64,000 nt of DNA from Oscillospiraceae bacterium (GCA_015066295.1 SVOR01000004.1:558-64557), one strand, 5' to 3'; shown: positions 1 through 64,000, counted from the first letter of the stretch. Translations and numbers: made by a program. The notes: generated by a model not told the origin, from the letters alone.

Positions 1-245
1 GGCATCCATACCGCCGCGCCGCACATTAGGTCTCCAAGTGCGCCGCCCAAGGCCGCCGTTGCAACTGCGTATGGCGTCGGTAAAAGCGAAGCCGCTATAA
101 ATATAAAGGCATCGCCAAAATGCAAATAAGCGGTATTGGCGCCAATCTTTATGGGAATATGGAAAATAAATGCTGTAAATACTGCAATCAGTGCCGCGAA
201 AAGCGCCGCAATAGTTATATGCTTAATTGATTGTTTTTTATCCAT
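1..245 (-). CDS. multi-pass membrane protein, ECF-transporter S-component-like (N-terminal part only; gene runs off the window)
   Basis: Not in ORF track (no stop in window). Reverse translation from ATG 243-245 gives MDKKQSIKHITIAALFAALIAVFTAFIFHIPIKIGANTAYLHFGDAFIFIAASLLPTPYAV...; GAGGAG RBS at 253-258. Confidence 0.45.
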   Translation of the reverse strand, partial: MDKKQSIKHITIAALFAALIAVFTAFIFHIPIKIGANTAYLHFGDAFIFIAASLLPTPYAVATAALGGALGDLMCGAAVWM

Positions 246-294
246 AAATTGCTCCTCTAAACATTTTTTAGTATTATATCACTTTAATATTGTG

Positions 295-323
295 TTGACA
301 ACCCCCGAATATAATAATATAAT
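295..323 (+). promoter_or_regulatory. candidate sigma-A promoter for the NSS transporter gene
   Basis: TTGACA (295-300), 17-nt spacer, TATAAT (318-323), about 35 nt upstream of ATG 357. Confidence 0.45.
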
Positions 324-356
324 AAATAATTATAAGTAATGATAGGTGATATTGTA

Positions 357-1784
357 ATGGATAATCAAAACACAGCATTAAATACAAAAAAGAAGGCATC
401 ATTTACCGGTTCTCTCGGTTTCGTGCTTGCAGCAGCGGGTAGTGCCGTTGGTCTTGGAAATATTTGGCGTTTCCCCTACCTTGCGGCAAAGCATGGCGGT
501 GGTCTCTTTATTTTGGTATATATTATTTTAGCTCTTACATTTGGCTTTGCACTTCTTACTACCGATATTGCCATTGGTAGAAAAACGGGCAAAAGTGCAT
601 TGCAGGCTTATGGTGCACTCAGTAAAAAATGGGGATTTTTAGGCGCACTATCCTTTATAGTGCCTGCTATTATTCTTACGTACTACTCGGTTGTTGGCGG
701 TTGGATAACTAAATATGCTGCCGACTACATAATAAACGATACCTCTGTAATGGCAAAGGACGGTTATTTTACATCGTTTATCACCTCTAACATTTCCCCC
801 ATTGTCTTTACCTTTATATTTTTAGCGGTTACTGCCGTTATCGTATTCTTTGGTGTTGAAAAGGGTATTGAAAAGTTTTCGAAATTTGTTATGCCGGGTC
901 TATTGGTGCTTATTATCGGTATTGCAATATTCTCGCTGACCCTATCGCACACCGAAAACGGCGTTACACGTAATGGTCTTGACGGTCTTGCACGTTACTT
1001 TGTGCCTGATTTTAGCAAGGTTACACTTAGCAGCTTCTTCCAGCTGCTGCTTGATGCCACAGGTCAGCTTTTCTATTCACTCAGCGTTGCTATGGGTATT
1101 ATGATTACCTACGGCTCCTACGTTAAGAAGGACGTAAACCTTTCAAAGAGTGTATCTCAAATTGAAATTTTTGACACTGCCGTTGCTATTCTCTCGGGTC
1201 TTATGATTGTGCCCACCGTATTTATTTTCTCGGGTGAGGCAGGACTCGAAAACAGCGGCGCAGGTCTTATGTTCGTAGCACTTCCCAAGGTTTTTGAGGC
1301 TATGGGTGTTATTGGTAAATACGTAGGTATAACCTTCTTTATAATGGTTATATTTGCGGCGCTTACCTCAAGCGTATCAATTATGGAAACCATCGTGGCT
1401 TCCTGCATGGGCTTCTTTAAGACCACACGTAAAAAGACTTCACTTATTATCGCCGCAATTTTTGCCACCGCTTCGGTTGTTATTTGCCTCGGCTATAACG
1501 TGCTATACTTCGAATTAACACTTCCCAACGGTGCAGTTGGTCAATTGCTTGACGTTATGGACTATCTGAGCAACAGCGTGCTTATGCCGATAATTTCACT
1601 GCTTACCTGTATTCTTATCGGTTGGATACTTAAACCAAAAAGCATCATCGAGGAGATGGAAGTTGGCGGTGTAAGATTTAAAAAGAAAACACTTTATATT
1701 GCAATTGTAAAATACATAGCGCCCGTTATGTTGGCACTCATTTTAGCACAAGCATTAGGTATTACAAATCTTTTATTAAAATAA
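357..1784 (+). CDS. sodium-dependent transporter, neurotransmitter:sodium symporter (NSS/SNF) family
   Basis: ORF 339-1784; GLGNIWRFPYLAAKHGGG signature and many hydrophobic segments; start moved to ATG 357 (AGGTGA RBS 344-349). Confidence 0.85.
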   Translation: MDNQNTALNTKKKASFTGSLGFVLAAAGSAVGLGNIWRFPYLAAKHGGGLFILVYIILALTFGFALLTTDIAIGRKTGKSALQAYGALSKKWGFLGALSFIVPAIILTYYSVVGGWITKYAADYIINDTSVMAKDGYFTSFITSNISPIVFTFIFLAVTAVIVFFGVEKGIEKFSKFVMPGLLVLIIGIAIFSLTLSHTENGVTRNGLDGLARYFVPDFSKVTLSSFFQLLLDATGQLFYSLSVAMGIMITYGSYVKKDVNLSKSVSQIEIFDTAVAILSGLMIVPTVFIFSGEAGLENSGAGLMFVALPKVFEAMGVIGKYVGITFFIMVIFAALTSSVSIMETIVASCMGFFKTTRKKTSLIIAAIFATASVVICLGYNVLYFELTLPNGAVGQLLDVMDYLSNSVLMPIISLLTCILIGWILKPKSIIEEMEVGGVRFKKKTLYIAIVKYIAPVMLALILAQALGITNLLLK

Positions 1785-1791
1785 GTAACAT

Positions 1792-1822
1792 AAATCCCTG
1801 ATGTTTTATCAGGGATTTATTA
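1792..1822 (+). terminator. intrinsic terminator after NSS transporter gene
   Basis: Stem AAATCCCTGAT / ATCAGGGATTT followed by T-rich tract. Confidence 0.7.
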
Positions 1823-1871
1823 CACATATATTTTGCATAGTTTCGTATTAAGTTTAATTGGAGGAATTCCT

Positions 1872-2714
1872 TTGTATAAAATATTACGTAAAAAGGTTCT
1901 AAACCCCACCGTTACACTAATGGACATATATGCGCCTGACGTTGCAAAAAAGGCGGAGCCGGGCCAGTTTATAATTTTAAGGGTGGACGAAATGGGTGAG
2001 CGCATCCCGCTTACCATTGCCGATTTCGACCGCGAAAACGGTAGCGTTACCATAATATTTCAAATTGTGGGTGCCACAACCGAGAAGCTTAACCACCTGA
2101 ACGAGGGTGATAGTCTTTGCGATTTTGTAGGCCCGTTAGGTAAAGCTACCAAAACCGACGGACTTAAAAAGGTTGCCGTTGTTGGTGGTGGTGTTGGTTG
2201 CGCCATTGCCTACCCCGTAGCAAAAAAGCTTCACGATATGGGTTGTGAGGTAACGGCAATTACGGGCTTTAGAAATAAGGACCTTGTGATTTTAGAGGAC
2301 GAATTTAAAGCGGCATCCTCAAAATATATCCTTATGACCGACGATGGCTCGGCGGGTACAAAAGGACTCGTTACAAATGCGCTCGAAAGTCTGATTATTG
2401 ATGGCGAGCAATTTGACGAGGTTATCACCATTGGACCGCTTGTTATGATGAAGTTTGTTTGCATGCTGACAAAGAAATACAACGTTAAAACGGTTGCATC
2501 GATGAATCCAATAATGATTGACGGCACGGGAATGTGCGGCGGTTGCCGCCTCTCTGTCGGTGGTAAAACCGTTTTCGCTTGTGTTGATGGTCCTGAATTT
2601 GACGGTCATCTTATTGACTTTGACGAGGCAATTGAGCGTTCAAACGCATTTGTAGGCTTTGAGCGTCAAAAGCACGAAAGCACCTGCAACTTATTTAAAA
2701 AAGAGGTTGAATAA
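1872..2714 (+). CDS. nfnA: NfnA-like FAD/NAD(P)-binding subunit (PyrK / sulfide dehydrogenase-like ferredoxin-NADP reductase subunit)
   Basis: ORF 1833-2714; RIPLTIAD, VVGGGVGCA and a C-terminal Cys cluster (CGGCRL..C); TTG 1872 follows GGAGGA RBS; directly followed by a GltD-like partner. Confidence 0.7.
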   Translation: MYKILRKKVLNPTVTLMDIYAPDVAKKAEPGQFIILRVDEMGERIPLTIADFDRENGSVTIIFQIVGATTEKLNHLNEGDSLCDFVGPLGKATKTDGLKKVAVVGGGVGCAIAYPVAKKLHDMGCEVTAITGFRNKDLVILEDEFKAASSKYILMTDDGSAGTKGLVTNALESLIIDGEQFDEVITIGPLVMMKFVCMLTKKYNVKTVASMNPIMIDGTGMCGGCRLSVGGKTVFACVDGPEFDGHLIDFDEAIERSNAFVGFERQKHESTCNLFKKEVE

Positions 2715-2715
2715 A

Positions 2716-4131
2716 TTGGCTAATATGCGTTTAGATAAAAATCCAATGCCTGTGCAAGAGCCTGAAATACGCAACAGAAATTTCAGCGAGGTTGCCCTCG
2801 GCTACACCGAGGAACAGGCCATTGACGAGGCACAGCGTTGCCTTAACTGTAAAAATAAGCCCTGTATTTCGGGCTGTCCTGTTAAAATTCATATACCCGA
2901 GTTTATTGAAAAGGTGGCAAAAGGTGACTTTGAGGAAGCTTATAATATTATAGCCGAGTCCTCTGCCCTGCCCGCCGTTTGCGGCCGTGTTTGCCCGCAA
3001 GAAAATCAGTGTGAGGGTAAATGTGTACGCGGCATTAAGGGCGAGAGCGTTGCTATCGGCCGTCTTGAGCGCTTTGTTGCAGATTACCACAACGCAAAGG
3101 AAAACAACAGTATAACACCCCCTGCTTCCAACGGTCACAAGGTTGCTGTTATTGGCTCGGGTCCCTCGGGACTAACCTGTGCGGGCGACCTTGCAAAGAT
3201 GGGCTATGACGTCACTATTTTTGAGGCTTTGCACGTTGCGGGTGGAGTTTTAGTTTATGGTATCCCCGAATTCCGTCTGCCGAAGGCTATTGTCAGCAGA
3301 GAAATTGAAGGCTTAAAGGCACTTGGTGTTGAGATTAAGACCAACTCGGTTATCGGCAAGCTTTTCTCGATTGATGAGCTTATGGACGATATGGGATATG
3401 AGGCTGTGTTTATCGGCTCGGGCGCAGGTCTGCCTAAATTTATGGGCATTAAGGGTGAAAACTGCAAGGGTGTTTACTCTGCAAACGAATTTTTAACCCG
3501 AATAAATCTTATGAAAGCATATCTTGACGATAGCGACACCCCCGTTCAAGCAGCGCAAAGGGTTGCTGTTGTTGGCGGCGGCAACGTTGCTATGGATGCG
3601 GCACGTTGTGCTAAGCGACTTGGCGCTGAGGTTTACATCGTTTACCGCAGAGGTATGGAAGAATTACCTGCACGTAAAGAGGAAATCGAGCACGCAATCG
3701 AGGAAGGAATCGTATTTAAGACCCTTACCAACCCCACAGAGATTTTATGCTATCGCAACGAAAACGATAAAAAGGACCCCAAAAACGGCTTTGTTTGCGG
3801 TATAAAGTGCGTCGAGATGGAACTCGGAGAGCCTGATGCTTCGGGAAGACGCCGTCCCATTGTTAAGGAAAATAGTGAATTTACCATTGACGTTGATTCG
3901 GTTATAATGGCGCTTGGCACATCACCAAACCCGTTAATAACCTCAACAACAAATGGTCTTGAAACCGAAAAATGGGGAGGAATTATTGCCGACGAGCAAA
4001 CAGGACAAACCTCTCGCGAGGGTGTGTTTGCAGGCGGTGACGCCGTTACGGGTGCCGCCACCGTTATACTTGCGATGGGTGCGGGCAAAAATGCGGCCGA
4101 GGCAATTGATAAATATATTAAATCTAAATAG
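2716..4131 (+). CDS. nfnB: NfnB / glutamate synthase small-chain (GltD)-like NADPH-dependent oxidoreductase
   Basis: ORF 2659-4131; two Fe-S Cys motifs (CLNCKNKPC, CGRVCPQENQCEGKC); two Rossmann motifs (VIGSGPSG, VVGGGNVAMD); start TTG 2716 (1 nt after nfnA stop) or ATG 2725. Confidence 0.8.
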   Translation: MANMRLDKNPMPVQEPEIRNRNFSEVALGYTEEQAIDEAQRCLNCKNKPCISGCPVKIHIPEFIEKVAKGDFEEAYNIIAESSALPAVCGRVCPQENQCEGKCVRGIKGESVAIGRLERFVADYHNAKENNSITPPASNGHKVAVIGSGPSGLTCAGDLAKMGYDVTIFEALHVAGGVLVYGIPEFRLPKAIVSREIEGLKALGVEIKTNSVIGKLFSIDELMDDMGYEAVFIGSGAGLPKFMGIKGENCKGVYSANEFLTRINLMKAYLDDSDTPVQAAQRVAVVGGGNVAMDAARCAKRLGAEVYIVYRRGMEELPARKEEIEHAIEEGIVFKTLTNPTEILCYRNENDKKDPKNGFVCGIKCVEMELGEPDASGRRRPIVKENSEFTIDVDSVIMALGTSPNPLITSTTNGLETEKWGGIIADEQTGQTSREGVFAGGDAVTGAATVILAMGAGKNAAEAIDKYIKSK

Positions 4132-4135
4132 CAAT

Positions 4136-4172
4136 AAAAAAAGTGCTGAAGAATCTTCAGCACTTTTTTATT
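4136..4172. terminator. bidirectional intrinsic terminator between convergent nfnB and rbr
   Basis: 10-bp stem AGTGCTGAAG / CTTCAGCACT (4142-4164) flanked by A-run and T-run. Confidence 0.8.
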
Positions 4173-4709
4173 TTAATAATTTGTTTCTTTTAGCTTGAAA
4201 TAAGCCTGCGGATGAGCACATACGGGGCAAACCTCGGGAGCCTGCTTGCCGATAACAATGTGACCGCAGTTGATGCACTGCCAGATAGCGTCGTTATCCT
4301 TAGAGAAAACAAGACCGCCCTTTACGTTTTCAAGAAGCTTTAAATAGCGATTTTCGTGTTCCTTCTCGATTAACGCTACGCCCTCGAAAAGTGCTGCGAT
4401 TTTGTCGAAGCCCTCTTCCTTTGCAACCTTAGCGAACTCGGCATACATTTCGGTCCACTCGTAATTTTCGCCTGCTGCGGCATCCTCAAGGTTGATTTCG
4501 GTGCTTTGAATACCGTCGTGAAGCAGCTTAAACCAAATTTTAGCATGCTCCTTTTCGTTGTTGGCGGTTTCTTCAAATATCTCTGCTATTTGAACGTAGC
4601 CGTCCTTTCTTGCCTTTGAAGCGTAGTAGGTGTACTTGTTTCTTGCCTGTGACTCGCCTGCAAAGGCAGCCATCAAATTGGCCTCGGTTCTTGAACCCTT
4701 AAGTTCCAT
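4173..4709 (-). CDS. rbr: rubrerythrin (classical order: diiron ferritin-like domain, then C-terminal rubredoxin-like domain)
   Basis: [35 protein letters not shown] diiron motifs; C-terminal CINCG...CPVC. Confidence 0.9.
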
Positions 4710-4739
4710 TTTAAATTCCTCCTTATGTTTTTAATATTA

Positions 4740-4754
4740 TTTGCAAAATGCAAA
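4740..4754 (-). promoter_or_regulatory. inverted repeat TTTGCA-AAA-TGCAAA upstream of rbr (operator or weak pcrA terminator)
   Basis: Perfect 6-3-6 palindrome in the 51-bp gap between the pcrA stop and the rbr start. Confidence 0.25.
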
Positions 4755-4760
4755 AATTTA

Positions 4761-7091
4761 TTAGATAATTTTTAGCTTGGCATAGTTGGCCATAAGCTTC
4801 TTTTTGCCCGCCGTTTTAAAGTTTACCTCCAGCAGTGAATCGTCGCCCATGGGACTGATGCTTAACACCACACCCTCGCCAAAGGTTGAGTGACTAACGA
4901 GCATACCCGTTTTATAAACGTTGGTATCCTTAAATTTGGGTGTAGGTCTCGGCGGCGGTGTGAAGGTGGGTCTTTGGGTGACGTTAGTCCTCGGTAGGTC
5001 GTCAAATAAAATTCTGCTCGAAGCACGACTTATATTGCAGTATTGCTCGGGCACCTCTTTTAAGAAGCGTGACGGCAAATTGCGGGTGGTAGAACCAAAC
5101 AACATTCTGACGTTTGTGTTGGTAATGGTAAGCACCCGTTTAGCTCTTGTTATGGCAACGTATGCGAGGCGACGCTCCTCCTCAATTGCCGAGGGTCCGT
5201 CATATATGGTTTGATAACCGGGGAAAACACCCTCCTCCATACCGACTATAAAGACGTTGTTAAATTCAAGTCCTTTAGCCGAGTGTATGGTCATCATTAC
5301 AACCTTATCGTCATCCTCCTCGAGCGAATCAATATCGCTTACAAGTGCAATTTCCTCTAAAAAACCCGAAAGGGTTGCCTCCTCGTTTTCCTGCTCGTAC
5401 TGCATAATGCTTGACGATAATTCGAGGATATTATCAATTCTGTCCTGTTCGCTCTCGCCTGCCGCCTGCAAAGCGGTAATATAGCCCGAGTCGGCAATAA
5501 CGTTTTCGAGCAATTCGTGAAGCGGTATGCCGCTTACCTGCTCGCGCAAATTATCAATCATCTCGCAAAATTCACCTAACTTTGCGGCGCTGCGCGAAAG
5601 CATTGGGTAATCTGCCGCCGTTTTAAATACCTCGAAAAGCGAAAGACCGAGGCTATCGGCAATTTGCGACGCATTATTAACGGTGGTGTCGCCTATTCCT
5701 CTCTTGGGCTCGTTTATAATTCTTTTAAGGCGCAGGTCATCATACGGATTATTTATAACGGTTAAGTAGGCTAAAATATCCTTAATTTCCTTACGCTCAA
5801 AAAAGCGCATACCGCCAATAACACGGTAGGAAATACCGCTTCGCGCAAACACGTTTTCGAGTGCGTTGGACTGCGCGTTCATTCTGTAAAGAATAGCGTG
5901 GTCGGAAAATTTACCGCCGTGCCGCACGTTTTCAAGAATTTTATCGGCAATATATCTTGCCTCGTCACGCTCATCCTCGGCGGTATGCAGCGTTACCTTT
6001 TCGCCCGTACCGTTGTCGGTCCAAAGGTTTTTACCCTTTCTGCCTTGATTGTTTTTAATAACGGCATTGGCAACATCTAAAATATTGCTTGTTGATCGGT
6101 AATTTTGCTCGAGTCTGATAACCCTTGCCTCTTTATACTGCTTTTCAAAATTGAGTATATTTTCAATGGTAGCGCCACGGAAGTGGTAAATACTTTGGTC
6201 ATCATCACCCACAACGCAAAAATTGCGGTATTTGTTAGCAAGCAGGCTTACAAGCACGTACTGTGCGTGGTTGGTATCCTGATACTCGTCAACCATTATG
6301 TAGCGGAATTTTTCGCGATAATATTCCAGTACGTCCTCATTTTCGCGAAACAATTTGACGGTATTATTTATCATATCGTCAAAATCCATCGCATCGTTGT
6401 TAATAAGGCGGACAGTATATAATTTATATATTTTTGATATAAGCGACTGACGGAAATCCCCCGTCGCGCTTTCATCGTACTTTTCGGGTGTTATCAGCTT
6501 ATCCTTAGCCGAAGAAATAGCGCTTAGCACCGCCTTAACGGGCAGAAACTTCTCGTCTATATTCTCCTGCTTCATAATATCTTTTACGATTTTTTTCTGG
6601 TCGTCGGTATCGTATATTGTAAAGTGCGAGGTGTAACCGATTTTTGCCGCAAAGCGACGCAAAATTTTACCGCATATCGAGTGGAAGGTGCCCGCCCATA
6701 TATCTGTGGCATCTTCGCCTAATTTTTGTGCGATACGCTCTTTAAGTTCATTTGCCGCCTTGTTTGTAAAGGTAATGGCAAGTATCTGGTAGGGCTTCGC
6801 CGCGTCCTTCAGAAAAATGGGCGGCAGATAATCGCTTTTGCCCTCTAAATAAGCAAGACCACATTCATATTCCTGCTCGCTTAAATCTATAGGCTTGCCG
6901 TAGGCGTCACCATATTTCACAATACAGGCAATACGGTTTACAAGCACCGTTGTTTTGCCGCTACCTGCACCCGCCAGCACCAAAACAGGCCCCGAAACAG
7001 TAGTAACTGCACGAAGCTGCATATCGTTCATACGAGAAAAATCCTTCTCGATTATCTTGTCCCTTAAAGTGATAAAATCTTGCTGTGTCAT
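4761..7091 (-). CDS. pcrA: ATP-dependent DNA helicase PcrA/UvrD (SF1)
   Basis: AGAGSGKTTVL Walker A, MVDEYQDTN, VGDDDQSIY, QNYRST, TIHSAKGLEF, VAITRAK. Confidence 0.9.
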   Translation of the reverse strand: MTQQDFITLRDKIIEKDFSRMNDMQLRAVTTVSGPVLVLAGAGSGKTTVLVNRIACIVKYGDAYGKPIDLSEQEYECGLAYLEGKSDYLPPIFLKDAAKPYQILAITFTNKAANELKERIAQKLGEDATDIWAGTFHSICGKILRRFAAKIGYTSHFTIYDTDDQKKIVKDIMKQENIDEKFLPVKAVLSAISSAKDKLITPEKYDESATGDFRQSLISKIYKLYTVRLINNDAMDFDDMINNTVKLFRENEDVLEYYREKFRYIMVDEYQDTNHAQYVLVSLLANKYRNFCVVGDDDQSIYHFRGATIENILNFEKQYKEARVIRLEQNYRSTSNILDVANAVIKNNQGRKGKNLWTDNGTGEKVTLHTAEDERDEARYIADKILENVRHGGKFSDHAILYRMNAQSNALENVFARSGISYRVIGGMRFFERKEIKDILAYLTVINNPYDDLRLKRIINEPKRGIGDTTVNNASQIADSLGLSLFEVFKTAADYPMLSRSAAKLGEFCEMIDNLREQVSGIPLHELLENVIADSGYITALQAAGESEQDRIDNILELSSSIMQYEQENEEATLSGFLEEIALVSDIDSLEEDDDKVVMMTIHSAKGLEFNNVFIVGMEEGVFPGYQTIYDGPSAIEEERRLAYVAITRAKRVLTITNTNVRMLFGSTTRNLPSRFLKEVPEQYCNISRASSRILFDDLPRTNVTQRPTFTPPPRPTPKFKDTNVYKTGMLVSHSTFGEGVVLSISPMGDDSLLEVNFKTAGKKKLMANYAKLKII

Positions 7092-7207
7092 TATATATCC
7101 TCCGCTAATATAAAAATATTTTACAATATTTTTAATAATATAGCAATAATTAAATTAACCTTTTGGTAATTTATATATGTAAAACAGTTTCTATTTTTAC
7201 TTAGGAT

Positions 7208-7248
7208 AAAAAAGGTAGGCGAACGCTCCGTTCGCCTACCTTTTTTCT
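7208..7248 (-). terminator. intrinsic terminator after the surface-protein cluster
   Basis: 12-bp stem GGTAGGCGAACG / CGTTCGCCTACC; U-run on the minus strand. Confidence 0.8.
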
Positions 7249-7261
7249 TTTTAACTGTTTT

Positions 7262-8137
7262 CTATTCTTTCTTCTTTTTTCGGCGTTTAAGCACAAGTAC
7301 CGTAATAATTACACATACAACTATAATTACTAAACCAACTATAGGACACAACACATTAAACAGCGAACCGTAATAAAAGCATTTCCAATTTTCATGTCCG
7401 CAAAGACTATACGTTTCTTCATCAGGCGCATATACTACTAATTTTTCGTGGCAGTTATTAAAAGCGTAGTATATTGCCTCTGAGTCAAACAAATCAAAAC
7501 TTGCGGTTTTATAACTTATGTTTTTCCCTAAAACTACCTTTTTAAGATTTTGGCAGTTTTGAAATACATGTCCTAATGTTGACCCGCCGGGAATTATAAC
7601 ACATTCTAAAGAATCAAGGCTAGAAAACACATGCGATGCCAAATGGTGCTCCCGTTCATCACCAATATTTACGGGTCCCGAAAATTTAATCTTTGTTAAG
7701 GCATCACAATCATAAAACGAGAAAAAGCGAATTTTCTCTAACGATTTTGGAAGTGTGACCTTTTTTATAGAATCGCAATCAAGAAAACAAAACTCAATTA
7801 TTTCTAAGGTGCCTGGGAAAGATACATCCTTTAAGGCATACATATCGTTAAAGCAGTTATATATTTCGGTTATTCCCTCTCCAATAATAAGATGCTTTAC
7901 GGTTTTATTTATATTTTTGTATGCTTGCTCATTAAGACCACCAAAATCCACATCAACACTATTGCGACCAAAAACATCGTACGCCTTACCATTTCCCGAA
8001 ACAGTAAGTGTGCCTGTTTTTTCGTCAAAAGAGGTTGTTATATTGCTTTGCTCTGATGGCTCTGCCGAGACGCAAATAGGCAATACAAAAGTTACTATTA
8101 AAATGAGCAATAAAAATATTCTTAATAATTTCTTCAT
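7262..8137 (-). CDS. leucine-rich-repeat (BspA-type) surface protein with signal peptide and C-terminal membrane anchor
   Basis: ORF 7262-8164; MKKLLRIFLLLILIVTFVLPICVSA signal; repeated LxxIxF/FxxCxxLxxV units; C-terminal TM plus KRRKKKKE; start moved to ATG 8137. Confidence 0.6.
   Translation of the reverse strand: MKKLLRIFLLLILIVTFVLPICVSAEPSEQSNITTSFDEKTGTLTVSGNGKAYDVFGRNSVDVDFGGLNEQAYKNINKTVKHLIIGEGITEIYNCFNDMYALKDVSFPGTLEIIEFCFLDCDSIKKVTLPKSLEKIRFFSFYDCDALTKIKFSGPVNIGDEREHHLASHVFSSLDSLECVIIPGGSTLGHVFQNCQNLKKVVLGKNISYKTASFDLFDSEAIYYAFNNCHEKLVVYAPDEETYSLCGHENWKCFYYGSLFNVLCPIVGLVIIVVCVIITVLVLKRRKKKKE
8004..8053. repeat. 50-bp block identical to 8875-8924 (between the two LRR paralogs)
   Basis: GTAAGTGTGCCTGTTTTTTCGTCAAAAGAGGTTGTTATATTGCTTTGCTC occurs at both positions. 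Confidence 0.9.
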
Positions 8138-8156
8138 AATAACAACACCCGTGTAT

Positions 8157-9008
8157 TTACTCATCTTTTTGAGTGTTTTTTTGCTTTTTTAAAAATTTTA
8201 ATAAAAACATAGACCCCGTTATCGCCGTCGCTATAAGCAATATATCGATAAAAATTAAAATCAATCTCAAATTATAGGGTTCTACCTCGGAATATGAGTA
8301 TACTTTCAAATCATCACGGCAGCCCCAAAATGGTGGCATCGCTTCTGTTTCAGTTAAACTCCAATTAGCTGCTTCAAATTTTATATTAGCACCTAAAACC
8401 ACTGTTTTAAGATTTTCGCAATCCTTAAAAACGCCACCCAAAACTGAATTATCAGGTATTTTAACATACTTTAATGAGTCAAGATTGCAAAAAACGAATG
8501 ATTCACATCCGCCCTTATCAGGGAATTCTTCGCCTATAGTTAATGGGCCTGAAAATTTTATCTTGGTTAGACCGTCGCAATCGTAAAATGCTGCTTGCGC
8601 GAGAACTTTAAGAGATTTTGGGAATTTAACCTTCTTAATAGTATCGCAATCAACGAAACAAAAATCAATTCTTTCTAAGGTTTTTGGGAAGGTTACATCC
8701 TCTAATGCCTGCATATCGTTGAAGCAATTAAATATTTCGGTAATTCCCTCTCCGATGATAAGGTGCTTTACAGTATTGTCGATATTCTTAATTTCCTCCG
8801 AAGGAAATAAAAAGTCAAACAAGTCTACGTTATTACGTCCAAAAATATCGGACGCCTTGCCTCTGCCCGACACGGTAAGTGTGCCTGTTTTTTCGTCAAA
8901 AGAGGTTGTTATATTGCTTTGCTCAGTATTTTTAGCCGAAACACAAAGCGGTAGCATAAAATTTGCAAGAAGAATAAGTAGTAATAGTATACTTAAAAAT
9001 TTTTTCAT
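8157..9008 (-). CDS. leucine-rich-repeat surface protein, tandem paralog of 7262-8137
   Basis: Same architecture (signal peptide, LRRs, C-terminal TM); shared blocks SNITTSFDEKTGTLTVSG and TVKHLIIGEGITEI.NCFNDM. Confidence 0.6.
   Translation of the reverse strand: MKKFLSILLLLILLANFMLPLCVSAKNTEQSNITTSFDEKTGTLTVSGRGKASDIFGRNNVDLFDFLFPSEEIKNIDNTVKHLIIGEGITEIFNCFNDMQALEDVTFPKTLERIDFCFVDCDTIKKVKFPKSLKVLAQAAFYDCDGLTKIKFSGPLTIGEEFPDKGGCESFVFCNLDSLKYVKIPDNSVLGGVFKDCENLKTVVLGANIKFEAANWSLTETEAMPPFWGCRDDLKVYSYSEVEPYNLRLILIFIDILLIATAITGSMFLLKFLKKQKNTQKDE
8875..8924. repeat. 50-bp block identical to 8004-8053
   Basis: See 8004-8053. Confidence 0.9.
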
Positions 9009-9023
9009 AAATCAGCACTCCTT

Positions 9024-11279
9024 TTAGGCTTGTGTACTGGTCCAATGAGCGTGTATAACCAAATGCTCTCCGGGGAGGGCTGTTGCTCCAATATAATTGG
9101 CACTGCCGGCATACTTGTAGTATAATGTATAACCTTCGGGTTCGCAGTATATTTTATACCATCCACGGTCGCCGTTTTCGTTGGCATATAACCACTTGTC
9201 GATTTCTCTTCGATAAAACGAAAACTTTACAATTGTTAAATTTTGTGAATAATTTATTCCCAAAAGATTTCCCTCAAAGTACAAATCATCATCAGTGTAT
9301 AGATTTATGCTATTCTGAATATTTGAGATATATCTACCCGTGCTTTGAGGACGTATGTTTTCACAGGCAATCATTGCAACGCCTGGGTCGTATTGAATAT
9401 AAAATTCATCCCATAGCGCATGCATATAGACATGTCCGCCAGCATGGACTGTTTCGGCAACATTTTGCCTATCAGCATAAACATATTTTTTATAGCCTAC
9501 GGGCTGATATCCTTCCTTATACCAACCACGTGTTGTGCCGTTAGGACTTTCGTAATACCACTTATTTTTTTCTGCCCAATAGGCATTCCATCCTAAAAAT
9601 TGACGGTTAGTTTTTGTGAAAGTGTTTGGTTTGAGGGGCGTTGATTCTCCGTGCAAAATCACCATACCATATTCATCACCCACGCCGCCGTTATTTACGA
9701 ATCTAACGAAAAAGGCATTAATTCCATTCCAAATTGCACACATCATTACGTGCTCGCCTTCAAGGCCGGTTTGAGACACCTTTTGCTCATCAAGGTAATA
9801 GTATTTTTCGTATCCGGCAGGTTGTTGTCCTTCTTTATACCAACCTCTCGTTTGCGCGTCCGGCGATTCATAATACCACTTATCAACTTCAACCCTATAA
9901 GCATACCAACCGCAAAATTTTTTACCCGTTTTTGAAACTTTAAATTTATTTAATGGGGTTGAAAGACCTCGAATCATAACAGATTGGCTGTTACCGTTAT
10001 TGTATTCGCCAATGTAATTTTCGACATTTTCATCGGGACAATATTGTATGTGAAATGTATAATTTGAAAGCAAAATATACTTGTACCACATAATGGTTTC
10101 GTCATTTTGTTTTTTTGCACAGAAAAATGAAAAGAAAAATTCGCCATTTGCAAACATTATATTTTCTAACTCGTAATTTGTGCTACCCGCATCTATAATT
10201 ATTATTTGTAAAGTCTTTACATAATTTCCTTTCCAATCAAACAAGCGAATAATATTTTGCATTTTGCCGCCGTCAATAGTTTGACCGGTTTTGTGATAAC
10301 TTATGGAATAAATATATTGTTCATCTGTACAGATGCCTTGTCTATTCCAACCATCGTCAACTGAAAGTTTTGAAGTGTATCCTACGGTTTTGATAACATT
10401 TAAATCATTATCTAAAATTGCAAAATAATTTAATTTGCCAGATATTCCAACAACATATTGATTGTGTGTGGCGTTATAGTCTATGTTTGCTACACAGCAG
10501 CCAACAGTGTTATAATAAAATGTTTGTCCCCATGTATTATACAGTTGTTCGGCTGCAACGGTGTAAACCTCGCTATAGTGATCTTTTTCACAGCAAACTA
10601 TTGCAATTTCACCGGTGTCGCTATTGTACGTCATATCATTAACGTGAAACAAGAAGTCCCCCAAATAATATATCAACGCTACTTTTGTAAAGCTACCGTC
10701 TGAATTTCTCCTGCAAGTTAAAATCCGTGAATCAACCTGTTGTTTGCTTTGATTTTTTACTACAAAACTAAAATAATAATATTCGCCGTTGCTGCAGCCA
10801 CCTTGTAAGCAAAAATAATAATTACCCAAATCGGAATCGATGGTTAAGTGTTCTTTAAGGGCGATATCGACAAAATTGTGTTCACTGCTATTAAATGAGT
10901 TTAAGGTTATTTTTTTGTTACTGTCTGTAAATGTTGTAGCTCTATCTTGTTGTGATGCTAAGCCAAAATCAGTATCGTCTTCTTCAAACTCAATAGGTAT
11001 GCATAAATCAATACCGTCTTCAGTAACGAGAGATTCAACCTTTCTTACCTTTGGTTTTGGTGTGTCTGGAGAATGATATATTGCTTGCCTTTCGGGGACT
11101 ACTTCATTTTCAACAATTATTTGAGAGTTACTGTCGATAGGTTCATTTGCAAAAGGCTCAATCGTTTCCTGTGTAATAGTCTGAGGTTGAGCGTTAGCTT
11201 CCGCTAAAACCGGTACAGAAAATGGGAATAGAAACGTTACAACGACGCATAATATAAAAGATATTATTTTTTTACACAT
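9024..11279 (-). CDS. large secreted/anchored repeat protein (three C-terminal ~95-aa GW/WYYESP repeats)
   Basis: ORF 9024-11330; start moved to ATG 11279 (AGGAGG RBS); N-terminal hydrophobic signal. Repeats F(C/L)GW..KWYYESP..TRGWYKEG..P.GY.KY are reminiscent of Listeria-Bacteroides/InlB-B type repeats. Confidence 0.5.
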   Translation of the reverse strand: MCKKIISFILCVVVTFLFPFSVPVLAEANAQPQTITQETIEPFANEPIDSNSQIIVENEVVPERQAIYHSPDTPKPKVRKVESLVTEDGIDLCIPIEFEEDDTDFGLASQQDRATTFTDSNKKITLNSFNSSEHNFVDIALKEHLTIDSDLGNYYFCLQGGCSNGEYYYFSFVVKNQSKQQVDSRILTCRRNSDGSFTKVALIYYLGDFLFHVNDMTYNSDTGEIAIVCCEKDHYSEVYTVAAEQLYNTWGQTFYYNTVGCCVANIDYNATHNQYVVGISGKLNYFAILDNDLNVIKTVGYTSKLSVDDGWNRQGICTDEQYIYSISYHKTGQTIDGGKMQNIIRLFDWKGNYVKTLQIIIIDAGSTNYELENIMFANGEFFFSFFCAKKQNDETIMWYKYILLSNYTFHIQYCPDENVENYIGEYNNGNSQSVMIRGLSTPLNKFKVSKTGKKFCGWYAYRVEVDKWYYESPDAQTRGWYKEGQQPAGYEKYYYLDEQKVSQTGLEGEHVMMCAIWNGINAFFVRFVNNGGVGDEYGMVILHGESTPLKPNTFTKTNRQFLGWNAYWAEKNKWYYESPNGTTRGWYKEGYQPVGYKKYVYADRQNVAETVHAGGHVYMHALWDEFYIQYDPGVAMIACENIRPQSTGRYISNIQNSINLYTDDDLYFEGNLLGINYSQNLTIVKFSFYRREIDKWLYANENGDRGWYKIYCEPEGYTLYYKYAGSANYIGATALPGEHLVIHAHWTSTQA

Positions 11280-11417
11280 AAAGGTGATTCCTCCTGTTAT
11301 TATAAAATATTTCGGTTGTTTCAATAACATTACCCATCGGAATCACCTCTTTTTTCTTTATAGTAACACATTGCACATAAAAAATCAATCCCATACACCT
11401 ATTTTAGTGAAAATGCA

Positions 11418-11452
11418 CAAAAAACACCCGTAAGAAATTCTTACGGGTGTTT
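11418..11452 (-). terminator. intrinsic terminator after the ppiB/small peptidase-like pair
   Basis: Stem ACACCCGTAAG / CTTACGGGTGT with U-run on the minus strand. Confidence 0.8.
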
Positions 11453-11454
11453 TC

Positions 11455-11814
11455 TTACTTTAATTCCCAATAATATCGTCTGGCAGACGGCGGGAAATCG
11501 TCTATAAGACCATATTCGGGGTCGTAGAATTTGCCGCACGCATAGAGTGACCAATGCCAACACTTCGGCGTTTCAAGGCTTAAAAGTGCCGCCTTTGGCA
11601 GCTGCTCTTTTTTGCAGACGGCAATGCGCTCATTACCTACCGATATGCCGAAATGGGCAAAAATAAGCCTCATTGTCTTTAAATCGGTCTCGTTTTCGGT
11701 ACCGCAAAGCTTTACAATCTCTTTTATATCTATACCGGTTGCCATTGCAAGCACCGCCTGACCGCATTGAAGCGGTGTAGGTTCAAAAATATGCTTAATA
11801 TTTTTTGCAATCAT
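11455..11814 (-). CDS. small papain-fold (peptidase C39-like) domain protein
   Basis: 119 aa; PLQCGQAVLAMATG (Gln-Cys-Gly) and downstream CWHWSLYACGKFYDP (His) resemble the C39-like catalytic arrangement; ATG overlaps the ppiB stop (TAATG). Confidence 0.35.
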   Translation of the reverse strand: MIAKNIKHIFEPTPLQCGQAVLAMATGIDIKEIVKLCGTENETDLKTMRLIFAHFGISVGNERIAVCKKEQLPKAALLSLETPKCWHWSLYACGKFYDPEYGLIDDFPPSARRYYWELK

Positions 11815-12416
11815 TATTCTACTGTGATGATTTCAAGCGCATCAATAGTAACGTCGTACATAGGCTTATCGTTAGGACCAACCTTAACACGTGCTATATC
11901 GTCAACAACGTCCATACCCTCAAAAACAAAACCGAAAACGCTGTGGCGGTAATCGAGCCAAGGGGTGCCGCCGAGTGTTTCATAATCGGCAATTACTTCG
12001 TCGGTAAAACCGCCCTCGGCGCCAATTTGCTTCATTTGAGCAAGCATTTGAGGGGGGCATGCGGTTGCCTGAACGATAAAGAACTGACTGCCGTTTGTAT
12101 TAGGACCTGCGTTTGCCATACAAAGTGCGCCACGGATGTTGTGAAGCATTGGTGAAAACTCATCCTCAAAGGAGTCACCCCAAATACTCTCGCCACCCAT
12201 ACCGGTGCCTGTCGGGTCGCCGCCCTGAATCATAAAATCGTTTATAACTCTATGGAAAATAAGGCCGTTATAATAGCCGTTTTTAGCGTGCGTCACAAAA
12301 TTTTCAACCGTTTTGGGTGCGCTTTCGGGGAATAATTTAATTTTAATATCTCCCATATTTGTGTGCATTACTGCGACTGTATCACCCTTGACCGGTAAAG
12401 CTGTTTGAAAACTCAT
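11814..12416 (-). CDS. ppiB: peptidyl-prolyl cis-trans isomerase, cyclophilin type
   Basis: [34 protein letters not shown]; start moved to ATG 12416 (AGGAGA RBS). Confidence 0.9.
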
Positions 12417-12495
12417 AATTCTATCTCCTAATTTAAAATATATTACTAAGTAATTATACTCCATCTGCGGCATTTTGGCAACAAAAAATTGATAC

Positions 12496-12524
12496 TTGAT
12501 AAATTCAACATATTATGATAAAAT
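12496..12524 (+). promoter_or_regulatory. candidate sigma-A promoter of nrdR
   Basis: TTGATA (12496-12501), 17-nt spacer, TAAAAT (12519-12524). Confidence 0.45.
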
Positions 12525-12561
12525 ACGTATGTATATACTATATAGTGTGGGGGATTTAAAG

Positions 12562-13014
12562 ATGAAATGTCCTTTTTGCGGTGATGAAGAAAGCAAGGTA
12601 ATCGACTCGCGTCCGACCGACGAGGGTGAGCGTATTCGCAGACGTAGAGAGTGCTTAAAATGCGGCAAGCGTTTTACCACCTACGAAATTATTGAGAGTC
12701 TGCCGATTATCGTAATTAAGAAGGATAAGTCGCGCGAAAGCTTTAACCGTGATAAGCTTATGAACGGTATTTTGCGTGCTTGTGAAAAGCGTCCGATTTC
12801 TATCAACACGCTTGACAATATGATTGACGAGATTGAGGTTACAATTCAGAACTCACTCGACCGCGAGGTTACAAGCGATAAAATTGGTGAGCTTGTTATG
12901 GATAAGCTCAAAAACATCGACGAGGTTGCATACGTTAGATTTGCATCGGTTTACCGTCAGTTTAAGGATATCACAACCTTTATGGATGAATTAAATAAGT
13001 TAATTTCTAAATAA
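12562..13014 (+). CDS. nrdR: transcriptional repressor NrdR
   Basis: [19 protein letters not shown]...[12 protein letters not shown] zinc ribbon plus ATP-cone; start moved from 12496 to ATG 12562. Confidence 0.9.
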
Positions 13015-13022
13015 AACACCGA

Positions 13023-13060
13023 AAGCGTAGTATTTTAATAAAATACTACGCTTTTTTATT
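13023..13060 (+). terminator. intrinsic terminator after nrdR
   Basis: Stem AGCGTAGTATTTT / AAAATACTACGCT followed by TTTTTT. Confidence 0.8.
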
Positions 13061-13135
13061 ATATAATACTTGTAATTATTGGCAAAATCTGCAATAATAG
13101 TATAGAATATGGAAATATGTTTTGAGGTGACTGAC

Positions 13136-14797
13136 TTGACAGAATTTGAAAGAATGGCGCAGCTTCTGTTGCCCGACATTGACAAAACACCTGAATATTA
13201 TGAGAATTTATACCCTGCAAGAAATTTAAGTGAGGGTGCGCGTGTTGTACGTATTGCTCCCTCGCCCACAGGCTACCTTCATTTAGGTACCCTTTTTGCG
13301 GCTCTCGTAAATAGAATTACAGCAACCTCTACGAATGGTATTTTCTTTACACGTATTGAGGATACCGATAAAAAGCGTGAGATTGAGGGCGGCATTGAGG
13401 ATATAATTGACGGTCTTAACCGTTTTGGTATAACCATCGACGAGGGCTTTGTAAGCGGCACAACTGAAAAGGGCGAATATGGTCCCTACCAACAAAGCAA
13501 GCGTGCCGAAATTTACCAGACCTTTGTTAAAGACCTAATTGCCAAGGGTCTTGCATACCCCTGCTTCTGCACCGCTGAGGAATTAGAGCAGGTGCGTGAG
13601 AACCAAGAAAAGAATAAAATCCGCACAGGCTATCATGGTGAATATGCGCGTCACCGCAATATAACCGTAGATGAAGCCGAAAAGCTAATTCGTGAGGGCA
13701 AGAGCTACGTTATAAGACTAAAATCCCCCGGTAATGAAGAAAACCGAATTACCTTTGAGGATGGCATTAAGGGTAAAATTGAAATGCCCGAGAACGATGA
13801 GGACTTTGTACTTCTTAAATCGGACGGCATACCCACCTACCACTTTGCACACGCTGTGGACGACCACCTAATGCACACCACCCACGTAATACGAGGGGAT
13901 GAGTGGATTTCATCGGTACCAAAACACATTCAGCTTTTCCGTCTGCTTGGCTTTAAGGCGCCGAAGTATGCGCACGTTGCCCCGATTATGAAGCTTGACA
14001 ATGGTGCTAAACGTAAGATTTCTAAGCGTAAGGACCCCGAAGCAGCAGTTCGTTTCTTTGCCGAACAGGGCTATGAGAGTGAAAACGTAATCGAATATTT
14101 AATGACAATTGCGGCTTCTGACTTTGAGGATTGGCGCAGAGCTAACCCCGACGCATCCTATAAGACCTTTAAATTCAATCTTAAAAAGATGAGCGTTTCG
14201 GGCGCACTCTTTGATGAAAATAAATTGCTTGACGTTAGTAAAAACCGTATAGCGCGACTTAAATCACACGAGGTTTACGAGAAGCTTTGCGACTGGGCAA
14301 AGGAATTTGACGGTGAGTTTTATGAGATACTAACCAAGAACCCCGACTTTACCAAGTCGATGCTCGCAATTGACCGAGACGATAGTGCAAAACCGAGAAA
14401 AGACCTCGCCAAATGGAACGAAGCAAGAGATTTCTATGCTTATTTCTTTAACGAGCTGTATGAAAACAGCTACGAGTTGCCCGAAAATATCGGTGGCGCA
14501 GATGCGGTAGAATTCTTAAATAAATATTTAGGAATTTACAACCCGTCTGATGACCGCCAAGAGTGGTTTGGCAGAATTAAGGAATTAGCTCCCACACTCG
14601 GTTTTGCGGCAGAAACTAAGGAATACAAGGCCAACCCCGACGCTTATAAGGGTAGTGCAGGCGACCTTAGTACAATACTTAGAATTGCCATTACGGGACG
14701 CCGCAACACCCCCGACCTTTGCAGTATTATGCAGGTGCTCGGAACAGATGAATGTACAAAACGCATTAACGATGCGATAAACAGCATAAAGAGGTAA
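13136..14797 (+). CDS. gltX: glutamate--tRNA ligase (long form with N-terminal extension)
   Basis: ORF 13109-14797; HIGH-like SPTGYLHLG, RIEDTDKKRE, KMSKS-like KISKRK; TTG 13136 follows GAGGTGA RBS (ATG 13109/13154 are alternatives). Confidence 0.8.
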   Translation: MTEFERMAQLLLPDIDKTPEYYENLYPARNLSEGARVVRIAPSPTGYLHLGTLFAALVNRITATSTNGIFFTRIEDTDKKREIEGGIEDIIDGLNRFGITIDEGFVSGTTEKGEYGPYQQSKRAEIYQTFVKDLIAKGLAYPCFCTAEELEQVRENQEKNKIRTGYHGEYARHRNITVDEAEKLIREGKSYVIRLKSPGNEENRITFEDGIKGKIEMPENDEDFVLLKSDGIPTYHFAHAVDDHLMHTTHVIRGDEWISSVPKHIQLFRLLGFKAPKYAHVAPIMKLDNGAKRKISKRKDPEAAVRFFAEQGYESENVIEYLMTIAASDFEDWRRANPDASYKTFKFNLKKMSVSGALFDENKLLDVSKNRIARLKSHEVYEKLCDWAKEFDGEFYEILTKNPDFTKSMLAIDRDDSAKPRKDLAKWNEARDFYAYFFNELYENSYELPENIGGADAVEFLNKYLGIYNPSDDRQEWFGRIKELAPTLGFAAETKEYKANPDAYKGSAGDLSTILRIAITGRRNTPDLCSIMQVLGTDECTKRINDAINSIKR

Positions 14798-14801
14798 CAA
14801 A

Positions 14802-16493
14802 ATGGAAGAAATTAAAAACGTAAACGAAGCGGAAAACACAACCCCTTCTAATTTTATACTTGATTTTATTGATAAGGACTTAGAGGAAGGCGTTTACAAC
14901 TGCGTGCAGACACGCTTCCCGCCCGAGCCTAACGGATATCTTCATATAGGTCACGCCAAGGCTATCTGCATTGACTTTGGTACTGCACAAAAGTACGGCG
15001 GCAAATGCAACCTTCGTCTTGACGATACCAACCCCACCAAAGAGGACGTTGAGTACGTTGACGCCATTAAAGAGGATATTGAGTGGTTGGGCTTTAAGTG
15101 GGACAACGTATTTTTTGCATCGGACTATTTTGATTTTATTTACGAATGTGCGCTAAAGCTTATTGATTTAGGACTTGCCTACGTTGACGAATTATCTCCC
15201 GACGAAATTCGTGAATATCGCGGCACCTTAACCGAACCCGGCAAAGAAAGCCCCTATCGTAACCGCCCCATTGCCGAGACCAAGGATTTATTTGCACGTA
15301 TGACGGCAGGTGAATTCGAAAACGGCGCAATGGTTTTGCGCGCTAAAATCGATATGGCTTCATCTAACCTTAATATGCGTGACCCCATCATCTACCGCAT
15401 TATGAAGGCGACCCACCACCGCACAGGTGACAAATGGTGTGTATACCCGATGTATGACTTTGCTCACCCGTTATCCGATGCCAAGGAGGGTGTAACACAC
15501 TCGCTGTGCTCATTAGAGTTCGAAAATCACAGGCCCCTTTACGACTGGTTCTTAAAGGTGTTAGAGATACCCACCCCGCCGCGTCAGATTGAGTTTGCGC
15601 GAATGAACGTAAACTACACCCTAACGAGTAAGCGCAAGTGCTTAAAGCTCGTAAACGATAATCTCGTTTCGGGTTGGGATGACCCCAGAATGGCAACTAT
15701 TTGCGGTATGCGCCGCAGAGGATACCCCGCCGAGGCTATAAGAGAATTTGTTAATAAGATTGGTGTTTCTAAGGCATATAGCGTAATTGACTATGCGCTT
15801 CTTGAATCCTGCGTTAGAGATTACCTTAACACCAATGCCGCGCGTGCTATGGCGGTGCTTCGTCCCTTAAAGGTGGTTATTGATAACTTCCCCGAGGATA
15901 AGACCGACGAAATCAGCGTTGATATTAACCCGAACAAGCCCGAGCTTGGCAAAAAGACGGTGCTTTTCTCAAAAGAAATTTATATCGAGCAGGATGACTT
16001 TATGTTAGACCCGCCCGGCAAGTACTTCCGTCTGTGCCCCGCAAAAGAGGTACGCTTAAAAGGTGCTTACTACATTAAGTACGCCTCTCACGAAACCGAC
16101 GAGGATGGTAATATTACGGTTGTTCACGCAACCTATGACCCCGAGTCATTCGGTGGTGAAACACCCGACGGCAGAAAGGTTAAGGGCACACTTCATTGGG
16201 TTAGTGCTAAGCACTGCAAGGATGCTACAATTCGCCTTTATGACCGACTTTTCAACGTTGAAAATCCCTCTGACGAGGAAGGCGTTGAGTCATTTGCCGA
16301 CAATCTTAATCCCGAATCGCTCGTAATTCTTGAAAACTGTAAAATTGAACCCGATTTAGCTCATGCTAATGCGGGAGATACCTTCCAGTTTATGCGTCAG
16401 GGTTATTTCTGTCTTGATAAAGATTCGAGTGACGATAATATCATATTCAACCGCACAGTTGCCCTTAAAGATTCTTTTGCTAAAAAGGTATAA
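14802..16493 (+). CDS. glnS: glutamine--tRNA ligase
   Basis: RFPPEPNGYLHIGHAKA, MYDFAHPLSDAKEGVTHSLCSLEF, LTSKRK. Confidence 0.9.
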   Translation: MEEIKNVNEAENTTPSNFILDFIDKDLEEGVYNCVQTRFPPEPNGYLHIGHAKAICIDFGTAQKYGGKCNLRLDDTNPTKEDVEYVDAIKEDIEWLGFKWDNVFFASDYFDFIYECALKLIDLGLAYVDELSPDEIREYRGTLTEPGKESPYRNRPIAETKDLFARMTAGEFENGAMVLRAKIDMASSNLNMRDPIIYRIMKATHHRTGDKWCVYPMYDFAHPLSDAKEGVTHSLCSLEFENHRPLYDWFLKVLEIPTPPRQIEFARMNVNYTLTSKRKCLKLVNDNLVSGWDDPRMATICGMRRRGYPAEAIREFVNKIGVSKAYSVIDYALLESCVRDYLNTNAARAMAVLRPLKVVIDNFPEDKTDEISVDINPNKPELGKKTVLFSKEIYIEQDDFMLDPPGKYFRLCPAKEVRLKGAYYIKYASHETDEDGNITVVHATYDPESFGGETPDGRKVKGTLHWVSAKHCKDATIRLYDRLFNVENPSDEEGVESFADNLNPESLVILENCKIEPDLAHANAGDTFQFMRQGYFCLDKDSSDDNIIFNRTVALKDSFAKKV

Positions 16494-16496
16494 ACT

Positions 16497-17246
16497 ATGA
16501 CTGTTAATGAAATTTATTCTTTTTTAAATGAATTTGCGCCCTTTGACACCGCCTGCGATTTTGATAATGCAGGACTGCTTATTGGTGGAAAAGATGCAGA
16601 AGTCGACAAGTGCATCGTTGCGCTCGACTGCACCGAAGCGGTAGTAGATCAGGCTATAAAAAAAGGCGCACAGCTAATAATCACACATCATCCCGTAATT
16701 TTTTCGGGACTTAAAAGCGTGCTTGCCGACTCGCTTGTGTATAGGCTAATCGAAAACAACGTTTCGGTAATAAGCGCACACACCAATTTAGATATTGCCG
16801 ATGGCGGTGTTAACGACTGCTTGGCAAAGGCCTTGGGACTAAACGATGTTAAAAAAATTGTTTGTGATGATGGTTTTTCCTTTAGATGCGGACAGTTAAA
16901 CGATGTTTTATCGCCCGAAGCTTTTGCAAAATACGTCGGCGAAAAACTTAATTTTTCACCACGTTTTACTGTGGGTAAAAAGGAAATTAAAACCGTTGCG
17001 GTTTGTGGTGGCAGCGGTGGCGATCTATTCCCCACCGCCATTAAAAACGGTTGTGACGCGCTCGTTACTGCCGACGTTAAGCACAATTTCTTTATTGATG
17101 CCGCAACACAGGGTTTTACCCTTATTGACTGCGGTCACTTTAACACCGAGGACGTTGTTATTGAACCGCTTAAAAATGCTTTAAGCGAAAAATTTGGTGA
17201 CGTGCAATTCTTCACCAACCATACGTCCTATATCCACTGCCTTTAA
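16497..17246 (+). CDS. Nif3-like dinuclear metal center protein (GTP cyclohydrolase 1 type 2 homolog)
   Basis: DNAGLLIGG, ITHHP, SAHTNLD, GHFNTE motifs. Confidence 0.85.
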   Translation: MTVNEIYSFLNEFAPFDTACDFDNAGLLIGGKDAEVDKCIVALDCTEAVVDQAIKKGAQLIITHHPVIFSGLKSVLADSLVYRLIENNVSVISAHTNLDIADGGVNDCLAKALGLNDVKKIVCDDGFSFRCGQLNDVLSPEAFAKYVGEKLNFSPRFTVGKKEIKTVAVCGGSGGDLFPTAIKNGCDALVTADVKHNFFIDAATQGFTLIDCGHFNTEDVVIEPLKNALSEKFGDVQFFTNHTSYIHCL

Positions 17247-17262
17247 ATGAGATGATTTGTAA

Positions 17263-18189
17263 ATGTTAGAAAATTTAATTACTGTAGCACTGCAGGTTGC
17301 GATGCTGTTTATTATGATTGCGGTTGGCTTCGCACTCGGCAAGACAAAATTGCTCGGCAAAACCGCAATTAAGGGGCTTGCAAATGTTGTTTTATACGTT
17401 GCTACCCCTGCCGTAATTCTGCAGGCTTTTACAACTGAACAAAAGACTCCCGAAAAGACCAAAAATCTTATTATTGTCGCTATAATAACGGTTATTTTGC
17501 ACGTTGTAATGATTTTACTTGCAAAGCTATTTATACGCCACAAGGACGATAAGGCGAACAGAATAATGCGCCTTTTGGTAATTTTCTCAAACTCGGGATA
17601 TATGGCATTCCCCTTGCAAAAAGCGATTTTAGGCGATATTGGTGTTTTTTACGGCGCTATGTTTGTTGCTATTTTCAATATATTTATGTGGACCTATGCC
17701 GTTTTTGTGGCAAGCGGCGACAAAAATACCTTGAAAATAAAAAACATACTGCTTAATCCAACCATTATTAGCGTAATTGTGTCGGTTTTACTTTATGCCT
17801 TTAGCATTAAGCTGCCAACATTTATTGCCGATGCCGTATCGGGACTTGGTAATCTTAACACACCACTTCCTATGATTATAATAGGATTTAACATATCGAC
17901 CTTCCCCTTTATTGAGCTCTTTAACGATAAAAGAGTGTATCTGCCGGGTGTGTTGCGACTTATATTTATGCCGCTATTATCCCTTGGTATTATGATTTTA
18001 CTCGGTGTACGCGGTTTACCGCTTATAGCCTGCACCATTGCGGCGAGTGCGCCAAGTGCGGCGGCACCCGTAATGTTTGCTACAAAATACGGGTTGGATG
18101 CACAGCTCGGCTCGAAAATCACGTCGCTTACAACTCTATTTTCAATTTTAACAATGCCCGTAATTGTGGCATTAGCACAAATACTATAA
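17263..18189 (+). CDS. AEC (auxin efflux carrier) family membrane transporter
   Basis: 308 aa; about 10 hydrophobic segments in two halves, typical of the family. Confidence 0.55.
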   Translation: MLENLITVALQVAMLFIMIAVGFALGKTKLLGKTAIKGLANVVLYVATPAVILQAFTTEQKTPEKTKNLIIVAIITVILHVVMILLAKLFIRHKDDKANRIMRLLVIFSNSGYMAFPLQKAILGDIGVFYGAMFVAIFNIFMWTYAVFVASGDKNTLKIKNILLNPTIISVIVSVLLYAFSIKLPTFIADAVSGLGNLNTPLPMIIIGFNISTFPFIELFNDKRVYLPGVLRLIFMPLLSLGIMILLGVRGLPLIACTIAASAPSAAAPVMFATKYGLDAQLGSKITSLTTLFSILTMPVIVALAQIL

Positions 18190-18230
18190 AAAAGAAAACG
18201 CTTGTACTATGAAGTACAAGCGTTTTTAAT
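18190..18230. terminator. bidirectional terminator between the AEC transporter gene and serS
   Basis: 13-bp stem AAACGCTTGTACT / AGTACAAGCGTTT. Confidence 0.8.
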
Positions 18231-19528
18231 TAGTTGTTTGATTTAATTTCGGCCTTGCCGCCCATATAAGGTCTTAGCGCCTCAGGAATACGTATTGTGT
18301 AGTTCTTACCGTCGAAATCAAGATTATTCTCAAGGAAGGCAATTAACATACGGGGCGGTGCAACAACGGTGTTATTAAGGGTATGGGGTAGATATTTTTG
18401 ACCGTCCTCGCCCTTAATTCTAATACCGAGTCGGCGTGACTGAGCGTCACCCAAATTTGAGCAAGAGCAAACCTCGAAATATTTTTGCTGTTTGGGACTC
18501 CAAGCCTCAACGTCGTATGACTTAATTTTTAAATCTGCAAGGTCACCCGAGCAGCACTCAAGTGTGCGTACGGGTATATCCATACTTCTGAAAAGCTCAA
18601 CCGAATAGCTCCACATCTTGTTAAACCATTCCATACTCTCCTCAGGCTTGCAGATAACTATCATTTCCTGCTTTTCAAACTGATGAATACGGTAAATACC
18701 GCGTTCCTCAATACCGTGGGCGCCCTTTTCCTTACGGAAGCAGGGCGAATAGCTGGTGAGTGTTAGCGGTAGAGCGGTTTCGGGTGTAATGGTATCAATA
18801 AACTTACCTATCATTGAGTGCTCGCTTGTACCGATAAGGTAGAGGTCCTCGCCCTCAATTTTATACATCATAGCATCCATTTCTTCAAAGCTCATAACGC
18901 CTGTAACAACGTTTGAGCGAATCATAAAGGGCGGTATGCAATAGGTAAAGCCCTTATCTATCATAAAGTCGCGCGCATAGGAAAGCACTGCACTGTGAAG
19001 GCGTGCAATATCACCCATAAGGTAGTAGAAGCCCTCACCTGCAACGCGGCCTGCCGCCTCTTTATCAATGCCGCAGAAATGCGCCATAATATCGGTGTGG
19101 TAAGGAATCTCAAAATCAACCTTTGTCTGCTCGCCGTACTGCTGAACCTCAACGTTTTCGCTATCGTCCTTGCCTATCGGAACGCTTTCGTCGATGATAT
19201 TAGGAATCTTCATCATTACCTGATTTAGCTTTGCGGTAAGCTCGTTTTCCTGCTCTTCAAGCTCTTTTAGACGGTCGGCCTGCTCGGATACTAACTTCTT
19301 CATATCCATAGCCTCGTCGCGCTTGCCCTGAGCCATTAGCATACCTATCTGCTTGCTGACCTTGTTGCGATTAGCACGAAGGTCGTTAGCCTCGTTTTGT
19401 GCAGCACGCTTCGCTGAGTCTAACTCGATAGCCTCATCAACGAGCGGTAATTTACCGTCCTTAAACTTCTTTTTGATATTTTCTTTTACAATTTCGGGAT
19501 TCTCTCTCAAAAATTTAATATCCAGCAT
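18230..19528 (-). CDS. serS: serine--tRNA ligase
   Basis: MLDIKFLRENPE N-terminus, coiled-coil arm, class II core (RIHQFEKQE, NNTVVAPPRMLIAFLEN). Confidence 0.92.
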   Translation of the reverse strand: MLDIKFLRENPEIVKENIKKKFKDGKLPLVDEAIELDSAKRAAQNEANDLRANRNKVSKQIGMLMAQGKRDEAMDMKKLVSEQADRLKELEEQENELTAKLNQVMMKIPNIIDESVPIGKDDSENVEVQQYGEQTKVDFEIPYHTDIMAHFCGIDKEAAGRVAGEGFYYLMGDIARLHSAVLSYARDFMIDKGFTYCIPPFMIRSNVVTGVMSFEEMDAMMYKIEGEDLYLIGTSEHSMIGKFIDTITPETALPLTLTSYSPCFRKEKGAHGIEERGIYRIHQFEKQEMIVICKPEESMEWFNKMWSYSVELFRSMDIPVRTLECCSGDLADLKIKSYDVEAWSPKQQKYFEVCSCSNLGDAQSRRLGIRIKGEDGQKYLPHTLNNTVVAPPRMLIAFLENNLDFDGKNYTIRIPEALRPYMGGKAEIKSNN

Positions 19529-19658
19529 TTTCTTTCCCCCAATAAGAGCGTTATCTTAAGTATTATATCATACCGAATTACTTTATTCAAGACCTTAATA
19601 ACATTTGACACAGGGTTTTGGCGGTAGTATAATTATAAAAAATACGCGAGGTGATTTT

Positions 19659-20537
19659 ATGCTCCTTTCAACACTAACGCTCCCTTTAAGCAAAAAATTC
19701 GGAGATGAAAAGGCCATTGAATTGATAGCCGCAGCCGGCTTTGATGCTTATGATATTTCTCTTACAAGACTTGTCGACGCCGACTACGCACTTAATTGTG
19801 AAAATTACGTATCGGTTGCTAAAAAATTACGTAAATTTGCTGATAATTTGGGTATTGTTTGTAATCAGTCGCACGCACCCTACCCATCAAGCAAGGGGGA
19901 TGAAAAGTGGGATGAAGAACGTTTTGAGCTTATAGTAAAGGCTATGGAAATTGCCGCTATTCTTGGTGCTAAAATTATTGTTGTTCACCCAAAACAACAT
20001 TTAAGATATTCGGACGCAAATAATAAATTTGAGCTATTTAAAATGAACGTCGATTTTTACAAACGCCTTGTGCCCTACTGTGAAAAATTCGGCATTAAGA
20101 TTGCCACCGAAAATATGTGGCAACGCGTGCCCGGCACCAATAAAATTGTCCACGCCCCCTGCTCGCACGCTGAGGAATTCAGCCGTTATATTGATGCCGT
20201 CGGCAGTGAGTGGATTGTCGGTTGCCTTGATATCGGTCATTTAGGACTCGTTGATGAGCCTATGTACGAGGCAATTACCACACTCGGTCACGAGCGTTTA
20301 CAGGCAATACACCTACACGATAACGATTATTTAAACGACCAGCACACCCTGCCCTTTATGTCAAAAACCAATTTTGACCCCTTTATTGAGGGATTAAAGG
20401 ATATTGACTACACGGGTGATATGACCTTTGAAACCGATAACTTTTTACGCAACGTGCCCGACGATTTTTTGCCCACCGCCCTTAAATTTATGGAGCAGAC
20501 GGGTAGATATTTCATTGAAAAAATTAAGGCAGAATAA
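19659..20537 (+). CDS. sugar phosphate isomerase/epimerase (xylose isomerase-like TIM barrel)
   Basis: ORF 19605-20537 (TTG); ATG 19659 follows GAGGTG RBS; VVHP, TENM, LDIGH, HLHDN pattern. Confidence 0.6.
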   Translation: MLLSTLTLPLSKKFGDEKAIELIAAAGFDAYDISLTRLVDADYALNCENYVSVAKKLRKFADNLGIVCNQSHAPYPSSKGDEKWDEERFELIVKAMEIAAILGAKIIVVHPKQHLRYSDANNKFELFKMNVDFYKRLVPYCEKFGIKIATENMWQRVPGTNKIVHAPCSHAEEFSRYIDAVGSEWIVGCLDIGHLGLVDEPMYEAITTLGHERLQAIHLHDNDYLNDQHTLPFMSKTNFDPFIEGLKDIDYTGDMTFETDNFLRNVPDDFLPTALKFMEQTGRYFIEKIKAE

Positions 20538-20574
20538 AAAAAGACCGCGGAAGAAAACTTCCGCGGTCTTAAAT
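20538..20574. terminator. bidirectional terminator
   Basis: 13-bp stem AAGACCGCGGAAG / CTTCCGCGGTCTT. Confidence 0.8.
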
Positions 20575-21183
20575 TTAGTCTTTCTTTTTTAGAGTTAAAA
20601 TAAATATGGCTATATATGGTAATGTAGCAATCAATGTTTCTACAAATACAGGTAAACCTATATCTGTTAAACCTAAAAAATCAAATGACATGCTTATTGC
20701 CTTAAAAACTATGCTATCTACAATTAGCGCAATAATCAATAAAGCCGCGTAGCTAATTGACCCATATTTTAAAAAGGTAATATATTTAAAATTTGAAAGT
20801 GTTCCTATAAACATAAAGACGGTAGCAACTAATATTAGAAATGAACATATAATGCCTAATATTACGCCTAATGTGAAGCGTGGATATAAAACACTATCAT
20901 AACAATAAATACCTGCACCAATGATTTTCACTGCAAATGCAACCGGAAGAATATAACCTTTAAATTTAAATTCCTTCTTTAAAAAAAGCATATATAACAA
21001 AATTAAAATAGGGGTTATCGCAGGCACAAAATACCTAAAAGCTAAATTAAGATTGCTTGGCTGAGCATCAAACCATATAATTTCTGGAACCAAAGCCATA
21101 TTTAAAATATGCAATATTGTATAAAGTGCCGTAAAAGAAATCAATATAATATTTTTTGGTTTGCTTTTAAATAAACTACTCAT
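20575..21183 (-). CDS. hypothetical multi-pass membrane protein
   Basis: 202 aa with about six hydrophobic segments; no family recognised. Confidence 0.4.
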   Translation of the reverse strand: MSSLFKSKPKNIILISFTALYTILHILNMALVPEIIWFDAQPSNLNLAFRYFVPAITPILILLYMLFLKKEFKFKGYILPVAFAVKIIGAGIYCYDSVLYPRFTLGVILGIICSFLILVATVFMFIGTLSNFKYITFLKYGSISYAALLIIALIVDSIVFKAISMSFDFLGLTDIGLPVFVETLIATLPYIAIFILTLKKKD

Positions 21184-21198
21184 AAAATCAACTCTCTT

Positions 21199-21234
21199 AA
21201 AACAAAAGATGTGCTACCAAAATGATAGCACATC
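21199..21234 (-). terminator. intrinsic terminator downstream of the orphan rubrerythrin 3' fragment (presumed original rbr terminator)
   Basis: Stem GATGTGCTA / TAGCACATC (21208-21234) followed on the minus strand by CTTTTGTTTT. Confidence 0.7.
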
Positions 21235-21257
21235 CGAAAAGTTTTTTCAACAATATA

Positions 21258-21317
21258 TTAACCAAAGTATCTTGCGAGAAGTCCCTCAAATGCCTTGCCG
21301 TGGCGAGCCTCGTCACG
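21258..21317 (-). pseudogene. orphan 3' end (last 19 codons plus stop) of a rubrerythrin gene, displaced by element insertion
   Basis: Minus-strand translation is [19 protein letters not shown]; homologous to 27923-27982 ([19 protein letters not shown]), the end of the intact gene. Confidence 0.8.
21276..21296. repeat. attL core (GAGAAGTCCCTCAAATGCCTT)
   Basis: Identical to 27941-27961; homology continues to 21317 with 3 synonymous mismatches. Confidence 0.8.
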
Positions 21318-21370
21318 AAACTATGTCAAAACCGCTTTAAATAAGGGAATTTCAGATATTAAATTTTAAA

Positions 21371-21390
21371 AATACCACTTGAAATCCCAC
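21371..21390 (+). promoter_or_regulatory. pair of putative integrase arm-type sites (AATACCAC, AATCCCAC)
   Basis: Same octamer family and AAATTTTAAA context as four copies at 27766-27838; located between attL core and int. Confidence 0.45.
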
Positions 21391-21430
21391 CATCCTTGAG
21401 CTATAATTGAGGCAGAAAAGGGGGATTTTT

Positions 21431-22738
21431 ATGGCAAAATATACAGGTGTTACCCAAAATACAGACGGTTCGTGGACATACAGAATTAAAATCAAACTGC
21501 CTGACGGTAGCGTAAAAGATACTCGCATTAAAAAGGACAGTCGGGGCAATCCGTTTTTAACTGCAAGACAGGCTTTTGAGACAAAGAAAGAACACGAGGC
21601 AAGAATAAGAGCCAATCCTGAGGATAATGCACCTAAGCAAAAAATTGTTACTCTGCAAGACGTTTACGACAATTATCTTGATACAGAAGCCAAAAAGAAA
21701 GCACCTGCCACCTTACGAAAGCAAGACAGTATGTGGCAAAATCATATCTCGCCTGTATTTGCTAATCGTGATATTAACTCTATTACTATTATAGAGCTTG
21801 ATACCTTTCTTGTCAATCTTTACAAATCCAAATCATATAAGTACACCGAAGGATTTTTAAAATTCTTTTATCTTTTGTTTGGACACGCCGATCGAATGGA
21901 AGTTATCGATCCTGACCGATATTTAAGAATGTTTGCCACCAAAGGAAAACGCTTGACAATGCCCGAAATGACACAAGAGGATTATACAAAGGCTGACGAA
22001 GATGCCGTTACATTTAACAATAGTGAATTAAAAATTATCAAAAAGGCATTTGAAAGCGAGGACGGAAACTTAAAACTTGCTTTTTATCTTGGTCTTTATG
22101 CAGGACTTAGAATTAGCGAGTGCTTCGGTCTGCGGTGGCAGGACATTGATTGGAATAATAGAACAATGAAAATCAGCCGACAAATGCAGTATGAAAACGG
22201 ACAAATTAAGCTTTGCCCTGTCAAAACGCTTAAAAGTGTTCGTACAGTTCTAATTCCTGAAGAATTGTATGCCGAACTTGATTTTCAAAATTCTTTGCAA
22301 ACACAACAAAAAAAGGTGTTAGGCAACGCCTACCGAAATACCGAGCGTGTTTATGACGAGGTTGCTGACTGTTGGATTGACGGTGGTGATTTCGTCAATC
22401 GCAAAAAAAACGGCGAATTGCTGACGGTAAATTCAATGAAATATTGGTCTAAGAAAATCACGCCTTTGCTTCACGCTGAAGCCGAAAGACAAGCGAGAGC
22501 TAAAAAAGGCATTCACTTAGACGAAATCGTGCCTGTCAAGTATAAGGATTTCAAATACCATTATTTACGCCACACCTACGCAAGTAATTGCGCGGCTCAA
22601 AATGTCAGTATGTATATGCTTATGGATATGATGGGTCATAAGAAAATTGACACAACCAAAAAATACTATATAAGCACCGATAATGACAGTTTGACCGAAC
22701 GTACCCGAAAATTGCTTGATGAAATGTATACATTTTAG
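21431..22738 (+). CDS. int: tyrosine-type site-specific recombinase/integrase with N-terminal AP2-like arm-binding domain
   Basis: ORF 21407-22738; GLRISECFGLRW (Arg), YLRHTYAS (HxxR), MMGH, TTKKYY (catalytic Tyr); N-terminal GVTQNTDGSWTYRIKI; ATG 21431 follows GGGGGA RBS. Confidence 0.9.
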   Translation: MAKYTGVTQNTDGSWTYRIKIKLPDGSVKDTRIKKDSRGNPFLTARQAFETKKEHEARIRANPEDNAPKQKIVTLQDVYDNYLDTEAKKKAPATLRKQDSMWQNHISPVFANRDINSITIIELDTFLVNLYKSKSYKYTEGFLKFFYLLFGHADRMEVIDPDRYLRMFATKGKRLTMPEMTQEDYTKADEDAVTFNNSELKIIKKAFESEDGNLKLAFYLGLYAGLRISECFGLRWQDIDWNNRTMKISRQMQYENGQIKLCPVKTLKSVRTVLIPEELYAELDFQNSLQTQQKKVLGNAYRNTERVYDEVADCWIDGGDFVNRKKNGELLTVNSMKYWSKKITPLLHAEAERQARAKKGIHLDEIVPVKYKDFKYHYLRHTYASNCAAQNVSMYMLMDMMGHKKIDTTKKYYISTDNDSLTERTRKLLDEMYTF

Positions 22739-22744
22739 AAATAG

Positions 22745-22776
22745 GAAATACCCTGCTTTTGTAGGGTATTTTTTAT
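22745..22776 (+). terminator. hairpin after int
   Basis: Stem AAATACCCT / AGGGTATTT followed by TTTTAT. Confidence 0.6.
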
Positions 22777-22809
22777 TTGCAAATTTCGGGTATGGGGAAG
22801 CTCTCGGCA

Positions 22810-22870
22810 GGGGCAATGCCCCGATAGAGCACAGACATTTGCGTGTCGAAAATGGTACTGTGTACCATTT
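22810..22870 (+). promoter_or_regulatory. candidate oriT (two inverted repeats directly upstream of the relaxase gene)
   Basis: GGGGC-AAT-GCCCC (22810-22822) and AAATGGTAC-TGT-GTACCATTT (22850-22870); the loop/stem contains GTGT, as at MobV-type nick regions. Confidence 0.4.
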
Positions 22871-22919
22871 ATCGACTCCGTTTTACGTCTTCTACTTTAG
22901 GGTTAAAGGCGGTGATAAA

Positions 22920-24206
22920 ATGTCAAAAATGAAAGCAACAATCAGAAACGGCAGGACAACAAACGCAGGGCGCGTCTTTAACGCTAACCACAACACGCGC
23001 CAAGAAACAAGGGCGGTCGAGGGGCATATCGACCACGACCGAACAGCGCAAAACTTGAATTTCAAGTTTTTAGCAGACGGCAGTATCGAAAAATGCGACA
23101 GCTTCGACTCAAAGGCTTTTGAAATTTCGCAGTATGAAATTTATTACGGCGAAGGTCAGGAAGCCAAAAATCAACGCTACAAAGCAGAGGCACACGCAGA
23201 CCGCTGTAAAACGGTTGCAGAGGTGTATGCTACCCCAAAGACTGCACCACTTGAAACTATTTTACAGCTCGGCAATATGCACACCGATATTGCACCCGAG
23301 GAACGTGAACGGATTTTGACCGTATCGGCTTTTCAGCTTATAGATGGATTGAGGGCAAAATATGGGGACAACCTGAAAATATTGTCCCTCTCTATTCATA
23401 AGGATGAAGCCGTAATCCACGGGCATTGCCGTTACACAATAATGGGGCGCGACCGTTTCGGGTACTCTGTCCCAAATCAAAATCAAGGCTTTCAAGAAAT
23501 GGGAATTGAACGCCCAAACCCTGACAAGCCATTGAGCCGATACAACAACCCCTTAATGACTTTTTCGGACGAACTGCGCGAAACATTTTATGCCCTCTGC
23601 GAGAGAAACGGAAATATCGAGATTGATCGTGAGGTCAAAAACCCAAGCCAAAAGCACAGGGACATTCTTGTTTACAAGTGCGAACAACTGCAAAAGAACG
23701 TTGCCGAGCTGACGGCAGAGCGCAACACCCTGCGAGACCAAAACGGCATATCAAAAGTTATTCAGGACAGTTTTAACGAGGTTGAAATCGACATCGAAGC
23801 CGAAGCAGTACCCGAGCGCACCCACAGGGGTCAGGTGGTCGAAGCCGAAAAGGTCAAAATCAAGAAAACCGATTTTGATTGGCTGAAGGAACGCGCAAAA
23901 CTCACAATCGGCATAAAAACGGCTTTTGATAAACTGCAGCGCTACGGCAAACAGCTTTGGCAAGAGGTCAGCAGGGACAAAATTGTGTCCGACCTGACAG
24001 AAAGAGCTGAAACGGCAGAACGCAAAGCAAGAGAGAAAGAAGCGGTTGCCAAACAGCTTACCGACAACCTTGACCGCGCCTATCAAGACCTACACGAACA
24101 AGAGGAATTTATGCGACGTATTGGGGTATGGCAGAGATTTTGCAACTTTATAAAAGAAAAATTTAGGGAACGTCAGGAAGCTGAACACTCCGACCGCACC
24201 CGATAA
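22920..24206 (+). CDS. mob: MobV-family (Pre/Mob) relaxase
   Basis: ORF 22716-24206; start moved to ATG 22920 (MSKMKATIRNGR); NANHNTRQ (HxxR-like) and IHKDEAVIHGH (HxDE..xHxH) motifs; coiled-coil C-terminus. Confidence 0.75.
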   Translation: MSKMKATIRNGRTTNAGRVFNANHNTRQETRAVEGHIDHDRTAQNLNFKFLADGSIEKCDSFDSKAFEISQYEIYYGEGQEAKNQRYKAEAHADRCKTVAEVYATPKTAPLETILQLGNMHTDIAPEERERILTVSAFQLIDGLRAKYGDNLKILSLSIHKDEAVIHGHCRYTIMGRDRFGYSVPNQNQGFQEMGIERPNPDKPLSRYNNPLMTFSDELRETFYALCERNGNIEIDREVKNPSQKHRDILVYKCEQLQKNVAELTAERNTLRDQNGISKVIQDSFNEVEIDIEAEAVPERTHRGQVVEAEKVKIKKTDFDWLKERAKLTIGIKTAFDKLQRYGKQLWQEVSRDKIVSDLTERAETAERKAREKEAVAKQLTDNLDRAYQDLHEQEEFMRRIGVWQRFCNFIKEKFRERQEAEHSDRTR

Positions 24207-24222
24207 AAAGAGAGGTATGATT

Positions 24223-24723
24223 ATGGAAAATTTAGACTTAAATCAGGTCATAGACCTAAATGAAAGCATTGAAAGTATGAAAGCAAGGCTTGAAACTGTA
24301 AAAGCAGAGTTAAGCATAGAGGAAGCCATGCGCGAGGCTTTTTCGAAAGACCTCACGCCGAAAATCTTGCGCCGTAAAGTGCGCTATAAAAGGGTAAACG
24401 GCGTTAAAGAGCCGTTTGCAGAGGTAACGATTGACGAAAATGTGCTTAATGACTTGGTTGAAGCTGTTAGCTGTCCTGCAAGGATAAAGCAGAATTATGA
24501 GAAATTGCAAACTCTCGGCGCACAGCTAAAGCGCGAAACCTCGCAAACTGCAATTTACAAACGCTGTATCGAGGCAGAGGCAGAAATTAAACGCCTGAAA
24601 ACTGAAAATATGCTTTTACAGGCGAAAGTTACGGAACGCGACCGAGAAATTGCAGAAATCTATACACAGGGCGCAGAGCCTTATATTGACTATGAGGAAC
24701 AAACCTTTGATTTAGAAATCTAA
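24223..24723 (+). CDS. hypothetical coiled-coil protein of the element
   Basis: ORF 24217-24723; ATG 24223 is better spaced from the AGAGAGG RBS; no family recognised. Confidence 0.4.
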   Translation: MENLDLNQVIDLNESIESMKARLETVKAELSIEEAMREAFSKDLTPKILRRKVRYKRVNGVKEPFAEVTIDENVLNDLVEAVSCPARIKQNYEKLQTLGAQLKRETSQTAIYKRCIEAEAEIKRLKTENMLLQAKVTERDREIAEIYTQGAEPYIDYEEQTFDLEI

Positions 24724-25515
24724 CCAATCAGGACTTGCCGAGAACGGCAGGTCTTTTTTTGTCGGCAAACGCCGTAAAAGTGCCGTCAGGTATAGACCGC
24801 CGTATGTGTCCTCGCAGTAATCAAGGCTATTTTCGACCGTTTCAAAGCCGTTAAAATGGGTTTCAAGGTATATTGCGCTGTCGGTGTCCCTTTCGCAGAA
24901 ATCAATCATTTTCTTATGCGAGATACGACCGTCGCGCTCAGTGATCGTCGGCTGTTCAAGGGTTCGGCTACCACACCACCGCTTAAAAGTCAGGCGGTCG
25001 TCCTCGTCGTCCTTGCCTTTTGTTAGGTACACAGCAAGAGCAGTCAAGCCGTCAGCTTCAAAGCGCAGACGATCGGCTGAAACAGTCCCCTGTCCCCAAA
25101 GAGCCGAAAGCTCGTCCCTGCTCAAGCCGTCGCTGATTACAAGGTGGGCGTGTAGGCGTTGGTGTTCCTCGCCATACTCAATGATATATATGTATTTTGG
25201 CTCAAGCCCTGCTTTTGCATATTTTCGCTTTACTCGGCGCAAGTAGTTCTGCACCACCCTTTGACAGTCGGCAACCGTTTCGGGTAGGCTGTCCTCGTTA
25301 AAGGTGAGGGTTACAAAAAGGTCTTTTGGGTTAAAATTCGTATGCAGAAGCCTACGCAGACGGTCAGTGGCGTGTCTATGATTTAGTCGCTGTTGCACCT
25401 CTCTTGTCGGCTTCTTCTTTTGGCTTCTTCCTCTCGTTTGGGTGTAAACAGGATATATAGCCACCTCTATGTAGTCCCCACAAATGTATTTGCGCTCTCT
25501 GTATGTTCTTTGCAT
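24712..25515 (-). CDS. rep: HUH-endonuclease rolling-circle Rep-like protein
   Basis: Motif I FVTLTF, motif II RLHAHLVI (HUH), motif III LAVYLTKG (Yxx K); AAAGGAAA RBS. Confidence 0.6.
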   Translation of the reverse strand: MQRTYRERKYICGDYIEVAIYPVYTQTRGRSQKKKPTREVQQRLNHRHATDRLRRLLHTNFNPKDLFVTLTFNEDSLPETVADCQRVVQNYLRRVKRKYAKAGLEPKYIYIIEYGEEHQRLHAHLVISDGLSRDELSALWGQGTVSADRLRFEADGLTALAVYLTKGKDDEDDRLTFKRWCGSRTLEQPTITERDGRISHKKMIDFCERDTDSAIYLETHFNGFETVENSLDYCEDTYGGLYLTALLRRLPTKKDLPFSASPDWLDF

Positions 25516-25572
25516 TTTCAGTTTCCTTTCTATGTGTGGTCGTTATGTTAATACCTTTTACAAGCTCGGTAA

Positions 25573-25589
25573 ACAGAACGGTGTTCTGT
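25573..25589. promoter_or_regulatory. perfect hairpin ACAGAAC-GGT-GTTCTGT upstream of rep (candidate double-strand origin/nick hairpin)
   Basis: 7-bp stem with 3-nt loop, 58 bp upstream of the rep start in a 213-bp non-coding gap. Confidence 0.3.
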
Positions 25590-25728
25590 AGGCAAAAGGC
25601 ATATATCAGTATAGAATTTGAAAATATTATATGTTTATTTGAAATCTCGAGCAGGGCAAAAAACTATCAATTTTGAAAAAATGCAAAAAAAATACGCCCA
25701 CACTTTCGTGCAGGCGTAAAACCTCTTT

Positions 25729-26940
25729 TTATCCAATTATATTATCGTGGTATTGCGTTACTTCTTCTGTTGTTCCGTCCATATACTCTACAACAATTTT
25801 ATTCATTTTATAGGTGCTTACAGTATTATTGTAGAATTTTGTCATATTTCGTTTTGTGTCTGTTGTTGCGTGTGCATTCAAAGGTCCTGTGAATTTTACG
25901 CTAACATAGGGATCCCAACCTATGCTATCATAAACTTGGTCGCCGACAGCATTATAACAACTCCACTTTAATGTAACATATTTAATTTGTTTGTCGGTAT
26001 TATTTCTTATTCTGAAATTCCACTCAACGCCACCTACATAGTCAATGTTATGACACCAATCTAAAATAGTTACAGGCGATTGTTTTCTGAATTCCTTGTC
26101 GCAACGGGAACATATACCGCAGTCGGTCGTATGACCTAAAGGCTCACCTTTAACTTCGCCACAACTACAAGTTTCAGGTTTATCACAAGTGGATTTGCTA
26201 TATTTGTGCTTGTGCTTTTCAACCTTGCTTTCTGTTGTGGTATTTTCATTGCTATTCTTATCTGTTGTAGAATTTTCTTTTTCAACCTGCTTTTTATCTG
26301 TTGTTGTTTCACCACAAACAGAACATTTTTTCACAGTCTTTTCTGCGGTATCTTCAACAATTTCAAAAGTATGCTCCAACTTATCTATATACTCTGTGTT
26401 GTCAGTATCGCACAAATCACAATGTGATTTAATATGTCCTTGTTCCGTGCAAGTGGGTTTAACATTTTCTTTCTCAACCCATTTATGTTCACAAAAGTTT
26501 GCAGGATTTAAAATAGAAAAAATTATGGCAATCGCGATATATACACAAAATAAACCAAGAGCACTCATACCTGCGTTATACTTATTAAATAAAGGGATTT
26601 TCTTTCTAAATTTAAAGTTAGATAAAAATATGTATGGTACTAACATACTTATTATCATACTAAGAGTTGTAACAAAATCACTCATTGAGGCTATAGACGT
26701 AACACTCCCCAATATAGCTAATCCTGTGAAAACTAAATAAATTATAGATAAAACTTTTTTCCAAGCTTTATTAGAACGAAATCCTAACAGTTTTTTTGGT
26801 TGAATATTTTTCGTTCCACAATTAGTGCAAAAATCCCCTATGTACTCTGCGCCGCATTTTTTACACTTTGTTGTTGCTTTTTCTCCACATTTGGAGCAAA
26901 AATTACCCTCAAATTCCGTACCGCATTTTTTACAAATCAT
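25729..26940 (-). CDS. double zinc-ribbon membrane protein with Cys-rich extracytoplasmic region (element cargo)
   Basis: CKKCG..CSKCG and CKKCG..CTNCG at the N-terminus; 3 hydrophobic segments; PTCTEQG../CSVCG/CGICSRC motifs; beta-rich C-terminal domain; AAGGGGAG RBS. Confidence 0.55.
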   Translation of the reverse strand: MICKKCGTEFEGNFCSKCGEKATTKCKKCGAEYIGDFCTNCGTKNIQPKKLLGFRSNKAWKKVLSIIYLVFTGLAILGSVTSIASMSDFVTTLSMIISMLVPYIFLSNFKFRKKIPLFNKYNAGMSALGLFCVYIAIAIIFSILNPANFCEHKWVEKENVKPTCTEQGHIKSHCDLCDTDNTEYIDKLEHTFEIVEDTAEKTVKKCSVCGETTTDKKQVEKENSTTDKNSNENTTTESKVEKHKHKYSKSTCDKPETCSCGEVKGEPLGHTTDCGICSRCDKEFRKQSPVTILDWCHNIDYVGGVEWNFRIRNNTDKQIKYVTLKWSCYNAVGDQVYDSIGWDPYVSVKFTGPLNAHATTDTKRNMTKFYNNTVSTYKMNKIVVEYMDGTTEEVTQYHDNIIG

Positions 26941-27006
26941 TTTTTACTCCCCTTATTTTTTTAATTATTTTATCATAAATTTATAATGATTACAAGGTGC
27001 AAGTAT

Positions 27007-27477
27007 TTATGTTGCTACATTTATTATTTTAAGTCCGTTTTTTTTGGCGTAGTTGACGGTGTAAAAAGTTCCGCCCTTTTCTTCGGTTAGGTAAGATATA
27101 CACACGCTACTGTGGTCTACTAAATGCCGATTACGTTTCTGCATACAACCGTTAAAGTAGTTTTCAGAGGTATATGTTACCTTGTCAGCAAGCCCCTTTA
27201 TATATTCATACATACGCACGTCGTCAGCGTTCCACCCTTTTGTCTGTGCTAAACACGGCAAAACAAGTATAAGTTTGATTTGTGGATATTGGCTTTTTAG
27301 GTCTAAAACTGCCTGTGCGCTTATGGTGTCAAAACCCAACGCACCGCCACAACCGAAATAACAATATCCGTCATTTATAAGTTGTATAAGTATTGTTTTT
27401 AATCGGTCGGCAATTATATTGCGTTCTGCGTGAGGTATTTTTCTATGCCCTGTAAAACAAACGGTTTTATTCCTCAT
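27007..27477 (-). CDS. SLOG-superfamily DUF1273 (YpsA-like) protein (element cargo)
   Basis: ORF 27007-27528; start moved to ATG 27477 (MRNKTVCFTGHRK); FTGHR, GGALGFD and LVLPC motifs typical of DUF1273. Confidence 0.6.
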   Translation of the reverse strand: MRNKTVCFTGHRKIPHAERNIIADRLKTILIQLINDGYCYFGCGGALGFDTISAQAVLDLKSQYPQIKLILVLPCLAQTKGWNADDVRMYEYIKGLADKVTYTSENYFNGCMQKRNRHLVDHSSVCISYLTEEKGGTFYTVNYAKKNGLKIINVAT

Positions 27478-27765
27478 AAATATCCCCAAAACAAAAAAAG
27501 GTGTATCCCCATTGAGAGAATACACCATAAAAAATATATTCCCCTAAATGTTGCTACACACTCACACTACCTTCAATCGCTTGGAGAATAGGGTAAAAAG
27601 AGGAAATATACTTTTTTACAAAAGTATTATTCCCCATTCAAAACGATGTGAAGGCACAATATTCTATTTAAATGTGAGTTTGTAGCATAAACAGTATACC
27701 ACAATATGCTACATTTAGCAATGCTTTTAAGATTTTTTTGAAAATTTGTTTATTTATATACTAAA

Positions 27766-27838
27766 AATCCCACTTGCAATCCCACAGGGTATATTTTTCG
27801 TAATTTATAGAAATTTTAAATCCCACCTAAAATCCCAC
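27766..27838 (+). promoter_or_regulatory. four direct AATCCCAC copies in two pairs (putative integrase arm-type sites, right arm)
   Basis: AATCCCAC at 27766-27773, 27778-27785, 27819-27826 and 27831-27838, all in the same orientation, 100-175 bp inside the attR core. Confidence 0.5.
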
Positions 27839-27842
27839 AATT

Positions 27843-27878
27843 ATATAAAAACAGGCACGGAACAAAATCCGTGCCTGT
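27843..27878 (-). terminator. intrinsic terminator now serving the rubrerythrin gene (element-borne)
   Basis: 11-bp stem ACAGGCACGGA / TCCGTGCCTGT followed on the minus strand by TTTTTATA. Confidence 0.75.
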
Positions 27879-27922
27879 TGGCGTAAAATACTTATAAATC
27901 CTTTATTTATGCGGTTTTTCGC

Positions 27923-28465
27923 TTATTTGAAATAGCGGTTGAGAAGTCCCTCAAATGCCTTTCCGTGTCGAGCCTCATCACGTGCCATTTCATGTACTGT
28001 ATCGTGAATAGCATCAAGATTTAACTCTTTAGCAAGCTTTGCAAGCTCGAATTTGCCGAGTGTTGCGCCGTTTTCAGCGTCAACACGCATTTCAAGATTT
28101 TTCTTGGTAGAGTCGGTTACTACCTCGCCGAGCAGCTCTGCAAATTTTGCTGCATGCTCTGCCTCTTCATAGGCTGCCTTCTCCCAATAAAGACCGATTT
28201 CAGGATAGCCTTCACGATGAGCAACGCGTGCCATTGCAAGATACATACCAACCTCGGTGCATTCACCCATGAAGTTCTCACGAAGACCTGCTAAAATTCT
28301 TTCATCAACGCCCTTAGCAACACCTACAACGTGCTCGGCAGCCCAGGTCTTTTCGCCAGCCTGCTCTTGAAACTTAGATGCCGGTGCCTGGCAGATGGGG
28401 CACTTGTCGGGAGCCTCATTACCCTCGTGGGTATAACCGCAAATTGTACAAACGAACTTTTTCAT
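27923..28465 (-). CDS. reverse rubrerythrin (N-terminal rubredoxin-like domain, then diiron domain)
   Basis: CTICGY...CPICQAP at the N-terminus; then [29 protein letters not shown] diiron motifs. Confidence 0.85.
27941..27961. repeat. attR core (GAGAAGTCCCTCAAATGCCTT)
   Basis: Identical to 21276-21296. Confidence 0.8.
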
Positions 28466-28487
28466 AAAAACATCTCCTAAAAATAAA

Positions 28488-28874
28488 TTATTTATTATTT
28501 GTATTTATACAAGAACTGCAAAGACCACTAAAAACATATCCGCTTAAATCGACCTCGCAGCCAAGTTTATTCTGCAAAAAGTCTTTAAGATTGTTTTTTG
28601 GCACCTCACAGTCTAATATAGCGCCGCAGTTGTGACAGTAAAAGTGCATATGCTCTTTTGTATCACCATCGTAATGCTGAAAGCCGTCGCCCACCGAAAG
28701 CTCAAGCACGTCGCCGTCCTTTTTTAGCTCGGTAAGATTTCGGTAAACTGTGCCGAGGCTGATTTTTGGTAATTTCTCTCGGCATTTTTCGTAAACCCAC
28801 TGTACCGTTGGATGAGTATCGGTCGAGCGTAAAACTTCAACTATTACTTCCCTTTGTTTTGAATAGTTTCTCAT
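28488..28874 (-). CDS. perR: Fur-family transcriptional regulator, PerR-like
   Basis: Winged-helix N-terminus, HFYCHNCG...CSSC zinc site; immediately upstream of rubrerythrin in the same orientation. Confidence 0.7.
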
Positions 28875-28891
28875 AAATTTTACCTCAAAAA

Positions 28892-28906
28892 TAGTAATGG
28901 TTACTA
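28892..28906 (-). promoter_or_regulatory. candidate PerR/Fur box (7-1-7 imperfect palindrome TAGTAAT-G-GTTACTA)
   Basis: Lies between the -10 element and the perR start codon. Confidence 0.4.
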
Positions 28907-28920
28907 CTTTTTACAATCTT

Positions 28921-28948
28921 ATTATACCATACCTTTTAAAAATGTCAA
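28921..28948 (-). promoter_or_regulatory. sigma-A promoter of the perR-rubrerythrin operon
   Basis: Minus strand reads TTGACA, 16 nt, TGG-TATAAT (extended -10). Confidence 0.6.
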
Positions 28949-28973
28949 TAGTTTTTTGAAAAAATTTTTCTTG

Positions 28974-29002
28974 TTGACAATTATCCTTTTTTGTATGATA
29001 AT
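28974..29002 (+). promoter_or_regulatory. candidate sigma-A promoter of rex
   Basis: TTGACA (28974-28979), 17 nt, GATAAT (28997-29002). Confidence 0.45.
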
Positions 29003-29040
29003 GTAGATGTGAAAAATTTTGTTAAAGGAAGGTGCGGTTA

Positions 29041-29676
29041 ATGAATAACAAAGGCATATCCCCTTACGTTATTAAAAGGTTGCCGCGATATTATAGATTT
29101 TTGGGTGAGCTTTCAAACTCAGGCATTAAGCGTATTTCGTCGGCAGAGCTAAGTCGCAGAATGGGACTTACGGCAAGCCAAATTCGTCAGGACCTCAACT
29201 GCTTTGGTGGTTTTGGTCAGCAGGGCTACGGCTACAACACCGATATTCTCAGAGATGAGATTGGTGCAATTTTGGGTGTTGACAGACCCAAAAAGGCAAT
29301 ACTTATTGGTCTTGGTAATTTAGGTAAAGCCATTACGCTACACCTTAATTTTGAAGAAAAGGGATTTTCGCTTATAGGTCTTTTTGACAGTAAGGAGTCG
29401 CTTGTTGGCAACGTAATTCGCAACATACCCATTCGCTCTACCAACACGTTGGATGACTTTTGCCGCGAAAACAAGCCCGAGGCCGCAATACTGTGCATAC
29501 CAAAAACCGCTGTGCCCGATATTGCCGACCACCTTATTAAGCTTGGCATTAAGGGTTTTCTTAACTTCAGTCATTATGATTTAGCACTTAAATATGAAGG
29601 CATCGTTGTTGAAAACGTACATTTTGGCGATAATCTAATGACGCTTTCCTACAATATTAAAAATATGGATAAATAA
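29041..29676 (+). CDS. rex: redox-sensing transcriptional repressor Rex
   Basis: ISPYVIKRLPRYYRFL, SSAELSRRMGLTASQIRQDL, GGFGQQGYGYN, Rossmann GLGNLG; ATG 29041. Confidence 0.9.
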   Translation: MNNKGISPYVIKRLPRYYRFLGELSNSGIKRISSAELSRRMGLTASQIRQDLNCFGGFGQQGYGYNTDILRDEIGAILGVDRPKKAILIGLGNLGKAITLHLNFEEKGFSLIGLFDSKESLVGNVIRNIPIRSTNTLDDFCRENKPEAAILCIPKTAVPDIADHLIKLGIKGFLNFSHYDLALKYEGIVVENVHFGDNLMTLSYNIKNMDK

Positions 29677-29679
29677 TTA

Positions 29680-29716
29680 AATCACCACACATAATAAACG
29701 TGTGGTGATTTTTTTG
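29680..29716 (+). terminator. intrinsic terminator after rex
   Basis: 11-bp stem AATCACCACAC / GTGTGGTGATT followed by TTTTTT. Confidence 0.75.
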
Positions 29717-30385
29717 CTTGTAACTATTATTCGTACTGCTATTTTATATTTATTTGTAACGGTAGCAATTCGCCTTATGGGGAAAAGGCAAATTGGCGAT
29801 ATGCAACCCAATGAATTGGTTGTCACTCTTTTAATATCCGAAATTGCCGCTATACCGTTACAGGACGCCAACCAACCGGTACTTAACGGCGTTGTAGCAA
29901 TTTTTATGCTGGTAATAGTTGAAATAATAATGTCCGTATTAACAATGAAATATATGTCGCTTCATAAAATACTAAGCGGTAAATCGGTTATTATTATTAA
30001 GGACGGCAAAATCGACCAAAAGGCGATGAAACAGGTGCGACTGACCGTCGTGGATTTGGTTGAACTGCTGCGTGGACAAGACGTTTTTGATATTAGCACC
30101 GTTTCGTTTGCGGTGCTTGAGGTGAACGGAAGCCTAAGCGTAATTCTAAAGCCCGAGCATCGTCCCATAACCCCTAAGGATATGAAAATACAAATAAAAA
30201 AGGACGGTCTGCCCTTACCCGTTGTTTCGGACGGCAAAATAGTTGCTGAAGCATTAAAAGAATTGAAACTAAGTGAAAAAGAGATACGGGAATTAGCGGG
30301 TATGCGGCACACAAGACCCGAGGAGCTGCTTTTAATGACCTTGGACCAATACGGAAATTGCAACATAGTAATTAAGGAGAAATAG
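29702..30385 (+). CDS. DUF421 (YetF-like) membrane protein; start uncertain (GTG 29702 or TTG 29714)
   Basis: RLMGKRQIGDMQPNELVVTLLISEIAA motif; no ATG before the conserved region; predicted 5' end lies inside the rex terminator. Confidence 0.7.
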   Translation: MVIFLLVTIIRTAILYLFVTVAIRLMGKRQIGDMQPNELVVTLLISEIAAIPLQDANQPVLNGVVAIFMLVIVEIIMSVLTMKYMSLHKILSGKSVIIIKDGKIDQKAMKQVRLTVVDLVELLRGQDVFDISTVSFAVLEVNGSLSVILKPEHRPITPKDMKIQIKKDGLPLPVVSDGKIVAEALKELKLSEKEIRELAGMRHTRPEELLLMTLDQYGNCNIVIKEK

Positions 30386-30766
30386 ATGAAAAGACTTTTT
30401 GCCGCCATTATACTGATAATATTCCTTGCATCCCTTTGTGTTACCGCCACGCTTATAGTCGGTAATTCATATCGAAGCTTTCAGCAAGAGCTTAGCGAGT
30501 GTGTGACGGCATTAAAACAAAAGGATTATGACGTTGCAAAAGAAAAAAGCGCTGCTCTCGCTCGCGTTTGGCAAGAAAAGCGCGGTATGCTGTCGGCATT
30601 TATAAATCACGATACTGTCGAAGAGGTTGATGAAACGGTAGCGCAGCTTTCGTCCTTTGCAAACAAGGAAAACGAGGCGCACTTCTTGGCCGAGTGTGAG
30701 GTTTTAAAACTAAAATTTATAGAAATGAAGGAATACTGCGGCGTTAGCCTGCACACCCTCTTTTAA
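30386..30766 (+). CDS. DUF4363-like small membrane-anchored protein
   Basis: N-terminal TM plus helical domain; abuts the DUF421 gene stop, the usual DUF421/DUF4363 pairing. Confidence 0.5.
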   Translation: MKRLFAAIILIIFLASLCVTATLIVGNSYRSFQQELSECVTALKQKDYDVAKEKSAALARVWQEKRGMLSAFINHDTVEEVDETVAQLSSFANKENEAHFLAECEVLKLKFIEMKEYCGVSLHTLF

Positions 30767-30769
30767 AAA

Positions 30770-30804
30770 GCAAAAAACCACGGGAAGCCCGTGGTTTAAA
30801 TTTT
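30770..30804. terminator. bidirectional terminator
   Basis: Stem AAACCACGGG / CCCGTGGTTT. Confidence 0.8.
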
Positions 30805-30806
30805 AC

Positions 30807-31070
30807 TTACGCATTAGCCTTGTTTAAACGGTTAACCAAAGCTGATTTTTTGTGTGCTGCGTTATTCTTATGAAGAATACCCTTAGAAGCAGCCTGATCA
30901 ATCTTTTTAACTGCAGCCTTAACTGCTACGGCAGCGTCAGCATCGTTGTTAGCGATTGCAGCGTCAGCCTTCTTAACTGCTGTTCTAAGCGCTGAACGAT
31001 AAGCCTTATTGCGCTGATTGTTAGCCTCACTAACAAGAACACGTTTCTTTGCAGATTTAATATTCGGCAT
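30807..31070 (-). CDS. rpsT: 30S ribosomal protein S20
   Basis: MPNIKSAKKRVLVSEANNQRNKAYRSALRTAVKK. Confidence 0.95.
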   Translation of the reverse strand: MPNIKSAKKRVLVSEANNQRNKAYRSALRTAVKKADAAIANNDADAAVAVKAAVKKIDQAASKGILHKNNAAHKKSALVNRLNKANA

Positions 31071-31168
31071 TGTCGCACCTCCTCAAAAATTCTCACGTAA
31101 TAGTATATTACCACTTTTTAATTTAAAATGCAACACTTTTTTTCATTTTAATTAACATTAGTATTAAA

Positions 31169-31197
31169 GAATAAAATTTTGCTTAAAATCATACCAT
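31169..31197 (+). promoter_or_regulatory. candidate sigma-E-type sporulation promoter of spoIIP
   Basis: GAATAAA, 14 nt, CATACCAT (compare consensus CATACA-T) ending 18 nt before the ATG. Confidence 0.3.
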
Positions 31198-31214
31198 AAT
31201 ATTGGTGATATATA

Positions 31215-32261
31215 ATGAAATTTAAGGGCTATTTCCTAATTTTTTGTGTTTTGCTTGCGGGTATCTATACCGCTTCTCAAGGCTTTTTAAGTTATATGAC
31301 GTTGGCTTTGCCTGTAACTAGCGAGAGCATCGCCCCTTTTTTAGACACCGAGTCGGTAGTCAAAAACGAAGCAACCACCGACAAAAACGACGACAAAAAT
31401 AATAAAGACAACTCATCCTCTAAAAAGGAAACTGTAACCTCAAGCAAGCCTGCATCGACCGACGGACAGGCAATAGGTGTTGTGACCGAAAAATTTATTA
31501 GCCCTTACACTGCTAACACAAAATATAATAAGGTCTACGTAAAAAACAACATCGGCACCAATATAAACGTGTCTTCCCTCTTGCAAAAGAAATCATCCTT
31601 TAAGATACAAAAAAACGGGAAACCGCAGGTGCTTATTATGCACACCCACACCACCGAAAGCTTTATGATGGAGGACAGAGATTATTACACCAAGGACGAT
31701 GCCGCACGCTCGCGGGATAAAAACAAAAATATGATTGCGGTAGGCAACGTATTTGAGCAGGAATTAACGGCGGCAGGCATCGGTGTTATTCACGATACTA
31801 CGGTGCACGATTACCCCGCATATACGGGAAGCTATACCCGTAGCGCCGCAACCGTCAAGGCCGACCTAAAGGCATATCCGTCAATTAAGGTTGTAATTGA
31901 TATACATAGAGATTCCATAACGGGTAATAATAAGGAAAAGGTGCGCCCCGTTGTTAAGATTGACGGTAAAAATGCCGCACAGGTAATGCTTGTAATGGGC
32001 AGTCAGACGGGTGGTATCACAGGATACCCAAATTGGAAGGAAAATCTTAGCTTCGCACTTAAATACCAACAGAAATTGGAGGTTGCGTATCCGGGACTCG
32101 CACGCGCTTTGACGCTTAACAGCGGAAAATATAATCAGAATTTAACGGTAGGTTCAATTTTGCTTGAGGTTGGCACCGAGGTTAACACACTCGACGAAGC
32201 AAAGCGTGGCGCAAAATATGCCGCTAAGGCACTTGTTAGTCTTTTAAATACGATGAAATAA
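31215..32261 (+). CDS. spoIIP: stage II sporulation protein P
   Basis: N-terminal TM; VLIMHTHTTESF; IDIHRD; C-terminal LLEVGT motifs of the SpoIIP amidase family. Confidence 0.85.
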   Translation: MKFKGYFLIFCVLLAGIYTASQGFLSYMTLALPVTSESIAPFLDTESVVKNEATTDKNDDKNNKDNSSSKKETVTSSKPASTDGQAIGVVTEKFISPYTANTKYNKVYVKNNIGTNINVSSLLQKKSSFKIQKNGKPQVLIMHTHTTESFMMEDRDYYTKDDAARSRDKNKNMIAVGNVFEQELTAAGIGVIHDTTVHDYPAYTGSYTRSAATVKADLKAYPSIKVVIDIHRDSITGNNKEKVRPVVKIDGKNAAQVMLVMGSQTGGITGYPNWKENLSFALKYQQKLEVAYPGLARALTLNSGKYNQNLTVGSILLEVGTEVNTLDEAKRGAKYAAKALVSLLNTMK

Positions 32262-32262
32262 A

Positions 32263-32445
32263 ATGAAACGCTTTTTTCGTTGCTTTTTTTGGTGTCTTAT
32301 TATAATAGGTAACCTAACACTGCTTTGCTGGGGTGTTTGTGAGGCCTACGTAAATATAAGGCGAATAAGCTATGGCGAATATACACACGCCATAGAACTG
32401 GGTGACAACTCATTTAAGATTTTGGATTTTTATATAGAATTTTAA
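32263..32445 (+). CDS. small hypothetical membrane protein
   Basis: 60 aa; one hydrophobic segment; starts 2 nt after the spoIIP stop. Confidence 0.3.
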   Translation: MKRFFRCFFWCLIIIGNLTLLCWGVCEAYVNIRRISYGEYTHAIELGDNSFKILDFYIEF

Positions 32446-32470
32446 AGAGCCGACGAATGTCGGCTCTTTA
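32444..32470. terminator. bidirectional terminator
   Basis: Stem AAAGAGCCGAC / GTCGGCTCTTT. Confidence 0.8.
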
Positions 32471-32472
32471 TA

Positions 32473-34212
32473 TTACTGTTCGGGTGTATCTGTACCATCT
32501 GATTCACTTGGCGGTGTGTAGGAATTTACTCTGAGAATAATTCCTGAATCGAGGTCGACCTTGCCCGTACCGGGCTCAACCTCAATTACAACGCCTGACG
32601 GCTTGGTTGGGTCGTAAACCTCAAGCTTTTCGATGTTATTAAAATCGAAACCAAGCTTCATAAGCTCAATAACCGCCTCATCATAGGTTTTGCCGATGAT
32701 GGATGCGGGTATCTTAACAGTTCTCGGTCCAAGGCTTACAACAACCTTTATTGTGGTGCCCTTTGGTGCGGTCTGCTCGCGGGTGATTTCCTGCTTAATT
32801 ATACAACCACGCTCATGCTCGGCATTATATTCCTTAGAAACAACCTCAAACTTAAAGAGGGTTGTATAATCGGTATTAGCTATAACGTCGGTGAACTTTT
32901 TGCCGATTAAATCGGGCACCTGATAAAGCTTTTCGTTAGAATCGGGCGAGCTTCCAACCGATGAGGTATCGGTCGGTGCCGATGAGGTTGGGGCGGTTGA
33001 TGAATTGCCACTGTTGATGCCAAGCTTATCGCCAAGACCAAGTGCAAAATACAGAATTACCGCAATAATAATAAGTACAAGCGCCGTTATTATAGATGAC
33101 GTAACGGCGGGATTTACCTTTTTAGGCTCTCTTACAGGCTGTGCCGCTACGGGTGGCTTAGGTGTTGCAACCGACTTAACGGGCTCTGCCTTTGGAGTTG
33201 GAGCTGCAGGTGTCGGTGTTGCGACAGGTGTAAAGGCAACCGTTGCATCTCCCGACACGGGTGTTAATGCAATGCGGAAGCTATCCATATCCTGAATTCT
33301 ATCCTGCGGCATTAGCTGAAGGCCGTTAGCAAGCGCTGCTAAAACGTACTTGGGAAGCACGTCGGCATAGCGTGCGGGAATTTGCATATTATCGTTAGAA
33401 ACGCGCTCGGGCACGTCGAGTGGCGCCTTGCCCATAAGCACGCGGAAAAGCGTTGCCGCCATACCGTAAACGTCGGTATATTTGCCGTCGCGATACTGAA
33501 TATCATAGCCGTACTGCTCGAGTGCCGAGAAGCCCGGGAACAGTTGTATCGCCAAATTGCTGTTTGACATACGCACCGAGCGTATGCAGATATCGGTAAG
33601 ACGAAGCTTGCCGTCGCGTCCGACAAAAATGGTATCGGGTGAAATACCTCTATGTATAATGCCTGCCTCGTGCAAAGCGGCAACCGTTGTTATAAGCGGT
33701 AGGAATAGCGGACGAGCCTGCTCCCACTTTAAGTCACCGCCGTTGCGAATTAAGAATTCGCGAAGGGTTATGCCCTGCACCGCCTTGGTTATGTTGTAGG
33801 CTGTGCCGCCCTCCTCAAACACCTCAACGGTAGTAAACAACGAAGGTAGTCCTACAAGGGATGCTATTTTACGGTTAAGCTCCAAAAAGCTCATAATACC
33901 CTCGTTAAAGGTGAACTCACTGCCAACGGCTATTTGAACGGTACCGTCGGCATTGCGGTTTGCCGCACCCTTGGGATAATATTCACGAATATTAACTATG
34001 GCGTCCTCTTTGTTATCCCAGCCGACATAGGTGGCGCCCTCGCCGTTATGCTCGGTTACGCGTCCAACCAAATATCTGTCCTTTATCCAGAAGCCGAGTG
34101 GTAAATATTCAGCATCGTTTTGTGCCGAATTATCGAAACCGCAGATTGAACAAATCTTCTCTCCACCGTTATCGTTCATACAACCAAGACACAATCTTTC
34201 TGTATTAAGCAT
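32473..34212 (-). CDS. zinc-ribbon / degenerate Ser-Thr-kinase-like / TM / 2x PASTA membrane protein (predicted pseudokinase)
   Basis: CLGCM..CSICGF at the N-terminus; kinase-like fold with HRGISPDT in place of HRDxKPxN, VNIRE for VAIK, LTDI for DFG; Pro/Ala-rich linker, TM, two PASTA units (VPDLIGKKF.., IPASIIGKTY..). Confidence 0.6.
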   Translation of the reverse strand: MLNTERLCLGCMNDNGGEKICSICGFDNSAQNDAEYLPLGFWIKDRYLVGRVTEHNGEGATYVGWDNKEDAIVNIREYYPKGAANRNADGTVQIAVGSEFTFNEGIMSFLELNRKIASLVGLPSLFTTVEVFEEGGTAYNITKAVQGITLREFLIRNGGDLKWEQARPLFLPLITTVAALHEAGIIHRGISPDTIFVGRDGKLRLTDICIRSVRMSNSNLAIQLFPGFSALEQYGYDIQYRDGKYTDVYGMAATLFRVLMGKAPLDVPERVSNDNMQIPARYADVLPKYVLAALANGLQLMPQDRIQDMDSFRIALTPVSGDATVAFTPVATPTPAAPTPKAEPVKSVATPKPPVAAQPVREPKKVNPAVTSSIITALVLIIIAVILYFALGLGDKLGINSGNSSTAPTSSAPTDTSSVGSSPDSNEKLYQVPDLIGKKFTDVIANTDYTTLFKFEVVSKEYNAEHERGCIIKQEITREQTAPKGTTIKVVVSLGPRTVKIPASIIGKTYDEAVIELMKLGFDFNNIEKLEVYDPTKPSGVVIEVEPGTGKVDLDSGIILRVNSYTPPSESDGTDTPEQ

Positions 34213-34295
34213 ATTTATCTCCTTTTATCACAAAGTAAATACATATATATTTTACCATATAATACTAAAAATGTACAGTTTCTATTCTGTAACTT

Positions 34296-34985
34296 TTAAT
34301 ATTTATCAATTCGAAGGAATTTTTTAAAGACACAGGTGTGCTTCGGCGTTACCTTTCGGTCTTCGTGAAGCGAGCCGAAAAACCAGTGTTTATACTCGCA
34401 CATTTCGTCAATTTCCTCAAAATATCCGTTGAGCTTATTTACGCGCTCGGCAAGTCCCCAACGGAAAAGCATTGCGCTTTTTACAAGTGACGGTGGTTCG
34501 TGGGTGATTATATAATCGACCTGTCTGCCGCACTCGTCAAGGATTTTTGCACCCTCGGTCATCTCCTCAGGTGAGGGTATTTCTTCCTTCCACCAAAGAT
34601 TATTTTGTATGCGCATATCCTTATCGGTGCTCTCCCCTCCGCCAAAGGTATATATACGGGTGCCGTCGATATTAAAAATCTGACCGCGCATAAGATGAAT
34701 TAAATTGCCGCTTATGCGGTGTATCATACCGCCCTTCCAATAGGTTGTACGGCAAGAGTTAATCATATCGAGGTTATCGTGTGTGCCGTCGATAAAGGCG
34801 ACGGTAAACTTGCGGCTACCCAAATATTCGATATATTCTTTTTCCTTCTCGCCGCCGTTCCAAAGATAACCAAAATCGCCACAAACGATTAGTATGTCAC
34901 CCTTTTTAAGACGCAACCAATCTCGCGTATACAGTCGCTCCTCTGCGCCGTGCATATCGCCCGTAATATATATCAAATTTTTCAC
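34296..34985 (-). CDS. metallophosphoesterase (calcineurin-like)
   Basis: ITGDMHG, VCGDFGY, DGTHDN, ITHEPP motifs. Confidence 0.7.
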   Translation of the reverse strand: MKNLIYITGDMHGAEERLYTRDWLRLKKGDILIVCGDFGYLWNGGEKEKEYIEYLGSRKFTVAFIDGTHDNLDMINSCRTTYWKGGMIHRISGNLIHLMRGQIFNIDGTRIYTFGGGESTDKDMRIQNNLWWKEEIPSPEEMTEGAKILDECGRQVDYIITHEPPSLVKSAMLFRWGLAERVNKLNGYFEEIDEMCEYKHWFFGSLHEDRKVTPKHTCVFKKFLRIDKY

Positions 34986-35065
34986 CGCCTTTTTTAATAT
35001 TTATTCTTTCTTTTTTGCTCTACATAATGTATAATTATTTTATAAATAAACTTAGGAGCTATGAA

Positions 35066-36403
35066 ATGTTTAAGAAGCTATATAAATATATTATAACATT
35101 TATATTGATATTTGCAATATTTTCCTCAAATATAGTGTCGGCTTTTCAAATTAGCGGCTTTGAGCTTAACGCAAGGGCGGCTATGCTTATAAGCCTTGAC
35201 ACTAACCAGATAATGTACGAAAAAGATGCCGACAAAAAAATGTATCCTGCATCGCTCACCAAGATTTTGGCGGCGGTGCTCGTGCTTGAAAAGGGCGACG
35301 ACCTTGATAAAACAACCATAACGGTGAGTGATACGACATTGACGGCAATTATGGGTACAGGCGCCAGTGTCATAGGACTTCGCGAGGGCGAAAAACTGAC
35401 GGTGCGTCAAGCGCTTTACTGCCTGCTTGTATCATCGGGCGGCGACGTTGCCTACGTAATAGCAGAGTACGTCGGCGGCGATACCGAAACCTTTATGAAT
35501 ATGATGAACAAGCGAGCAAATGAGCTTGGTATGAAGAATTCAAGCTTTGGCAACCCCGTTGGACTTCACGATGATGACACCTACACAACGGCAAGAGATA
35601 TCTCAATTCTTGTAAAGCATGCGCTTAAATTTGACGTTTTTAAGGAAATTACCTCGACTGTGCGCTACTATATGGCTAAAACCAATAAGTCGCCCGAGCG
35701 TATTTTATCAACAACCAACTTCCTTATTGACCCGTCCACCAACTATTTCTACACCTATGCCTCGGGTGTTAAGACCGGCTTTACCGATGAAGCGGGCCGC
35801 TGTGTTGTAAGCACTGCCTCATATAACGGATATAATTACCTTTGCATTATAATGGGCTGTAATGGTGAGGGCGGCAGACGTAACGAATTTGTTGATAGCC
35901 GCAACCTTTACCGCTGGGCATTTAACGATTTTGAATACAAGTCGCTACTCGATATGAAGCAACCCGTCACCGAAATTCCCGTTGAACTTTCAATGGAAAC
36001 CGATTTTTTAAAGCTTTATCCGCAACAAAATATTACACAGATTTTGCCCAAGAGCGCCGACTCGTCGACCATAACAGTCAAGCCCCACCTAAAAAGCGAA
36101 AGCGTTGATGCGCCAATTAAAAAGGGTGACGTATTTGGCACCGCCGACGTAATTTACGCGGGCGAGGTTATTGGTACGGTAAATCTAATATCGGCAGAGA
36201 ATATTAAATCAAACGTATTTTTACAGGCAGGCCGCGTTGTAAAAAATATATTTAAATCAAAGGTATTTAAAATTATTATCGGCATTGTTATAGGTGCCAT
36301 ACTACTATATATTCTCGCTTGTGTGTATCTAAACCTAAAAGGACGCAAAAAGCGTAGGAAGGTTAAATACGTTCCATATAATAAACATAGTAAGGATGAA
36401 TAA
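35066..36403 (+). CDS. D-alanyl-D-alanine carboxypeptidase (peptidase S11, PBP5-like) with C-terminal anchor
   Basis: ORF 35015-36403; start moved to ATG 35066 (AGGAG RBS); PASLTK (SxxK), SGGD, KTGFT motifs; C-terminal TM. Confidence 0.8.
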   Translation: MFKKLYKYIITFILIFAIFSSNIVSAFQISGFELNARAAMLISLDTNQIMYEKDADKKMYPASLTKILAAVLVLEKGDDLDKTTITVSDTTLTAIMGTGASVIGLREGEKLTVRQALYCLLVSSGGDVAYVIAEYVGGDTETFMNMMNKRANELGMKNSSFGNPVGLHDDDTYTTARDISILVKHALKFDVFKEITSTVRYYMAKTNKSPERILSTTNFLIDPSTNYFYTYASGVKTGFTDEAGRCVVSTASYNGYNYLCIIMGCNGEGGRRNEFVDSRNLYRWAFNDFEYKSLLDMKQPVTEIPVELSMETDFLKLYPQQNITQILPKSADSSTITVKPHLKSESVDAPIKKGDVFGTADVIYAGEVIGTVNLISAENIKSNVFLQAGRVVKNIFKSKVFKIIIGIVIGAILLYILACVYLNLKGRKKRRKVKYVPYNKHSKDE

Positions 36404-36404
36404 T

Positions 36405-36436
36405 AAAAAATCAGGTCGCAAGACCTGATTTTTTTA
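36405..36436. terminator. bidirectional terminator
   Basis: Stem AAATCAGGTC / GACCTGATTT flanked by A- and T-runs. Confidence 0.8.
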
Positions 36437-37225
36437 TTTACCGAGTTCAATTGTTCGTTTGTAGGATGCGGTGACGGTTTTATTAACCATACCGCTTAAA
36501 TCCTCATTTTCGAGCACCTTAACACCCTCTATTGTGCTGCCACCGGGGCTACAAACTGCATCGGTAAGTTGCTCGGCATCGCCGCCTTGCAGCAGCATTT
36601 CTGCCGCACCCTTTACGGTTTGTGCGGCATATTTTAATGCCTTATCATAAGGTAGTCCGTTTGACTCCCCGCCTTTTGCTAATGCATTTGCAAACATAAA
36701 GGCAAATGCAGGGCCGCAACCCGAAACAGCCGATGCCGCATCTATAAGGGCTTCGTCGATTTGGTCCCACTCACCTGCAAAGCTCATCGCATTTACAAGA
36801 GCATCGGCATTAGTTTTATGGACGAATTTATTTAAGGTGTATAAAATCATACCCTCGCCCACCGATACGGGCAAATTGGGCATAATTCTTATAATGGGGG
36901 CATCGAAGCCCAAAAGCGCCGCTATTTTCTCGGTGGTAACACCTGCCGCCATTGAAACGAGGGTGAAGTCTTTGCCGCCGAGCGCAGGCGAAATTTCGGC
37001 TAAAACCTGAGGCAAAACCTGAGGCTTAACCCCTAAAAATATATAATCTGCCGTTTTGCAAATTTCAATATTTGTGCTAACCGTTGCCGATATTTCATCA
37101 GCTAAGGCTACCGCCTTTCGCTCATCATTATCGGCAAGCAATATTTTATTTTCGTTACATTTAGCCGCCGCACGAGCGAGTGCGCCGCCCATATTACCTG
37201 CACCTATAAAACCTATTATAGCCAT
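36434..37225 (-). CDS. proC: pyrroline-5-carboxylate reductase
   Basis: IGFIGAGNMGGALA Rossmann motif; SPGGSTIEG C-terminal motif. Confidence 0.9.
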   Translation of the reverse strand: MAIIGFIGAGNMGGALARAAAKCNENKILLADNDERKAVALADEISATVSTNIEICKTADYIFLGVKPQVLPQVLAEISPALGGKDFTLVSMAAGVTTEKIAALLGFDAPIIRIMPNLPVSVGEGMILYTLNKFVHKTNADALVNAMSFAGEWDQIDEALIDAASAVSGCGPAFAFMFANALAKGGESNGLPYDKALKYAAQTVKGAAEMLLQGGDAEQLTDAVCSPGGSTIEGVKVLENEDLSGMVNKTVTASYKRTIELGK

Positions 37226-37234
37226 ATTTTTCTC

Positions 37235-38488
37235 CTACCTTACCTGTCCTGTACCCGTTATTACGTACTTGTAGGTATTTAATTCTCTGAGTCCCATAGG
37301 ACCGCGTGCGTGAAGCTTTTGGGTTGAAATGCCCATTTCACATCCGAGTCCAAACTCACCGCCGTCGGTAAATCTGGTTGAAGCATTTACATATACCGCC
37401 GCCGAATCTACCGCCGCTATAAATTTCTTAGCGGTAGCCTCGTTATCGGTTATAATCGCCTCGCTATGTCCCGTTGAATGAAGTGAAATGTGCTCGACAG
37501 CTTCATCGACACCATCCACTATCTTAACCGCTAAAATATAATCTAAAAACTCGGTATCAAAATCGCTTTCATTTGCTTTAACGCCGTCGATAAGCTTTGC
37601 CGCACCGCCATCAAGGCGTAATTCAACCGCGTGTGCAGCATTTTGTTTTTTGTCATCAACCAAGCGTTTTTTAAGCCTTGGCAAAAATTCTTCGGCAATT
37701 TTTGTGTCAACTAGGCAGACCTCCGCCGCATTGCAGACCGAGGGGCGACTTGTTTTCGCGTTGTCGATAATATTAAGCGCCATATCCAAATTGGCATCCT
37801 TATCAACGTAGATATGACAAATACCCGTACCCGTCTGTATGCAGGGCACCTTGGCACCCTCAACACAGGCATTTATGAGTCCGGCTCCTCCGCGTGGGAT
37901 AAGCAGGTCAACAAGACCCGTCGCCGTCATAATTTCTTTAGCGCTCTCGCGTGTGGTATCCTCAATTAAATTAACGAAATCCTCTTGTAAACCGCAGGCT
38001 TTAAGACCTTCTCGCATAGCATTAACTATTGCCTTGTTGGAATTAAAGGACTCCTTACCGCCGCGCAAGACACAAACGTTGCCGCTCTTTAAGGATAGCG
38101 CCGCCGCATCCGAGGTCACGTTGGGTCGGCTTTCATAAATAATAGCCACAACACCAATGGGGGCTGAAACCTTTTTGATGGTAAGCCCGCCGCGCTCGTA
38201 TTCGGTTAAGGTTTCACCGACGCAGTCGGGTAATGCCGCAACCTCGCGTATGCCGTCTGCCATACCCTTTATGCGTGCAGCATTAAGGCTTAATCGGTCG
38301 AGCATAACCTCGCTGACACTGTCACGCGCCTTATCGATATCGATTTTATTGGCCGAAAGAATAGCATCGGCATCATCCTCGAGCGCCTTTGCCATAGAAA
38401 AAAGTGCATTGTTTTTTGTGGCGGTATCAAGCAGTAAAGCATTTTTCACCGCCGCCTTGGCACCCTTTAATATTTCATAAGTAGTCAT
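37235..38488 (-). CDS. proA: glutamate-5-semialdehyde dehydrogenase
   Basis: ALDH-fold; IYESRPNVT, CNAAE (catalytic Cys), HSTGHSEAI, NASTRFTDG. Confidence 0.9.
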   Translation of the reverse strand: MTTYEILKGAKAAVKNALLLDTATKNNALFSMAKALEDDADAILSANKIDIDKARDSVSEVMLDRLSLNAARIKGMADGIREVAALPDCVGETLTEYERGGLTIKKVSAPIGVVAIIYESRPNVTSDAAALSLKSGNVCVLRGGKESFNSNKAIVNAMREGLKACGLQEDFVNLIEDTTRESAKEIMTATGLVDLLIPRGGAGLINACVEGAKVPCIQTGTGICHIYVDKDANLDMALNIIDNAKTSRPSVCNAAEVCLVDTKIAEEFLPRLKKRLVDDKKQNAAHAVELRLDGGAAKLIDGVKANESDFDTEFLDYILAVKIVDGVDEAVEHISLHSTGHSEAIITDNEATAKKFIAAVDSAAVYVNASTRFTDGGEFGLGCEMGISTQKLHARGPMGLRELNTYKYVITGTGQVR

Positions 38489-39255
38489 TACTTTTTTCCT
38501 ATAAAACGGCTTCCAACCGCTTTCCCTTCAATTATATCATATAAAATGGCGGGGTTTGCACCATTGGTTATTATCATATCTCGTCCGTCGTCCATACAGA
38601 TTTTGGCCGCCTGCAATTTAGTAACCATACCGCCTGTACCATTCTCGCTACCCTTGCCGCCTGCAAGTGCAATAATATCATCACTTAGCGTGTCGATTTC
38701 CCGAATGAGCTCCGCATCCTTGCACCTATGGGGGTCGGCGGTATAAAGACCGTCGATATCCGAAAGCAGAACGAGTAGCTCGGCATCGGCGCAGGTTGTA
38801 ACTATCGCCGCCAAGGTATCGTTGTCGCCTATACCGATTTCCTCGGTAGCAACGGTATCGTTTTCGTTTATTATCGGGATAACGTCCATTTCGAGCAAGC
38901 GGTTTATGGTGTTTTTAAAGTTTATATGCATCTGCTCGTTATGAACAACGTAGTTGGTTATAAGCAGCTGTGCAACAACGTGATTATACTCGGAGAAAAG
39001 CTTATCGTATATGTACATAAGCTCACATTGGCCGACCGCCGCGGCAGCCTGACGAGTTGGTATATCCTCGGGACGCTTTTTAAGCGATAACTTGCCAATA
39101 CCCATACCGATAGCACCGCTTGATACAACTATAATTTCGTGTCCTTCATTTTTAAGGTCGCTAAGCACCTTGCAAAACTCTTCCATGTGGCGAATATTCA
39201 GCCTACCCGACGCGTGCGTCAAGGTAGACGTGCCGACCTTAATAACAATTCTCAT
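38488..39255 (-). CDS. proB: glutamate 5-kinase (short form, no PUA domain)
   Basis: IVIKVGTSTLT, VSSGAIG, INENDTVA, GTGGMVTKL; stop overlaps the proA start (TAATG). Confidence 0.9.
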   Translation of the reverse strand: MRIVIKVGTSTLTHASGRLNIRHMEEFCKVLSDLKNEGHEIIVVSSGAIGMGIGKLSLKKRPEDIPTRQAAAAVGQCELMYIYDKLFSEYNHVVAQLLITNYVVHNEQMHINFKNTINRLLEMDVIPIINENDTVATEEIGIGDNDTLAAIVTTCADAELLVLLSDIDGLYTADPHRCKDAELIREIDTLSDDIIALAGGKGSENGTGGMVTKLQAAKICMDDGRDMIITNGANPAILYDIIEGKAVGSRFIGKK

Positions 39256-39342
39256 AACATTATCCCCAATTTAAAAATCTTTATTTTAAGTATAGCATAA
39301 ATTACGCTTTTTTCAAGAAAAATTAACATTTATAATAACTTT

Positions 39343-40167
39343 CTATTTTTCGCTTTTTCTATATTGCGTCGGCGATAACCCAACCTGCTTTTTAAAAATA
39401 CGCGCAAAATAGTTTTGGTCTTGAAATCCGCTTGACTCTGCAATATCGGCAACGGTCTTACCGGTAAAATCGAGAAGCTCCTTTGCTCTTTCAATACGTA
39501 TTTTAAGAATAAACTGAATCGGTGTAGCTCCGACAGTTTTCTTAAAAACACGTGTAAAGTGCGCCTTGCTCATATTACAAAATTCGGCACACTCAGATAC
39601 GCTAAAATCGAGGTTTGGCACAATTTTAATTCGGCTGATAAGCTCGCTTATCTTTCCACCCTCACTGCCATCCAAACTGTTTCCCGAGCGATGCGCCTCG
39701 TTGCTAATAAAGGCTAAAACGCTGAACATAAGCCCCGAGCATATCATTTCACGATTGGGAATTCCAAGATTATAATATCGGCAAATTCTCGAAATCAGTC
39801 TTTCAACGTCGTGGTTCTGCTGTGTATTAACAACCAAAACGTCATTTAACATTAGGTCATTAAAAACCCTTTCACAGATACTGCCGTTAAAATGTATCCA
39901 ATACGTTCTTGAATTTACGTGCTTTGGCAGCAGATAATCCTGAGTATCACCCGGTTTATATAATATACAATCGCCCGCATAGGCAACCCTAACGTTATTT
40001 CCTGCTGTAACTACACACTGTCCTTCACAAACGTAAATCAGCTGATAGTCATTTCTGCCCTCGGGGCGGCGGATATGGGAATCCTCATCAACGCGCATTT
40101 CGCCGCAGCTGTTAATGTTTATCAGATGGTCGGATTTACTCTTTTTAATATCACTTGAATAAGCCAA
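39343..40167 (-). CDS. AraC-family transcriptional regulator (cupin + HTH)
   Basis: C-terminal double HTH (HFTRVFKKTVGATPIQF, YFARIFKKQVGLSPTQYR); divergent from the GH2 gene. Confidence 0.85.
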   Translation of the reverse strand: MAYSSDIKKSKSDHLININSCGEMRVDEDSHIRRPEGRNDYQLIYVCEGQCVVTAGNNVRVAYAGDCILYKPGDTQDYLLPKHVNSRTYWIHFNGSICERVFNDLMLNDVLVVNTQQNHDVERLISRICRYYNLGIPNREMICSGLMFSVLAFISNEAHRSGNSLDGSEGGKISELISRIKIVPNLDFSVSECAEFCNMSKAHFTRVFKKTVGATPIQFILKIRIERAKELLDFTGKTVADIAESSGFQDQNYFARIFKKQVGLSPTQYRKSEK

Positions 40168-40286
40168 AATATCACCTCAAATGATTGTTTTGTGCTAATA
40201 TATAGCAGATTTCTCAGTATCTATTGTTACTATTATGCTATATAATACCATATATAAAGCAAAATTACAAGCAAAGGAGATATATT

Positions 40287-42617
40287 ATGCGTCGCGAAAT
40301 TCTTTTTAATGATGATTGGAGATTTCACAAGGGTGATATAGTTGTAAATCGACCCATTGACAAGGGGCCCGTTTACAGTCAATGTAAGGTTGACCGTAAA
40401 AAAATAGGTCCTGCGGCATACAGTTACCACGATTTGCCTGACGATTATCGTGATGGATACGAAATTAAGAGTGAGGGTTGGGAATTTTGTGAGCTTCCGC
40501 ACGATTATATAATTAAACAGGATAACGATAAAACACAAAATAATGCTCACGGTTATTTTAAATACGATAACGCTTGGTACAGAAAGCATTTTACCCTGCC
40601 CGAAGACTGCGAAAACAAGCGCATACTACTGCGTTTTGACGGTGTTACGGGCAACTCTACCTTTTACCTGAACGGTTGCCTTATGTACCATAATTTCTCG
40701 GCTTACAACACCTTTGAAATTGATATAACCGATGTGGTTTTCTTTGATAAAGAAAACGTACTTGCCGTATATTTAAACGTTGAAGAATTCGAGGGTTGGT
40801 GGTATCAAGGCGGAGGTATTTACCGCGACGTGCATCTTGTAATTACCGAGCCCGTTGCCATTGACCTATGGGGTGTATATGCGCCCACACAAAAAATAAG
40901 TGACAAACTATGGCGTGTTGACCTTGAAACAACCGTAGTCAACACCGAATATAACGATGTCAGTGTTTCGGCTGAAACCGAAATTTTTGACTCTGACGGC
41001 AACTGTGTAGCGGTAGCTGACGGTAGTGGCGAAATTTCAAGCCGCGAAAAACGTATACTACGTTACAGTTGTGACATCACATCCCCTCTTTTATGGGATT
41101 GTGAAAACCCCAATTTATACACCGTAAAAACGGTGCTTAAAATGGGTGAGAAAAACATTGATGAAAACACCACGCGTATCGGCTTTAGAACGGTTGAGCT
41201 TGATACCGAAAAGGGCCTTTTATTAAACGGCAAAAAGACTATTATTAAAGGTGTTTGCGCACACCAAGACTTTGGACTTACAGGTATTGCGGTGCCCGAT
41301 AACATCATTAAATATAAGATGCAGCTTATAAAGGATATGGGTGCTAACGGCTACCGTACAAGCCACTATCAACAGACTGCTGCTTACCTTGACGCTTGTG
41401 ATGAATTAGGACTGCTTGTTATGGATGAGGCGCGTTGGTTTGAAAGCACAAAGGAAGCCTTCCAGCAATTAGAGTCGTTATTACTCAGAGACCGCAACCG
41501 CCCGAGTGTTATTTTCTGGTCGACGGGTAATGAAGAACCTTTTTATGCTACCGAAAATGGCAGACGCCTACACAAAGCAATTTATGCGCATATAAGAAAA
41601 TTTGATAAAAATCGCATCATCACTGCCGCAGTATCACACCACCCTGACAAATGCCAAATTTACGCCGACTGCGACCTTATCGGTATAAACTACAACTTAG
41701 AACTTTACGATGGTGTGCACGAAGCATACCCCGAAAAATTGATTGTTGCATCTGAGTGTTGCGCTACGGGTACAACAAGAGATTGGAACTTCCCCACCGA
41801 GTTAGACGGTCGACGTCAAGACTACGACGTTATTGTAAACAGTTGGTTCCAGGCAAGAGAAAAGACCTGGAAATTTTTAATGTCGAAGCCCTACGTAATA
41901 GGCGGCTATCAATGGGCAGCGGTTGAGCATCGTGGCGAAGCAATGTGGCCCGCCGTATGCTCAAAATCGGGTGCATTGGATTTATTCTTGCAGCGTAAAG
42001 GCGCATTCTATCAAAACAAATCTCATTGGACCGACGAACCTATGGTGCATATTGTTCCCCATTGGAATTTTAAGGGCTTAGAGGGCAAGGAAATACCAGT
42101 TACCGTATACACAAACTGTGATGAGCTTGAATTGTTTTTAAATGGTGAAAGCCAAGGCAAAAAAACAATAGAAAGATACGGACGCGGCGAGTGGAAGGTT
42201 GTTTACACCCCCGGTAAATTAGAGGTAAAGGGTTACCGTGACGGCAAGCTGTGTGCTACCGATACACGCATTACTACGGGACGCCCCGAAACGTTGCGAC
42301 TCACAATGGATAACACCTGTGTCGCCAACGGACAAGATATTGCACTATTCACCTGTGAATGTTTGGATATCGACGGCAACGTAGTACCCGATGCGGCAGA
42401 ATTTGTTAAATTCAGCGTAAATGAGCCCGCAAAAATTATCGGCACCGGTTCAGACCACTGCGATCACAATAACGTAACGTTGCCTGAAAGAAAAATGTAT
42501 ATGGGCAAAATACGTATCGCTGTAAAACCAAACAAAAATCAAACCGATTTATGTCTTACCGCCATGAGCGATAACTGCGGATATACATTTTTAAAAGTAA
42601 AATTACCAACTGAATAG
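40287..42617 (+). CDS. glycoside hydrolase family 2 (beta-galactosidase/beta-glucuronidase-like)
   Basis: ORF 40224-42617; ATG 40287 follows AAGGAG; FNDDWRFHKGD, NAWYRKHF, GGIYRDV, WSTGNEEP motifs. Confidence 0.8.
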   Translation: MRREILFNDDWRFHKGDIVVNRPIDKGPVYSQCKVDRKKIGPAAYSYHDLPDDYRDGYEIKSEGWEFCELPHDYIIKQDNDKTQNNAHGYFKYDNAWYRKHFTLPEDCENKRILLRFDGVTGNSTFYLNGCLMYHNFSAYNTFEIDITDVVFFDKENVLAVYLNVEEFEGWWYQGGGIYRDVHLVITEPVAIDLWGVYAPTQKISDKLWRVDLETTVVNTEYNDVSVSAETEIFDSDGNCVAVADGSGEISSREKRILRYSCDITSPLLWDCENPNLYTVKTVLKMGEKNIDENTTRIGFRTVELDTEKGLLLNGKKTIIKGVCAHQDFGLTGIAVPDNIIKYKMQLIKDMGANGYRTSHYQQTAAYLDACDELGLLVMDEARWFESTKEAFQQLESLLLRDRNRPSVIFWSTGNEEPFYATENGRRLHKAIYAHIRKFDKNRIITAAVSHHPDKCQIYADCDLIGINYNLELYDGVHEAYPEKLIVASECCATGTTRDWNFPTELDGRRQDYDVIVNSWFQAREKTWKFLMSKPYVIGGYQWAAVEHRGEAMWPAVCSKSGALDLFLQRKGAFYQNKSHWTDEPMVHIVPHWNFKGLEGKEIPVTVYTNCDELELFLNGESQGKKTIERYGRGEWKVVYTPGKLEVKGYRDGKLCATDTRITTGRPETLRLTMDNTCVANGQDIALFTCECLDIDGNVVPDAAEFVKFSVNEPAKIIGTGSDHCDHNNVTLPERKMYMGKIRIAVKPNKNQTDLCLTAMSDNCGYTFLKVKLPTE

Positions 42618-42633
42618 GCTGTAATAGCAATAT

Positions 42634-42668
42634 AAAAAGGGCAATCAAGGAAGCTTGATTGCCCTTAA
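42634..42668. terminator. bidirectional terminator
   Basis: 12-bp stem AGGGCAATCAAG / CTTGATTGCCCT. Confidence 0.8.
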
Positions 42669-42678
42669 ATTATATTTT

Positions 42679-42921
42679 CTACTTTTGGCTTTCCTTTAAG
42701 GATTTGAAAAACAAATCGGCCTTTCTCGCCTTTTCGGTAAAGGAGTTATTATACCACCAAGAGCATACAATGGCGGCAACCTCTACGGCGGCTTCAACAA
42801 ATGCCGCTACCGAATTTTCATCGATATTTATAACCGAAATGCCGAATGATTTTAAAATTAAATTAACAACCACCAAAGCGGTCATAATTGTGCGGACAAT
42901 CGTCCATTTTGAAATTTTCAT
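42679..42921 (-). CDS. phage holin (SPP1/phiLC3-like, two TM)
   Basis: 80 aa; two TM segments and a CSWWYNNSFTEKARKA motif typical of this holin family; GAGAAAGGA RBS. Confidence 0.6.
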   Translation of the reverse strand: MKISKWTIVRTIMTALVVVNLILKSFGISVINIDENSVAAFVEAAVEVAAIVCSWWYNNSFTEKARKADLFFKSLKESQK

Positions 42922-43144
42922 ATATATTTCCTTTCTCTTCCATGGTCAGCACCTTTTCTTGTACCGACCTTATTTTTTCCTCGATTACGGGTATCCGCAA
43001 CGCAAAATTATTGTGCTTATCCACCTTCTTTTCAAGCTGTTCAAGTCTGTAATTTGTTAGCTTGCTTGAAGTAATAATTCCGCCGAAGGTACCCATCATC
43101 GTGCCTATTAGTGCTAATAGGGCAGAAATTATTCCTTCGTTCAT
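42863..43144 (-). CDS. XhlA-like membrane/coiled-coil lysis accessory protein
   Basis: 93 aa; N-terminal TM then coiled coil; directly upstream of the holin and overlapping its start by 59 nt. Confidence 0.35.
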   Translation of the reverse strand: MNEGIISALLALIGTMMGTFGGIITSSKLTNYRLEQLEKKVDKHNNFALRIPVIEEKIRSVQEKVLTMEEKGNIYENFKMDDCPHNYDRFGGC

Positions 43145-43150
43145 TTTTTA

Positions 43151-44311
43151 CTACCTCATAATATTTTCAAGTTGCTTTCTATTGAGTTCGTTATCCGAAA
43201 AAAGTGACGTGTACGAAAAAAAGGCGTAGCCGTCAAGCTTGTTTTCCTTAATAAGTTTTATTTGGCGGGCTATTATATCATCATAATTATTCCATTCGTC
43301 ACGGTCGGCCTCTGTATTAGTGCCTATTTTATAGGGTGCCAGCCCACAGTATAATTGAGCGTCCTTGTTGGCGGTTAAATCCATCCACTTAACAATAAGA
43401 TTATCAAATTTGAATTGCTCGACGGGATATTCAAAGCCGAAATATAACTGCGGCATAATATAGTCAACGTAGCCGCCGCCAAGCCACCCCTCTATATCGG
43501 CGTAAAGCGTATTATAGTTGCGGTCCAAATCGGCGGCAGGGCTTACACCAAACTTAATATTTTGCTCCTTTGCCTTAACGGTGCAATAAATAGAATTTAT
43601 TAAACTGTTAACGTTTTTTCTGCGCCACTCCTCAAGGGTGAGCGGTTGCTCACAACTGCCACTATATGCCTCGTAGCTGACTTTGTCGAACGAGGCATTC
43701 GTGGTTGGATAGAAGTAATCATCGATATGAATACCGTCTACGTCGTAAGTATCTATTATTTCACGCACCCCGTCGAGAACGAGCCTTTTGCAGTCGCTCT
43801 CGGCAGGGTTAAGATATATGCCGCTATCGGTTATGCAAATATTCTTATCGTTATCGGGATTTTCATCACTAAGCCACCGCTTAGCGGGGCTATTATCGGG
43901 CAGTGTATTTATATCGTTACTCGCTGTAGAAATGCGATACGGGTTTATCCAAGCGTGAAACTCCATATCGTTTTGATGGCAAATTTCAACCATACTATAA
44001 AGCAAATCGGTATCGCTTTTTTCAATATATGAAGCAAAGGGGAATTTTTCGCTTGGATAAACCGCATCGCAAAATGCGCGAGTATGTACAAAAAACGTGT
44101 TAATACCTATCTCCTTTGAACGCTGCACCGCTTCGCTGAAAGCGGCAACAAAGCCTTTTTCTGATTTTGAAAAGGAGGACAACTCACTGTAGGTTATCCA
44201 AATTCCTACCATATTTCCGCTTTCCTTTGGTGCTTTAGTAACCTCTTTTTGAGGTTTGCATCCAACAAGAAAAACACAAAAAATTAAAAGCATTGCCGCC
44301 ACTTTTTTCAT
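43151..44311 (-). CDS. lipoprotein with glycoside-hydrolase-like GHL10 (YngK-type) domain
   Basis: Lipobox LVGC; GIWITYSE, NTFFVHTRAF, EFHAWINPYRI, DGIHIDDYFYP motifs. Confidence 0.55.
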   Translation of the reverse strand: MKKVAAMLLIFCVFLVGCKPQKEVTKAPKESGNMVGIWITYSELSSFSKSEKGFVAAFSEAVQRSKEIGINTFFVHTRAFCDAVYPSEKFPFASYIEKSDTDLLYSMVEICHQNDMEFHAWINPYRISTASNDINTLPDNSPAKRWLSDENPDNDKNICITDSGIYLNPAESDCKRLVLDGVREIIDTYDVDGIHIDDYFYPTTNASFDKVSYEAYSGSCEQPLTLEEWRRKNVNSLINSIYCTVKAKEQNIKFGVSPAADLDRNYNTLYADIEGWLGGGYVDYIMPQLYFGFEYPVEQFKFDNLIVKWMDLTANKDAQLYCGLAPYKIGTNTEADRDEWNNYDDIIARQIKLIKENKLDGYAFFSYTSLFSDNELNRKQLENIMR

Positions 44312-44320
44312 AAAATCACC

Positions 44321-45496
44321 CTATTTTATTTTTGATAATTTATTTATATAAAAGACGATGCCATCAAAACGAGCCTCTCCTAAAAAGGAAATATTCATTC
44401 TAAGCTCAGGCGTGCGTATTAACGGTAACATTCTATATGCGCGCGACTCGTTTTTGCCGTTATATTCTATATTTATTACCGCCGTCTTTAATATATCACC
44501 ATCGACCGATTCGTAAGATACCTGAACGTCCTCTCGCGCAAAAAACCTTAAATAAACATCGGTGAAAAGCTTGTTGATTTCGGGTGTATCACCGTCTAAA
44601 AGCACCGTTTCGATTTTGCCCGTTATAGGCGCTTTGTTTGGCATAAACTCATTATTTCCGGCAATAAAGAAGGTATCGTTGCTTGATGCGTCAAGTCTTG
44701 CTAAGTAGTGGCAGCTTGTCGTGCGTGCATCGGCTCGGCATATTAGCGCAAGCCCTTCACCCGACGAAAAGGCAGCGACAACCTTTACGGATTGCGGCAG
44801 CTCCCACACATACCAAGAGGCCGTATTTACAAAGGCATTTGCACTTTGCTTAATTGCCTTGCGGTAGTCCATAACGTATGCGCGATTTTCGGCGAAGATG
44901 ATGTATTTATCGTTATCGGTACAAGCGCAAGCCATCGCATTTTCTATTGCCGAGTCGCCTGCTAAAATATCGGCAATATTATTAGAAAGCTTGTAAACCG
45001 AAGCCGCGCTATATTGACTGAGGGACGACAGCATATACACCTGTCCCCCACGGTTAGTCCATACAAGTCGGTTATCACAAAGCGCCACCGTCTCCGGTAA
45101 ATCGCAGCCTATACTTGTGTGTATATTTGTTATGGCAAAATTTCCCGAGGTATAGTAGGCCGAATAAATTTCCTTTTCTTTAAACATAATAATCGACTTG
45201 TTCTGGCGTGCGAGCGCCGTAACCCTTTGCGATGGGTCGCCGATAAAGAACTGATTACTCTCGGGAAAATATAGTGGCTCATCCTTTTCGCTTATACACA
45301 CGAGTGACGGATAATCTCGGTTGCCCGTCACGCAAAGGCGCGAGCCTGAGTTGCCTGTTCCATACCAAAGCGCCGTCTGCATACCTGCGATTTTCTTATC
45401 GCTTTCGGCATTGTTTATTCTGAGAGTTATTTTAAGATTATTGGTAAGACCCTCCGATTTTGGCGGAATATATCCGTTGGGGGTACTCATAAACAA
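44321..45496 (-). CDS. phage-related structural protein, unknown role (beta-rich); TTG/ATG start ambiguous
   Basis: 391 aa; no family recognised; its frame stays open to within a few codons of the upstream portal-like ORF. Confidence 0.3.
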   Translation of the reverse strand: MFMSTPNGYIPPKSEGLTNNLKITLRINNAESDKKIAGMQTALWYGTGNSGSRLCVTGNRDYPSLVCISEKDEPLYFPESNQFFIGDPSQRVTALARQNKSIIMFKEKEIYSAYYTSGNFAITNIHTSIGCDLPETVALCDNRLVWTNRGGQVYMLSSLSQYSAASVYKLSNNIADILAGDSAIENAMACACTDNDKYIIFAENRAYVMDYRKAIKQSANAFVNTASWYVWELPQSVKVVAAFSSGEGLALICRADARTTSCHYLARLDASSNDTFFIAGNNEFMPNKAPITGKIETVLLDGDTPEINKLFTDVYLRFFAREDVQVSYESVDGDILKTAVINIEYNGKNESRAYRMLPLIRTPELRMNISFLGEARFDGIVFYINKLSKIK

Positions 45497-45507
45497 AATA
45501 TTGCCGC

Positions 45508-46146
45508 TTAAAGGATTAAGGGTTGCAAAAACCGAATATCACTAATATACGGGTCGCCAAAATACACGTTTTCGATGCTTAGCGTCTCACATTCTATGTC
45601 ACCCTTAATGGCGGTGGTGTGGTAGTCATCGGCATAAAGCCCTGTTGATACTAAGGGATTCCAATAGGTATACACAACCGCGGTGCCGCTGATATAGGCA
45701 TCCCTTAGCGCCTGCTCGGCAACCCCGTCAAAGCCGACACGCTCGGCAGTAACCTTTTGATAATCGTTAAGCGCCGACATCATAAGTGAAATCTCATTGT
45801 CATCTCGCTTGCCCGTAAAGCTAACGGGATTTTCGGACAACTCCTTGCGCTTTTGCTTGACGCTTTTACGCATATTAAGTGTGTTGGGAACACCGTCGGC
45901 AGAATAGTTTATCTCAATTTTATTAGAAAGAATTGCCGACATTTTGTAGTCGCCTATTCTTTTGATGATGTTGTGGCGCACAAGAGGTCGGTCATTGCCG
46001 CATTTTGAACCATACCATTGGTCGCCAACGAAAAAGCGCTCGTTGACGCGGCTCTGCTCGTATAAGCCCTTGGCACCGATTGATGATTTAAAGGCCACCC
46101 CTTTTTTATATTCCTCAAAAATCTGCTCGGGACTAAAGTTCATCAA
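45508..46146 (-). pseudogene. portal-protein-like N-terminal fragment (truncated)
   Basis: NERFFVGDQWYG....DRPLVRHNIIKRIGDYKMS...IEINY and NVYFGDPY resemble portal N-terminal motifs; only 212 aa, whereas a full-length portal would be expected to be much longer. Confidence 0.35.
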
Positions 46147-46199
46147 TTTTACCTCCTTAGTAATAAAGCTGACGAGGTTTTCCCGTCAGCTTTTAAGTT

Positions 46200-47381
46200 T
46201 TATTCTACCGTAACGGTTGCTACCGACGAATTAGTGCTTGAAGCACCATCAACAATTATCTTAGCGAAGAAGTAGTGTGTACCCTCCTCAAGTGTTTCAG
46301 GTAACTCGTAGGTGTCGGCGGTTGCGCCACCGATTTTAACGGCATCATTGCCGTTTTTATCGGCCGCCTTATACCACTGGTAAGAAAGAACTGAGCCGCC
46401 CTCAACCGAAGCGGTAACGCTTAAGGTACCCTCAACTGCACCAAACTCAGCAGTTACGTCCTGCGGCTGTGCCGAAACGATAACCTCGGGTGATAACCAA
46501 GCCCAAACTGCATCAAGGCCGCTCTTCTTTACGAATACGTCATAGTAAATTCTGTAATCGAATTTGTATGCGTCGGCATCAATGTTCTGCTCGGGTGTAA
46601 ATACACGCATTTTCTCGGTCTTGCGAACGAGGTGTGCGCCCTTCTTGGGGCAAACGAGCATATAAACCTCTTTGGCATTAGCGATGGGCATAAAGCCGCC
46701 TGCCTCGTTGTTATTAAAGTTGTAAGCAGTCTTCATTCTATCGCCAACAACCGGAATTAAAGCAACGCCGTTGAGTGAATTAACGCGAAGGTTTACCTCA
46801 CCCTGCTTAAACTCGCTAACGGTAATCTGACGAGCGATTTCGGGTGAATTCTGTAAAAGCGCATAAATGCTGCCATCGATAAAGGCAACAAGCTCTTCAT
46901 CGTAGCCCACCTGCTCTTGTACCTGACGAATAAGTGTGCAAAGAGCCTCAAAGGGCTTTTTAATGTCGCCGTCAATAACGTTGCTGCGTGTTGCGGCAAG
47001 ACCTGCGAGCTTAGAAATTACGTAGGCATCGCACTCGGGAACAACCTTTGTACGAACGTATTCACCAAGAATTTTGCCTGCAAGACTTGCAATGCCTGTT
47101 TCGTCCATATCCTCGCGGTCAATCTGCAAGGAACGGGCGCGATCCATCTGCATTGTGTATGAGGTGTTTGATACGGTTATTGCACCGCGTGTAAAGCCGG
47201 TGTCGCGGTCGTAATCGGCAAGACCCTGAAAGTTGATGTCAGGGATGATTACGGTCTTGGCACCTACAAATTTTTTTGCAAGCAGATTATCTGCAAAGAA
47301 GCCTGTTGCACTCTTCTGTGAAAAAAGCTTATCAAGCTCTTCCGAATATTTAACTGCTGTTTCTAAAGAATTGATTGACAT
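46200..47381 (-). CDS. phage major capsid protein with C-terminal Ig-like domain
   Basis: Position after the scaffold gene; 393 aa; last ~95 aa (AQPQDVTAEFG...YQWYKA...TVTVE) look like an Ig-like decoration domain. Confidence 0.55.
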   Translation of the reverse strand: MSINSLETAVKYSEELDKLFSQKSATGFFADNLLAKKFVGAKTVIIPDINFQGLADYDRDTGFTRGAITVSNTSYTMQMDRARSLQIDREDMDETGIASLAGKILGEYVRTKVVPECDAYVISKLAGLAATRSNVIDGDIKKPFEALCTLIRQVQEQVGYDEELVAFIDGSIYALLQNSPEIARQITVSEFKQGEVNLRVNSLNGVALIPVVGDRMKTAYNFNNNEAGGFMPIANAKEVYMLVCPKKGAHLVRKTEKMRVFTPEQNIDADAYKFDYRIYYDVFVKKSGLDAVWAWLSPEVIVSAQPQDVTAEFGAVEGTLSVTASVEGGSVLSYQWYKAADKNGNDAVKIGGATADTYELPETLEEGTHYFFAKIIVDGASSTNSSVATVTVE

Positions 47382-47408
47382 TTTGTTTTCTCCTTTTTGT
47401 TTTAAAAT

Positions 47409-48065
47409 TTAACTCCAAAGTCCCTTAATAAATTCAAGACTTGTGTTAGATACACCATCACCGACGTATCTGCTTTGTGAACCGACGCTACTTTCCCTCG
47501 ATAGCTGCGCTTGAAGCTTTGCGTCATCAATGTTTTTTTGCTGACGGTAAAGATAGCGCAGATATTCGTCGAAGTAATTTCCGCCCTTTTGCTCAATTGC
47601 CTCTCTAACCTCGCTGGGTATATCCTCTGTCGTTTTAATGCTTGGAAACTCTCTATAAAGCTCCTCTAAACCGGCATGGGTTTCGCCCTTTTCGTTTTGA
47701 AGGGCAATTAACTGCTCGGCAACCTCGTCATTACCGCCCGTCTGTTCGAGCAAAAGCTTTTTACGTGCTGCAGCATACTCGTTTTCGATGTCGGTAAGGT
47801 AGTCGCTGATGTTTTTACCGCGAGCGTTTGCAAGGCTTTTAAGCCGCGCTAAATCCTGACTTATGATATCGTATTTCATACCCTTTTGCGCCAAGATAGC
47901 CGCCTCGTCGGCCGACAGCGTACGGGTTTCTTTATTGAATTTCACCGTAACTGTACCTAAAGAATTTTCCTGTGTGGTAGACGGTGTGGTATCCGCTCGC
48001 TCACAATTTTCCTCTGACGGGTCCTTGGTATATTCCCCGTCAATATTTTTGAAATTTTCTTCCAT
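47409..48065 (-). CDS. phage scaffolding protein (putative)
   Basis: 218 aa, acidic and helical, immediately upstream of the capsid gene. Confidence 0.4.
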   Translation of the reverse strand: MEENFKNIDGEYTKDPSEENCERADTTPSTTQENSLGTVTVKFNKETRTLSADEAAILAQKGMKYDIISQDLARLKSLANARGKNISDYLTDIENEYAAARKKLLLEQTGGNDEVAEQLIALQNEKGETHAGLEELYREFPSIKTTEDIPSEVREAIEQKGGNYFDEYLRYLYRQQKNIDDAKLQAQLSRESSVGSQSRYVGDGVSNTSLEFIKGLWS

Positions 48066-48089
48066 AAAAATTCTCCTTTATATAAAGGC

Positions 48090-48290
48090 TTACGCCTGTT
48101 CACTACCATCGTAGTTTAAAAAGTTTTTATACTCGGGCGTTAAAAGTGAAGCCGAAGTATTTTTCTTGTGCTTCGCCATATGCTTAGCACATTCCTTTTT
48201 CACGCTCTGCGCTTTTTCCTGCCAAAGAATACCGCCCAAAAAACCGCAGATGCCTGTTATTACTATTGCGAAATAGGTCAACTTGACCAA
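48090..48290 (-). CDS. small phage membrane protein
   Basis: 66 aa; one TM; overlaps the terL stop by 13 nt; sits where a portal gene would normally be. Confidence 0.3.
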   Translation of the reverse strand: MVKLTYFAIVITGICGFLGGILWQEKAQSVKKECAKHMAKHKKNTSASLLTPEYKNFLNYDGSEQA

Positions 48291-49560
48291 TCTCCTTTCA
48301 TATCACCATTTGTTATTCCAAGCCCTATGCCGCCGGGACGCCGTGCGCTAATATCGGGATGAAAGCTCTTAACGTCAAAAAAAGCATACCGCATAGCGTC
48401 CATTAGATGATTGTTTTCATCTCGCGGCATATTTATATTACCGCCGTCGTTTTTCTCCCACACGTAGCTTGACAATTCCTTTAAGGTGTTTTTGCACGAC
48501 GGATTAACGTATATAAAATACTCAACAATATTCATAATGCCGTTTATAACCGAATCCTTGCCCTTGATGCTCGGCATTATCCTTGTAATACCAAGGCGAC
48601 GAAGGTCATCGTTGGATTTCGGCTCGGCAGAGTCGGCACGAATACGCTCCTTGGCATACCCCTTTTCCTTAATCATACGGGCTATGTCGGAATTAAGCAT
48701 TCGCGTTTTATAAAACTCGTCGTATATGTAAATGATTTTGTCAAGGGGGTTGGCCATAAATGCGATAAATGCAGTTGGGTCGTTTGTATACCCGTAGTCA
48801 AGCCCGAAAAAGTGGTTCCATTTCCATTTTTCGTGTGTGGGAATTTCGGGTATACCCTCTATAAAGTTTTCAAAAATCAGCCCGTCGGCAACGCCCCATT
48901 CACCAAGCCCCGCAACCGCGTATTTCCTCGCACTCGTGCGCCTCATACGCTCAAACACCGCTATATCGGTCGCGTCAAGAAATTCATTGCATTTATAATT
49001 GGTGGTGTAAACGCTAACGCTCTTGTCGGCTTTATCGAAAAAGCGTTTTTTGAGCCAATGCTTTTCGCTCCACGGGTTAAAGGTTATGGTGGTCTGCTTA
49101 AAAAGTGGCGGCGGCACGTTGCCCCGCGGCACCGATAGGTCGAGCTTTTCGAAATCCTCAAGCGTTTTTATTTCAAAGGCTTCCTCAATCCACACAAAGC
49201 AAAGATACCCCTTGCTGACGGTGGTGGACGCCAATTTTAAGACGTCATCAAAGCCTCTGAAAAGTATTCGCTGTCCCGTCGGTAAATAAACCATCTCCAT
49301 CGGTGAAACTGTATTTTGCCATAAATGCGCCACGCCCAATTTTTCTTGCGCCCATTTAAGCTGTGCAAAGGTCGAGTCACGATGGGTGTTCATAACGGCA
49401 CGCACCACAAGCAGATTACTATCCCTATATTTCATAAGTCGGTATATGAGGTTGAGTGCCGTAGTTGAAGATTTCTTGCTTGCCTTACCGCCCTTTAGTA
49501 CGCGGTAGCGCCGCTTATCTCTTCAAAATTTTTCGTAGCCGACACCGACTGTTTCGGAAA
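48278..49560 (-). pseudogene. terL: terminase large subunit, PBSX/XtmB family, disrupted at the 5' end
   Basis: ORF 48278-49435 has Walker B CFVWIEEA and nuclease motifs GLDYGYTNDPTA, ADSAEPKS, HLMDAMRYA. The frame extends to 49522 (RRYRVLKGGKASKKS), but the N-terminal FPKQ...NFEEI piece is in another frame (stop at 49495-49497). Confidence 0.7.
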
Positions 49561-49562
49561 TC

Positions 49563-49823
49563 TTAATTTTTGATGTCGTCAATAATGGTCACCACCCCTC
49601 TGCAAATATCGAGCGAGCTATCACCTGTTATTGCCCTTAGTTCTTTAATTGCACTCAAATCTCCCGCGGCGGCTTTTTTATATAAAGCCGCCATCACAAC
49701 GGTTTGCCGTGTGGGATTTTTGATTGTAAAGCCTAATTCCGTTAAAAATTCACGTTCCTTTTCGCTTGCCTTCTGTTTTAAAAGCGACTCCATTATTTTC
49801 TTTAGGTCTTTACGTTTTGCCAT
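49563..49823 (-). CDS. small phage protein, possible terminase small subunit
   Basis: 86 aa from ATG 49823; position directly upstream of terL; helical; no HTH recognised. Confidence 0.3.
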   Translation of the reverse strand: MAKRKDLKKIMESLLKQKASEKEREFLTELGFTIKNPTRQTVVMAALYKKAAAGDLSAIKELRAITGDSSLDICRGVVTIIDDIKN

Positions 49824-49881
49824 GTTTAGCCCCCCTGACAAAACGCATTATATCAGTGCATCCTGCGACATTCACCGACAT

Positions 49882-49910
49882 AAAAAAACGGGCGAACACT
49901 GTTCGCCCTT
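49882..49910 (-). terminator. intrinsic terminator upstream of the prophage remnant
   Basis: Stem GGGCGAAC / GTTCGCCC with U-run on the minus strand. Confidence 0.7.
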
Positions 49911-49911
49911 T

Positions 49912-49936
49912 CTAAATCCTAACCCCTAAATCCTAA
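49912..49936. repeat. 11-bp direct repeat CTAAATCCTAA x2 (3-bp spacer)
   Basis: 49912-49922 and 49926-49936, between two terminators at the araD-proximal edge of the phage block. Confidence 0.85.
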
Positions 49937-49971
49937 AAAACACCTACCGACTACGCGGTAGGTGTTTTTTT
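49935..49971. terminator. terminator after araD
   Basis: Stem ACACCTACC / GGTAGGTGT flanked by A/T runs. Confidence 0.75.
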
Positions 49972-50667
49972 CTATTTCTGTCCATAATACGAATTTGGAC
50001 CATGCTTGCGCAAATAGTGTTTCTTAAGCAGATAATTCTCAATTGGTGTGCAGCCGTGGTTGATAAGCTCGGTGTGGTACGCCATATTAGATACCGCCTC
50101 GAGCACCACAGCATTATGCACCGCCTCTGCCGCATCCTTACCCCACGAAAACGGGCCGTGCTTATTAACAACAACACCCGTTATTGCCTCGGGGTCGATG
50201 CCACGAGTATTAAAGGTTTCTACAATTACTTTACCTGTTTCTTTTTCGTATGCCGACTCAACCTCCTGCTTTGTTAAAGGTCTTGTGCAGGGTACACTAC
50301 CATAAAAGAAATCTGCATGGGTTGTGCCATAGGCGGGTATATCACGGCAGGACTGCGCCCAGCAGGTTGCCCAATTTGAGTGGGTATGTACCACTCCACC
50401 AATATTTTTAAATGCCTTGTAAATTTCCAAATGCGTCGGTGCGTCGGACGACGGGTTGAGGTGTCCCTCAACTATATTTCCATCAAGGTCAAGCACAACC
50501 AAATCGTCCCGTGTCATTGTTTCGTAAGGCACACCACTCGGCTTGATTACAACAAGTCCGCTTTGCCTGTCAATACCGCTAACGTTACCCCAAGTGAACG
50601 TAACTAATTTGTACTCGGGCAGCATTTTATTGGCATCGAGCACCTCTTGCTTTAATTTTTCTAACAT
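49972..50667 (-). CDS. araD: L-ribulose-5-phosphate 4-epimerase
   Basis: Near-collinear with the canonical AraD sequence as I recall it: [64 protein letters not shown]. Confidence 0.93.
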
Positions 50668-51713
50668 AATTTTACCTTCTTTAGTTCTTCCTTTTCTTCC
50701 ACCGTTCTTTTAAGTCCTTCTTTAAGGTCGACGGTAGGATGCCAGCCGAGTGACTCTAATTTTTTAGCACGCATAACGGCGTTTTCTATTAGCGAAAAAG
50801 CCCTCTTTTCCTGTTCGTTAGGTAGGTCGAATTTCACCTTTAGATGCTTATCCATATATAATTCCACTAACGTTTCGGCTATGCCGACAATACTTGTCAC
50901 ACAAAGCGATGACGCAATATTGTAGGCATTTTTATTTTCACCCTTTGTAAGCACCGTAAGTATACCCTTTATGGCATCGCTAACGTAGGTGTAGGAGCGC
51001 AGTTGCTCTCCTCTGCTTTTAAGCACAATATCCTTGTTGTCGGCAATACACTGCGGGAAAACCGACACAACTTTTGAATCGTTCACACTCATACCGGGGC
51101 CAAAAATATAACTGAGCCTTGCGATTTTCACGTCAAGCCCATACTCCTCGGCATAGGCAATACAAAGTGTCTCACTCGCCTTTTTGCTAAGCGGATAGCA
51201 TGAACGCGGATGAAGCGCATCTATTTCGCCATAGGTGTTTTCGTCTATTTGGTCGATGCCCACCGTTTTGCCGTATATCTCAATTGTCGAAACATAAACA
51301 AAACACTTGACACCCACACGTTTTGCATAATCGAGCATATTAAGCGTACCGCAAACGTTTATCTTCATTGTTTCAACGGGATAAAGCGAATATTCGCGTG
51401 GGGCGGCATAGGACGCGCAATGAATTACATAGTCTGCCGCCAGGTCGCTTTCGAATTTATCGCATACGTCGTGCTCGATAATTTTTAGATTATCACCCAA
51501 ATAATGGGCAAACTTTTGCTCGGCATACGATTTGCTCTGCACGAGTGCCAAAACTGATATATTTCTTTTAAGCAGGGCGCAGACAATATAGGTGCCGATA
51601 AAACCCGACGCACCCGTAACAAGCACGGTGCTACCCTTTAATTCATCCCACGGGATATCAGCCGCGGCAATATTTTCGATTTCCTTTTCTACTGATTTTA
51701 ACATTTTACTCAT
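50661..51713 (-). CDS. NAD-dependent epimerase/dehydratase-family (extended SDR) protein
   Basis: [13 protein letters not shown] Rossmann motif, YPLSK (YxxxK); overlaps neighbours by 7 and 8 nt. Confidence 0.8.
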
Positions 51714-52404
51714 CCCTCATATTTAGATAGGCTTTAAGCAAATCGATATGCTCGGCGGTAGTAATTTTAAAATTCATCTCATCGCCGTCTACAAAATAAA
51801 CGGTATTGCCAAGTTCTACCAAAAGCGTACAGGTTGCAACGGTATCCTCAATGCCCTTTTCTATCGCCTCTAAATGTATTTCCCTAAATTTTCCAAGGCG
51901 CAACGACTGTGGGGTCTGTGTGTTGGCAATTAAATCGCGGTCAACAACCCTGTTTGACGATACCTTGTCCTCGCTATACAAAAGTGCAGAATTAGAGGGC
52001 AAAACCGTAATGGCGTTACCGTATTTTTTTACACCCTCGATATTATCGTCGATTATTTTTTCACTGATTAGCGGTCGCACCGCATCGTGTATAACGATTA
52101 TATCCTCGTCATCATATTTTTCACTTAACGCATACATGCCGCGTCTGAGTGATTCCATACCCGTTGAGCCGCCCTCAACTACTGTGGTGAGCTTGGTAAT
52201 TCCATATTTTTGAGCCCAGCTTTTAAGGTCATCCACCCAATCCTTAAGGCAAACAACAGCGATTTCATCTATGTTTTTATTTTTTTGGAAAGCCTCCAAG
52301 GTGTAAATAATTACGGGCTTGCCGTTTACCAAAATAAATTGCTTGGGTGTATTCATATTCATTCTTTGACCAATACCACCCGCTATTAAAAGAGCAATAT
52401 TCAT
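51706..52404 (-). CDS. IspD/TarI-family sugar-phosphate cytidylyltransferase
   Basis: LLIAGGIGQRMN..PKQF, VIHDAVRP, TQTPQS motifs. Confidence 0.75.
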   Translation of the reverse strand: MNIALLIAGGIGQRMNMNTPKQFILVNGKPVIIYTLEAFQKNKNIDEIAVVCLKDWVDDLKSWAQKYGITKLTTVVEGGSTGMESLRRGMYALSEKYDDEDIIVIHDAVRPLISEKIIDDNIEGVKKYGNAITVLPSNSALLYSEDKVSSNRVVDRDLIANTQTPQSLRLGKFREIHLEAIEKGIEDTVATCTLLVELGNTVYFVDGDEMNFKITTAEHIDLLKAYLNMRDE

Positions 52405-52451
52405 TTACTTTCTACCTTTCTTGTGATACAATATTTTGTGAGGTGTATAGG

Positions 52452-53027
52452 ATGAAATTCATTTTAGCTTCGGCGTCACCAAGACGCAACGAGCTTTTTA
52501 AACTAATAACCGATAAATTCGACTGCATCCCCGCCGATATTGAGGAAATAATACCTCAAAATATCGACGTGTTTTCGGCACCCGAGTATTTAGCGGTGCA
52601 AAAGGCTCTGCACGTATCTCGTCAACACCCTGACAGCATAGTTATCGGCTCAGATACCGCCGTTTTTTTAGAGGATACAATGCTTGGCAAACCGAAGGAC
52701 CGCGACGACGCATATAAAATGCTTAATTTGTTATCGGGTCGCACACACAAGGTAATAACGGGCTGTGCCATTTGTTATGACGGCAAGAGTATGAGCTTTT
52801 CGAGTCAGTCCGACGTGGTGTTTTATGATTTAAACGATAAAGAAATTTTAGATTATATAGATACGGCTGAATGCTTTGACAAGGCAGGTGCATACGGCAT
52901 TCAGGGCTTTGGCGCAACCCTTGTAAAAGAAATTCACGGCGACTACTTTAACATTGTGGGACTACCCGTCGCGCGGCTTAAAAAAGAGATAGAAAATTTT
53001 AGAAAAATTTGGGATTTGTATGAATAA
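52452..53027 (+). CDS. maf: Maf-like nucleoside triphosphate pyrophosphatase
   Basis: ORF 52347-53027; ATG 52452 (MKFILASASPRRNELF); GSDT, GKP, AGAYGIQG motifs. Confidence 0.85.
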   Translation: MKFILASASPRRNELFKLITDKFDCIPADIEEIIPQNIDVFSAPEYLAVQKALHVSRQHPDSIVIGSDTAVFLEDTMLGKPKDRDDAYKMLNLLSGRTHKVITGCAICYDGKSMSFSSQSDVVFYDLNDKEILDYIDTAECFDKAGAYGIQGFGATLVKEIHGDYFNIVGLPVARLKKEIENFRKIWDLYE

Positions 53028-54375
53028 AAACGACGAAATTATTTTAAAAATTGACGGCACGTCATCCGACGGCTACGGTGTCGGTCGACACGAAGGTATG
53101 GCGGTTTTCGTCCCCCTTACCACCGAGGGTGACACTGTGCGCACCAAAATTTTAAAGGTTAAAAAAAGCTTTGCATACGGCAAAATGACCGAGCTGATTG
53201 AGCCGTCAATGGACCGAAAATCACCCGACTGTGACGTCTTCGCGCAGTGCGGTGGTTGTGTTTACAGACACATAAATTATCAAAAAGAGTGCGAAATCAA
53301 ATCAAAAAAGGTTGAAAATAATATTTGCCGCATTGGTGGGTATGATTTATCACCACAGCCGATTATTTCTGCCGAGCGTATCTGCCGTTATCGCAACAAA
53401 GCACAGTTTCCTGTGTCGGCAAGCGGTAATACGGGCTTTTATGCCGTACATTCGCACCGAATTATCGAAAGTGATAAATGCCTTTTACAGCCCGAGATTT
53501 TTGATAAGCTCTGTGCCACTATCGGGGATTGGATAAAAACGTACAATATTTCGGTTTATGATGAAAATAACCATAAAGGGCTTATTCGCCACATATACCT
53601 TCGAATTGCCGAAAAAACGCAGGAAATTATGGTTGTTATTATTATAAACGGCGATAGTCTTAACTATTCAAAAGAATTGGTTGATGCTTGTATCTCGGTT
53701 GCTGGCGACAAAATTAAAAGCATACAAATAAATATAAATAAAAAAGACACCAACGTTATTTTGGGCGATAAATGTAAAACGCTTTGGGGTAGCGATTTTA
53801 TAACAGATATACTGTGCGACGTTAAAATTCGCATATCTCCCCTTTCGTTCTATCAGGTTAATCGCGATATGGCAGAAAAGCTCTATCAAAAGGCCGCCGA
53901 ATATGCCGAGTGTGATAATAAAACGGTGCTCGATTTATATTGCGGCGCAGGCACTATTGGACTGGGTCTTGCGAAAAGGGCAAAAAAAATCATCGGGGTT
54001 GAGATTATCCCCGATGCCATAGAGGATGCAAAAATCAATGCCGCAAATAACGGAATTGAAAATGCCGAATTTATTTGTATGGATGCCGCCGCGGCGGCCA
54101 AGGAATTGGCCGCTCGCAAATTAAGGCCCGACGTTGTAATTGTCGACCCACCAAGAAAGGGTTGCAGCAGTGACCTTCTTAGCACCATCGCAAGTGACTT
54201 TTCGCCCGAAAGACTCGTTTACGTGTCGTGCGACTCGGCTACACTGGCGCGTGACAGCGCAATTCTTCGCGATTATGGATATATTTTAACCGAGTACACC
54301 CCCGTTGATATGTTCCCGTCGACTGCGCATATAGAAACTGTCGCACTCTTAGTGCGAACAGTTTCAACGATATAA
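53020..54375 (+). CDS. 23S rRNA (uracil-5-)-methyltransferase RumA/RlmD-type (TRAM + Fe-S + SAM MTase)
   Basis: TRAM N-terminus; C..CGGC..H Fe-S cluster; DLYCGAGTIG SAM motif; VDPPRKG; YVSCD. Confidence 0.85.
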   Translation: MNKNDEIILKIDGTSSDGYGVGRHEGMAVFVPLTTEGDTVRTKILKVKKSFAYGKMTELIEPSMDRKSPDCDVFAQCGGCVYRHINYQKECEIKSKKVENNICRIGGYDLSPQPIISAERICRYRNKAQFPVSASGNTGFYAVHSHRIIESDKCLLQPEIFDKLCATIGDWIKTYNISVYDENNHKGLIRHIYLRIAEKTQEIMVVIIINGDSLNYSKELVDACISVAGDKIKSIQININKKDTNVILGDKCKTLWGSDFITDILCDVKIRISPLSFYQVNRDMAEKLYQKAAEYAECDNKTVLDLYCGAGTIGLGLAKRAKKIIGVEIIPDAIEDAKINAANNGIENAEFICMDAAAAAKELAARKLRPDVVIVDPPRKGCSSDLLSTIASDFSPERLVYVSCDSATLARDSAILRDYGYILTEYTPVDMFPSTAHIETVALLVRTVSTI

Positions 54376-54540
54376 ATTTCTTGCAAAATTTACGATATAT
54401 ACTTCGTATGCGATATATTTGTATGCGATATGTCCCTTTGGGACGCGTGTAAGAATTTATATCATATCTTAGCCGAACGAAGTGAGGTTATATCGCATTT
54501 ATTTAAAATATATCGCACGAGCATAAGCGAGTATATCGCT
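54368..54540. repeat. array of seven CGATAT/ATATCG motifs (GCGATATA core) in two opposed groups around a small hairpin
   Basis: Forward copies at 54368, 54393, 54411, 54426 (GTATGCGATAT twice, 15-bp period). Reverse TATATCGC at 54489, 54509, 54532. Hairpin GTCCC-TTT-GGGAC at 54432-54444. Confidence 0.85.
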
Positions 54541-54554
54541 GAAAGAGGTATTTT

Positions 54555-54920
54555 ATGAACAATAAAACAATTAAAGATTTGGCTGTTGAACTCATAGTTG
54601 ACATAACTGCAATATGCGACCAAATAAAAGGGCGCTCAGTGTTTGTAAATCAATTATTGCGTTCTTGCTCCTCTATAGGCGCAAATTCTTATGAGGCCAA
54701 ATACGCCCAAAGCAACGCTGATTTTATAAACAAATTAGAAATTTCTCTCAAAGAATGTTACGAAACTGAATATTGGCTTGAAATTCTTTTCAAAGTTGGT
54801 GCTATCAATGAAAAAACGTACAATTCTCTTACCAATAAATGCGGTACAATACCAAGAAAACTTATCGCATCTATCACGACTGTTAAAAATAAAACAAATC
54901 AACCGTCGCAAAATTCATAA
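54555..54920 (+). CDS. four-helix-bundle protein (23S rRNA IVS protein / Avd family)
   Basis: LLRSCSSIGANSYEA, DFINKLEISLKECYETEYWLEIL signature. Confidence 0.8.
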   Translation: MNNKTIKDLAVELIVDITAICDQIKGRSVFVNQLLRSCSSIGANSYEAKYAQSNADFINKLEISLKECYETEYWLEILFKVGAINEKTYNSLTNKCGTIPRKLIASITTVKNKTNQPSQNS

Positions 54921-54931
54921 AAGAATAAAAA

Positions 54932-54962
54932 AACCTAAGTGCTAAGCACTTAGGTTTTTTAT
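54932..54962. terminator. bidirectional terminator
   Basis: 11-bp stem AACCTAAGTGC / GCACTTAGGTT followed by TTTTTT; overlaps the stop of the RHH gene. Confidence 0.8.
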
Positions 54963-55096
54963 TTAAGATATTCTTCGATTATTACTTCCAAAAGATTATT
55001 AAGGCTTCGTTTTTGCTTTTCTGCCTCTTTTTGCAATTTTTCCTTAACTTCCTGAGGTAATCTCAACTTTACTTCTACTTTATCGGTCACAAACAT
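54959..55096 (-). CDS. 45-aa ribbon-helix-helix (CopG/Arc-like) DNA-binding protein (not in ORF track)
   Basis: Minus-strand ATG 55094-55096 follows AAGGTGGTG RBS: MFVTDKVEVKLRLPQEVKEKLQKEAEKQKRSLNNLLEVIIEEYLK*; beta-strand then two helices, the typical RHH pattern. Confidence 0.55.
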   Translation of the reverse strand: MFVTDKVEVKLRLPQEVKEKLQKEAEKQKRSLNNLLEVIIEEYLK

Positions 55097-55104
55097 TCAC
55101 CACC

Positions 55105-55220
55105 TTGGTACCATTGTATGTGAAAATTAAACAAACTTCAAGGTCCCACTTTGGTACCTTTAACGAATTTTGTTGACAAGGCGTTTTCTCTATTGTGTTT
55201 TTAGCCCCAAAGTGGTACCA
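55105..55220. promoter_or_regulatory. three TGGTACC boxes in the divergent intergenic region (candidate RHH operators)
   Basis: GGTACC at 55107-55112, 55153-55158 and 55214-55219; two sit in CCACTTTGGTACC / CCAAAGTGGTACC contexts; TTGACA at 55173-55178. Confidence 0.4.
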
Positions 55221-55269
55221 TAAAATAAAGCTATTGCTTTTTTGAATATTTAAAAAGGGGGGGAGTAAT

Positions 55270-55557
55270 ATGAAAAGTATTATTTCGGAACTTTGGTATG
55301 GAAATTTTGAACCAATTGACCATTTTGGAAAATTTAATCAAGAGATTAAAGAACTTGAAAATCTAATGAATAAAAATTTATCCAACCTAGAAAGTACTAT
55401 AAACAAATCATCATTAAAAATTTTAGAACGATATACCGAATGTATAAACGAATATATTATTGTTATTTCTGAACAAGCCTTCTGCGATGGTTTTTCATTA
55501 GGCGTGAGCATTTTCTCTGAAGCAACACAAAACGCAAAACATATTGTAAACAATTAA
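55270..55557 (+). CDS. small helical protein resembling DUF6809-type proteins of clostridial mobile elements
   Basis: MKSIISELWYGNFEP...AFCDGFSLGVSIF matches the LYyGNi.P ... F..GF.LG pattern of that family as I recall it. Confidence 0.35.
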   Translation: MKSIISELWYGNFEPIDHFGKFNQEIKELENLMNKNLSNLESTINKSSLKILERYTECINEYIIVISEQAFCDGFSLGVSIFSEATQNAKHIVNN

Positions 55558-55563
55558 ATAAAA

Positions 55564-55596
55564 AGCCTTAGGCGCTAAGCACCTAAGGCTTTTTAT
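55564..55596. terminator. bidirectional terminator
   Basis: Stem AGCCTTAGG / CCTAAGGCT with GCTAAGC centre, followed by TTTTT. Confidence 0.75.
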
Positions 55597-56279
55597 TATT
55601 CACTCACCGCAAAGGTTATGCCGTCGATGGTTTCGATATATTTGCGAAGTGTGGTAGCACTTTGCTTATCCGATGCCGTAATATAAAGGCCGATGCTTCC
55701 ATCTGTTTTACTTTTTGCCGATACCGTTTCGACAAGAATATCATCGTCGGTATTTTCTCTGATTGCGTCGGCTATATCGCCTAATTTTTCTATTTTGTTT
55801 GCCTCGGCGTAGATATGCACCGAGACTTTACGTTTGCGCTGCCTTTCGAGTCGGGTTAAATATGCCGCCGTAACAATACAAGCAAGGGTGGCAACAAATG
55901 CACCCGAATAAAATCCGCACCCAATCGCAACACCTATTGCGGCGGTCGCCCACATACCTGCGGCGGTGGTAAGACCCGTTATAACGTTATTGTTTTTAAC
56001 TATAATCATACCGGCACCCAAAAAGCCGATGCCCGAAATCACCTGAGCCGCCATACGTAAAACGTCACCCTGCAACCCAAAGGTAATATTGACGAAAAAG
56101 CCCGTCAACGCCGTCATCGCCGCACCCACGCATACAAGTATATGTGTGCGAAGTCCTGCCGCCGAACCGTGACGGCCGCGCTCGCTACCTATTGCGCCGC
56201 CTGCCAATACCGACAACACAATACGAAGGCAGACCGTAACGGCATTAAATTCTCTGATATAGGTTAAAAATTCTTCCAT
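55596..56279 (-). CDS. mgtC: MgtC/SapB family membrane protein
   Basis: GGAIGSERGRHGSAAGLRTHILVCVGAA; ACT-like C-terminal domain; start moved to ATG 56279. Confidence 0.85.
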   Translation of the reverse strand: MEEFLTYIREFNAVTVCLRIVLSVLAGGAIGSERGRHGSAAGLRTHILVCVGAAMTALTGFFVNITFGLQGDVLRMAAQVISGIGFLGAGMIIVKNNNVITGLTTAAGMWATAAIGVAIGCGFYSGAFVATLACIVTAAYLTRLERQRKRKVSVHIYAEANKIEKLGDIADAIRENTDDDILVETVSAKSKTDGSIGLYITASDKQSATTLRKYIETIDGITFAVSE

Positions 56280-56343
56280 AAACACACCTCTTTTCAAGAA
56301 CTATTTTTATGTAATATTTTTACATTATATCACTAAAAAAATA

Positions 56344-56691
56344 TTAGTCAATACTTTTTGTTGCTATTATTTCACTGCCAAAAAGGTCCTCTATTAAGAC
56401 GTCACCCATTTTTATGGGCGCACTAACAGTAACACCTCTTATTTTTTCCATTACGGCAAAAATATCCTCTTTTTTTACGGGTGTTTTGGTCTTAACGCTG
56501 ACCATTGTATCCTCACGATTATCTACCCTTATAATTGAGGTTACAGTACGCATAGGACATATACACTCATCCTTGCCGTACTTTTCGCCTCTTATACAGG
56601 CGTTGCCCGTAACGGTGACGTTATCGCCATCTATATTGACGGTCATATTGCAGCCTCGCGGACATACTATACAGGTAATGTTTCTTGTCAC
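56344..56691 (-). CDS. DUF1667 domain protein (partner of the FAD oxidoreductase pair)
   Basis: ITCIVCPRGCNMTV...GNACIRGEKYG Cys motifs. Confidence 0.7.
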   Translation of the reverse strand: MTRNITCIVCPRGCNMTVNIDGDNVTVTGNACIRGEKYGKDECICPMRTVTSIIRVDNREDTMVSVKTKTPVKKEDIFAVMEKIRGVTVSAPIKMGDVLIEDLFGSEIIATKSID

Positions 56692-57938
56692 TGTAATTCC
56701 TCCAATGCTACGGTAATATCACCGCTTAAATTATTAAGCTTATTGGCTTTTAAAACAATTTTTTCCATTTCGCCCGGTGCCACCTTTAATTTAACGGCAC
56801 TTGCCAATACCTCGTCCCCCGACTTAACGGTTAGTCGCACCTTGCCATAGGGCTTGCTTACACGCATAAAAAGTGATATATCATCGGTGCCGCCTACGCT
56901 TATCGACTGCGGTAAAACATATCTTACACCCTCGCCTGCCACTGTATTAAATACAGCGCCGTCACGTCTTCCGTTTTTAACAAATTCGGCCGCCGCGGTA
57001 CCCGCTATTTCGGCCTCATCCGATACATAGTCAACAAGGTCGTGAACGTGCAGCACGTTGCCACAGGCAAACACACCATCCATCTCGGTTTGTCGGTTTT
57101 GGTCAACCCTTGGTCCTGAGGTTATGGCATCAATTTCAATACCCGCGCTACCCGTCAATTCATTTTCAGGTATAAGTCCAACCGATAAAAGCAGCGTATC
57201 ACATTCAACGTACCGCTTGCTTTCCTCAATAACCTGTCTTTTATCATCAACCTTTGCTATGGTGACACCCGTCACACGTTCCTTGCCGTGTATCTCGGCA
57301 ACGGTATGGCTCAAATAAAGCGGTATGCCGTAATCGTCAAGGCACTGCACAATGTTTCGCGTAAGACCACCCGAATAAGGCATAATCTCACACACCGCCT
57401 CAACCTTGGCACCCTCAAGCGACATACGTCTTGCCATTATAAGGCCTATATCGCCCGAACCTAAAAGAACAACCTTTCTACCAACCATATAGCCCATACA
57501 GTTAATAAGCTTTTGCGCCGTACCTGCGCTGTAAATACCCGCAGGACGTGTGCCGCAAATGTTAAGCGCGCCACCGCTACGCTCGCGGCAACCCATGGCA
57601 AGCACTATTGCACCCGCTTTTATTTTTAAAATTCCCCCACGGTTTTGCGCTGTAACAATACGGTTTTTATCAAAACCCGTAACCATTGTTTCGTAATAAA
57701 CCTTAATGGGAAGCTTTTCAACCTCGCGACTATACGCCTCGGCATATTCGGGTCCTGTTAATTCCTGACCCAATTTGTGAAGTCCGAAACCGTTATGGAT
57801 GCACTGATTTAAAATACCGCCAAGCTTGGCATCTCGCTCAATTATGGCAATATCGGTTACACCCGCTTTATACGCGCTTATGGCCGCCGCCATACCCGCA
57901 GGACCACCACCGATTATAACTATATCGTGTTTAATCAT
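56688..57938 (-). CDS. NAD(P)/FAD-dependent pyridine-nucleotide oxidoreductase
   Basis: IIGGGPAGMAAA and LLGSGDIGL dinucleotide motifs; 4-nt overlap with the DUF1667 gene. Confidence 0.75.
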   Translation of the reverse strand: MIKHDIVIIGGGPAGMAAAISAYKAGVTDIAIIERDAKLGGILNQCIHNGFGLHKLGQELTGPEYAEAYSREVEKLPIKVYYETMVTGFDKNRIVTAQNRGGILKIKAGAIVLAMGCRERSGGALNICGTRPAGIYSAGTAQKLINCMGYMVGRKVVLLGSGDIGLIMARRMSLEGAKVEAVCEIMPYSGGLTRNIVQCLDDYGIPLYLSHTVAEIHGKERVTGVTIAKVDDKRQVIEESKRYVECDTLLLSVGLIPENELTGSAGIEIDAITSGPRVDQNRQTEMDGVFACGNVLHVHDLVDYVSDEAEIAGTAAAEFVKNGRRDGAVFNTVAGEGVRYVLPQSISVGGTDDISLFMRVSKPYGKVRLTVKSGDEVLASAVKLKVAPGEMEKIVLKANKLNNLSGDITVALEELQ

Positions 57939-57939
57939 T

Positions 57940-59373
57940 TTATATTCTCCCTATCAGCAGTTTTGAGTCCTTACCCTTTTTGGTAATTTCCTCATAAGGC
58001 GTGCCTGTTTCTTGCGAGATTAGTTTCATAACGTAGGGCATACAAAAACCGCCCTGACACCTACCCATACCCGAACGTGTGCGGCGCTTAACACCATCCA
58101 CGTCTCGAGCACCCGGATTGCGTCGAATAGCGTCTATAATCTCGCCCTCACTTACCGTTTCGCAACGACAAACAACCTTGCCGTATGATGGGTTTCGCTT
58201 AATAAAGGCATCCTTCTGCTCGTCACTCATTTTTCTGAATGCGTGTGGGTCGGCACGACATCCGTCCCAGTTTTGCTTTTCGGTTAAGGTTACACCCGCA
58301 TTTTTGAGTATATCAACCGTATATTTTGCTATCGCCACGCAGGATGAAAGACCGGGAGAATCAATGGCAGACACATGTATAAAGCCTGCCGTCTTTTTGG
58401 ACTCCTCAATTATAAAATCGCCCGTTTTGGTCGATGAGCGTACACCCGTAAAGGAGGTTATAACACGGCTAAACTGCACACTCGGTACACTTTTAGATGC
58501 AAGATTTATAACCGTTTTAACACCTTCAGGTGTTATTTCCTTGCTGTCGCGACTCTCTGCCACACGGGCAGTCGGTCCCGTTAATAGGTTTCCGTCAACG
58601 GTTGGCGACACCAATATTCCCTTGCCCTCGCTTGACGGCACCTGAAAAATGGTGTGGGATACGCGTCCACCCTCCGCCTTATCAAGCAATAAATACTCAC
58701 CCGGGCGGGCAATAATATCGTAAAATTTATCGTCAATCATTTCGGCAATTTTATCGGCATAGCAGCCGGCACTGTTAATAAGGTATTTAGCCTTTATAAC
58801 CTTGCCGACACTATCGGTTACGTTAAATACACCGTCTATTTTTTCTATGGCGGCGACCTCAAAATCACGCTCGAGCACTACACCGTTATCCATTGCATTG
58901 CCGAGTGCCGCGACCGTTAACTCATAAGGACAAATAATGCCTGCCGTCGGCACCAATAAAACCTTGGTTATTTTCTCAGATAAAAACGGCTCGATTTCTC
59001 TTGCCTCATCGCCCGAAAGAAGTCGCATTTCATCAACGCCGTTGACGATACCCCTCTCGTACAATTCCTCAACCGCCGCCTCTTGTTCGCTACCAAATGC
59101 GCAAACCATAGAGCCGTTGTTTATATACGGTACGTTTAGCATATCGGCCGCCTCATATAAAAGCTTAACACCCTTAACGTTTAGCTCGGCTTTAAGTGTA
59201 TCGGGCTCGGGGTCAAAGCCGCCGTGCACAATGCCGCTATTCGCCTTTGAAGCACCCATAGCAACGTCGCTTTCCTTTTCAAGCACACAAACCGATAATT
59301 CATATCGCGACAGCTCACGTGCCAACATTGCACCCGTCACACCGCCACCAACAATAGCAATATCATAAATCAT
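57940..59373 (-). CDS. glpA: FAD-dependent glycerol-3-phosphate dehydrogenase/oxidase-like enzyme with BFD-like [2Fe-2S] domain
   Basis: ORF 57940-59406; ATG 59373 follows AGGGAG; DIAIVGGGVTGAM; C-terminal CRCE..C..GFC. Confidence 0.75.
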   Translation of the reverse strand: MIYDIAIVGGGVTGAMLARELSRYELSVCVLEKESDVAMGASKANSGIVHGGFDPEPDTLKAELNVKGVKLLYEAADMLNVPYINNGSMVCAFGSEQEAAVEELYERGIVNGVDEMRLLSGDEAREIEPFLSEKITKVLLVPTAGIICPYELTVAALGNAMDNGVVLERDFEVAAIEKIDGVFNVTDSVGKVIKAKYLINSAGCYADKIAEMIDDKFYDIIARPGEYLLLDKAEGGRVSHTIFQVPSSEGKGILVSPTVDGNLLTGPTARVAESRDSKEITPEGVKTVINLASKSVPSVQFSRVITSFTGVRSSTKTGDFIIEESKKTAGFIHVSAIDSPGLSSCVAIAKYTVDILKNAGVTLTEKQNWDGCRADPHAFRKMSDEQKDAFIKRNPSYGKVVCRCETVSEGEIIDAIRRNPGARDVDGVKRRTRSGMGRCQGGFCMPYVMKLISQETGTPYEEITKKGKDSKLLIGRI

Positions 59374-59389
59374 ATTGTTCTCCCTTTCT

Positions 59390-59435
59390 AAAAAAAAACG
59401 CGACAAAAAACACTTAAAAAGTGTTTTTCGTCCCG
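59390..59435 (-). terminator. leader terminator between glpP and the glpA-like operon (likely GlpP antitermination target)
   Basis: Minus strand reads CGGGACGAAAAACAC-TTTTTAA-GTGTTTTTTGTCGCG followed by TTTTTTTTT; ends 17 nt before the operon start codon (about 6 nt before its RBS). Confidence 0.6.
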
Positions 59436-59463
59436 TTCTCCAAAATCTCTACGGATTATTAAA

Positions 59464-60024
59464 TTAAATATACCAAAGCTCTGGCTTACCGGTCGAAATC
59501 GCCGTAGCACCTGCATTTAGCGCCTGTGTAACCTCCTGCTTTGTTTCAACAAGTCCTCCTGCAATTACGGGCACTCTGCCACTTGCGAAGCGCTCAACCG
59601 CTTTGGGTATAACCCCCGGCATAATCTCAATCATATCGGGTGTTATGTTTGTGATTATATCATCAATATTTTCGTAGCCCTTTGAGTCAAGCAAGAAAAA
59701 GCGCTGAACGGCAATAAGTCCGTTTTCCTTAGCAAAGCGAACAAGCTGACTTCTTGTCGTCATAATACCGTCGATACCAAGCTTTGCTAAATATTCAACA
59801 CCTGACCTATCTCGACCTATGCCCTCTGCCAAATCGATATGAACAAACAATAGCTTGTCATTTTTATGGGCTTCATCGACCTTTTCCTTTAAGCTTAATA
59901 TATTAGCTTGCAGATAAAAAATAATGTTTACGGGTGACTCAACCGCCGCATCCCATTTACTGTCCTGAACGGCAGCAATAACAGGCGCACATTCAAGCAT
60001 ATCACAAAGCCGAGAAAAATTCAT
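59464..60024 (-). CDS. glpP: glycerol-3-phosphate-responsive antiterminator GlpP
   Basis: Collinear with B. subtilis GlpP as I recall it: HIDLAEGIG.D, TTRSQLV..AK, AVQRFFLLDS, IEIMPGVIP, VIAGGL. Confidence 0.9.
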   Translation of the reverse strand: MNFSRLCDMLECAPVIAAVQDSKWDAAVESPVNIIFYLQANILSLKEKVDEAHKNDKLLFVHIDLAEGIGRDRSGVEYLAKLGIDGIMTTRSQLVRFAKENGLIAVQRFFLLDSKGYENIDDIITNITPDMIEIMPGVIPKAVERFASGRVPVIAGGLVETKQEVTQALNAGATAISTGKPELWYI

Positions 60025-60037
60025 TTAATCACTTCCT

Positions 60038-60084
60038 AAAAATAAAAACGCAAAAGAAAGGCAGTAGCACTACCCTCCTTTTGC
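60038..60084 (-). terminator. terminator-like hairpin plus U-run inside the glpP 5' leader
   Basis: Minus strand reads GCAAAAGGAGGG...CCTTTCTTTTGC followed by GTTTTTATTTTT; lies between the promoter (60105-60133) and the glpP RBS. Confidence 0.5.
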
Positions 60085-60104
60085 ATCTCTAAATCTCCTT
60101 AACT

Positions 60105-60133
60105 ATTATAAAATAATCATACAATAAAGTCAA
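60105..60133 (-). promoter_or_regulatory. sigma-A promoter of glpP
   Basis: Minus strand reads TTGACT, 17 nt, TATAAT. Confidence 0.6.
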
Positions 60134-60152
60134 GTGAGTTTGCACAAATGGT

Positions 60153-60181
60153 TTGACTTTTAGGGCGTCTTGTTGTAATAT
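60153..60181 (+). promoter_or_regulatory. sigma-A promoter of tRNA-Arg
   Basis: TTGACT (60153-60158), 17 nt, TAATAT (60176-60181), 19 nt before the tRNA 5' end. Confidence 0.55.
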
Positions 60182-60199
60182 AATAAAGCACATAAATAC

Positions 60200-60274
60200 G
60201 CCGCTTTAGTTAAATGGATATAACAAGCCCCTCCTAAGGGCTAGTTGAGGGTTCGATTCCCCCAAGCGGTGCCA
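60200..60274 (+). tRNA. tRNA-Arg (anticodon CCU), CCA encoded
   Basis: Cloverleaf by hand: acceptor GCCGCTT/AAGCGGT (G1-U72), D stem GTTA/TAAC, anticodon stem AGCCC/GGGCT with loop CT-CCT-AA, T arm GAGGG-TTCGATT-CCCCC (one A-C mismatch), GCCA 3' end. Confidence 0.9.
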
Positions 60275-60312
60275 AACCGTCTCGAAAGAGGCGGTTTTAT
60301 TTTTTATTGCTT
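60275..60312 (+). terminator. intrinsic terminator after tRNA-Arg
   Basis: Stem AAACCGTCTC / GAGGCGGTTT followed by TATTTTTTATT. Confidence 0.7.
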
Positions 60313-60367
60313 TCGGTGAATAATAGTGATATAATTTATTTGTAATAATTTAAAGAGGAATTTAGAT

Positions 60368-61315
60368 ATGTATAAGCTTGCAATTGTTGTTCCCTGCTAT
60401 AACGAAGAGGCTATTTTAAAGCAGACCACCGAGGTTTTGTTAAACCTACTTGAAGAGCTAATTGATAGGGCCAAAATAAATCCCGACAGTTATATACTTT
60501 TTGTAAATGACGGTTCTCGTGACGACACGTGGGATATACTCTGCCGTGAGCACGATTTATCAAAAAATATAAACGCCATTAGCCTTGCCGCTAATGTTGG
60601 ACACCAAAATGCACTGCTCGCAGGACTTGAGAGCGTTATGGACGACTGCGATTTCGCAATTAGCCTTGATGCCGATTTGCAGGATGATATTTCGGTAATT
60701 GAGGAAATGATTGATAAATATAATGCGGGTGCCGATATTGTTTACGGCGTTAGAAACGACCGCCAAACCGACTCGTTTTTTAAGCGCAGCTCGGCCAAGC
60801 TCTTTTATAAATTTATGTCGGCTATGGGCGTTAAGACAATAGAAAATCACGCCGATTTCAGACTAATGAGCGCACGCGTTTTAAAACAATTATCACAATA
60901 CAACGAGCGCAACCTGTTTTTGCGCGGCATAATCCCCTCGATGGGCTATAAGACCGACCGTGTTTATTATTCACGCAAAAAGCGTACGGGTGGAAAAAGT
61001 AAATATTCGCTTGGTAAAATGATTAAGCTCGCCGGCAACGGCATAACCTCCTTCACCATAAGACCCATAACGCTTATAACGGCACTCGGCTTTATAATTA
61101 TGCTGTTGGCCTTGGCGGCATTTTTGTATACACTAATATCGTATTTTACGGGCAATACCGAGCCGGGCTGGTCATCCCTTATGATTTCAATTTGGTTTCT
61201 GGGCGGCGTTCAGCTTTTCTCTATCGGCATTGTCGGTCAGTACGTTGGCAAGGCATATTTTGAAGCTAAACAAAGACCCCGTTATGATATTATAGAAAAT
61301 CTTAAGCACAAATAA
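60368..61315 (+). CDS. family 2 glycosyltransferase, polyprenyl-phosphate sugar transferase type (GtrB/ArnC-like)
   Basis: IVVPCYNEE, VNDGSRDDT, SLDADLQD (DxD); two C-terminal TM segments. Confidence 0.8.
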   Translation: MYKLAIVVPCYNEEAILKQTTEVLLNLLEELIDRAKINPDSYILFVNDGSRDDTWDILCREHDLSKNINAISLAANVGHQNALLAGLESVMDDCDFAISLDADLQDDISVIEEMIDKYNAGADIVYGVRNDRQTDSFFKRSSAKLFYKFMSAMGVKTIENHADFRLMSARVLKQLSQYNERNLFLRGIIPSMGYKTDRVYYSRKKRTGGKSKYSLGKMIKLAGNGITSFTIRPITLITALGFIIMLLALAAFLYTLISYFTGNTEPGWSSLMISIWFLGGVQLFSIGIVGQYVGKAYFEAKQRPRYDIIENLKHK

Positions 61316-61326
61316 AAGGAGCATAT

Positions 61327-61983
61327 ATGACCTATAAGGAATTAAAAGAAAATAAAGAAATTGCAAGCTATATTAAAAGGGCCGACGAATCGTTATTAGC
61401 TCTCGGCTACACCGAGCATAGCTTTGCGCACGTTGGTCGCGTTGCCGATACCGCTTCTTATATTTTAGAAACAATGGGCTTTGGCGACCACGATATTGAG
61501 CTGGTTAAAATTGCGGCGTATCTACACGATATCGGTAACCTCGTTAACCGCATAGACCATTCGCAAAGCGGTGCCGTTATGGCTTTTCGTCTGCTTGACC
61601 ATATGGATATGCCCGCAGACGATATCGCAACCATAGTGACCGCAATCGGCAATCACGACGAGGGCACGGGTGTTGCGGTAAACCCCATTGCCGCCGCCCT
61701 CATATTGGCCGATAAATCGGATGTGCGCAGAACAAGGGTGCGAAACAACGATATAACCACCTTTGATATACACGACAGGGTTAATTATTCGGTTACGGAT
61801 GCCTCTTTAAAAATTGATGAATCAAAAGAACACATCACCCTAACACTCGAAATCGACCCACAGTACAGCTCGGTTATGGATTATTTTGAAATATTCCTAA
61901 ACCGAATGACGTTGTGCCGCAAGGCTGCCGAAAGGTTAAAGCTACAATTTAAGCTTATTATAAATGGTCAACAATTATTATAA
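61327..61983 (+). CDS. HD-domain phosphohydrolase
   Basis: H...HD motif (AAYLHDIGN), GNHDEG. Confidence 0.65.
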   Translation: MTYKELKENKEIASYIKRADESLLALGYTEHSFAHVGRVADTASYILETMGFGDHDIELVKIAAYLHDIGNLVNRIDHSQSGAVMAFRLLDHMDMPADDIATIVTAIGNHDEGTGVAVNPIAAALILADKSDVRRTRVRNNDITTFDIHDRVNYSVTDASLKIDESKEHITLTLEIDPQYSSVMDYFEIFLNRMTLCRKAAERLKLQFKLIINGQQLL

Positions 61984-61989
61984 TTAATT

Positions 61990-62016
61990 TGAAAGAGGGC
62001 TACGCCCTCTTTTTTA
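61990..62016 (+). terminator. intrinsic terminator
   Basis: Stem AGAGGGC / GCCCTCT followed by TTTTTT. Confidence 0.7.
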
Positions 62017-62138
62017 TATCTTTTAAATACTTTTTATAAAAAACTGCTGTTATTTTTTTACATTCCTAATACTTGAAGTTGACACCGAAATAGTATATAA
62101 TTATTATGGAGAATTTCGGAAAGAAAGGACTTGAAATT

Positions 62139-63896
62139 ATGACCACATCGGAGATTGTTTTGAGTTTTGTGGCACTACTCGGCGGACTTGCATTTTTCCT
62201 TTATGGCATGAACGTTATGTCGCACGGCCTTGAAACAATGGCGAAGGGTAAGCTTGAGCGTAGCCTTAAAAAAGCCGCTTCAAATAAGTTTTTAGCACTT
62301 TTTGTCGGTGCAGGTATTACCATTGCAATTCAGTCGTCCTCTGCACTTACCGTAATGCTTGTTGGTCTTGTTAACTCGGGACTTTTAGAGTTTGGACAGA
62401 CGGTCGGCGTACTTATGGGCTCCAATATCGGTACAACACTTACCGCTTGGATATTGAGTCTTGCGGGTATTGACGGTGATACATTATGGATGCAGCTATT
62501 AAAGCCCACCAACTTCTCTCTGATTTTTGCCCTTATTGGCGTATTGCTTACAATGGCATCTAAAAAGCAGAGCCACAAAAATACAGGTAACATACTTTTA
62601 GGTTTTGCCATTTTGATGTTTGGTATGAATCTTATGTCGGATTCCATGAAGCCCCTTACCCAATTAGAAGGCTTCACAAGTCTTTTAACCGCATTTAAAA
62701 ACCCACTTCTTGCGGTTGCTTTCGGCGCTATCTTTACGGGCGTTATTCAAAGCTCTGCCGCATCGGTTGGTATTTTGCAGTCGTTGGCAATCAACGGCGG
62801 CGTTACATACGGTATGGCAATCCCGATTATTATGGGTCAGAATATCGGTACCTGTGTTACCGCGCTCATCTCGTCAATCGGTGTTAGCCGTAACGCTAAA
62901 AAGGTTGCCGTAATTCACCTTTCCTTTAACTTAATAGGTACAGCCGTTTGCCTTGTTTTATACTACGGTGCAAACGCTATCTTTGATTTCGCATTTAACG
63001 GTCAAGAAATTACCCCGTTTATGATAGCTATTGTTCACAGTATATTTAACGTTGTTACAACACTTATGTTGCTTCCCTTTACCAAGATGCTTGAAAAAAT
63101 TGCAAACTTTGTTATCAGGGATAAGGAAGACGATAAAAAGCAGGCATTCCTTGATGAACGTATTATTACGGTACCTGCCTTCGCTGTATCAGAGTGTTAT
63201 AGCCGTACGCTTGAAATGTCAGAGTATGCCGAAAATGCCATAACAAAGGCAATTCATCTTGTAGGCAACTACAACCAGGCTGATATTGACGAAATACTCG
63301 CTTGCGAGGACAAGCTTGACTACTACGAGGATAAGATAGGCACCTACCTTGTTAAGATTTCGAGTCACGGTCTATCTGAGTCAGATAGCAAAAAGCGTTT
63401 CCGTATGCTTCATACCATAGGCGACCTTGAGCGTCTTGGTGACCACGCAGTTAATCTTATTAAGGTTGCTAAGGAAATTAAGGACAAAGAAATTGTGTTC
63501 TCTGAATCGGCTCGTAATGAGCTTGCCGTACTCATTTCGGCAATTGAAGAAATCCTTAAAACAACCTTTGAAGCCTATGCAAATAACGATGCATTGCTTG
63601 CAACCAAGGTTGAACCGCTTGAGCAGGTAATCGATGGTCTTATTGCCACAGTAAAGGCACGTCATATCGACCGCTTGCAGACAGGCAAATGTACCATTGA
63701 ATTGGGCTTTGTGCTTTCGGATATCCTAAATAACCTTGAAAGAATTTCCGACCACTGCTCTAACATTGCGGTTGCAATTATCGAGGTTGAGCAGGGCGAA
63801 ATGGATACTCACAAATATCTTAACCGCATCAAATACGGCGGCAACGCTTCGTTTAGCGAGCACTTTGATGAGTACGAACTTAAGTATTCTTTATAA
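62139..63896 (+). CDS. Na/Pi cotransporter family protein with C-terminal PhoU-like repeats
   Basis: ORF 62106-63896; duplicated QSSSA(L/S)T.. motifs (IQSSSALTVM, IQSSAASVGI); C-terminal LERLGDH / LERISDH PhoU motifs; ATG 62139 has the better RBS. Confidence 0.85.
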   Translation: MTTSEIVLSFVALLGGLAFFLYGMNVMSHGLETMAKGKLERSLKKAASNKFLALFVGAGITIAIQSSSALTVMLVGLVNSGLLEFGQTVGVLMGSNIGTTLTAWILSLAGIDGDTLWMQLLKPTNFSLIFALIGVLLTMASKKQSHKNTGNILLGFAILMFGMNLMSDSMKPLTQLEGFTSLLTAFKNPLLAVAFGAIFTGVIQSSAASVGILQSLAINGGVTYGMAIPIIMGQNIGTCVTALISSIGVSRNAKKVAVIHLSFNLIGTAVCLVLYYGANAIFDFAFNGQEITPFMIAIVHSIFNVVTTLMLLPFTKMLEKIANFVIRDKEDDKKQAFLDERIITVPAFAVSECYSRTLEMSEYAENAITKAIHLVGNYNQADIDEILACEDKLDYYEDKIGTYLVKISSHGLSESDSKKRFRMLHTIGDLERLGDHAVNLIKVAKEIKDKEIVFSESARNELAVLISAIEEILKTTFEAYANNDALLATKVEPLEQVIDGLIATVKARHIDRLQTGKCTIELGFVLSDILNNLERISDHCSNIAVAIIEVEQGEMDTHKYLNRIKYGGNASFSEHFDEYELKYSL

Positions 63897-63904
63897 ATTA
63901 AATA

Positions 63905-63950
63905 ATAAAAAGAAAAAGCAGAGTTTCAAAAACTCTGCTTTTTCTTTTTA
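63905..63950 (+). terminator. intrinsic terminator
   Basis: Stem AAAGCAGAGTT / AACTCTGCTTT followed by TTTCTTTTT. Confidence 0.8.
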
Positions 63951-64000
63951 TGTTTAATTATTTAAAGAACAAAGGTAGTGGCTCTAAGAATACAATATCG

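Follow-up and report, generated by a model that had tools for sequence, protein, structure and literature searches.

The window, the whole 64-kb stretch of Oscillospiraceae bacterium DNA analysed here, contains an intact oxidative-stress gene, that for a reverse rubrerythrin (rbr; 27923..28465, minus strand), which encodes 180 aa with an N-terminal rubredoxin-like domain (Pfam RUBY_RBDX and Rubrerythrin) and lies downstream of a Fur/PerR-family gene (28488-28874, minus strand). The exact protein is present on 22 contigs. Its last 60 nt (27923-27982) have a homologous counterpart at 21258-21317, with 47 of 60 positions matching, and both segments are rbr 3' ends comprising 19 codons and the stop on the minus strand. 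The rbr homology does not extend rightwards past 21317, where the minus-strand frame reads FKAVLT, stop, F. A reading made from the sequence only had described the right copy as the end of an intact 180-aa gene and the left copy as an orphan; repeat search, sequence reading, translation and the ORF and Pfam matches all bear this out.

Within these segments lies a direct repeat of 42 nt (21276-21317 vs 27941-27982, 93% identity). Its first 21 nt, GAGAAGTCCCTCAAATGCCTT, are the same in both copies, and its second 21 nt hold three mismatches, each synonymous on the minus strand (GAC/GAT for D, CGC/CGA for R and GGC/GGA for G), exactly as the earlier reading had it. We designate the left segment attL (21258..21317, minus strand) and the right segment attR (27923..27982, minus strand), based on the repeat, the sequence and its translation, and the comparison with an empty site described below. 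attL consists of the native host tail (ARYFG and stop, 21258-21275), the left copy of the identical core (21276..21296, without strand) and an element-borne P' portion of the rbr-like segment (21297-21317). attR consists of surrogate last codons and stop borne by the element (NRYFK and stop, 27923-27940), the right copy of the core (27941-27961) and host gene sequence (27962-27982). Measured core to core, the element is 6,665 bp long (21276-27940).

Each rbr end is followed by its own terminator, close to where terminators had been proposed (21199-21234 and 27843-27878). The native one is a minus-strand hairpin at 21207..21235 with a T run to about 21197 (dG -19.7 kcal/mol, z -4.9), which in the window is now parted from rbr by the element. 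The surrogate one is element-borne and sits just inside the right end, where a 12-bp stem at 27850..27879 (minus strand) is followed by a T run to about 27840 (dG -27.6 kcal/mol, z -4.6).

Six ORFs, all intact, lie between the repeats. At one end of the element lies int (21431..22738, plus strand), its start 114 nt away from 21317, where attL ends; it encodes a 435-aa tyrosine integrase (Pfam Phage_integrase 6e-17 plus a SAM-like N-terminal domain; PHROG 1 at 6e-43). All of the R-K-H-R-H/W-Y residues of tyrosine recombinases are present, as R227, K265, H377, R380, H403 and Y413, and are invariant in an alignment of 26 sequences including the window protein. The gene is followed by a hairpin and T run (22746..22771, plus strand), read as its terminator from folding. 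On the minus strand, 24712..25515 encodes a 267-aa HUH rolling-circle replication initiator (Rep) with the motif HLHAHLV, read in translation, which matches PF23343 at 3e-12 (47 bits, cut-off 27.8) and PHROG 3584 at 1e-64. The integrase and the Rep had both been named from the sequence, and both identifications hold. Of the three cargo genes proposed at the same time, two stand. One is an ORF call on the minus strand (25729..26940) for a protein of 403 aa, which has a zinc ribbon at its N terminus along with predicted membrane segments; it has no significant family in Pfam or NCBIfam, and the gene is missing from the sister elements L096 and L108. The other (27007..27528, minus strand) encodes a 173-aa YpsA/SLOG-family protein (Pfam YpsA 2.4e-19) with a weak match to ShosA (E = 0.001). 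The third, a 168-aa coiled-coil ORF (24217..24723, plus strand), is better placed with the backbone as a conserved partner of mob. ORFs of 166-167 aa follow mob in L096, L097, L108 and L109, making it the constant neighbour of mob in close sister elements. It matches no family in Pfam, NCBIfam or PHROGs, and its product, rather than being cargo, probably assists mobilization as an accessory protein.

The mob gene itself (22920..24206, plus strand) encodes a 428-aa candidate for a divergent MobV-like (Mob_Pre) relaxase, the assignment drawing on family, motifs and a weak fold match. MOBV relaxases are characterised by motif I, HxxR, and motif III, HxDExxxHxH. The window protein has H24-N-T-R27 as motif I and H160-K-D162-E163-...-H167-G-H169 as motif III. 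Among 25 homologues motif III is invariant, as are H24, N25 and T26 of motif I, and R27 is kept in at least 90%. The protein's own score against Pfam Mob_Pre (PF01076) is below threshold (16.6 bits, cut-off 25.5, E = 0.0075) and it matches nothing in NCBIfam, NF041497 included; 12 of 18 homologues do match Mob_Pre, the best at 1e-10. The top PDB fold match of its AlphaFold model (mean pLDDT 74) is MobM of pMV158, the MOBV prototype (4lvm_C), a weak match (E = 5e-3, probability 0.87), while sequence searches of PDB chains did not return MobM with either the single protein or the family profile as query. Likeness to MobM lies in the HxxR and HxDE...HxH motifs, with MobM as the best fold match; the window protein differs in its long C-terminal coiled coil, its identity of about 15% and a target-normalised TM-score of 0.36. 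The relaxase call is thus weaker than the earlier reading put it, and we regard the protein as a candidate for a divergent branch of MobV-like relaxases. Between the int terminator and mob lies a candidate oriT region (22780-22919), within which a hairpin, AAATGGTAC-TGT-GTACCATTT at 22851-22871, is conserved only in part in L096. T4SS families, including VirB4 and VirD4, are matched by none of the six ORFs in Pfam or NCBIfam.

With its rolling-circle initiator and integrase, the element could also be read as a phage satellite or cryptic prophage remnant and not as a mobilizable element. The Rep is approximately 35% identical to phage initiators of Clostridium (the replication initiation protein of PhiS63) and Latilactobacillus, and to Microviridae-type Reps, and the integrase matches PHROG integrase families. 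We nevertheless consider this reading very unlikely. Searches of Pfam, NCBIfam and PHROGs link no ORF of the six to a capsid, terminase, portal or packaging family, and no phage integrase exceeds 25% identity to that of the window. The candidate relaxase here is of Mob_Pre type, and clear MobV relaxases occur in the sister elements L099 (NF041497, above cut-off), L100, L105 and L106.

The site before insertion was found directly. The pre-insertion protein, ending in LLARYFG, was reconstructed and sought in public data, where it has an exact match (P0002) on a 40-kb contig (L013). On this contig Fur and rbr are followed directly by a gene for a 202-aa membrane protein, then AP endonuclease and SerRS, and no element is present. 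Nucleotide identity to both window flanks is 96-98%, and the two flank alignments have 27 nt in common at the core; the extra DNA in the window is therefore exactly 21303-27940. L013 has a single rbr ending in LLARYFG and stop, then the native terminator, with 21303-27940 precisely missing, and the same empty junction is seen on two further contigs (L014 and L015). The insertion and its exact boundaries are thus observed, and the empty site that the sequence-only reading had predicted, with the native tail and native terminator adjoining what is now the left copy, exists as described.

These contigs also decide a different account of the left copy, namely that it is the remnant of a decayed second rubrerythrin paralogue, separated from the intact copy by unrelated genes. 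Nothing favours this beyond the existence of the 60-nt fragment, and the empty site refutes it, since the tail and terminator of the single rbr on the empty-site contigs are those of the left copy. There is, moreover, no rbr homology beyond 21317, the rbr-like stretch of independent elements likewise ends at 60 nt, and no genome was found with both 60-nt copies but no int, mob or rep. We attach practically no probability to this account.

The analysis covered nine contexts in addition to the window, and their integrases share 37-91% identity with the window integrase: L096 (91%), L108 (in one 90% cluster with the window integrase), L099 (80%), L100 (71%), L101/L102 (67%), L105 (60%), L106/L107 (50%), L016 (47%) and L017 (37%). 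An orphan rbr tail lies beside int in all nine, and an intact rbr at the far end in eight, the L101/L102 contigs ending first. With the window counted, ten of ten contexts are at rbr 3' ends, and the target specificity is family-wide. The rbr-like homology ends 60 nt from the stop codon, at the same point, in the window, L096, L099, L100 and L101/L102. At every aligned far end (L096, L099, L100, L105, L106 and L108) the element supplies a stop of its own, and after it a hairpin equivalent to that at 27850-27879 with a T run. In an unrelated contig from the gut (L104), the native rbr 3' end matches the attP fragment of the element at 59/60 positions, which indicates that the surrogate end is a genuine rbr end. 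At some rbr sites, elements and remnants are arrayed in tandem. The equivalent site on L102 is occupied by a different sister element and adjoins a homologue of the native terminator of the window; the rbr site can therefore be empty, hold the window element or hold another. The sisters support a site-specific, gene-end-restoring design.

The regions flanking the core have a conserved architecture. Just downstream of the surrogate stop is a P box, CCTTTATTTATGCGGTTTT (27900..27918), and beyond the other end of the rbr-like segment its inverted partner, the P' box AAAACCGCTTTAAATAAGGG (21328..21347); neither is assigned a strand. The P box was recognised from sister alignments and shuffles, and for the P' box the actual score is matched by none of 300 shuffles. 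Both boxes are conserved in sister elements, where they co-vary. Further out, a repeat search and pattern scan identified pairs of candidate arm-type sites, all on the plus strand: one on the P' arm, AAATACCAC and AAATCCCAC, spaced 12 nt start to start (21370..21390), and two in the same orientation on the P arm (27765..27838), starting at 27765/27777 and 27818/27830 and spanning 27765-27785 and 27818-27838. Five of the six exact copies of AATCCCAC in the window are at the two element ends. The window element, L096, L099, L100, L101 and L102 all have clusters of this 8-mer, uniformly oriented, at their two ends. In heterobivalent recombinases of the lambda Int type, arm-type sites lie in both attP arms and are separate from the core. 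The clusters have the pattern of integrase arm-type binding sites and may serve as such; Pfam reports no arm-binding domain in the integrase. The best promoter-like sequence for int, which runs from TTGAAA at 21379 to the end of TATAAT at 21407, overlaps the P' pair.

A plasmid that had captured an rbr fragment might have integrated by RecA-dependent (Campbell-type) recombination, leaving the integrase incidental. A rolling-circle Rep together with Mob, as in small plasmids, and 60 nt of homology between the copies would fit such a history. Uninterrupted identity, however, extends over only 21 nt, a very short stretch for RecA. Across the 37-91% range of integrase identity int always adjoins the rbr fragment, while Rep and Mob modules vary or are missing; conserved candidate arm-type repeats flank the site; and the element DNA has no match among 72,556 plasmid records. 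RecA-dependent entry is accordingly hardly credible.

We consider it very likely that 21276-27940 is an integrative mobilizable element (IME) that entered by tyrosine-integrase recombination of attP with attB in the 3' end of rbr. Elements of this class combine an integrase gene of their own, placed at one end, with att direct repeats whose unoccupied attB can be recognised in relatives; they have a relaxase, an oriT or both, lack genes for a T4SS mating pore or a coupling protein, and leave as circles that a conjugative helper transfers. The earlier reading was essentially right, and its site-specific integration with a replacement C-terminus and terminator is supported by the empty site and the sisters. 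attB would be the last approximately 20 codons of rbr. attP would be a 60-nt copy of the rbr 3' end (19 codons and stop) with two flanking sides, one bearing the conserved box, the strong terminator and two candidate arm-type pairs of AATCCCAC, the other the inverted box, one arm-type pair and int. Judged from the repeat and the empty-site alignments, strand exchange must fall inside the 21-nt core (21276-21296), which holds the codons for KAFEGLL; it is not narrowable below this, as the identity blocks of sister elements have no common 6-8-nt stretch. Integration strands the host tail and terminator as the orphan at attL, and joins the gene body to the element tail at attR, replacing at most 12 codons and changing two residues (A to N and G to K). 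The element terminator would then end the rbr transcript, so that rbr stays intact. The integrase, with a directionality factor or host factors, would excise a circle that the HUH Rep may replicate by a rolling-circle route. The MobV-like relaxase would nick oriT in the int-mob spacer, and a conjugative element in the same cell would lend its mating pore for transfer.

Integration may also have happened in this site-specific way and been followed by fixation, the element now being an immobile resident, domesticated or decaying. No ORF for an excisionase or recombination directionality factor was recognised in the element. The circular attP junction gave no match in an exact-pattern scan of viral contigs, and its single match in metagenomes is a native gene and not a circle. 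Every contig with the exact flanking 202-aa host protein is occupied; the empty site comes from a lineage differing by 2-4%, and so shows presence/absence polymorphism between lineages, not ongoing excision. Integrase-less remnants build up at the rbr site in other genomes, e.g. L105. Against this, the six ORFs and the integrase catalytic residues are intact and the core copies are identical over 21 nt. In L108 an integrase at least 90% identical is accompanied by different cargo and a different host background, and 35 members make up the 90% cluster. A 6,647-bp contig (L114), the same in two samples, is identical to the element alone, with both ends breaking inside the att region, although as a trace of a circle it is suggestive only. 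Immobility is, on balance, unlikely.

Elements that target tRNA or tmRNA genes, such as NBU1, many prophages and genomic islands, bear the 3' end of the target in attP and regenerate a functional gene. The window element resembles them in carrying a target 3'-end copy in attP and in having arm-type sites, candidates here, on either side of the core. It differs in that its target is protein-coding, the regenerated end alters two residues, and a complete Rho-independent terminator comes with the gene end. Tn1549/Tn916-type transposons use many AT-rich insertion sites with heteroduplex coupling sequences. Their integrases (6EN0/6EMY) are the best profile match among solved structures, over the catalytic domain, Tn1549 Int being the nearest solved relative (E = 3e-13), and imperfect inverted repeats likewise lie just inside the element ends; the rbr family, in contrast, is strictly site-specific (10/10 contexts).

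The window element belongs to a well-known kind of IME, one that has a single tyrosine integrase and targets the 3' ends of housekeeping protein genes. Examples are IME_SagNEM316_rplL, IMESag-rpsI, IME_Sga2069_rpmE, SGI1 (trmE) and ATE-1/Gisul2 (guaA) (PMC5704250). Integration into such an end without disruption is already reviewed there, as the norm for IMEs of protein genes, so that gene-end restoration, which the earlier reading had called familiar from tRNA/tmRNA elements, is indeed so but not special to them (PMC5704250). Shared features are an integrase module at one end, a relaxase (here a candidate) without mating-pore genes, a Rep that is often present, variable cargo and tandem accretion at the same site (PMC5704250). 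Differences are that a rubrerythrin target is absent from the portion of its Table 1 covered (PMC5704250), and that hosts of the window family are uncultured Oscillospiraceae/Acutalibacteraceae. The MOBV1 IMEs of Faecalibacterium and other Oscillospiraceae are alike in host order, in combining a MobV-type relaxase, a candidate here, with a site-specific integrase, and in frequent tandems and remnants (PMC12084326). The window relaxase differs in being divergent, below Pfam and NCBIfam cut-offs on its own, and rubrerythrin is not mentioned in the main text of that paper (PMC12084326). Rubrerythrin as an att target is named in none of the literature searched, and as an integration target it appears to be undescribed. 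What is apparently new, then, is rubrerythrin as the target gene and the size of the element family.

We consider it very probable that the element integrated site-specifically at the 3' end of the rubrerythrin gene (rbr) and regenerated the end of that gene as it did so. A repeat search of the window returned a 42-nt direct repeat with 93% identity (21276-21317 versus 27941-27982), the first 21 nt of which, the core GAGAAGTCCCTCAAATGCCTT, show no difference between the copies, and the remaining 21 nt of which contain three differences, all synonymous on the minus strand. Together with minus-strand translation, this search bore out the homologous 60-nt rbr 3' ends proposed in the sequence-only reading at 21258-21317 (attL) and 27923-27982 (attR). 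The right copy is the 3' end of an intact 180-aa ORF (27923-28465, with the C-terminus ...GLLNRYFK and stop), which matches rubredoxin-like and rubrerythrin domains in Pfam and has a Fur/PerR-family gene directly upstream (28488-28874); the left, orphan copy is preceded on the minus strand by the unrelated frame FKAVLT*F. Two terminators had also been proposed and both were found as minus-strand hairpins folding far better than shuffled controls, the native one at 21207-21235 (dG -19.7 kcal/mol, z -4.9) and an inner one belonging to the element at 27850-27879 (dG -27.6 kcal/mol, z -4.6). Rfam gave no match at the gathering threshold within 20000-29500.

The site as it was before insertion is preserved in three related contigs (L013-L015). 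The reconstructed pre-insertion protein (...GLLARYFG) exactly matches P0002 from a public protein collection, and the 40-kb contig from which P0002 comes, L013, has genes for Fur, rubrerythrin, a 202-aa membrane protein, an AP endonuclease and SerRS in the same order as the window. There, rbr directly adjoins the membrane-protein gene with no DNA of the element between. BLAST showed 96-98% identity to the window on both flanks, with one alignment stopping at window position 21302 and the other beginning at 27941; the two overlap by 27 nt in L013, and the extra DNA therefore corresponds precisely to window 21303-27940. L014 and L015 have the same junction, and the predicted empty site, rbr ending in ...LLARYFG and stop and then the native terminator, is present in all three contigs. 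Its native tail and terminator are those adjoining the orphan copy in the window, therefore the element contributed the NRYFK tail, the sequence that follows and the terminator at 27850-27879, and the proposal that the element carries a replacement C-terminus and terminator holds in this comparison. Insertion replaces at most 12 rbr codons and changes two residues. Read from the sequence, EARH, which we take to be the ExxH iron-ligand motif of rubrerythrin, remains host-encoded after insertion.

The unoccupied sites of L013-L015 (attB) have a C in place of a T in the 21-nt core (CTCAAACGCCTT), equivalent to window 21291/27956, as well as further synonymous differences. Speculatively, this allele could make a poorer integration target if it lies inside the overlap region. 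Intersecting the attL/attR identity blocks of sister elements (those with related integrases) narrowed the crossover to no common 6-8-nt overlap, probably because orphan copies drift after integration; CCCTCAAATGC is common to the blocks of the window, L099 and L108, and those of L096 and L106 start at GCCTT.

Other differences between related contigs were also seen. Contig L002 matches window 12524-28465 through the element and the whole left flank with 13 mismatches over ~15.7 kb; from window 28256 on the similarity falls, to ~78% over the 5' part of rbr (46 mismatches in 210 nt) and ~67% in Rex, with no nucleotide match detected for Fur. This mosaic could be an artefact of metagenome assembly, a chimera joined across the shared element, or else a true recombinant or a second host. 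Window 7103-11466 is a strain-variable block, not in L013, which adjoins a UvrD/PcrA helicase gene and encodes two BspA-type leucine-rich-repeat proteins (7262-8164 and 8157-9008) and a 768-aa ORF without a Pfam match. L013 itself has ~365 bp extra at window 32456/32457.

Use of rbr as a target extends across an integrase family. There are 408 integrase homologues with E values of 1e-20 or better, and genomic contexts were studied for homologues spanning 37-91% identity: L096, L097 and L098 (91%), L099 (80%), L100 (71%), L101 and L102 (67%), L105 (60%), L106 and L107 (50%), L016 (47%) and L017 (37%), together with L108, an Acutalibacteraceae MAG whose integrase falls in the same 90% cluster as that of the window. 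L016 and L017 were the useful relatives from a genome-collection scan in which most of the matches listed were distant, at 20-30% identity. In every context studied, int adjoins an orphan fragment of the rbr C-terminus, and an intact rbr is found at the opposite end wherever the contig extends far enough, only those of L101 and L102 ending earlier. In the aligned elements (window, L096, L099, L100 and L101/L102) the rbr-like homology ends at one common point, 60 nt from the stop codon, and at the far end the element's own stop codon is followed by a hairpin and T run in L096, L099, L100, L105, L106 and L108. In the most distant context, L017, int adjoins the orphan tail, and its orientation relative to rbr is opposite to that in all the others (1268-1366, 9875-11194, 11324-11422).

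Inside the two ends lie further conserved sequences. In most elements a box, CCCTTTATTTATGCGGTTTTT, directly follows the stop codon, and an inverted copy sits just past the rbr-like fragment at the int end; in the window these form an imperfect inverted repeat at 21328-21347 and 27900-27918 (AAAACCGCTTTAAATAAGGG / CCTTTATTTATGCGGTTTT). The repeat is significant against shuffles in five of seven elements, the box pair co-varies in L105, and in L106 the box appears in direct, not inverted, orientation. In attP, the joined site of an excised element, the two box arms would bracket the 60-nt rbr-like segment, and the repeat may be the binding site of an accessory factor. Of six exact copies of the 8-mer AATCCCAC in the 64-kb window, five are in tandem pairs, in a single orientation, at most ~175 nt from the two ends of the element; the 8-mer recurs at equivalent places in L096, L099, L100, L101 and L102. 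This arrangement is the pattern expected of integrase arm-type sites, for which AATCCCAC is a candidate on sequence grounds. The best sigma-70-like int promoter (21379-21407; TTGAAA, 17-nt spacer, TATAAT; 11/12 matches) overlaps the arm-type pair in the int-end flank of the attP core (P' arm, 21370-21390), where integrase binding could repress int itself.

The gene content of the element largely agrees with the sequence-only reading: the integrase and HUH Rep stand, the case for a MobV relaxase is weaker than claimed, its Pfam match being sub-threshold, and the cargo genes number two, not three. The tyrosine integrase (21431-22738, plus strand; Pfam 6e-17, PHROG 1 at 6e-43) has residues R227, K265, H377, R380, H403 and Y413 invariant among 26 homologues, and its nearest solved relative is Tn1549 Int (3e-13). 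Downstream, a 428-aa protein (22920-24206, plus strand) is, with moderate confidence, a divergent MobV-like relaxase, as family, motifs and a weak fold match suggest. Alone it matches Mob_Pre at E = 0.0075, under the Pfam cut-off, and it has no match in NCBIfam, PHROG or PDB sequences; 12 of 18 homologues match Mob_Pre, the best at 1e-10, and its C-terminal half shares 38% identity with the corresponding half of the Mob_Pre protein encoded by sister element L100. Among 25 homologues both MOBV motifs, HxxR (H24-N-T-R27) and HxDE...HxH (H160/D162/E163/H167/H169), are conserved, all named residues being invariant save R27 (at least 90%). Among PDB structures the AlphaFold model (mean pLDDT 74) most resembles the MobM relaxase domain, but weakly (E = 5e-3, TM-score 0.36); a PDB sequence search missed MobM both with the single protein and with an 18-sequence family profile. 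A 168-aa ORF (24217-24723, plus strand) is found 3' of mob in the close sisters L096, L097, L108 and L109 and is therefore backbone rather than cargo. The HUH rolling-circle Rep (24712-25515, minus strand) matches PF23343 at 3e-12 and PHROG 3584 at 1e-64, with ~35% identity to the Rep of phage PhiS63.

The cargo, both genes on the minus strand, comprises a zinc-ribbon membrane protein (25729-26940) without a family match and a YpsA/SLOG protein (27007-27528; Pfam 2.4e-19). Weak matches link the latter to DprA-like families and to ShosA, a protein of the Shosta defence system (E = 0.001). A role in defence or DNA processing is conceivable but lacks support; PADLOC returned just this ShosA match for the cargo, and we do not class the genes as defence genes. 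Across sister elements the mob type (divergent or canonical MobV, L099 being above the NF041497 cut-off) and the Rep type (HUH, RepL, or Rep_OBD plus helicase) vary, as does the cargo even among close sisters, and backbone and cargo are modular. A PF04439-like cargo protein in L100 had no NCBIfam match, so no resistance claim is made for it. PLSDB contained no DNA match to the element among plasmids.

Occupancy of the site varies. In L102 the equivalent site holds a different sister element, next to a homologue of the window's native terminator, therefore the same site can be empty, hold this element or hold another; it is occupied in every contig that encodes the exact flanking host protein. 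Three rbr tails follow one another in L105, two of them separated by a ~2.1-kb remnant that lacks an integrase (7655-9898, 18404-18502). The orphans of L096 and L101 have element-type boxes on their outer flanks, that of L096 (9700-9912) next to three serine-recombinase genes, and in L108 (8584-9911) three small genes separate the orphan from the host flank. Such tandem or "accretion" arrays are structures already described for IMEs and ICEs (PMC5704250, PMC12084326).

On balance, though with less confidence than for the integration itself, we favour the view that the window element is currently mobile and mobilizable. No excisionase-like ORF was seen in the element, its oriT is putative, an exact-pattern scan of viral contigs for the attP junction gave no match, and scans of viral contigs and metagenomes did not find the circular junction. 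In metagenomes the attP pattern matched once, in human-gut contig L104, where it belongs not to an excised circle but to a native rbr gene, a 407-aa rbr-fusion ORF (5772-6995) directly followed by a gene with a rubredoxin-like N-terminus (5246-5641). The native 3' end of this ORF agrees with the attP fragment of the element at 59/60 positions, thus the surrogate end is an authentic rbr end and a perfect attB does occur naturally; L104 is a candidate for the preferred host or the source of that end. A further contig, L114 (Logan SRR7032241_461670; 6,647 bp), found in identical form in two samples, matches window 21289-27935 at 100% identity and has no host flank; 18 nt of the att region (27936-27953) are all that it lacks of the element. 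This assembly-graph break at att hints at several junction types in those samples, whether from a circle, which it does not prove, or from multiple hosts.

The mechanism is known from reviewed gene-end integration by IMEs and from MOBV1 IMEs of the same order. According to PMC5704250, a gene end within one direct repeat allows IMEs to integrate without disrupting the target gene, targets include rplL, rpmE, rpmG, rpsI, guaA, trmE and yicC, and Rep genes and tandems are reported; PMC12084326 describes abundant MOBV1 IMEs in Faecalibacterium, of the same order as the window host. A full-text literature search, which cannot prove novelty, did not name rubrerythrin as an attachment site or integration target, and the target gene is probably new and the family sizeable and previously unremarked. 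More tentatively, and a little short of an even judgement, the rbr 3' end may serve in Oscillospirales and other Clostridia of the gut and rumen as a dedicated, hitherto undescribed hot spot for integration, used by a large, old integrase clade (37-91% identity) whose attP has co-evolved a complete surrogate end (last codons, stop, conserved box and terminator), and whose elements compete and pile up in arrays. The target belongs to a Fur/PerR-linked oxidative-stress locus transcribed towards the element, therefore read-through or target-site occupancy could, speculatively, tie the behaviour of the element to oxidative stress.

The principle is not new, non-disruptive integration being the reviewed norm for IMEs, and the main use of the finding is in annotation. 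It provides a clean, fully delimited gene-end-restoring IME in an uncultured Oscillospiraceae bacterium, with attL, attR and a matching empty site, and adds rubrerythrin to the housekeeping genes that serve as attachment sites. An orphan rbr tail adjoining an integrase is a simple search signature with which ICE/IME finders could delimit many elements in MAGs from gut and rumen, tandem arrays included, and in many database rubrerythrins the C-terminal residues may come from an element instead of the native gene.
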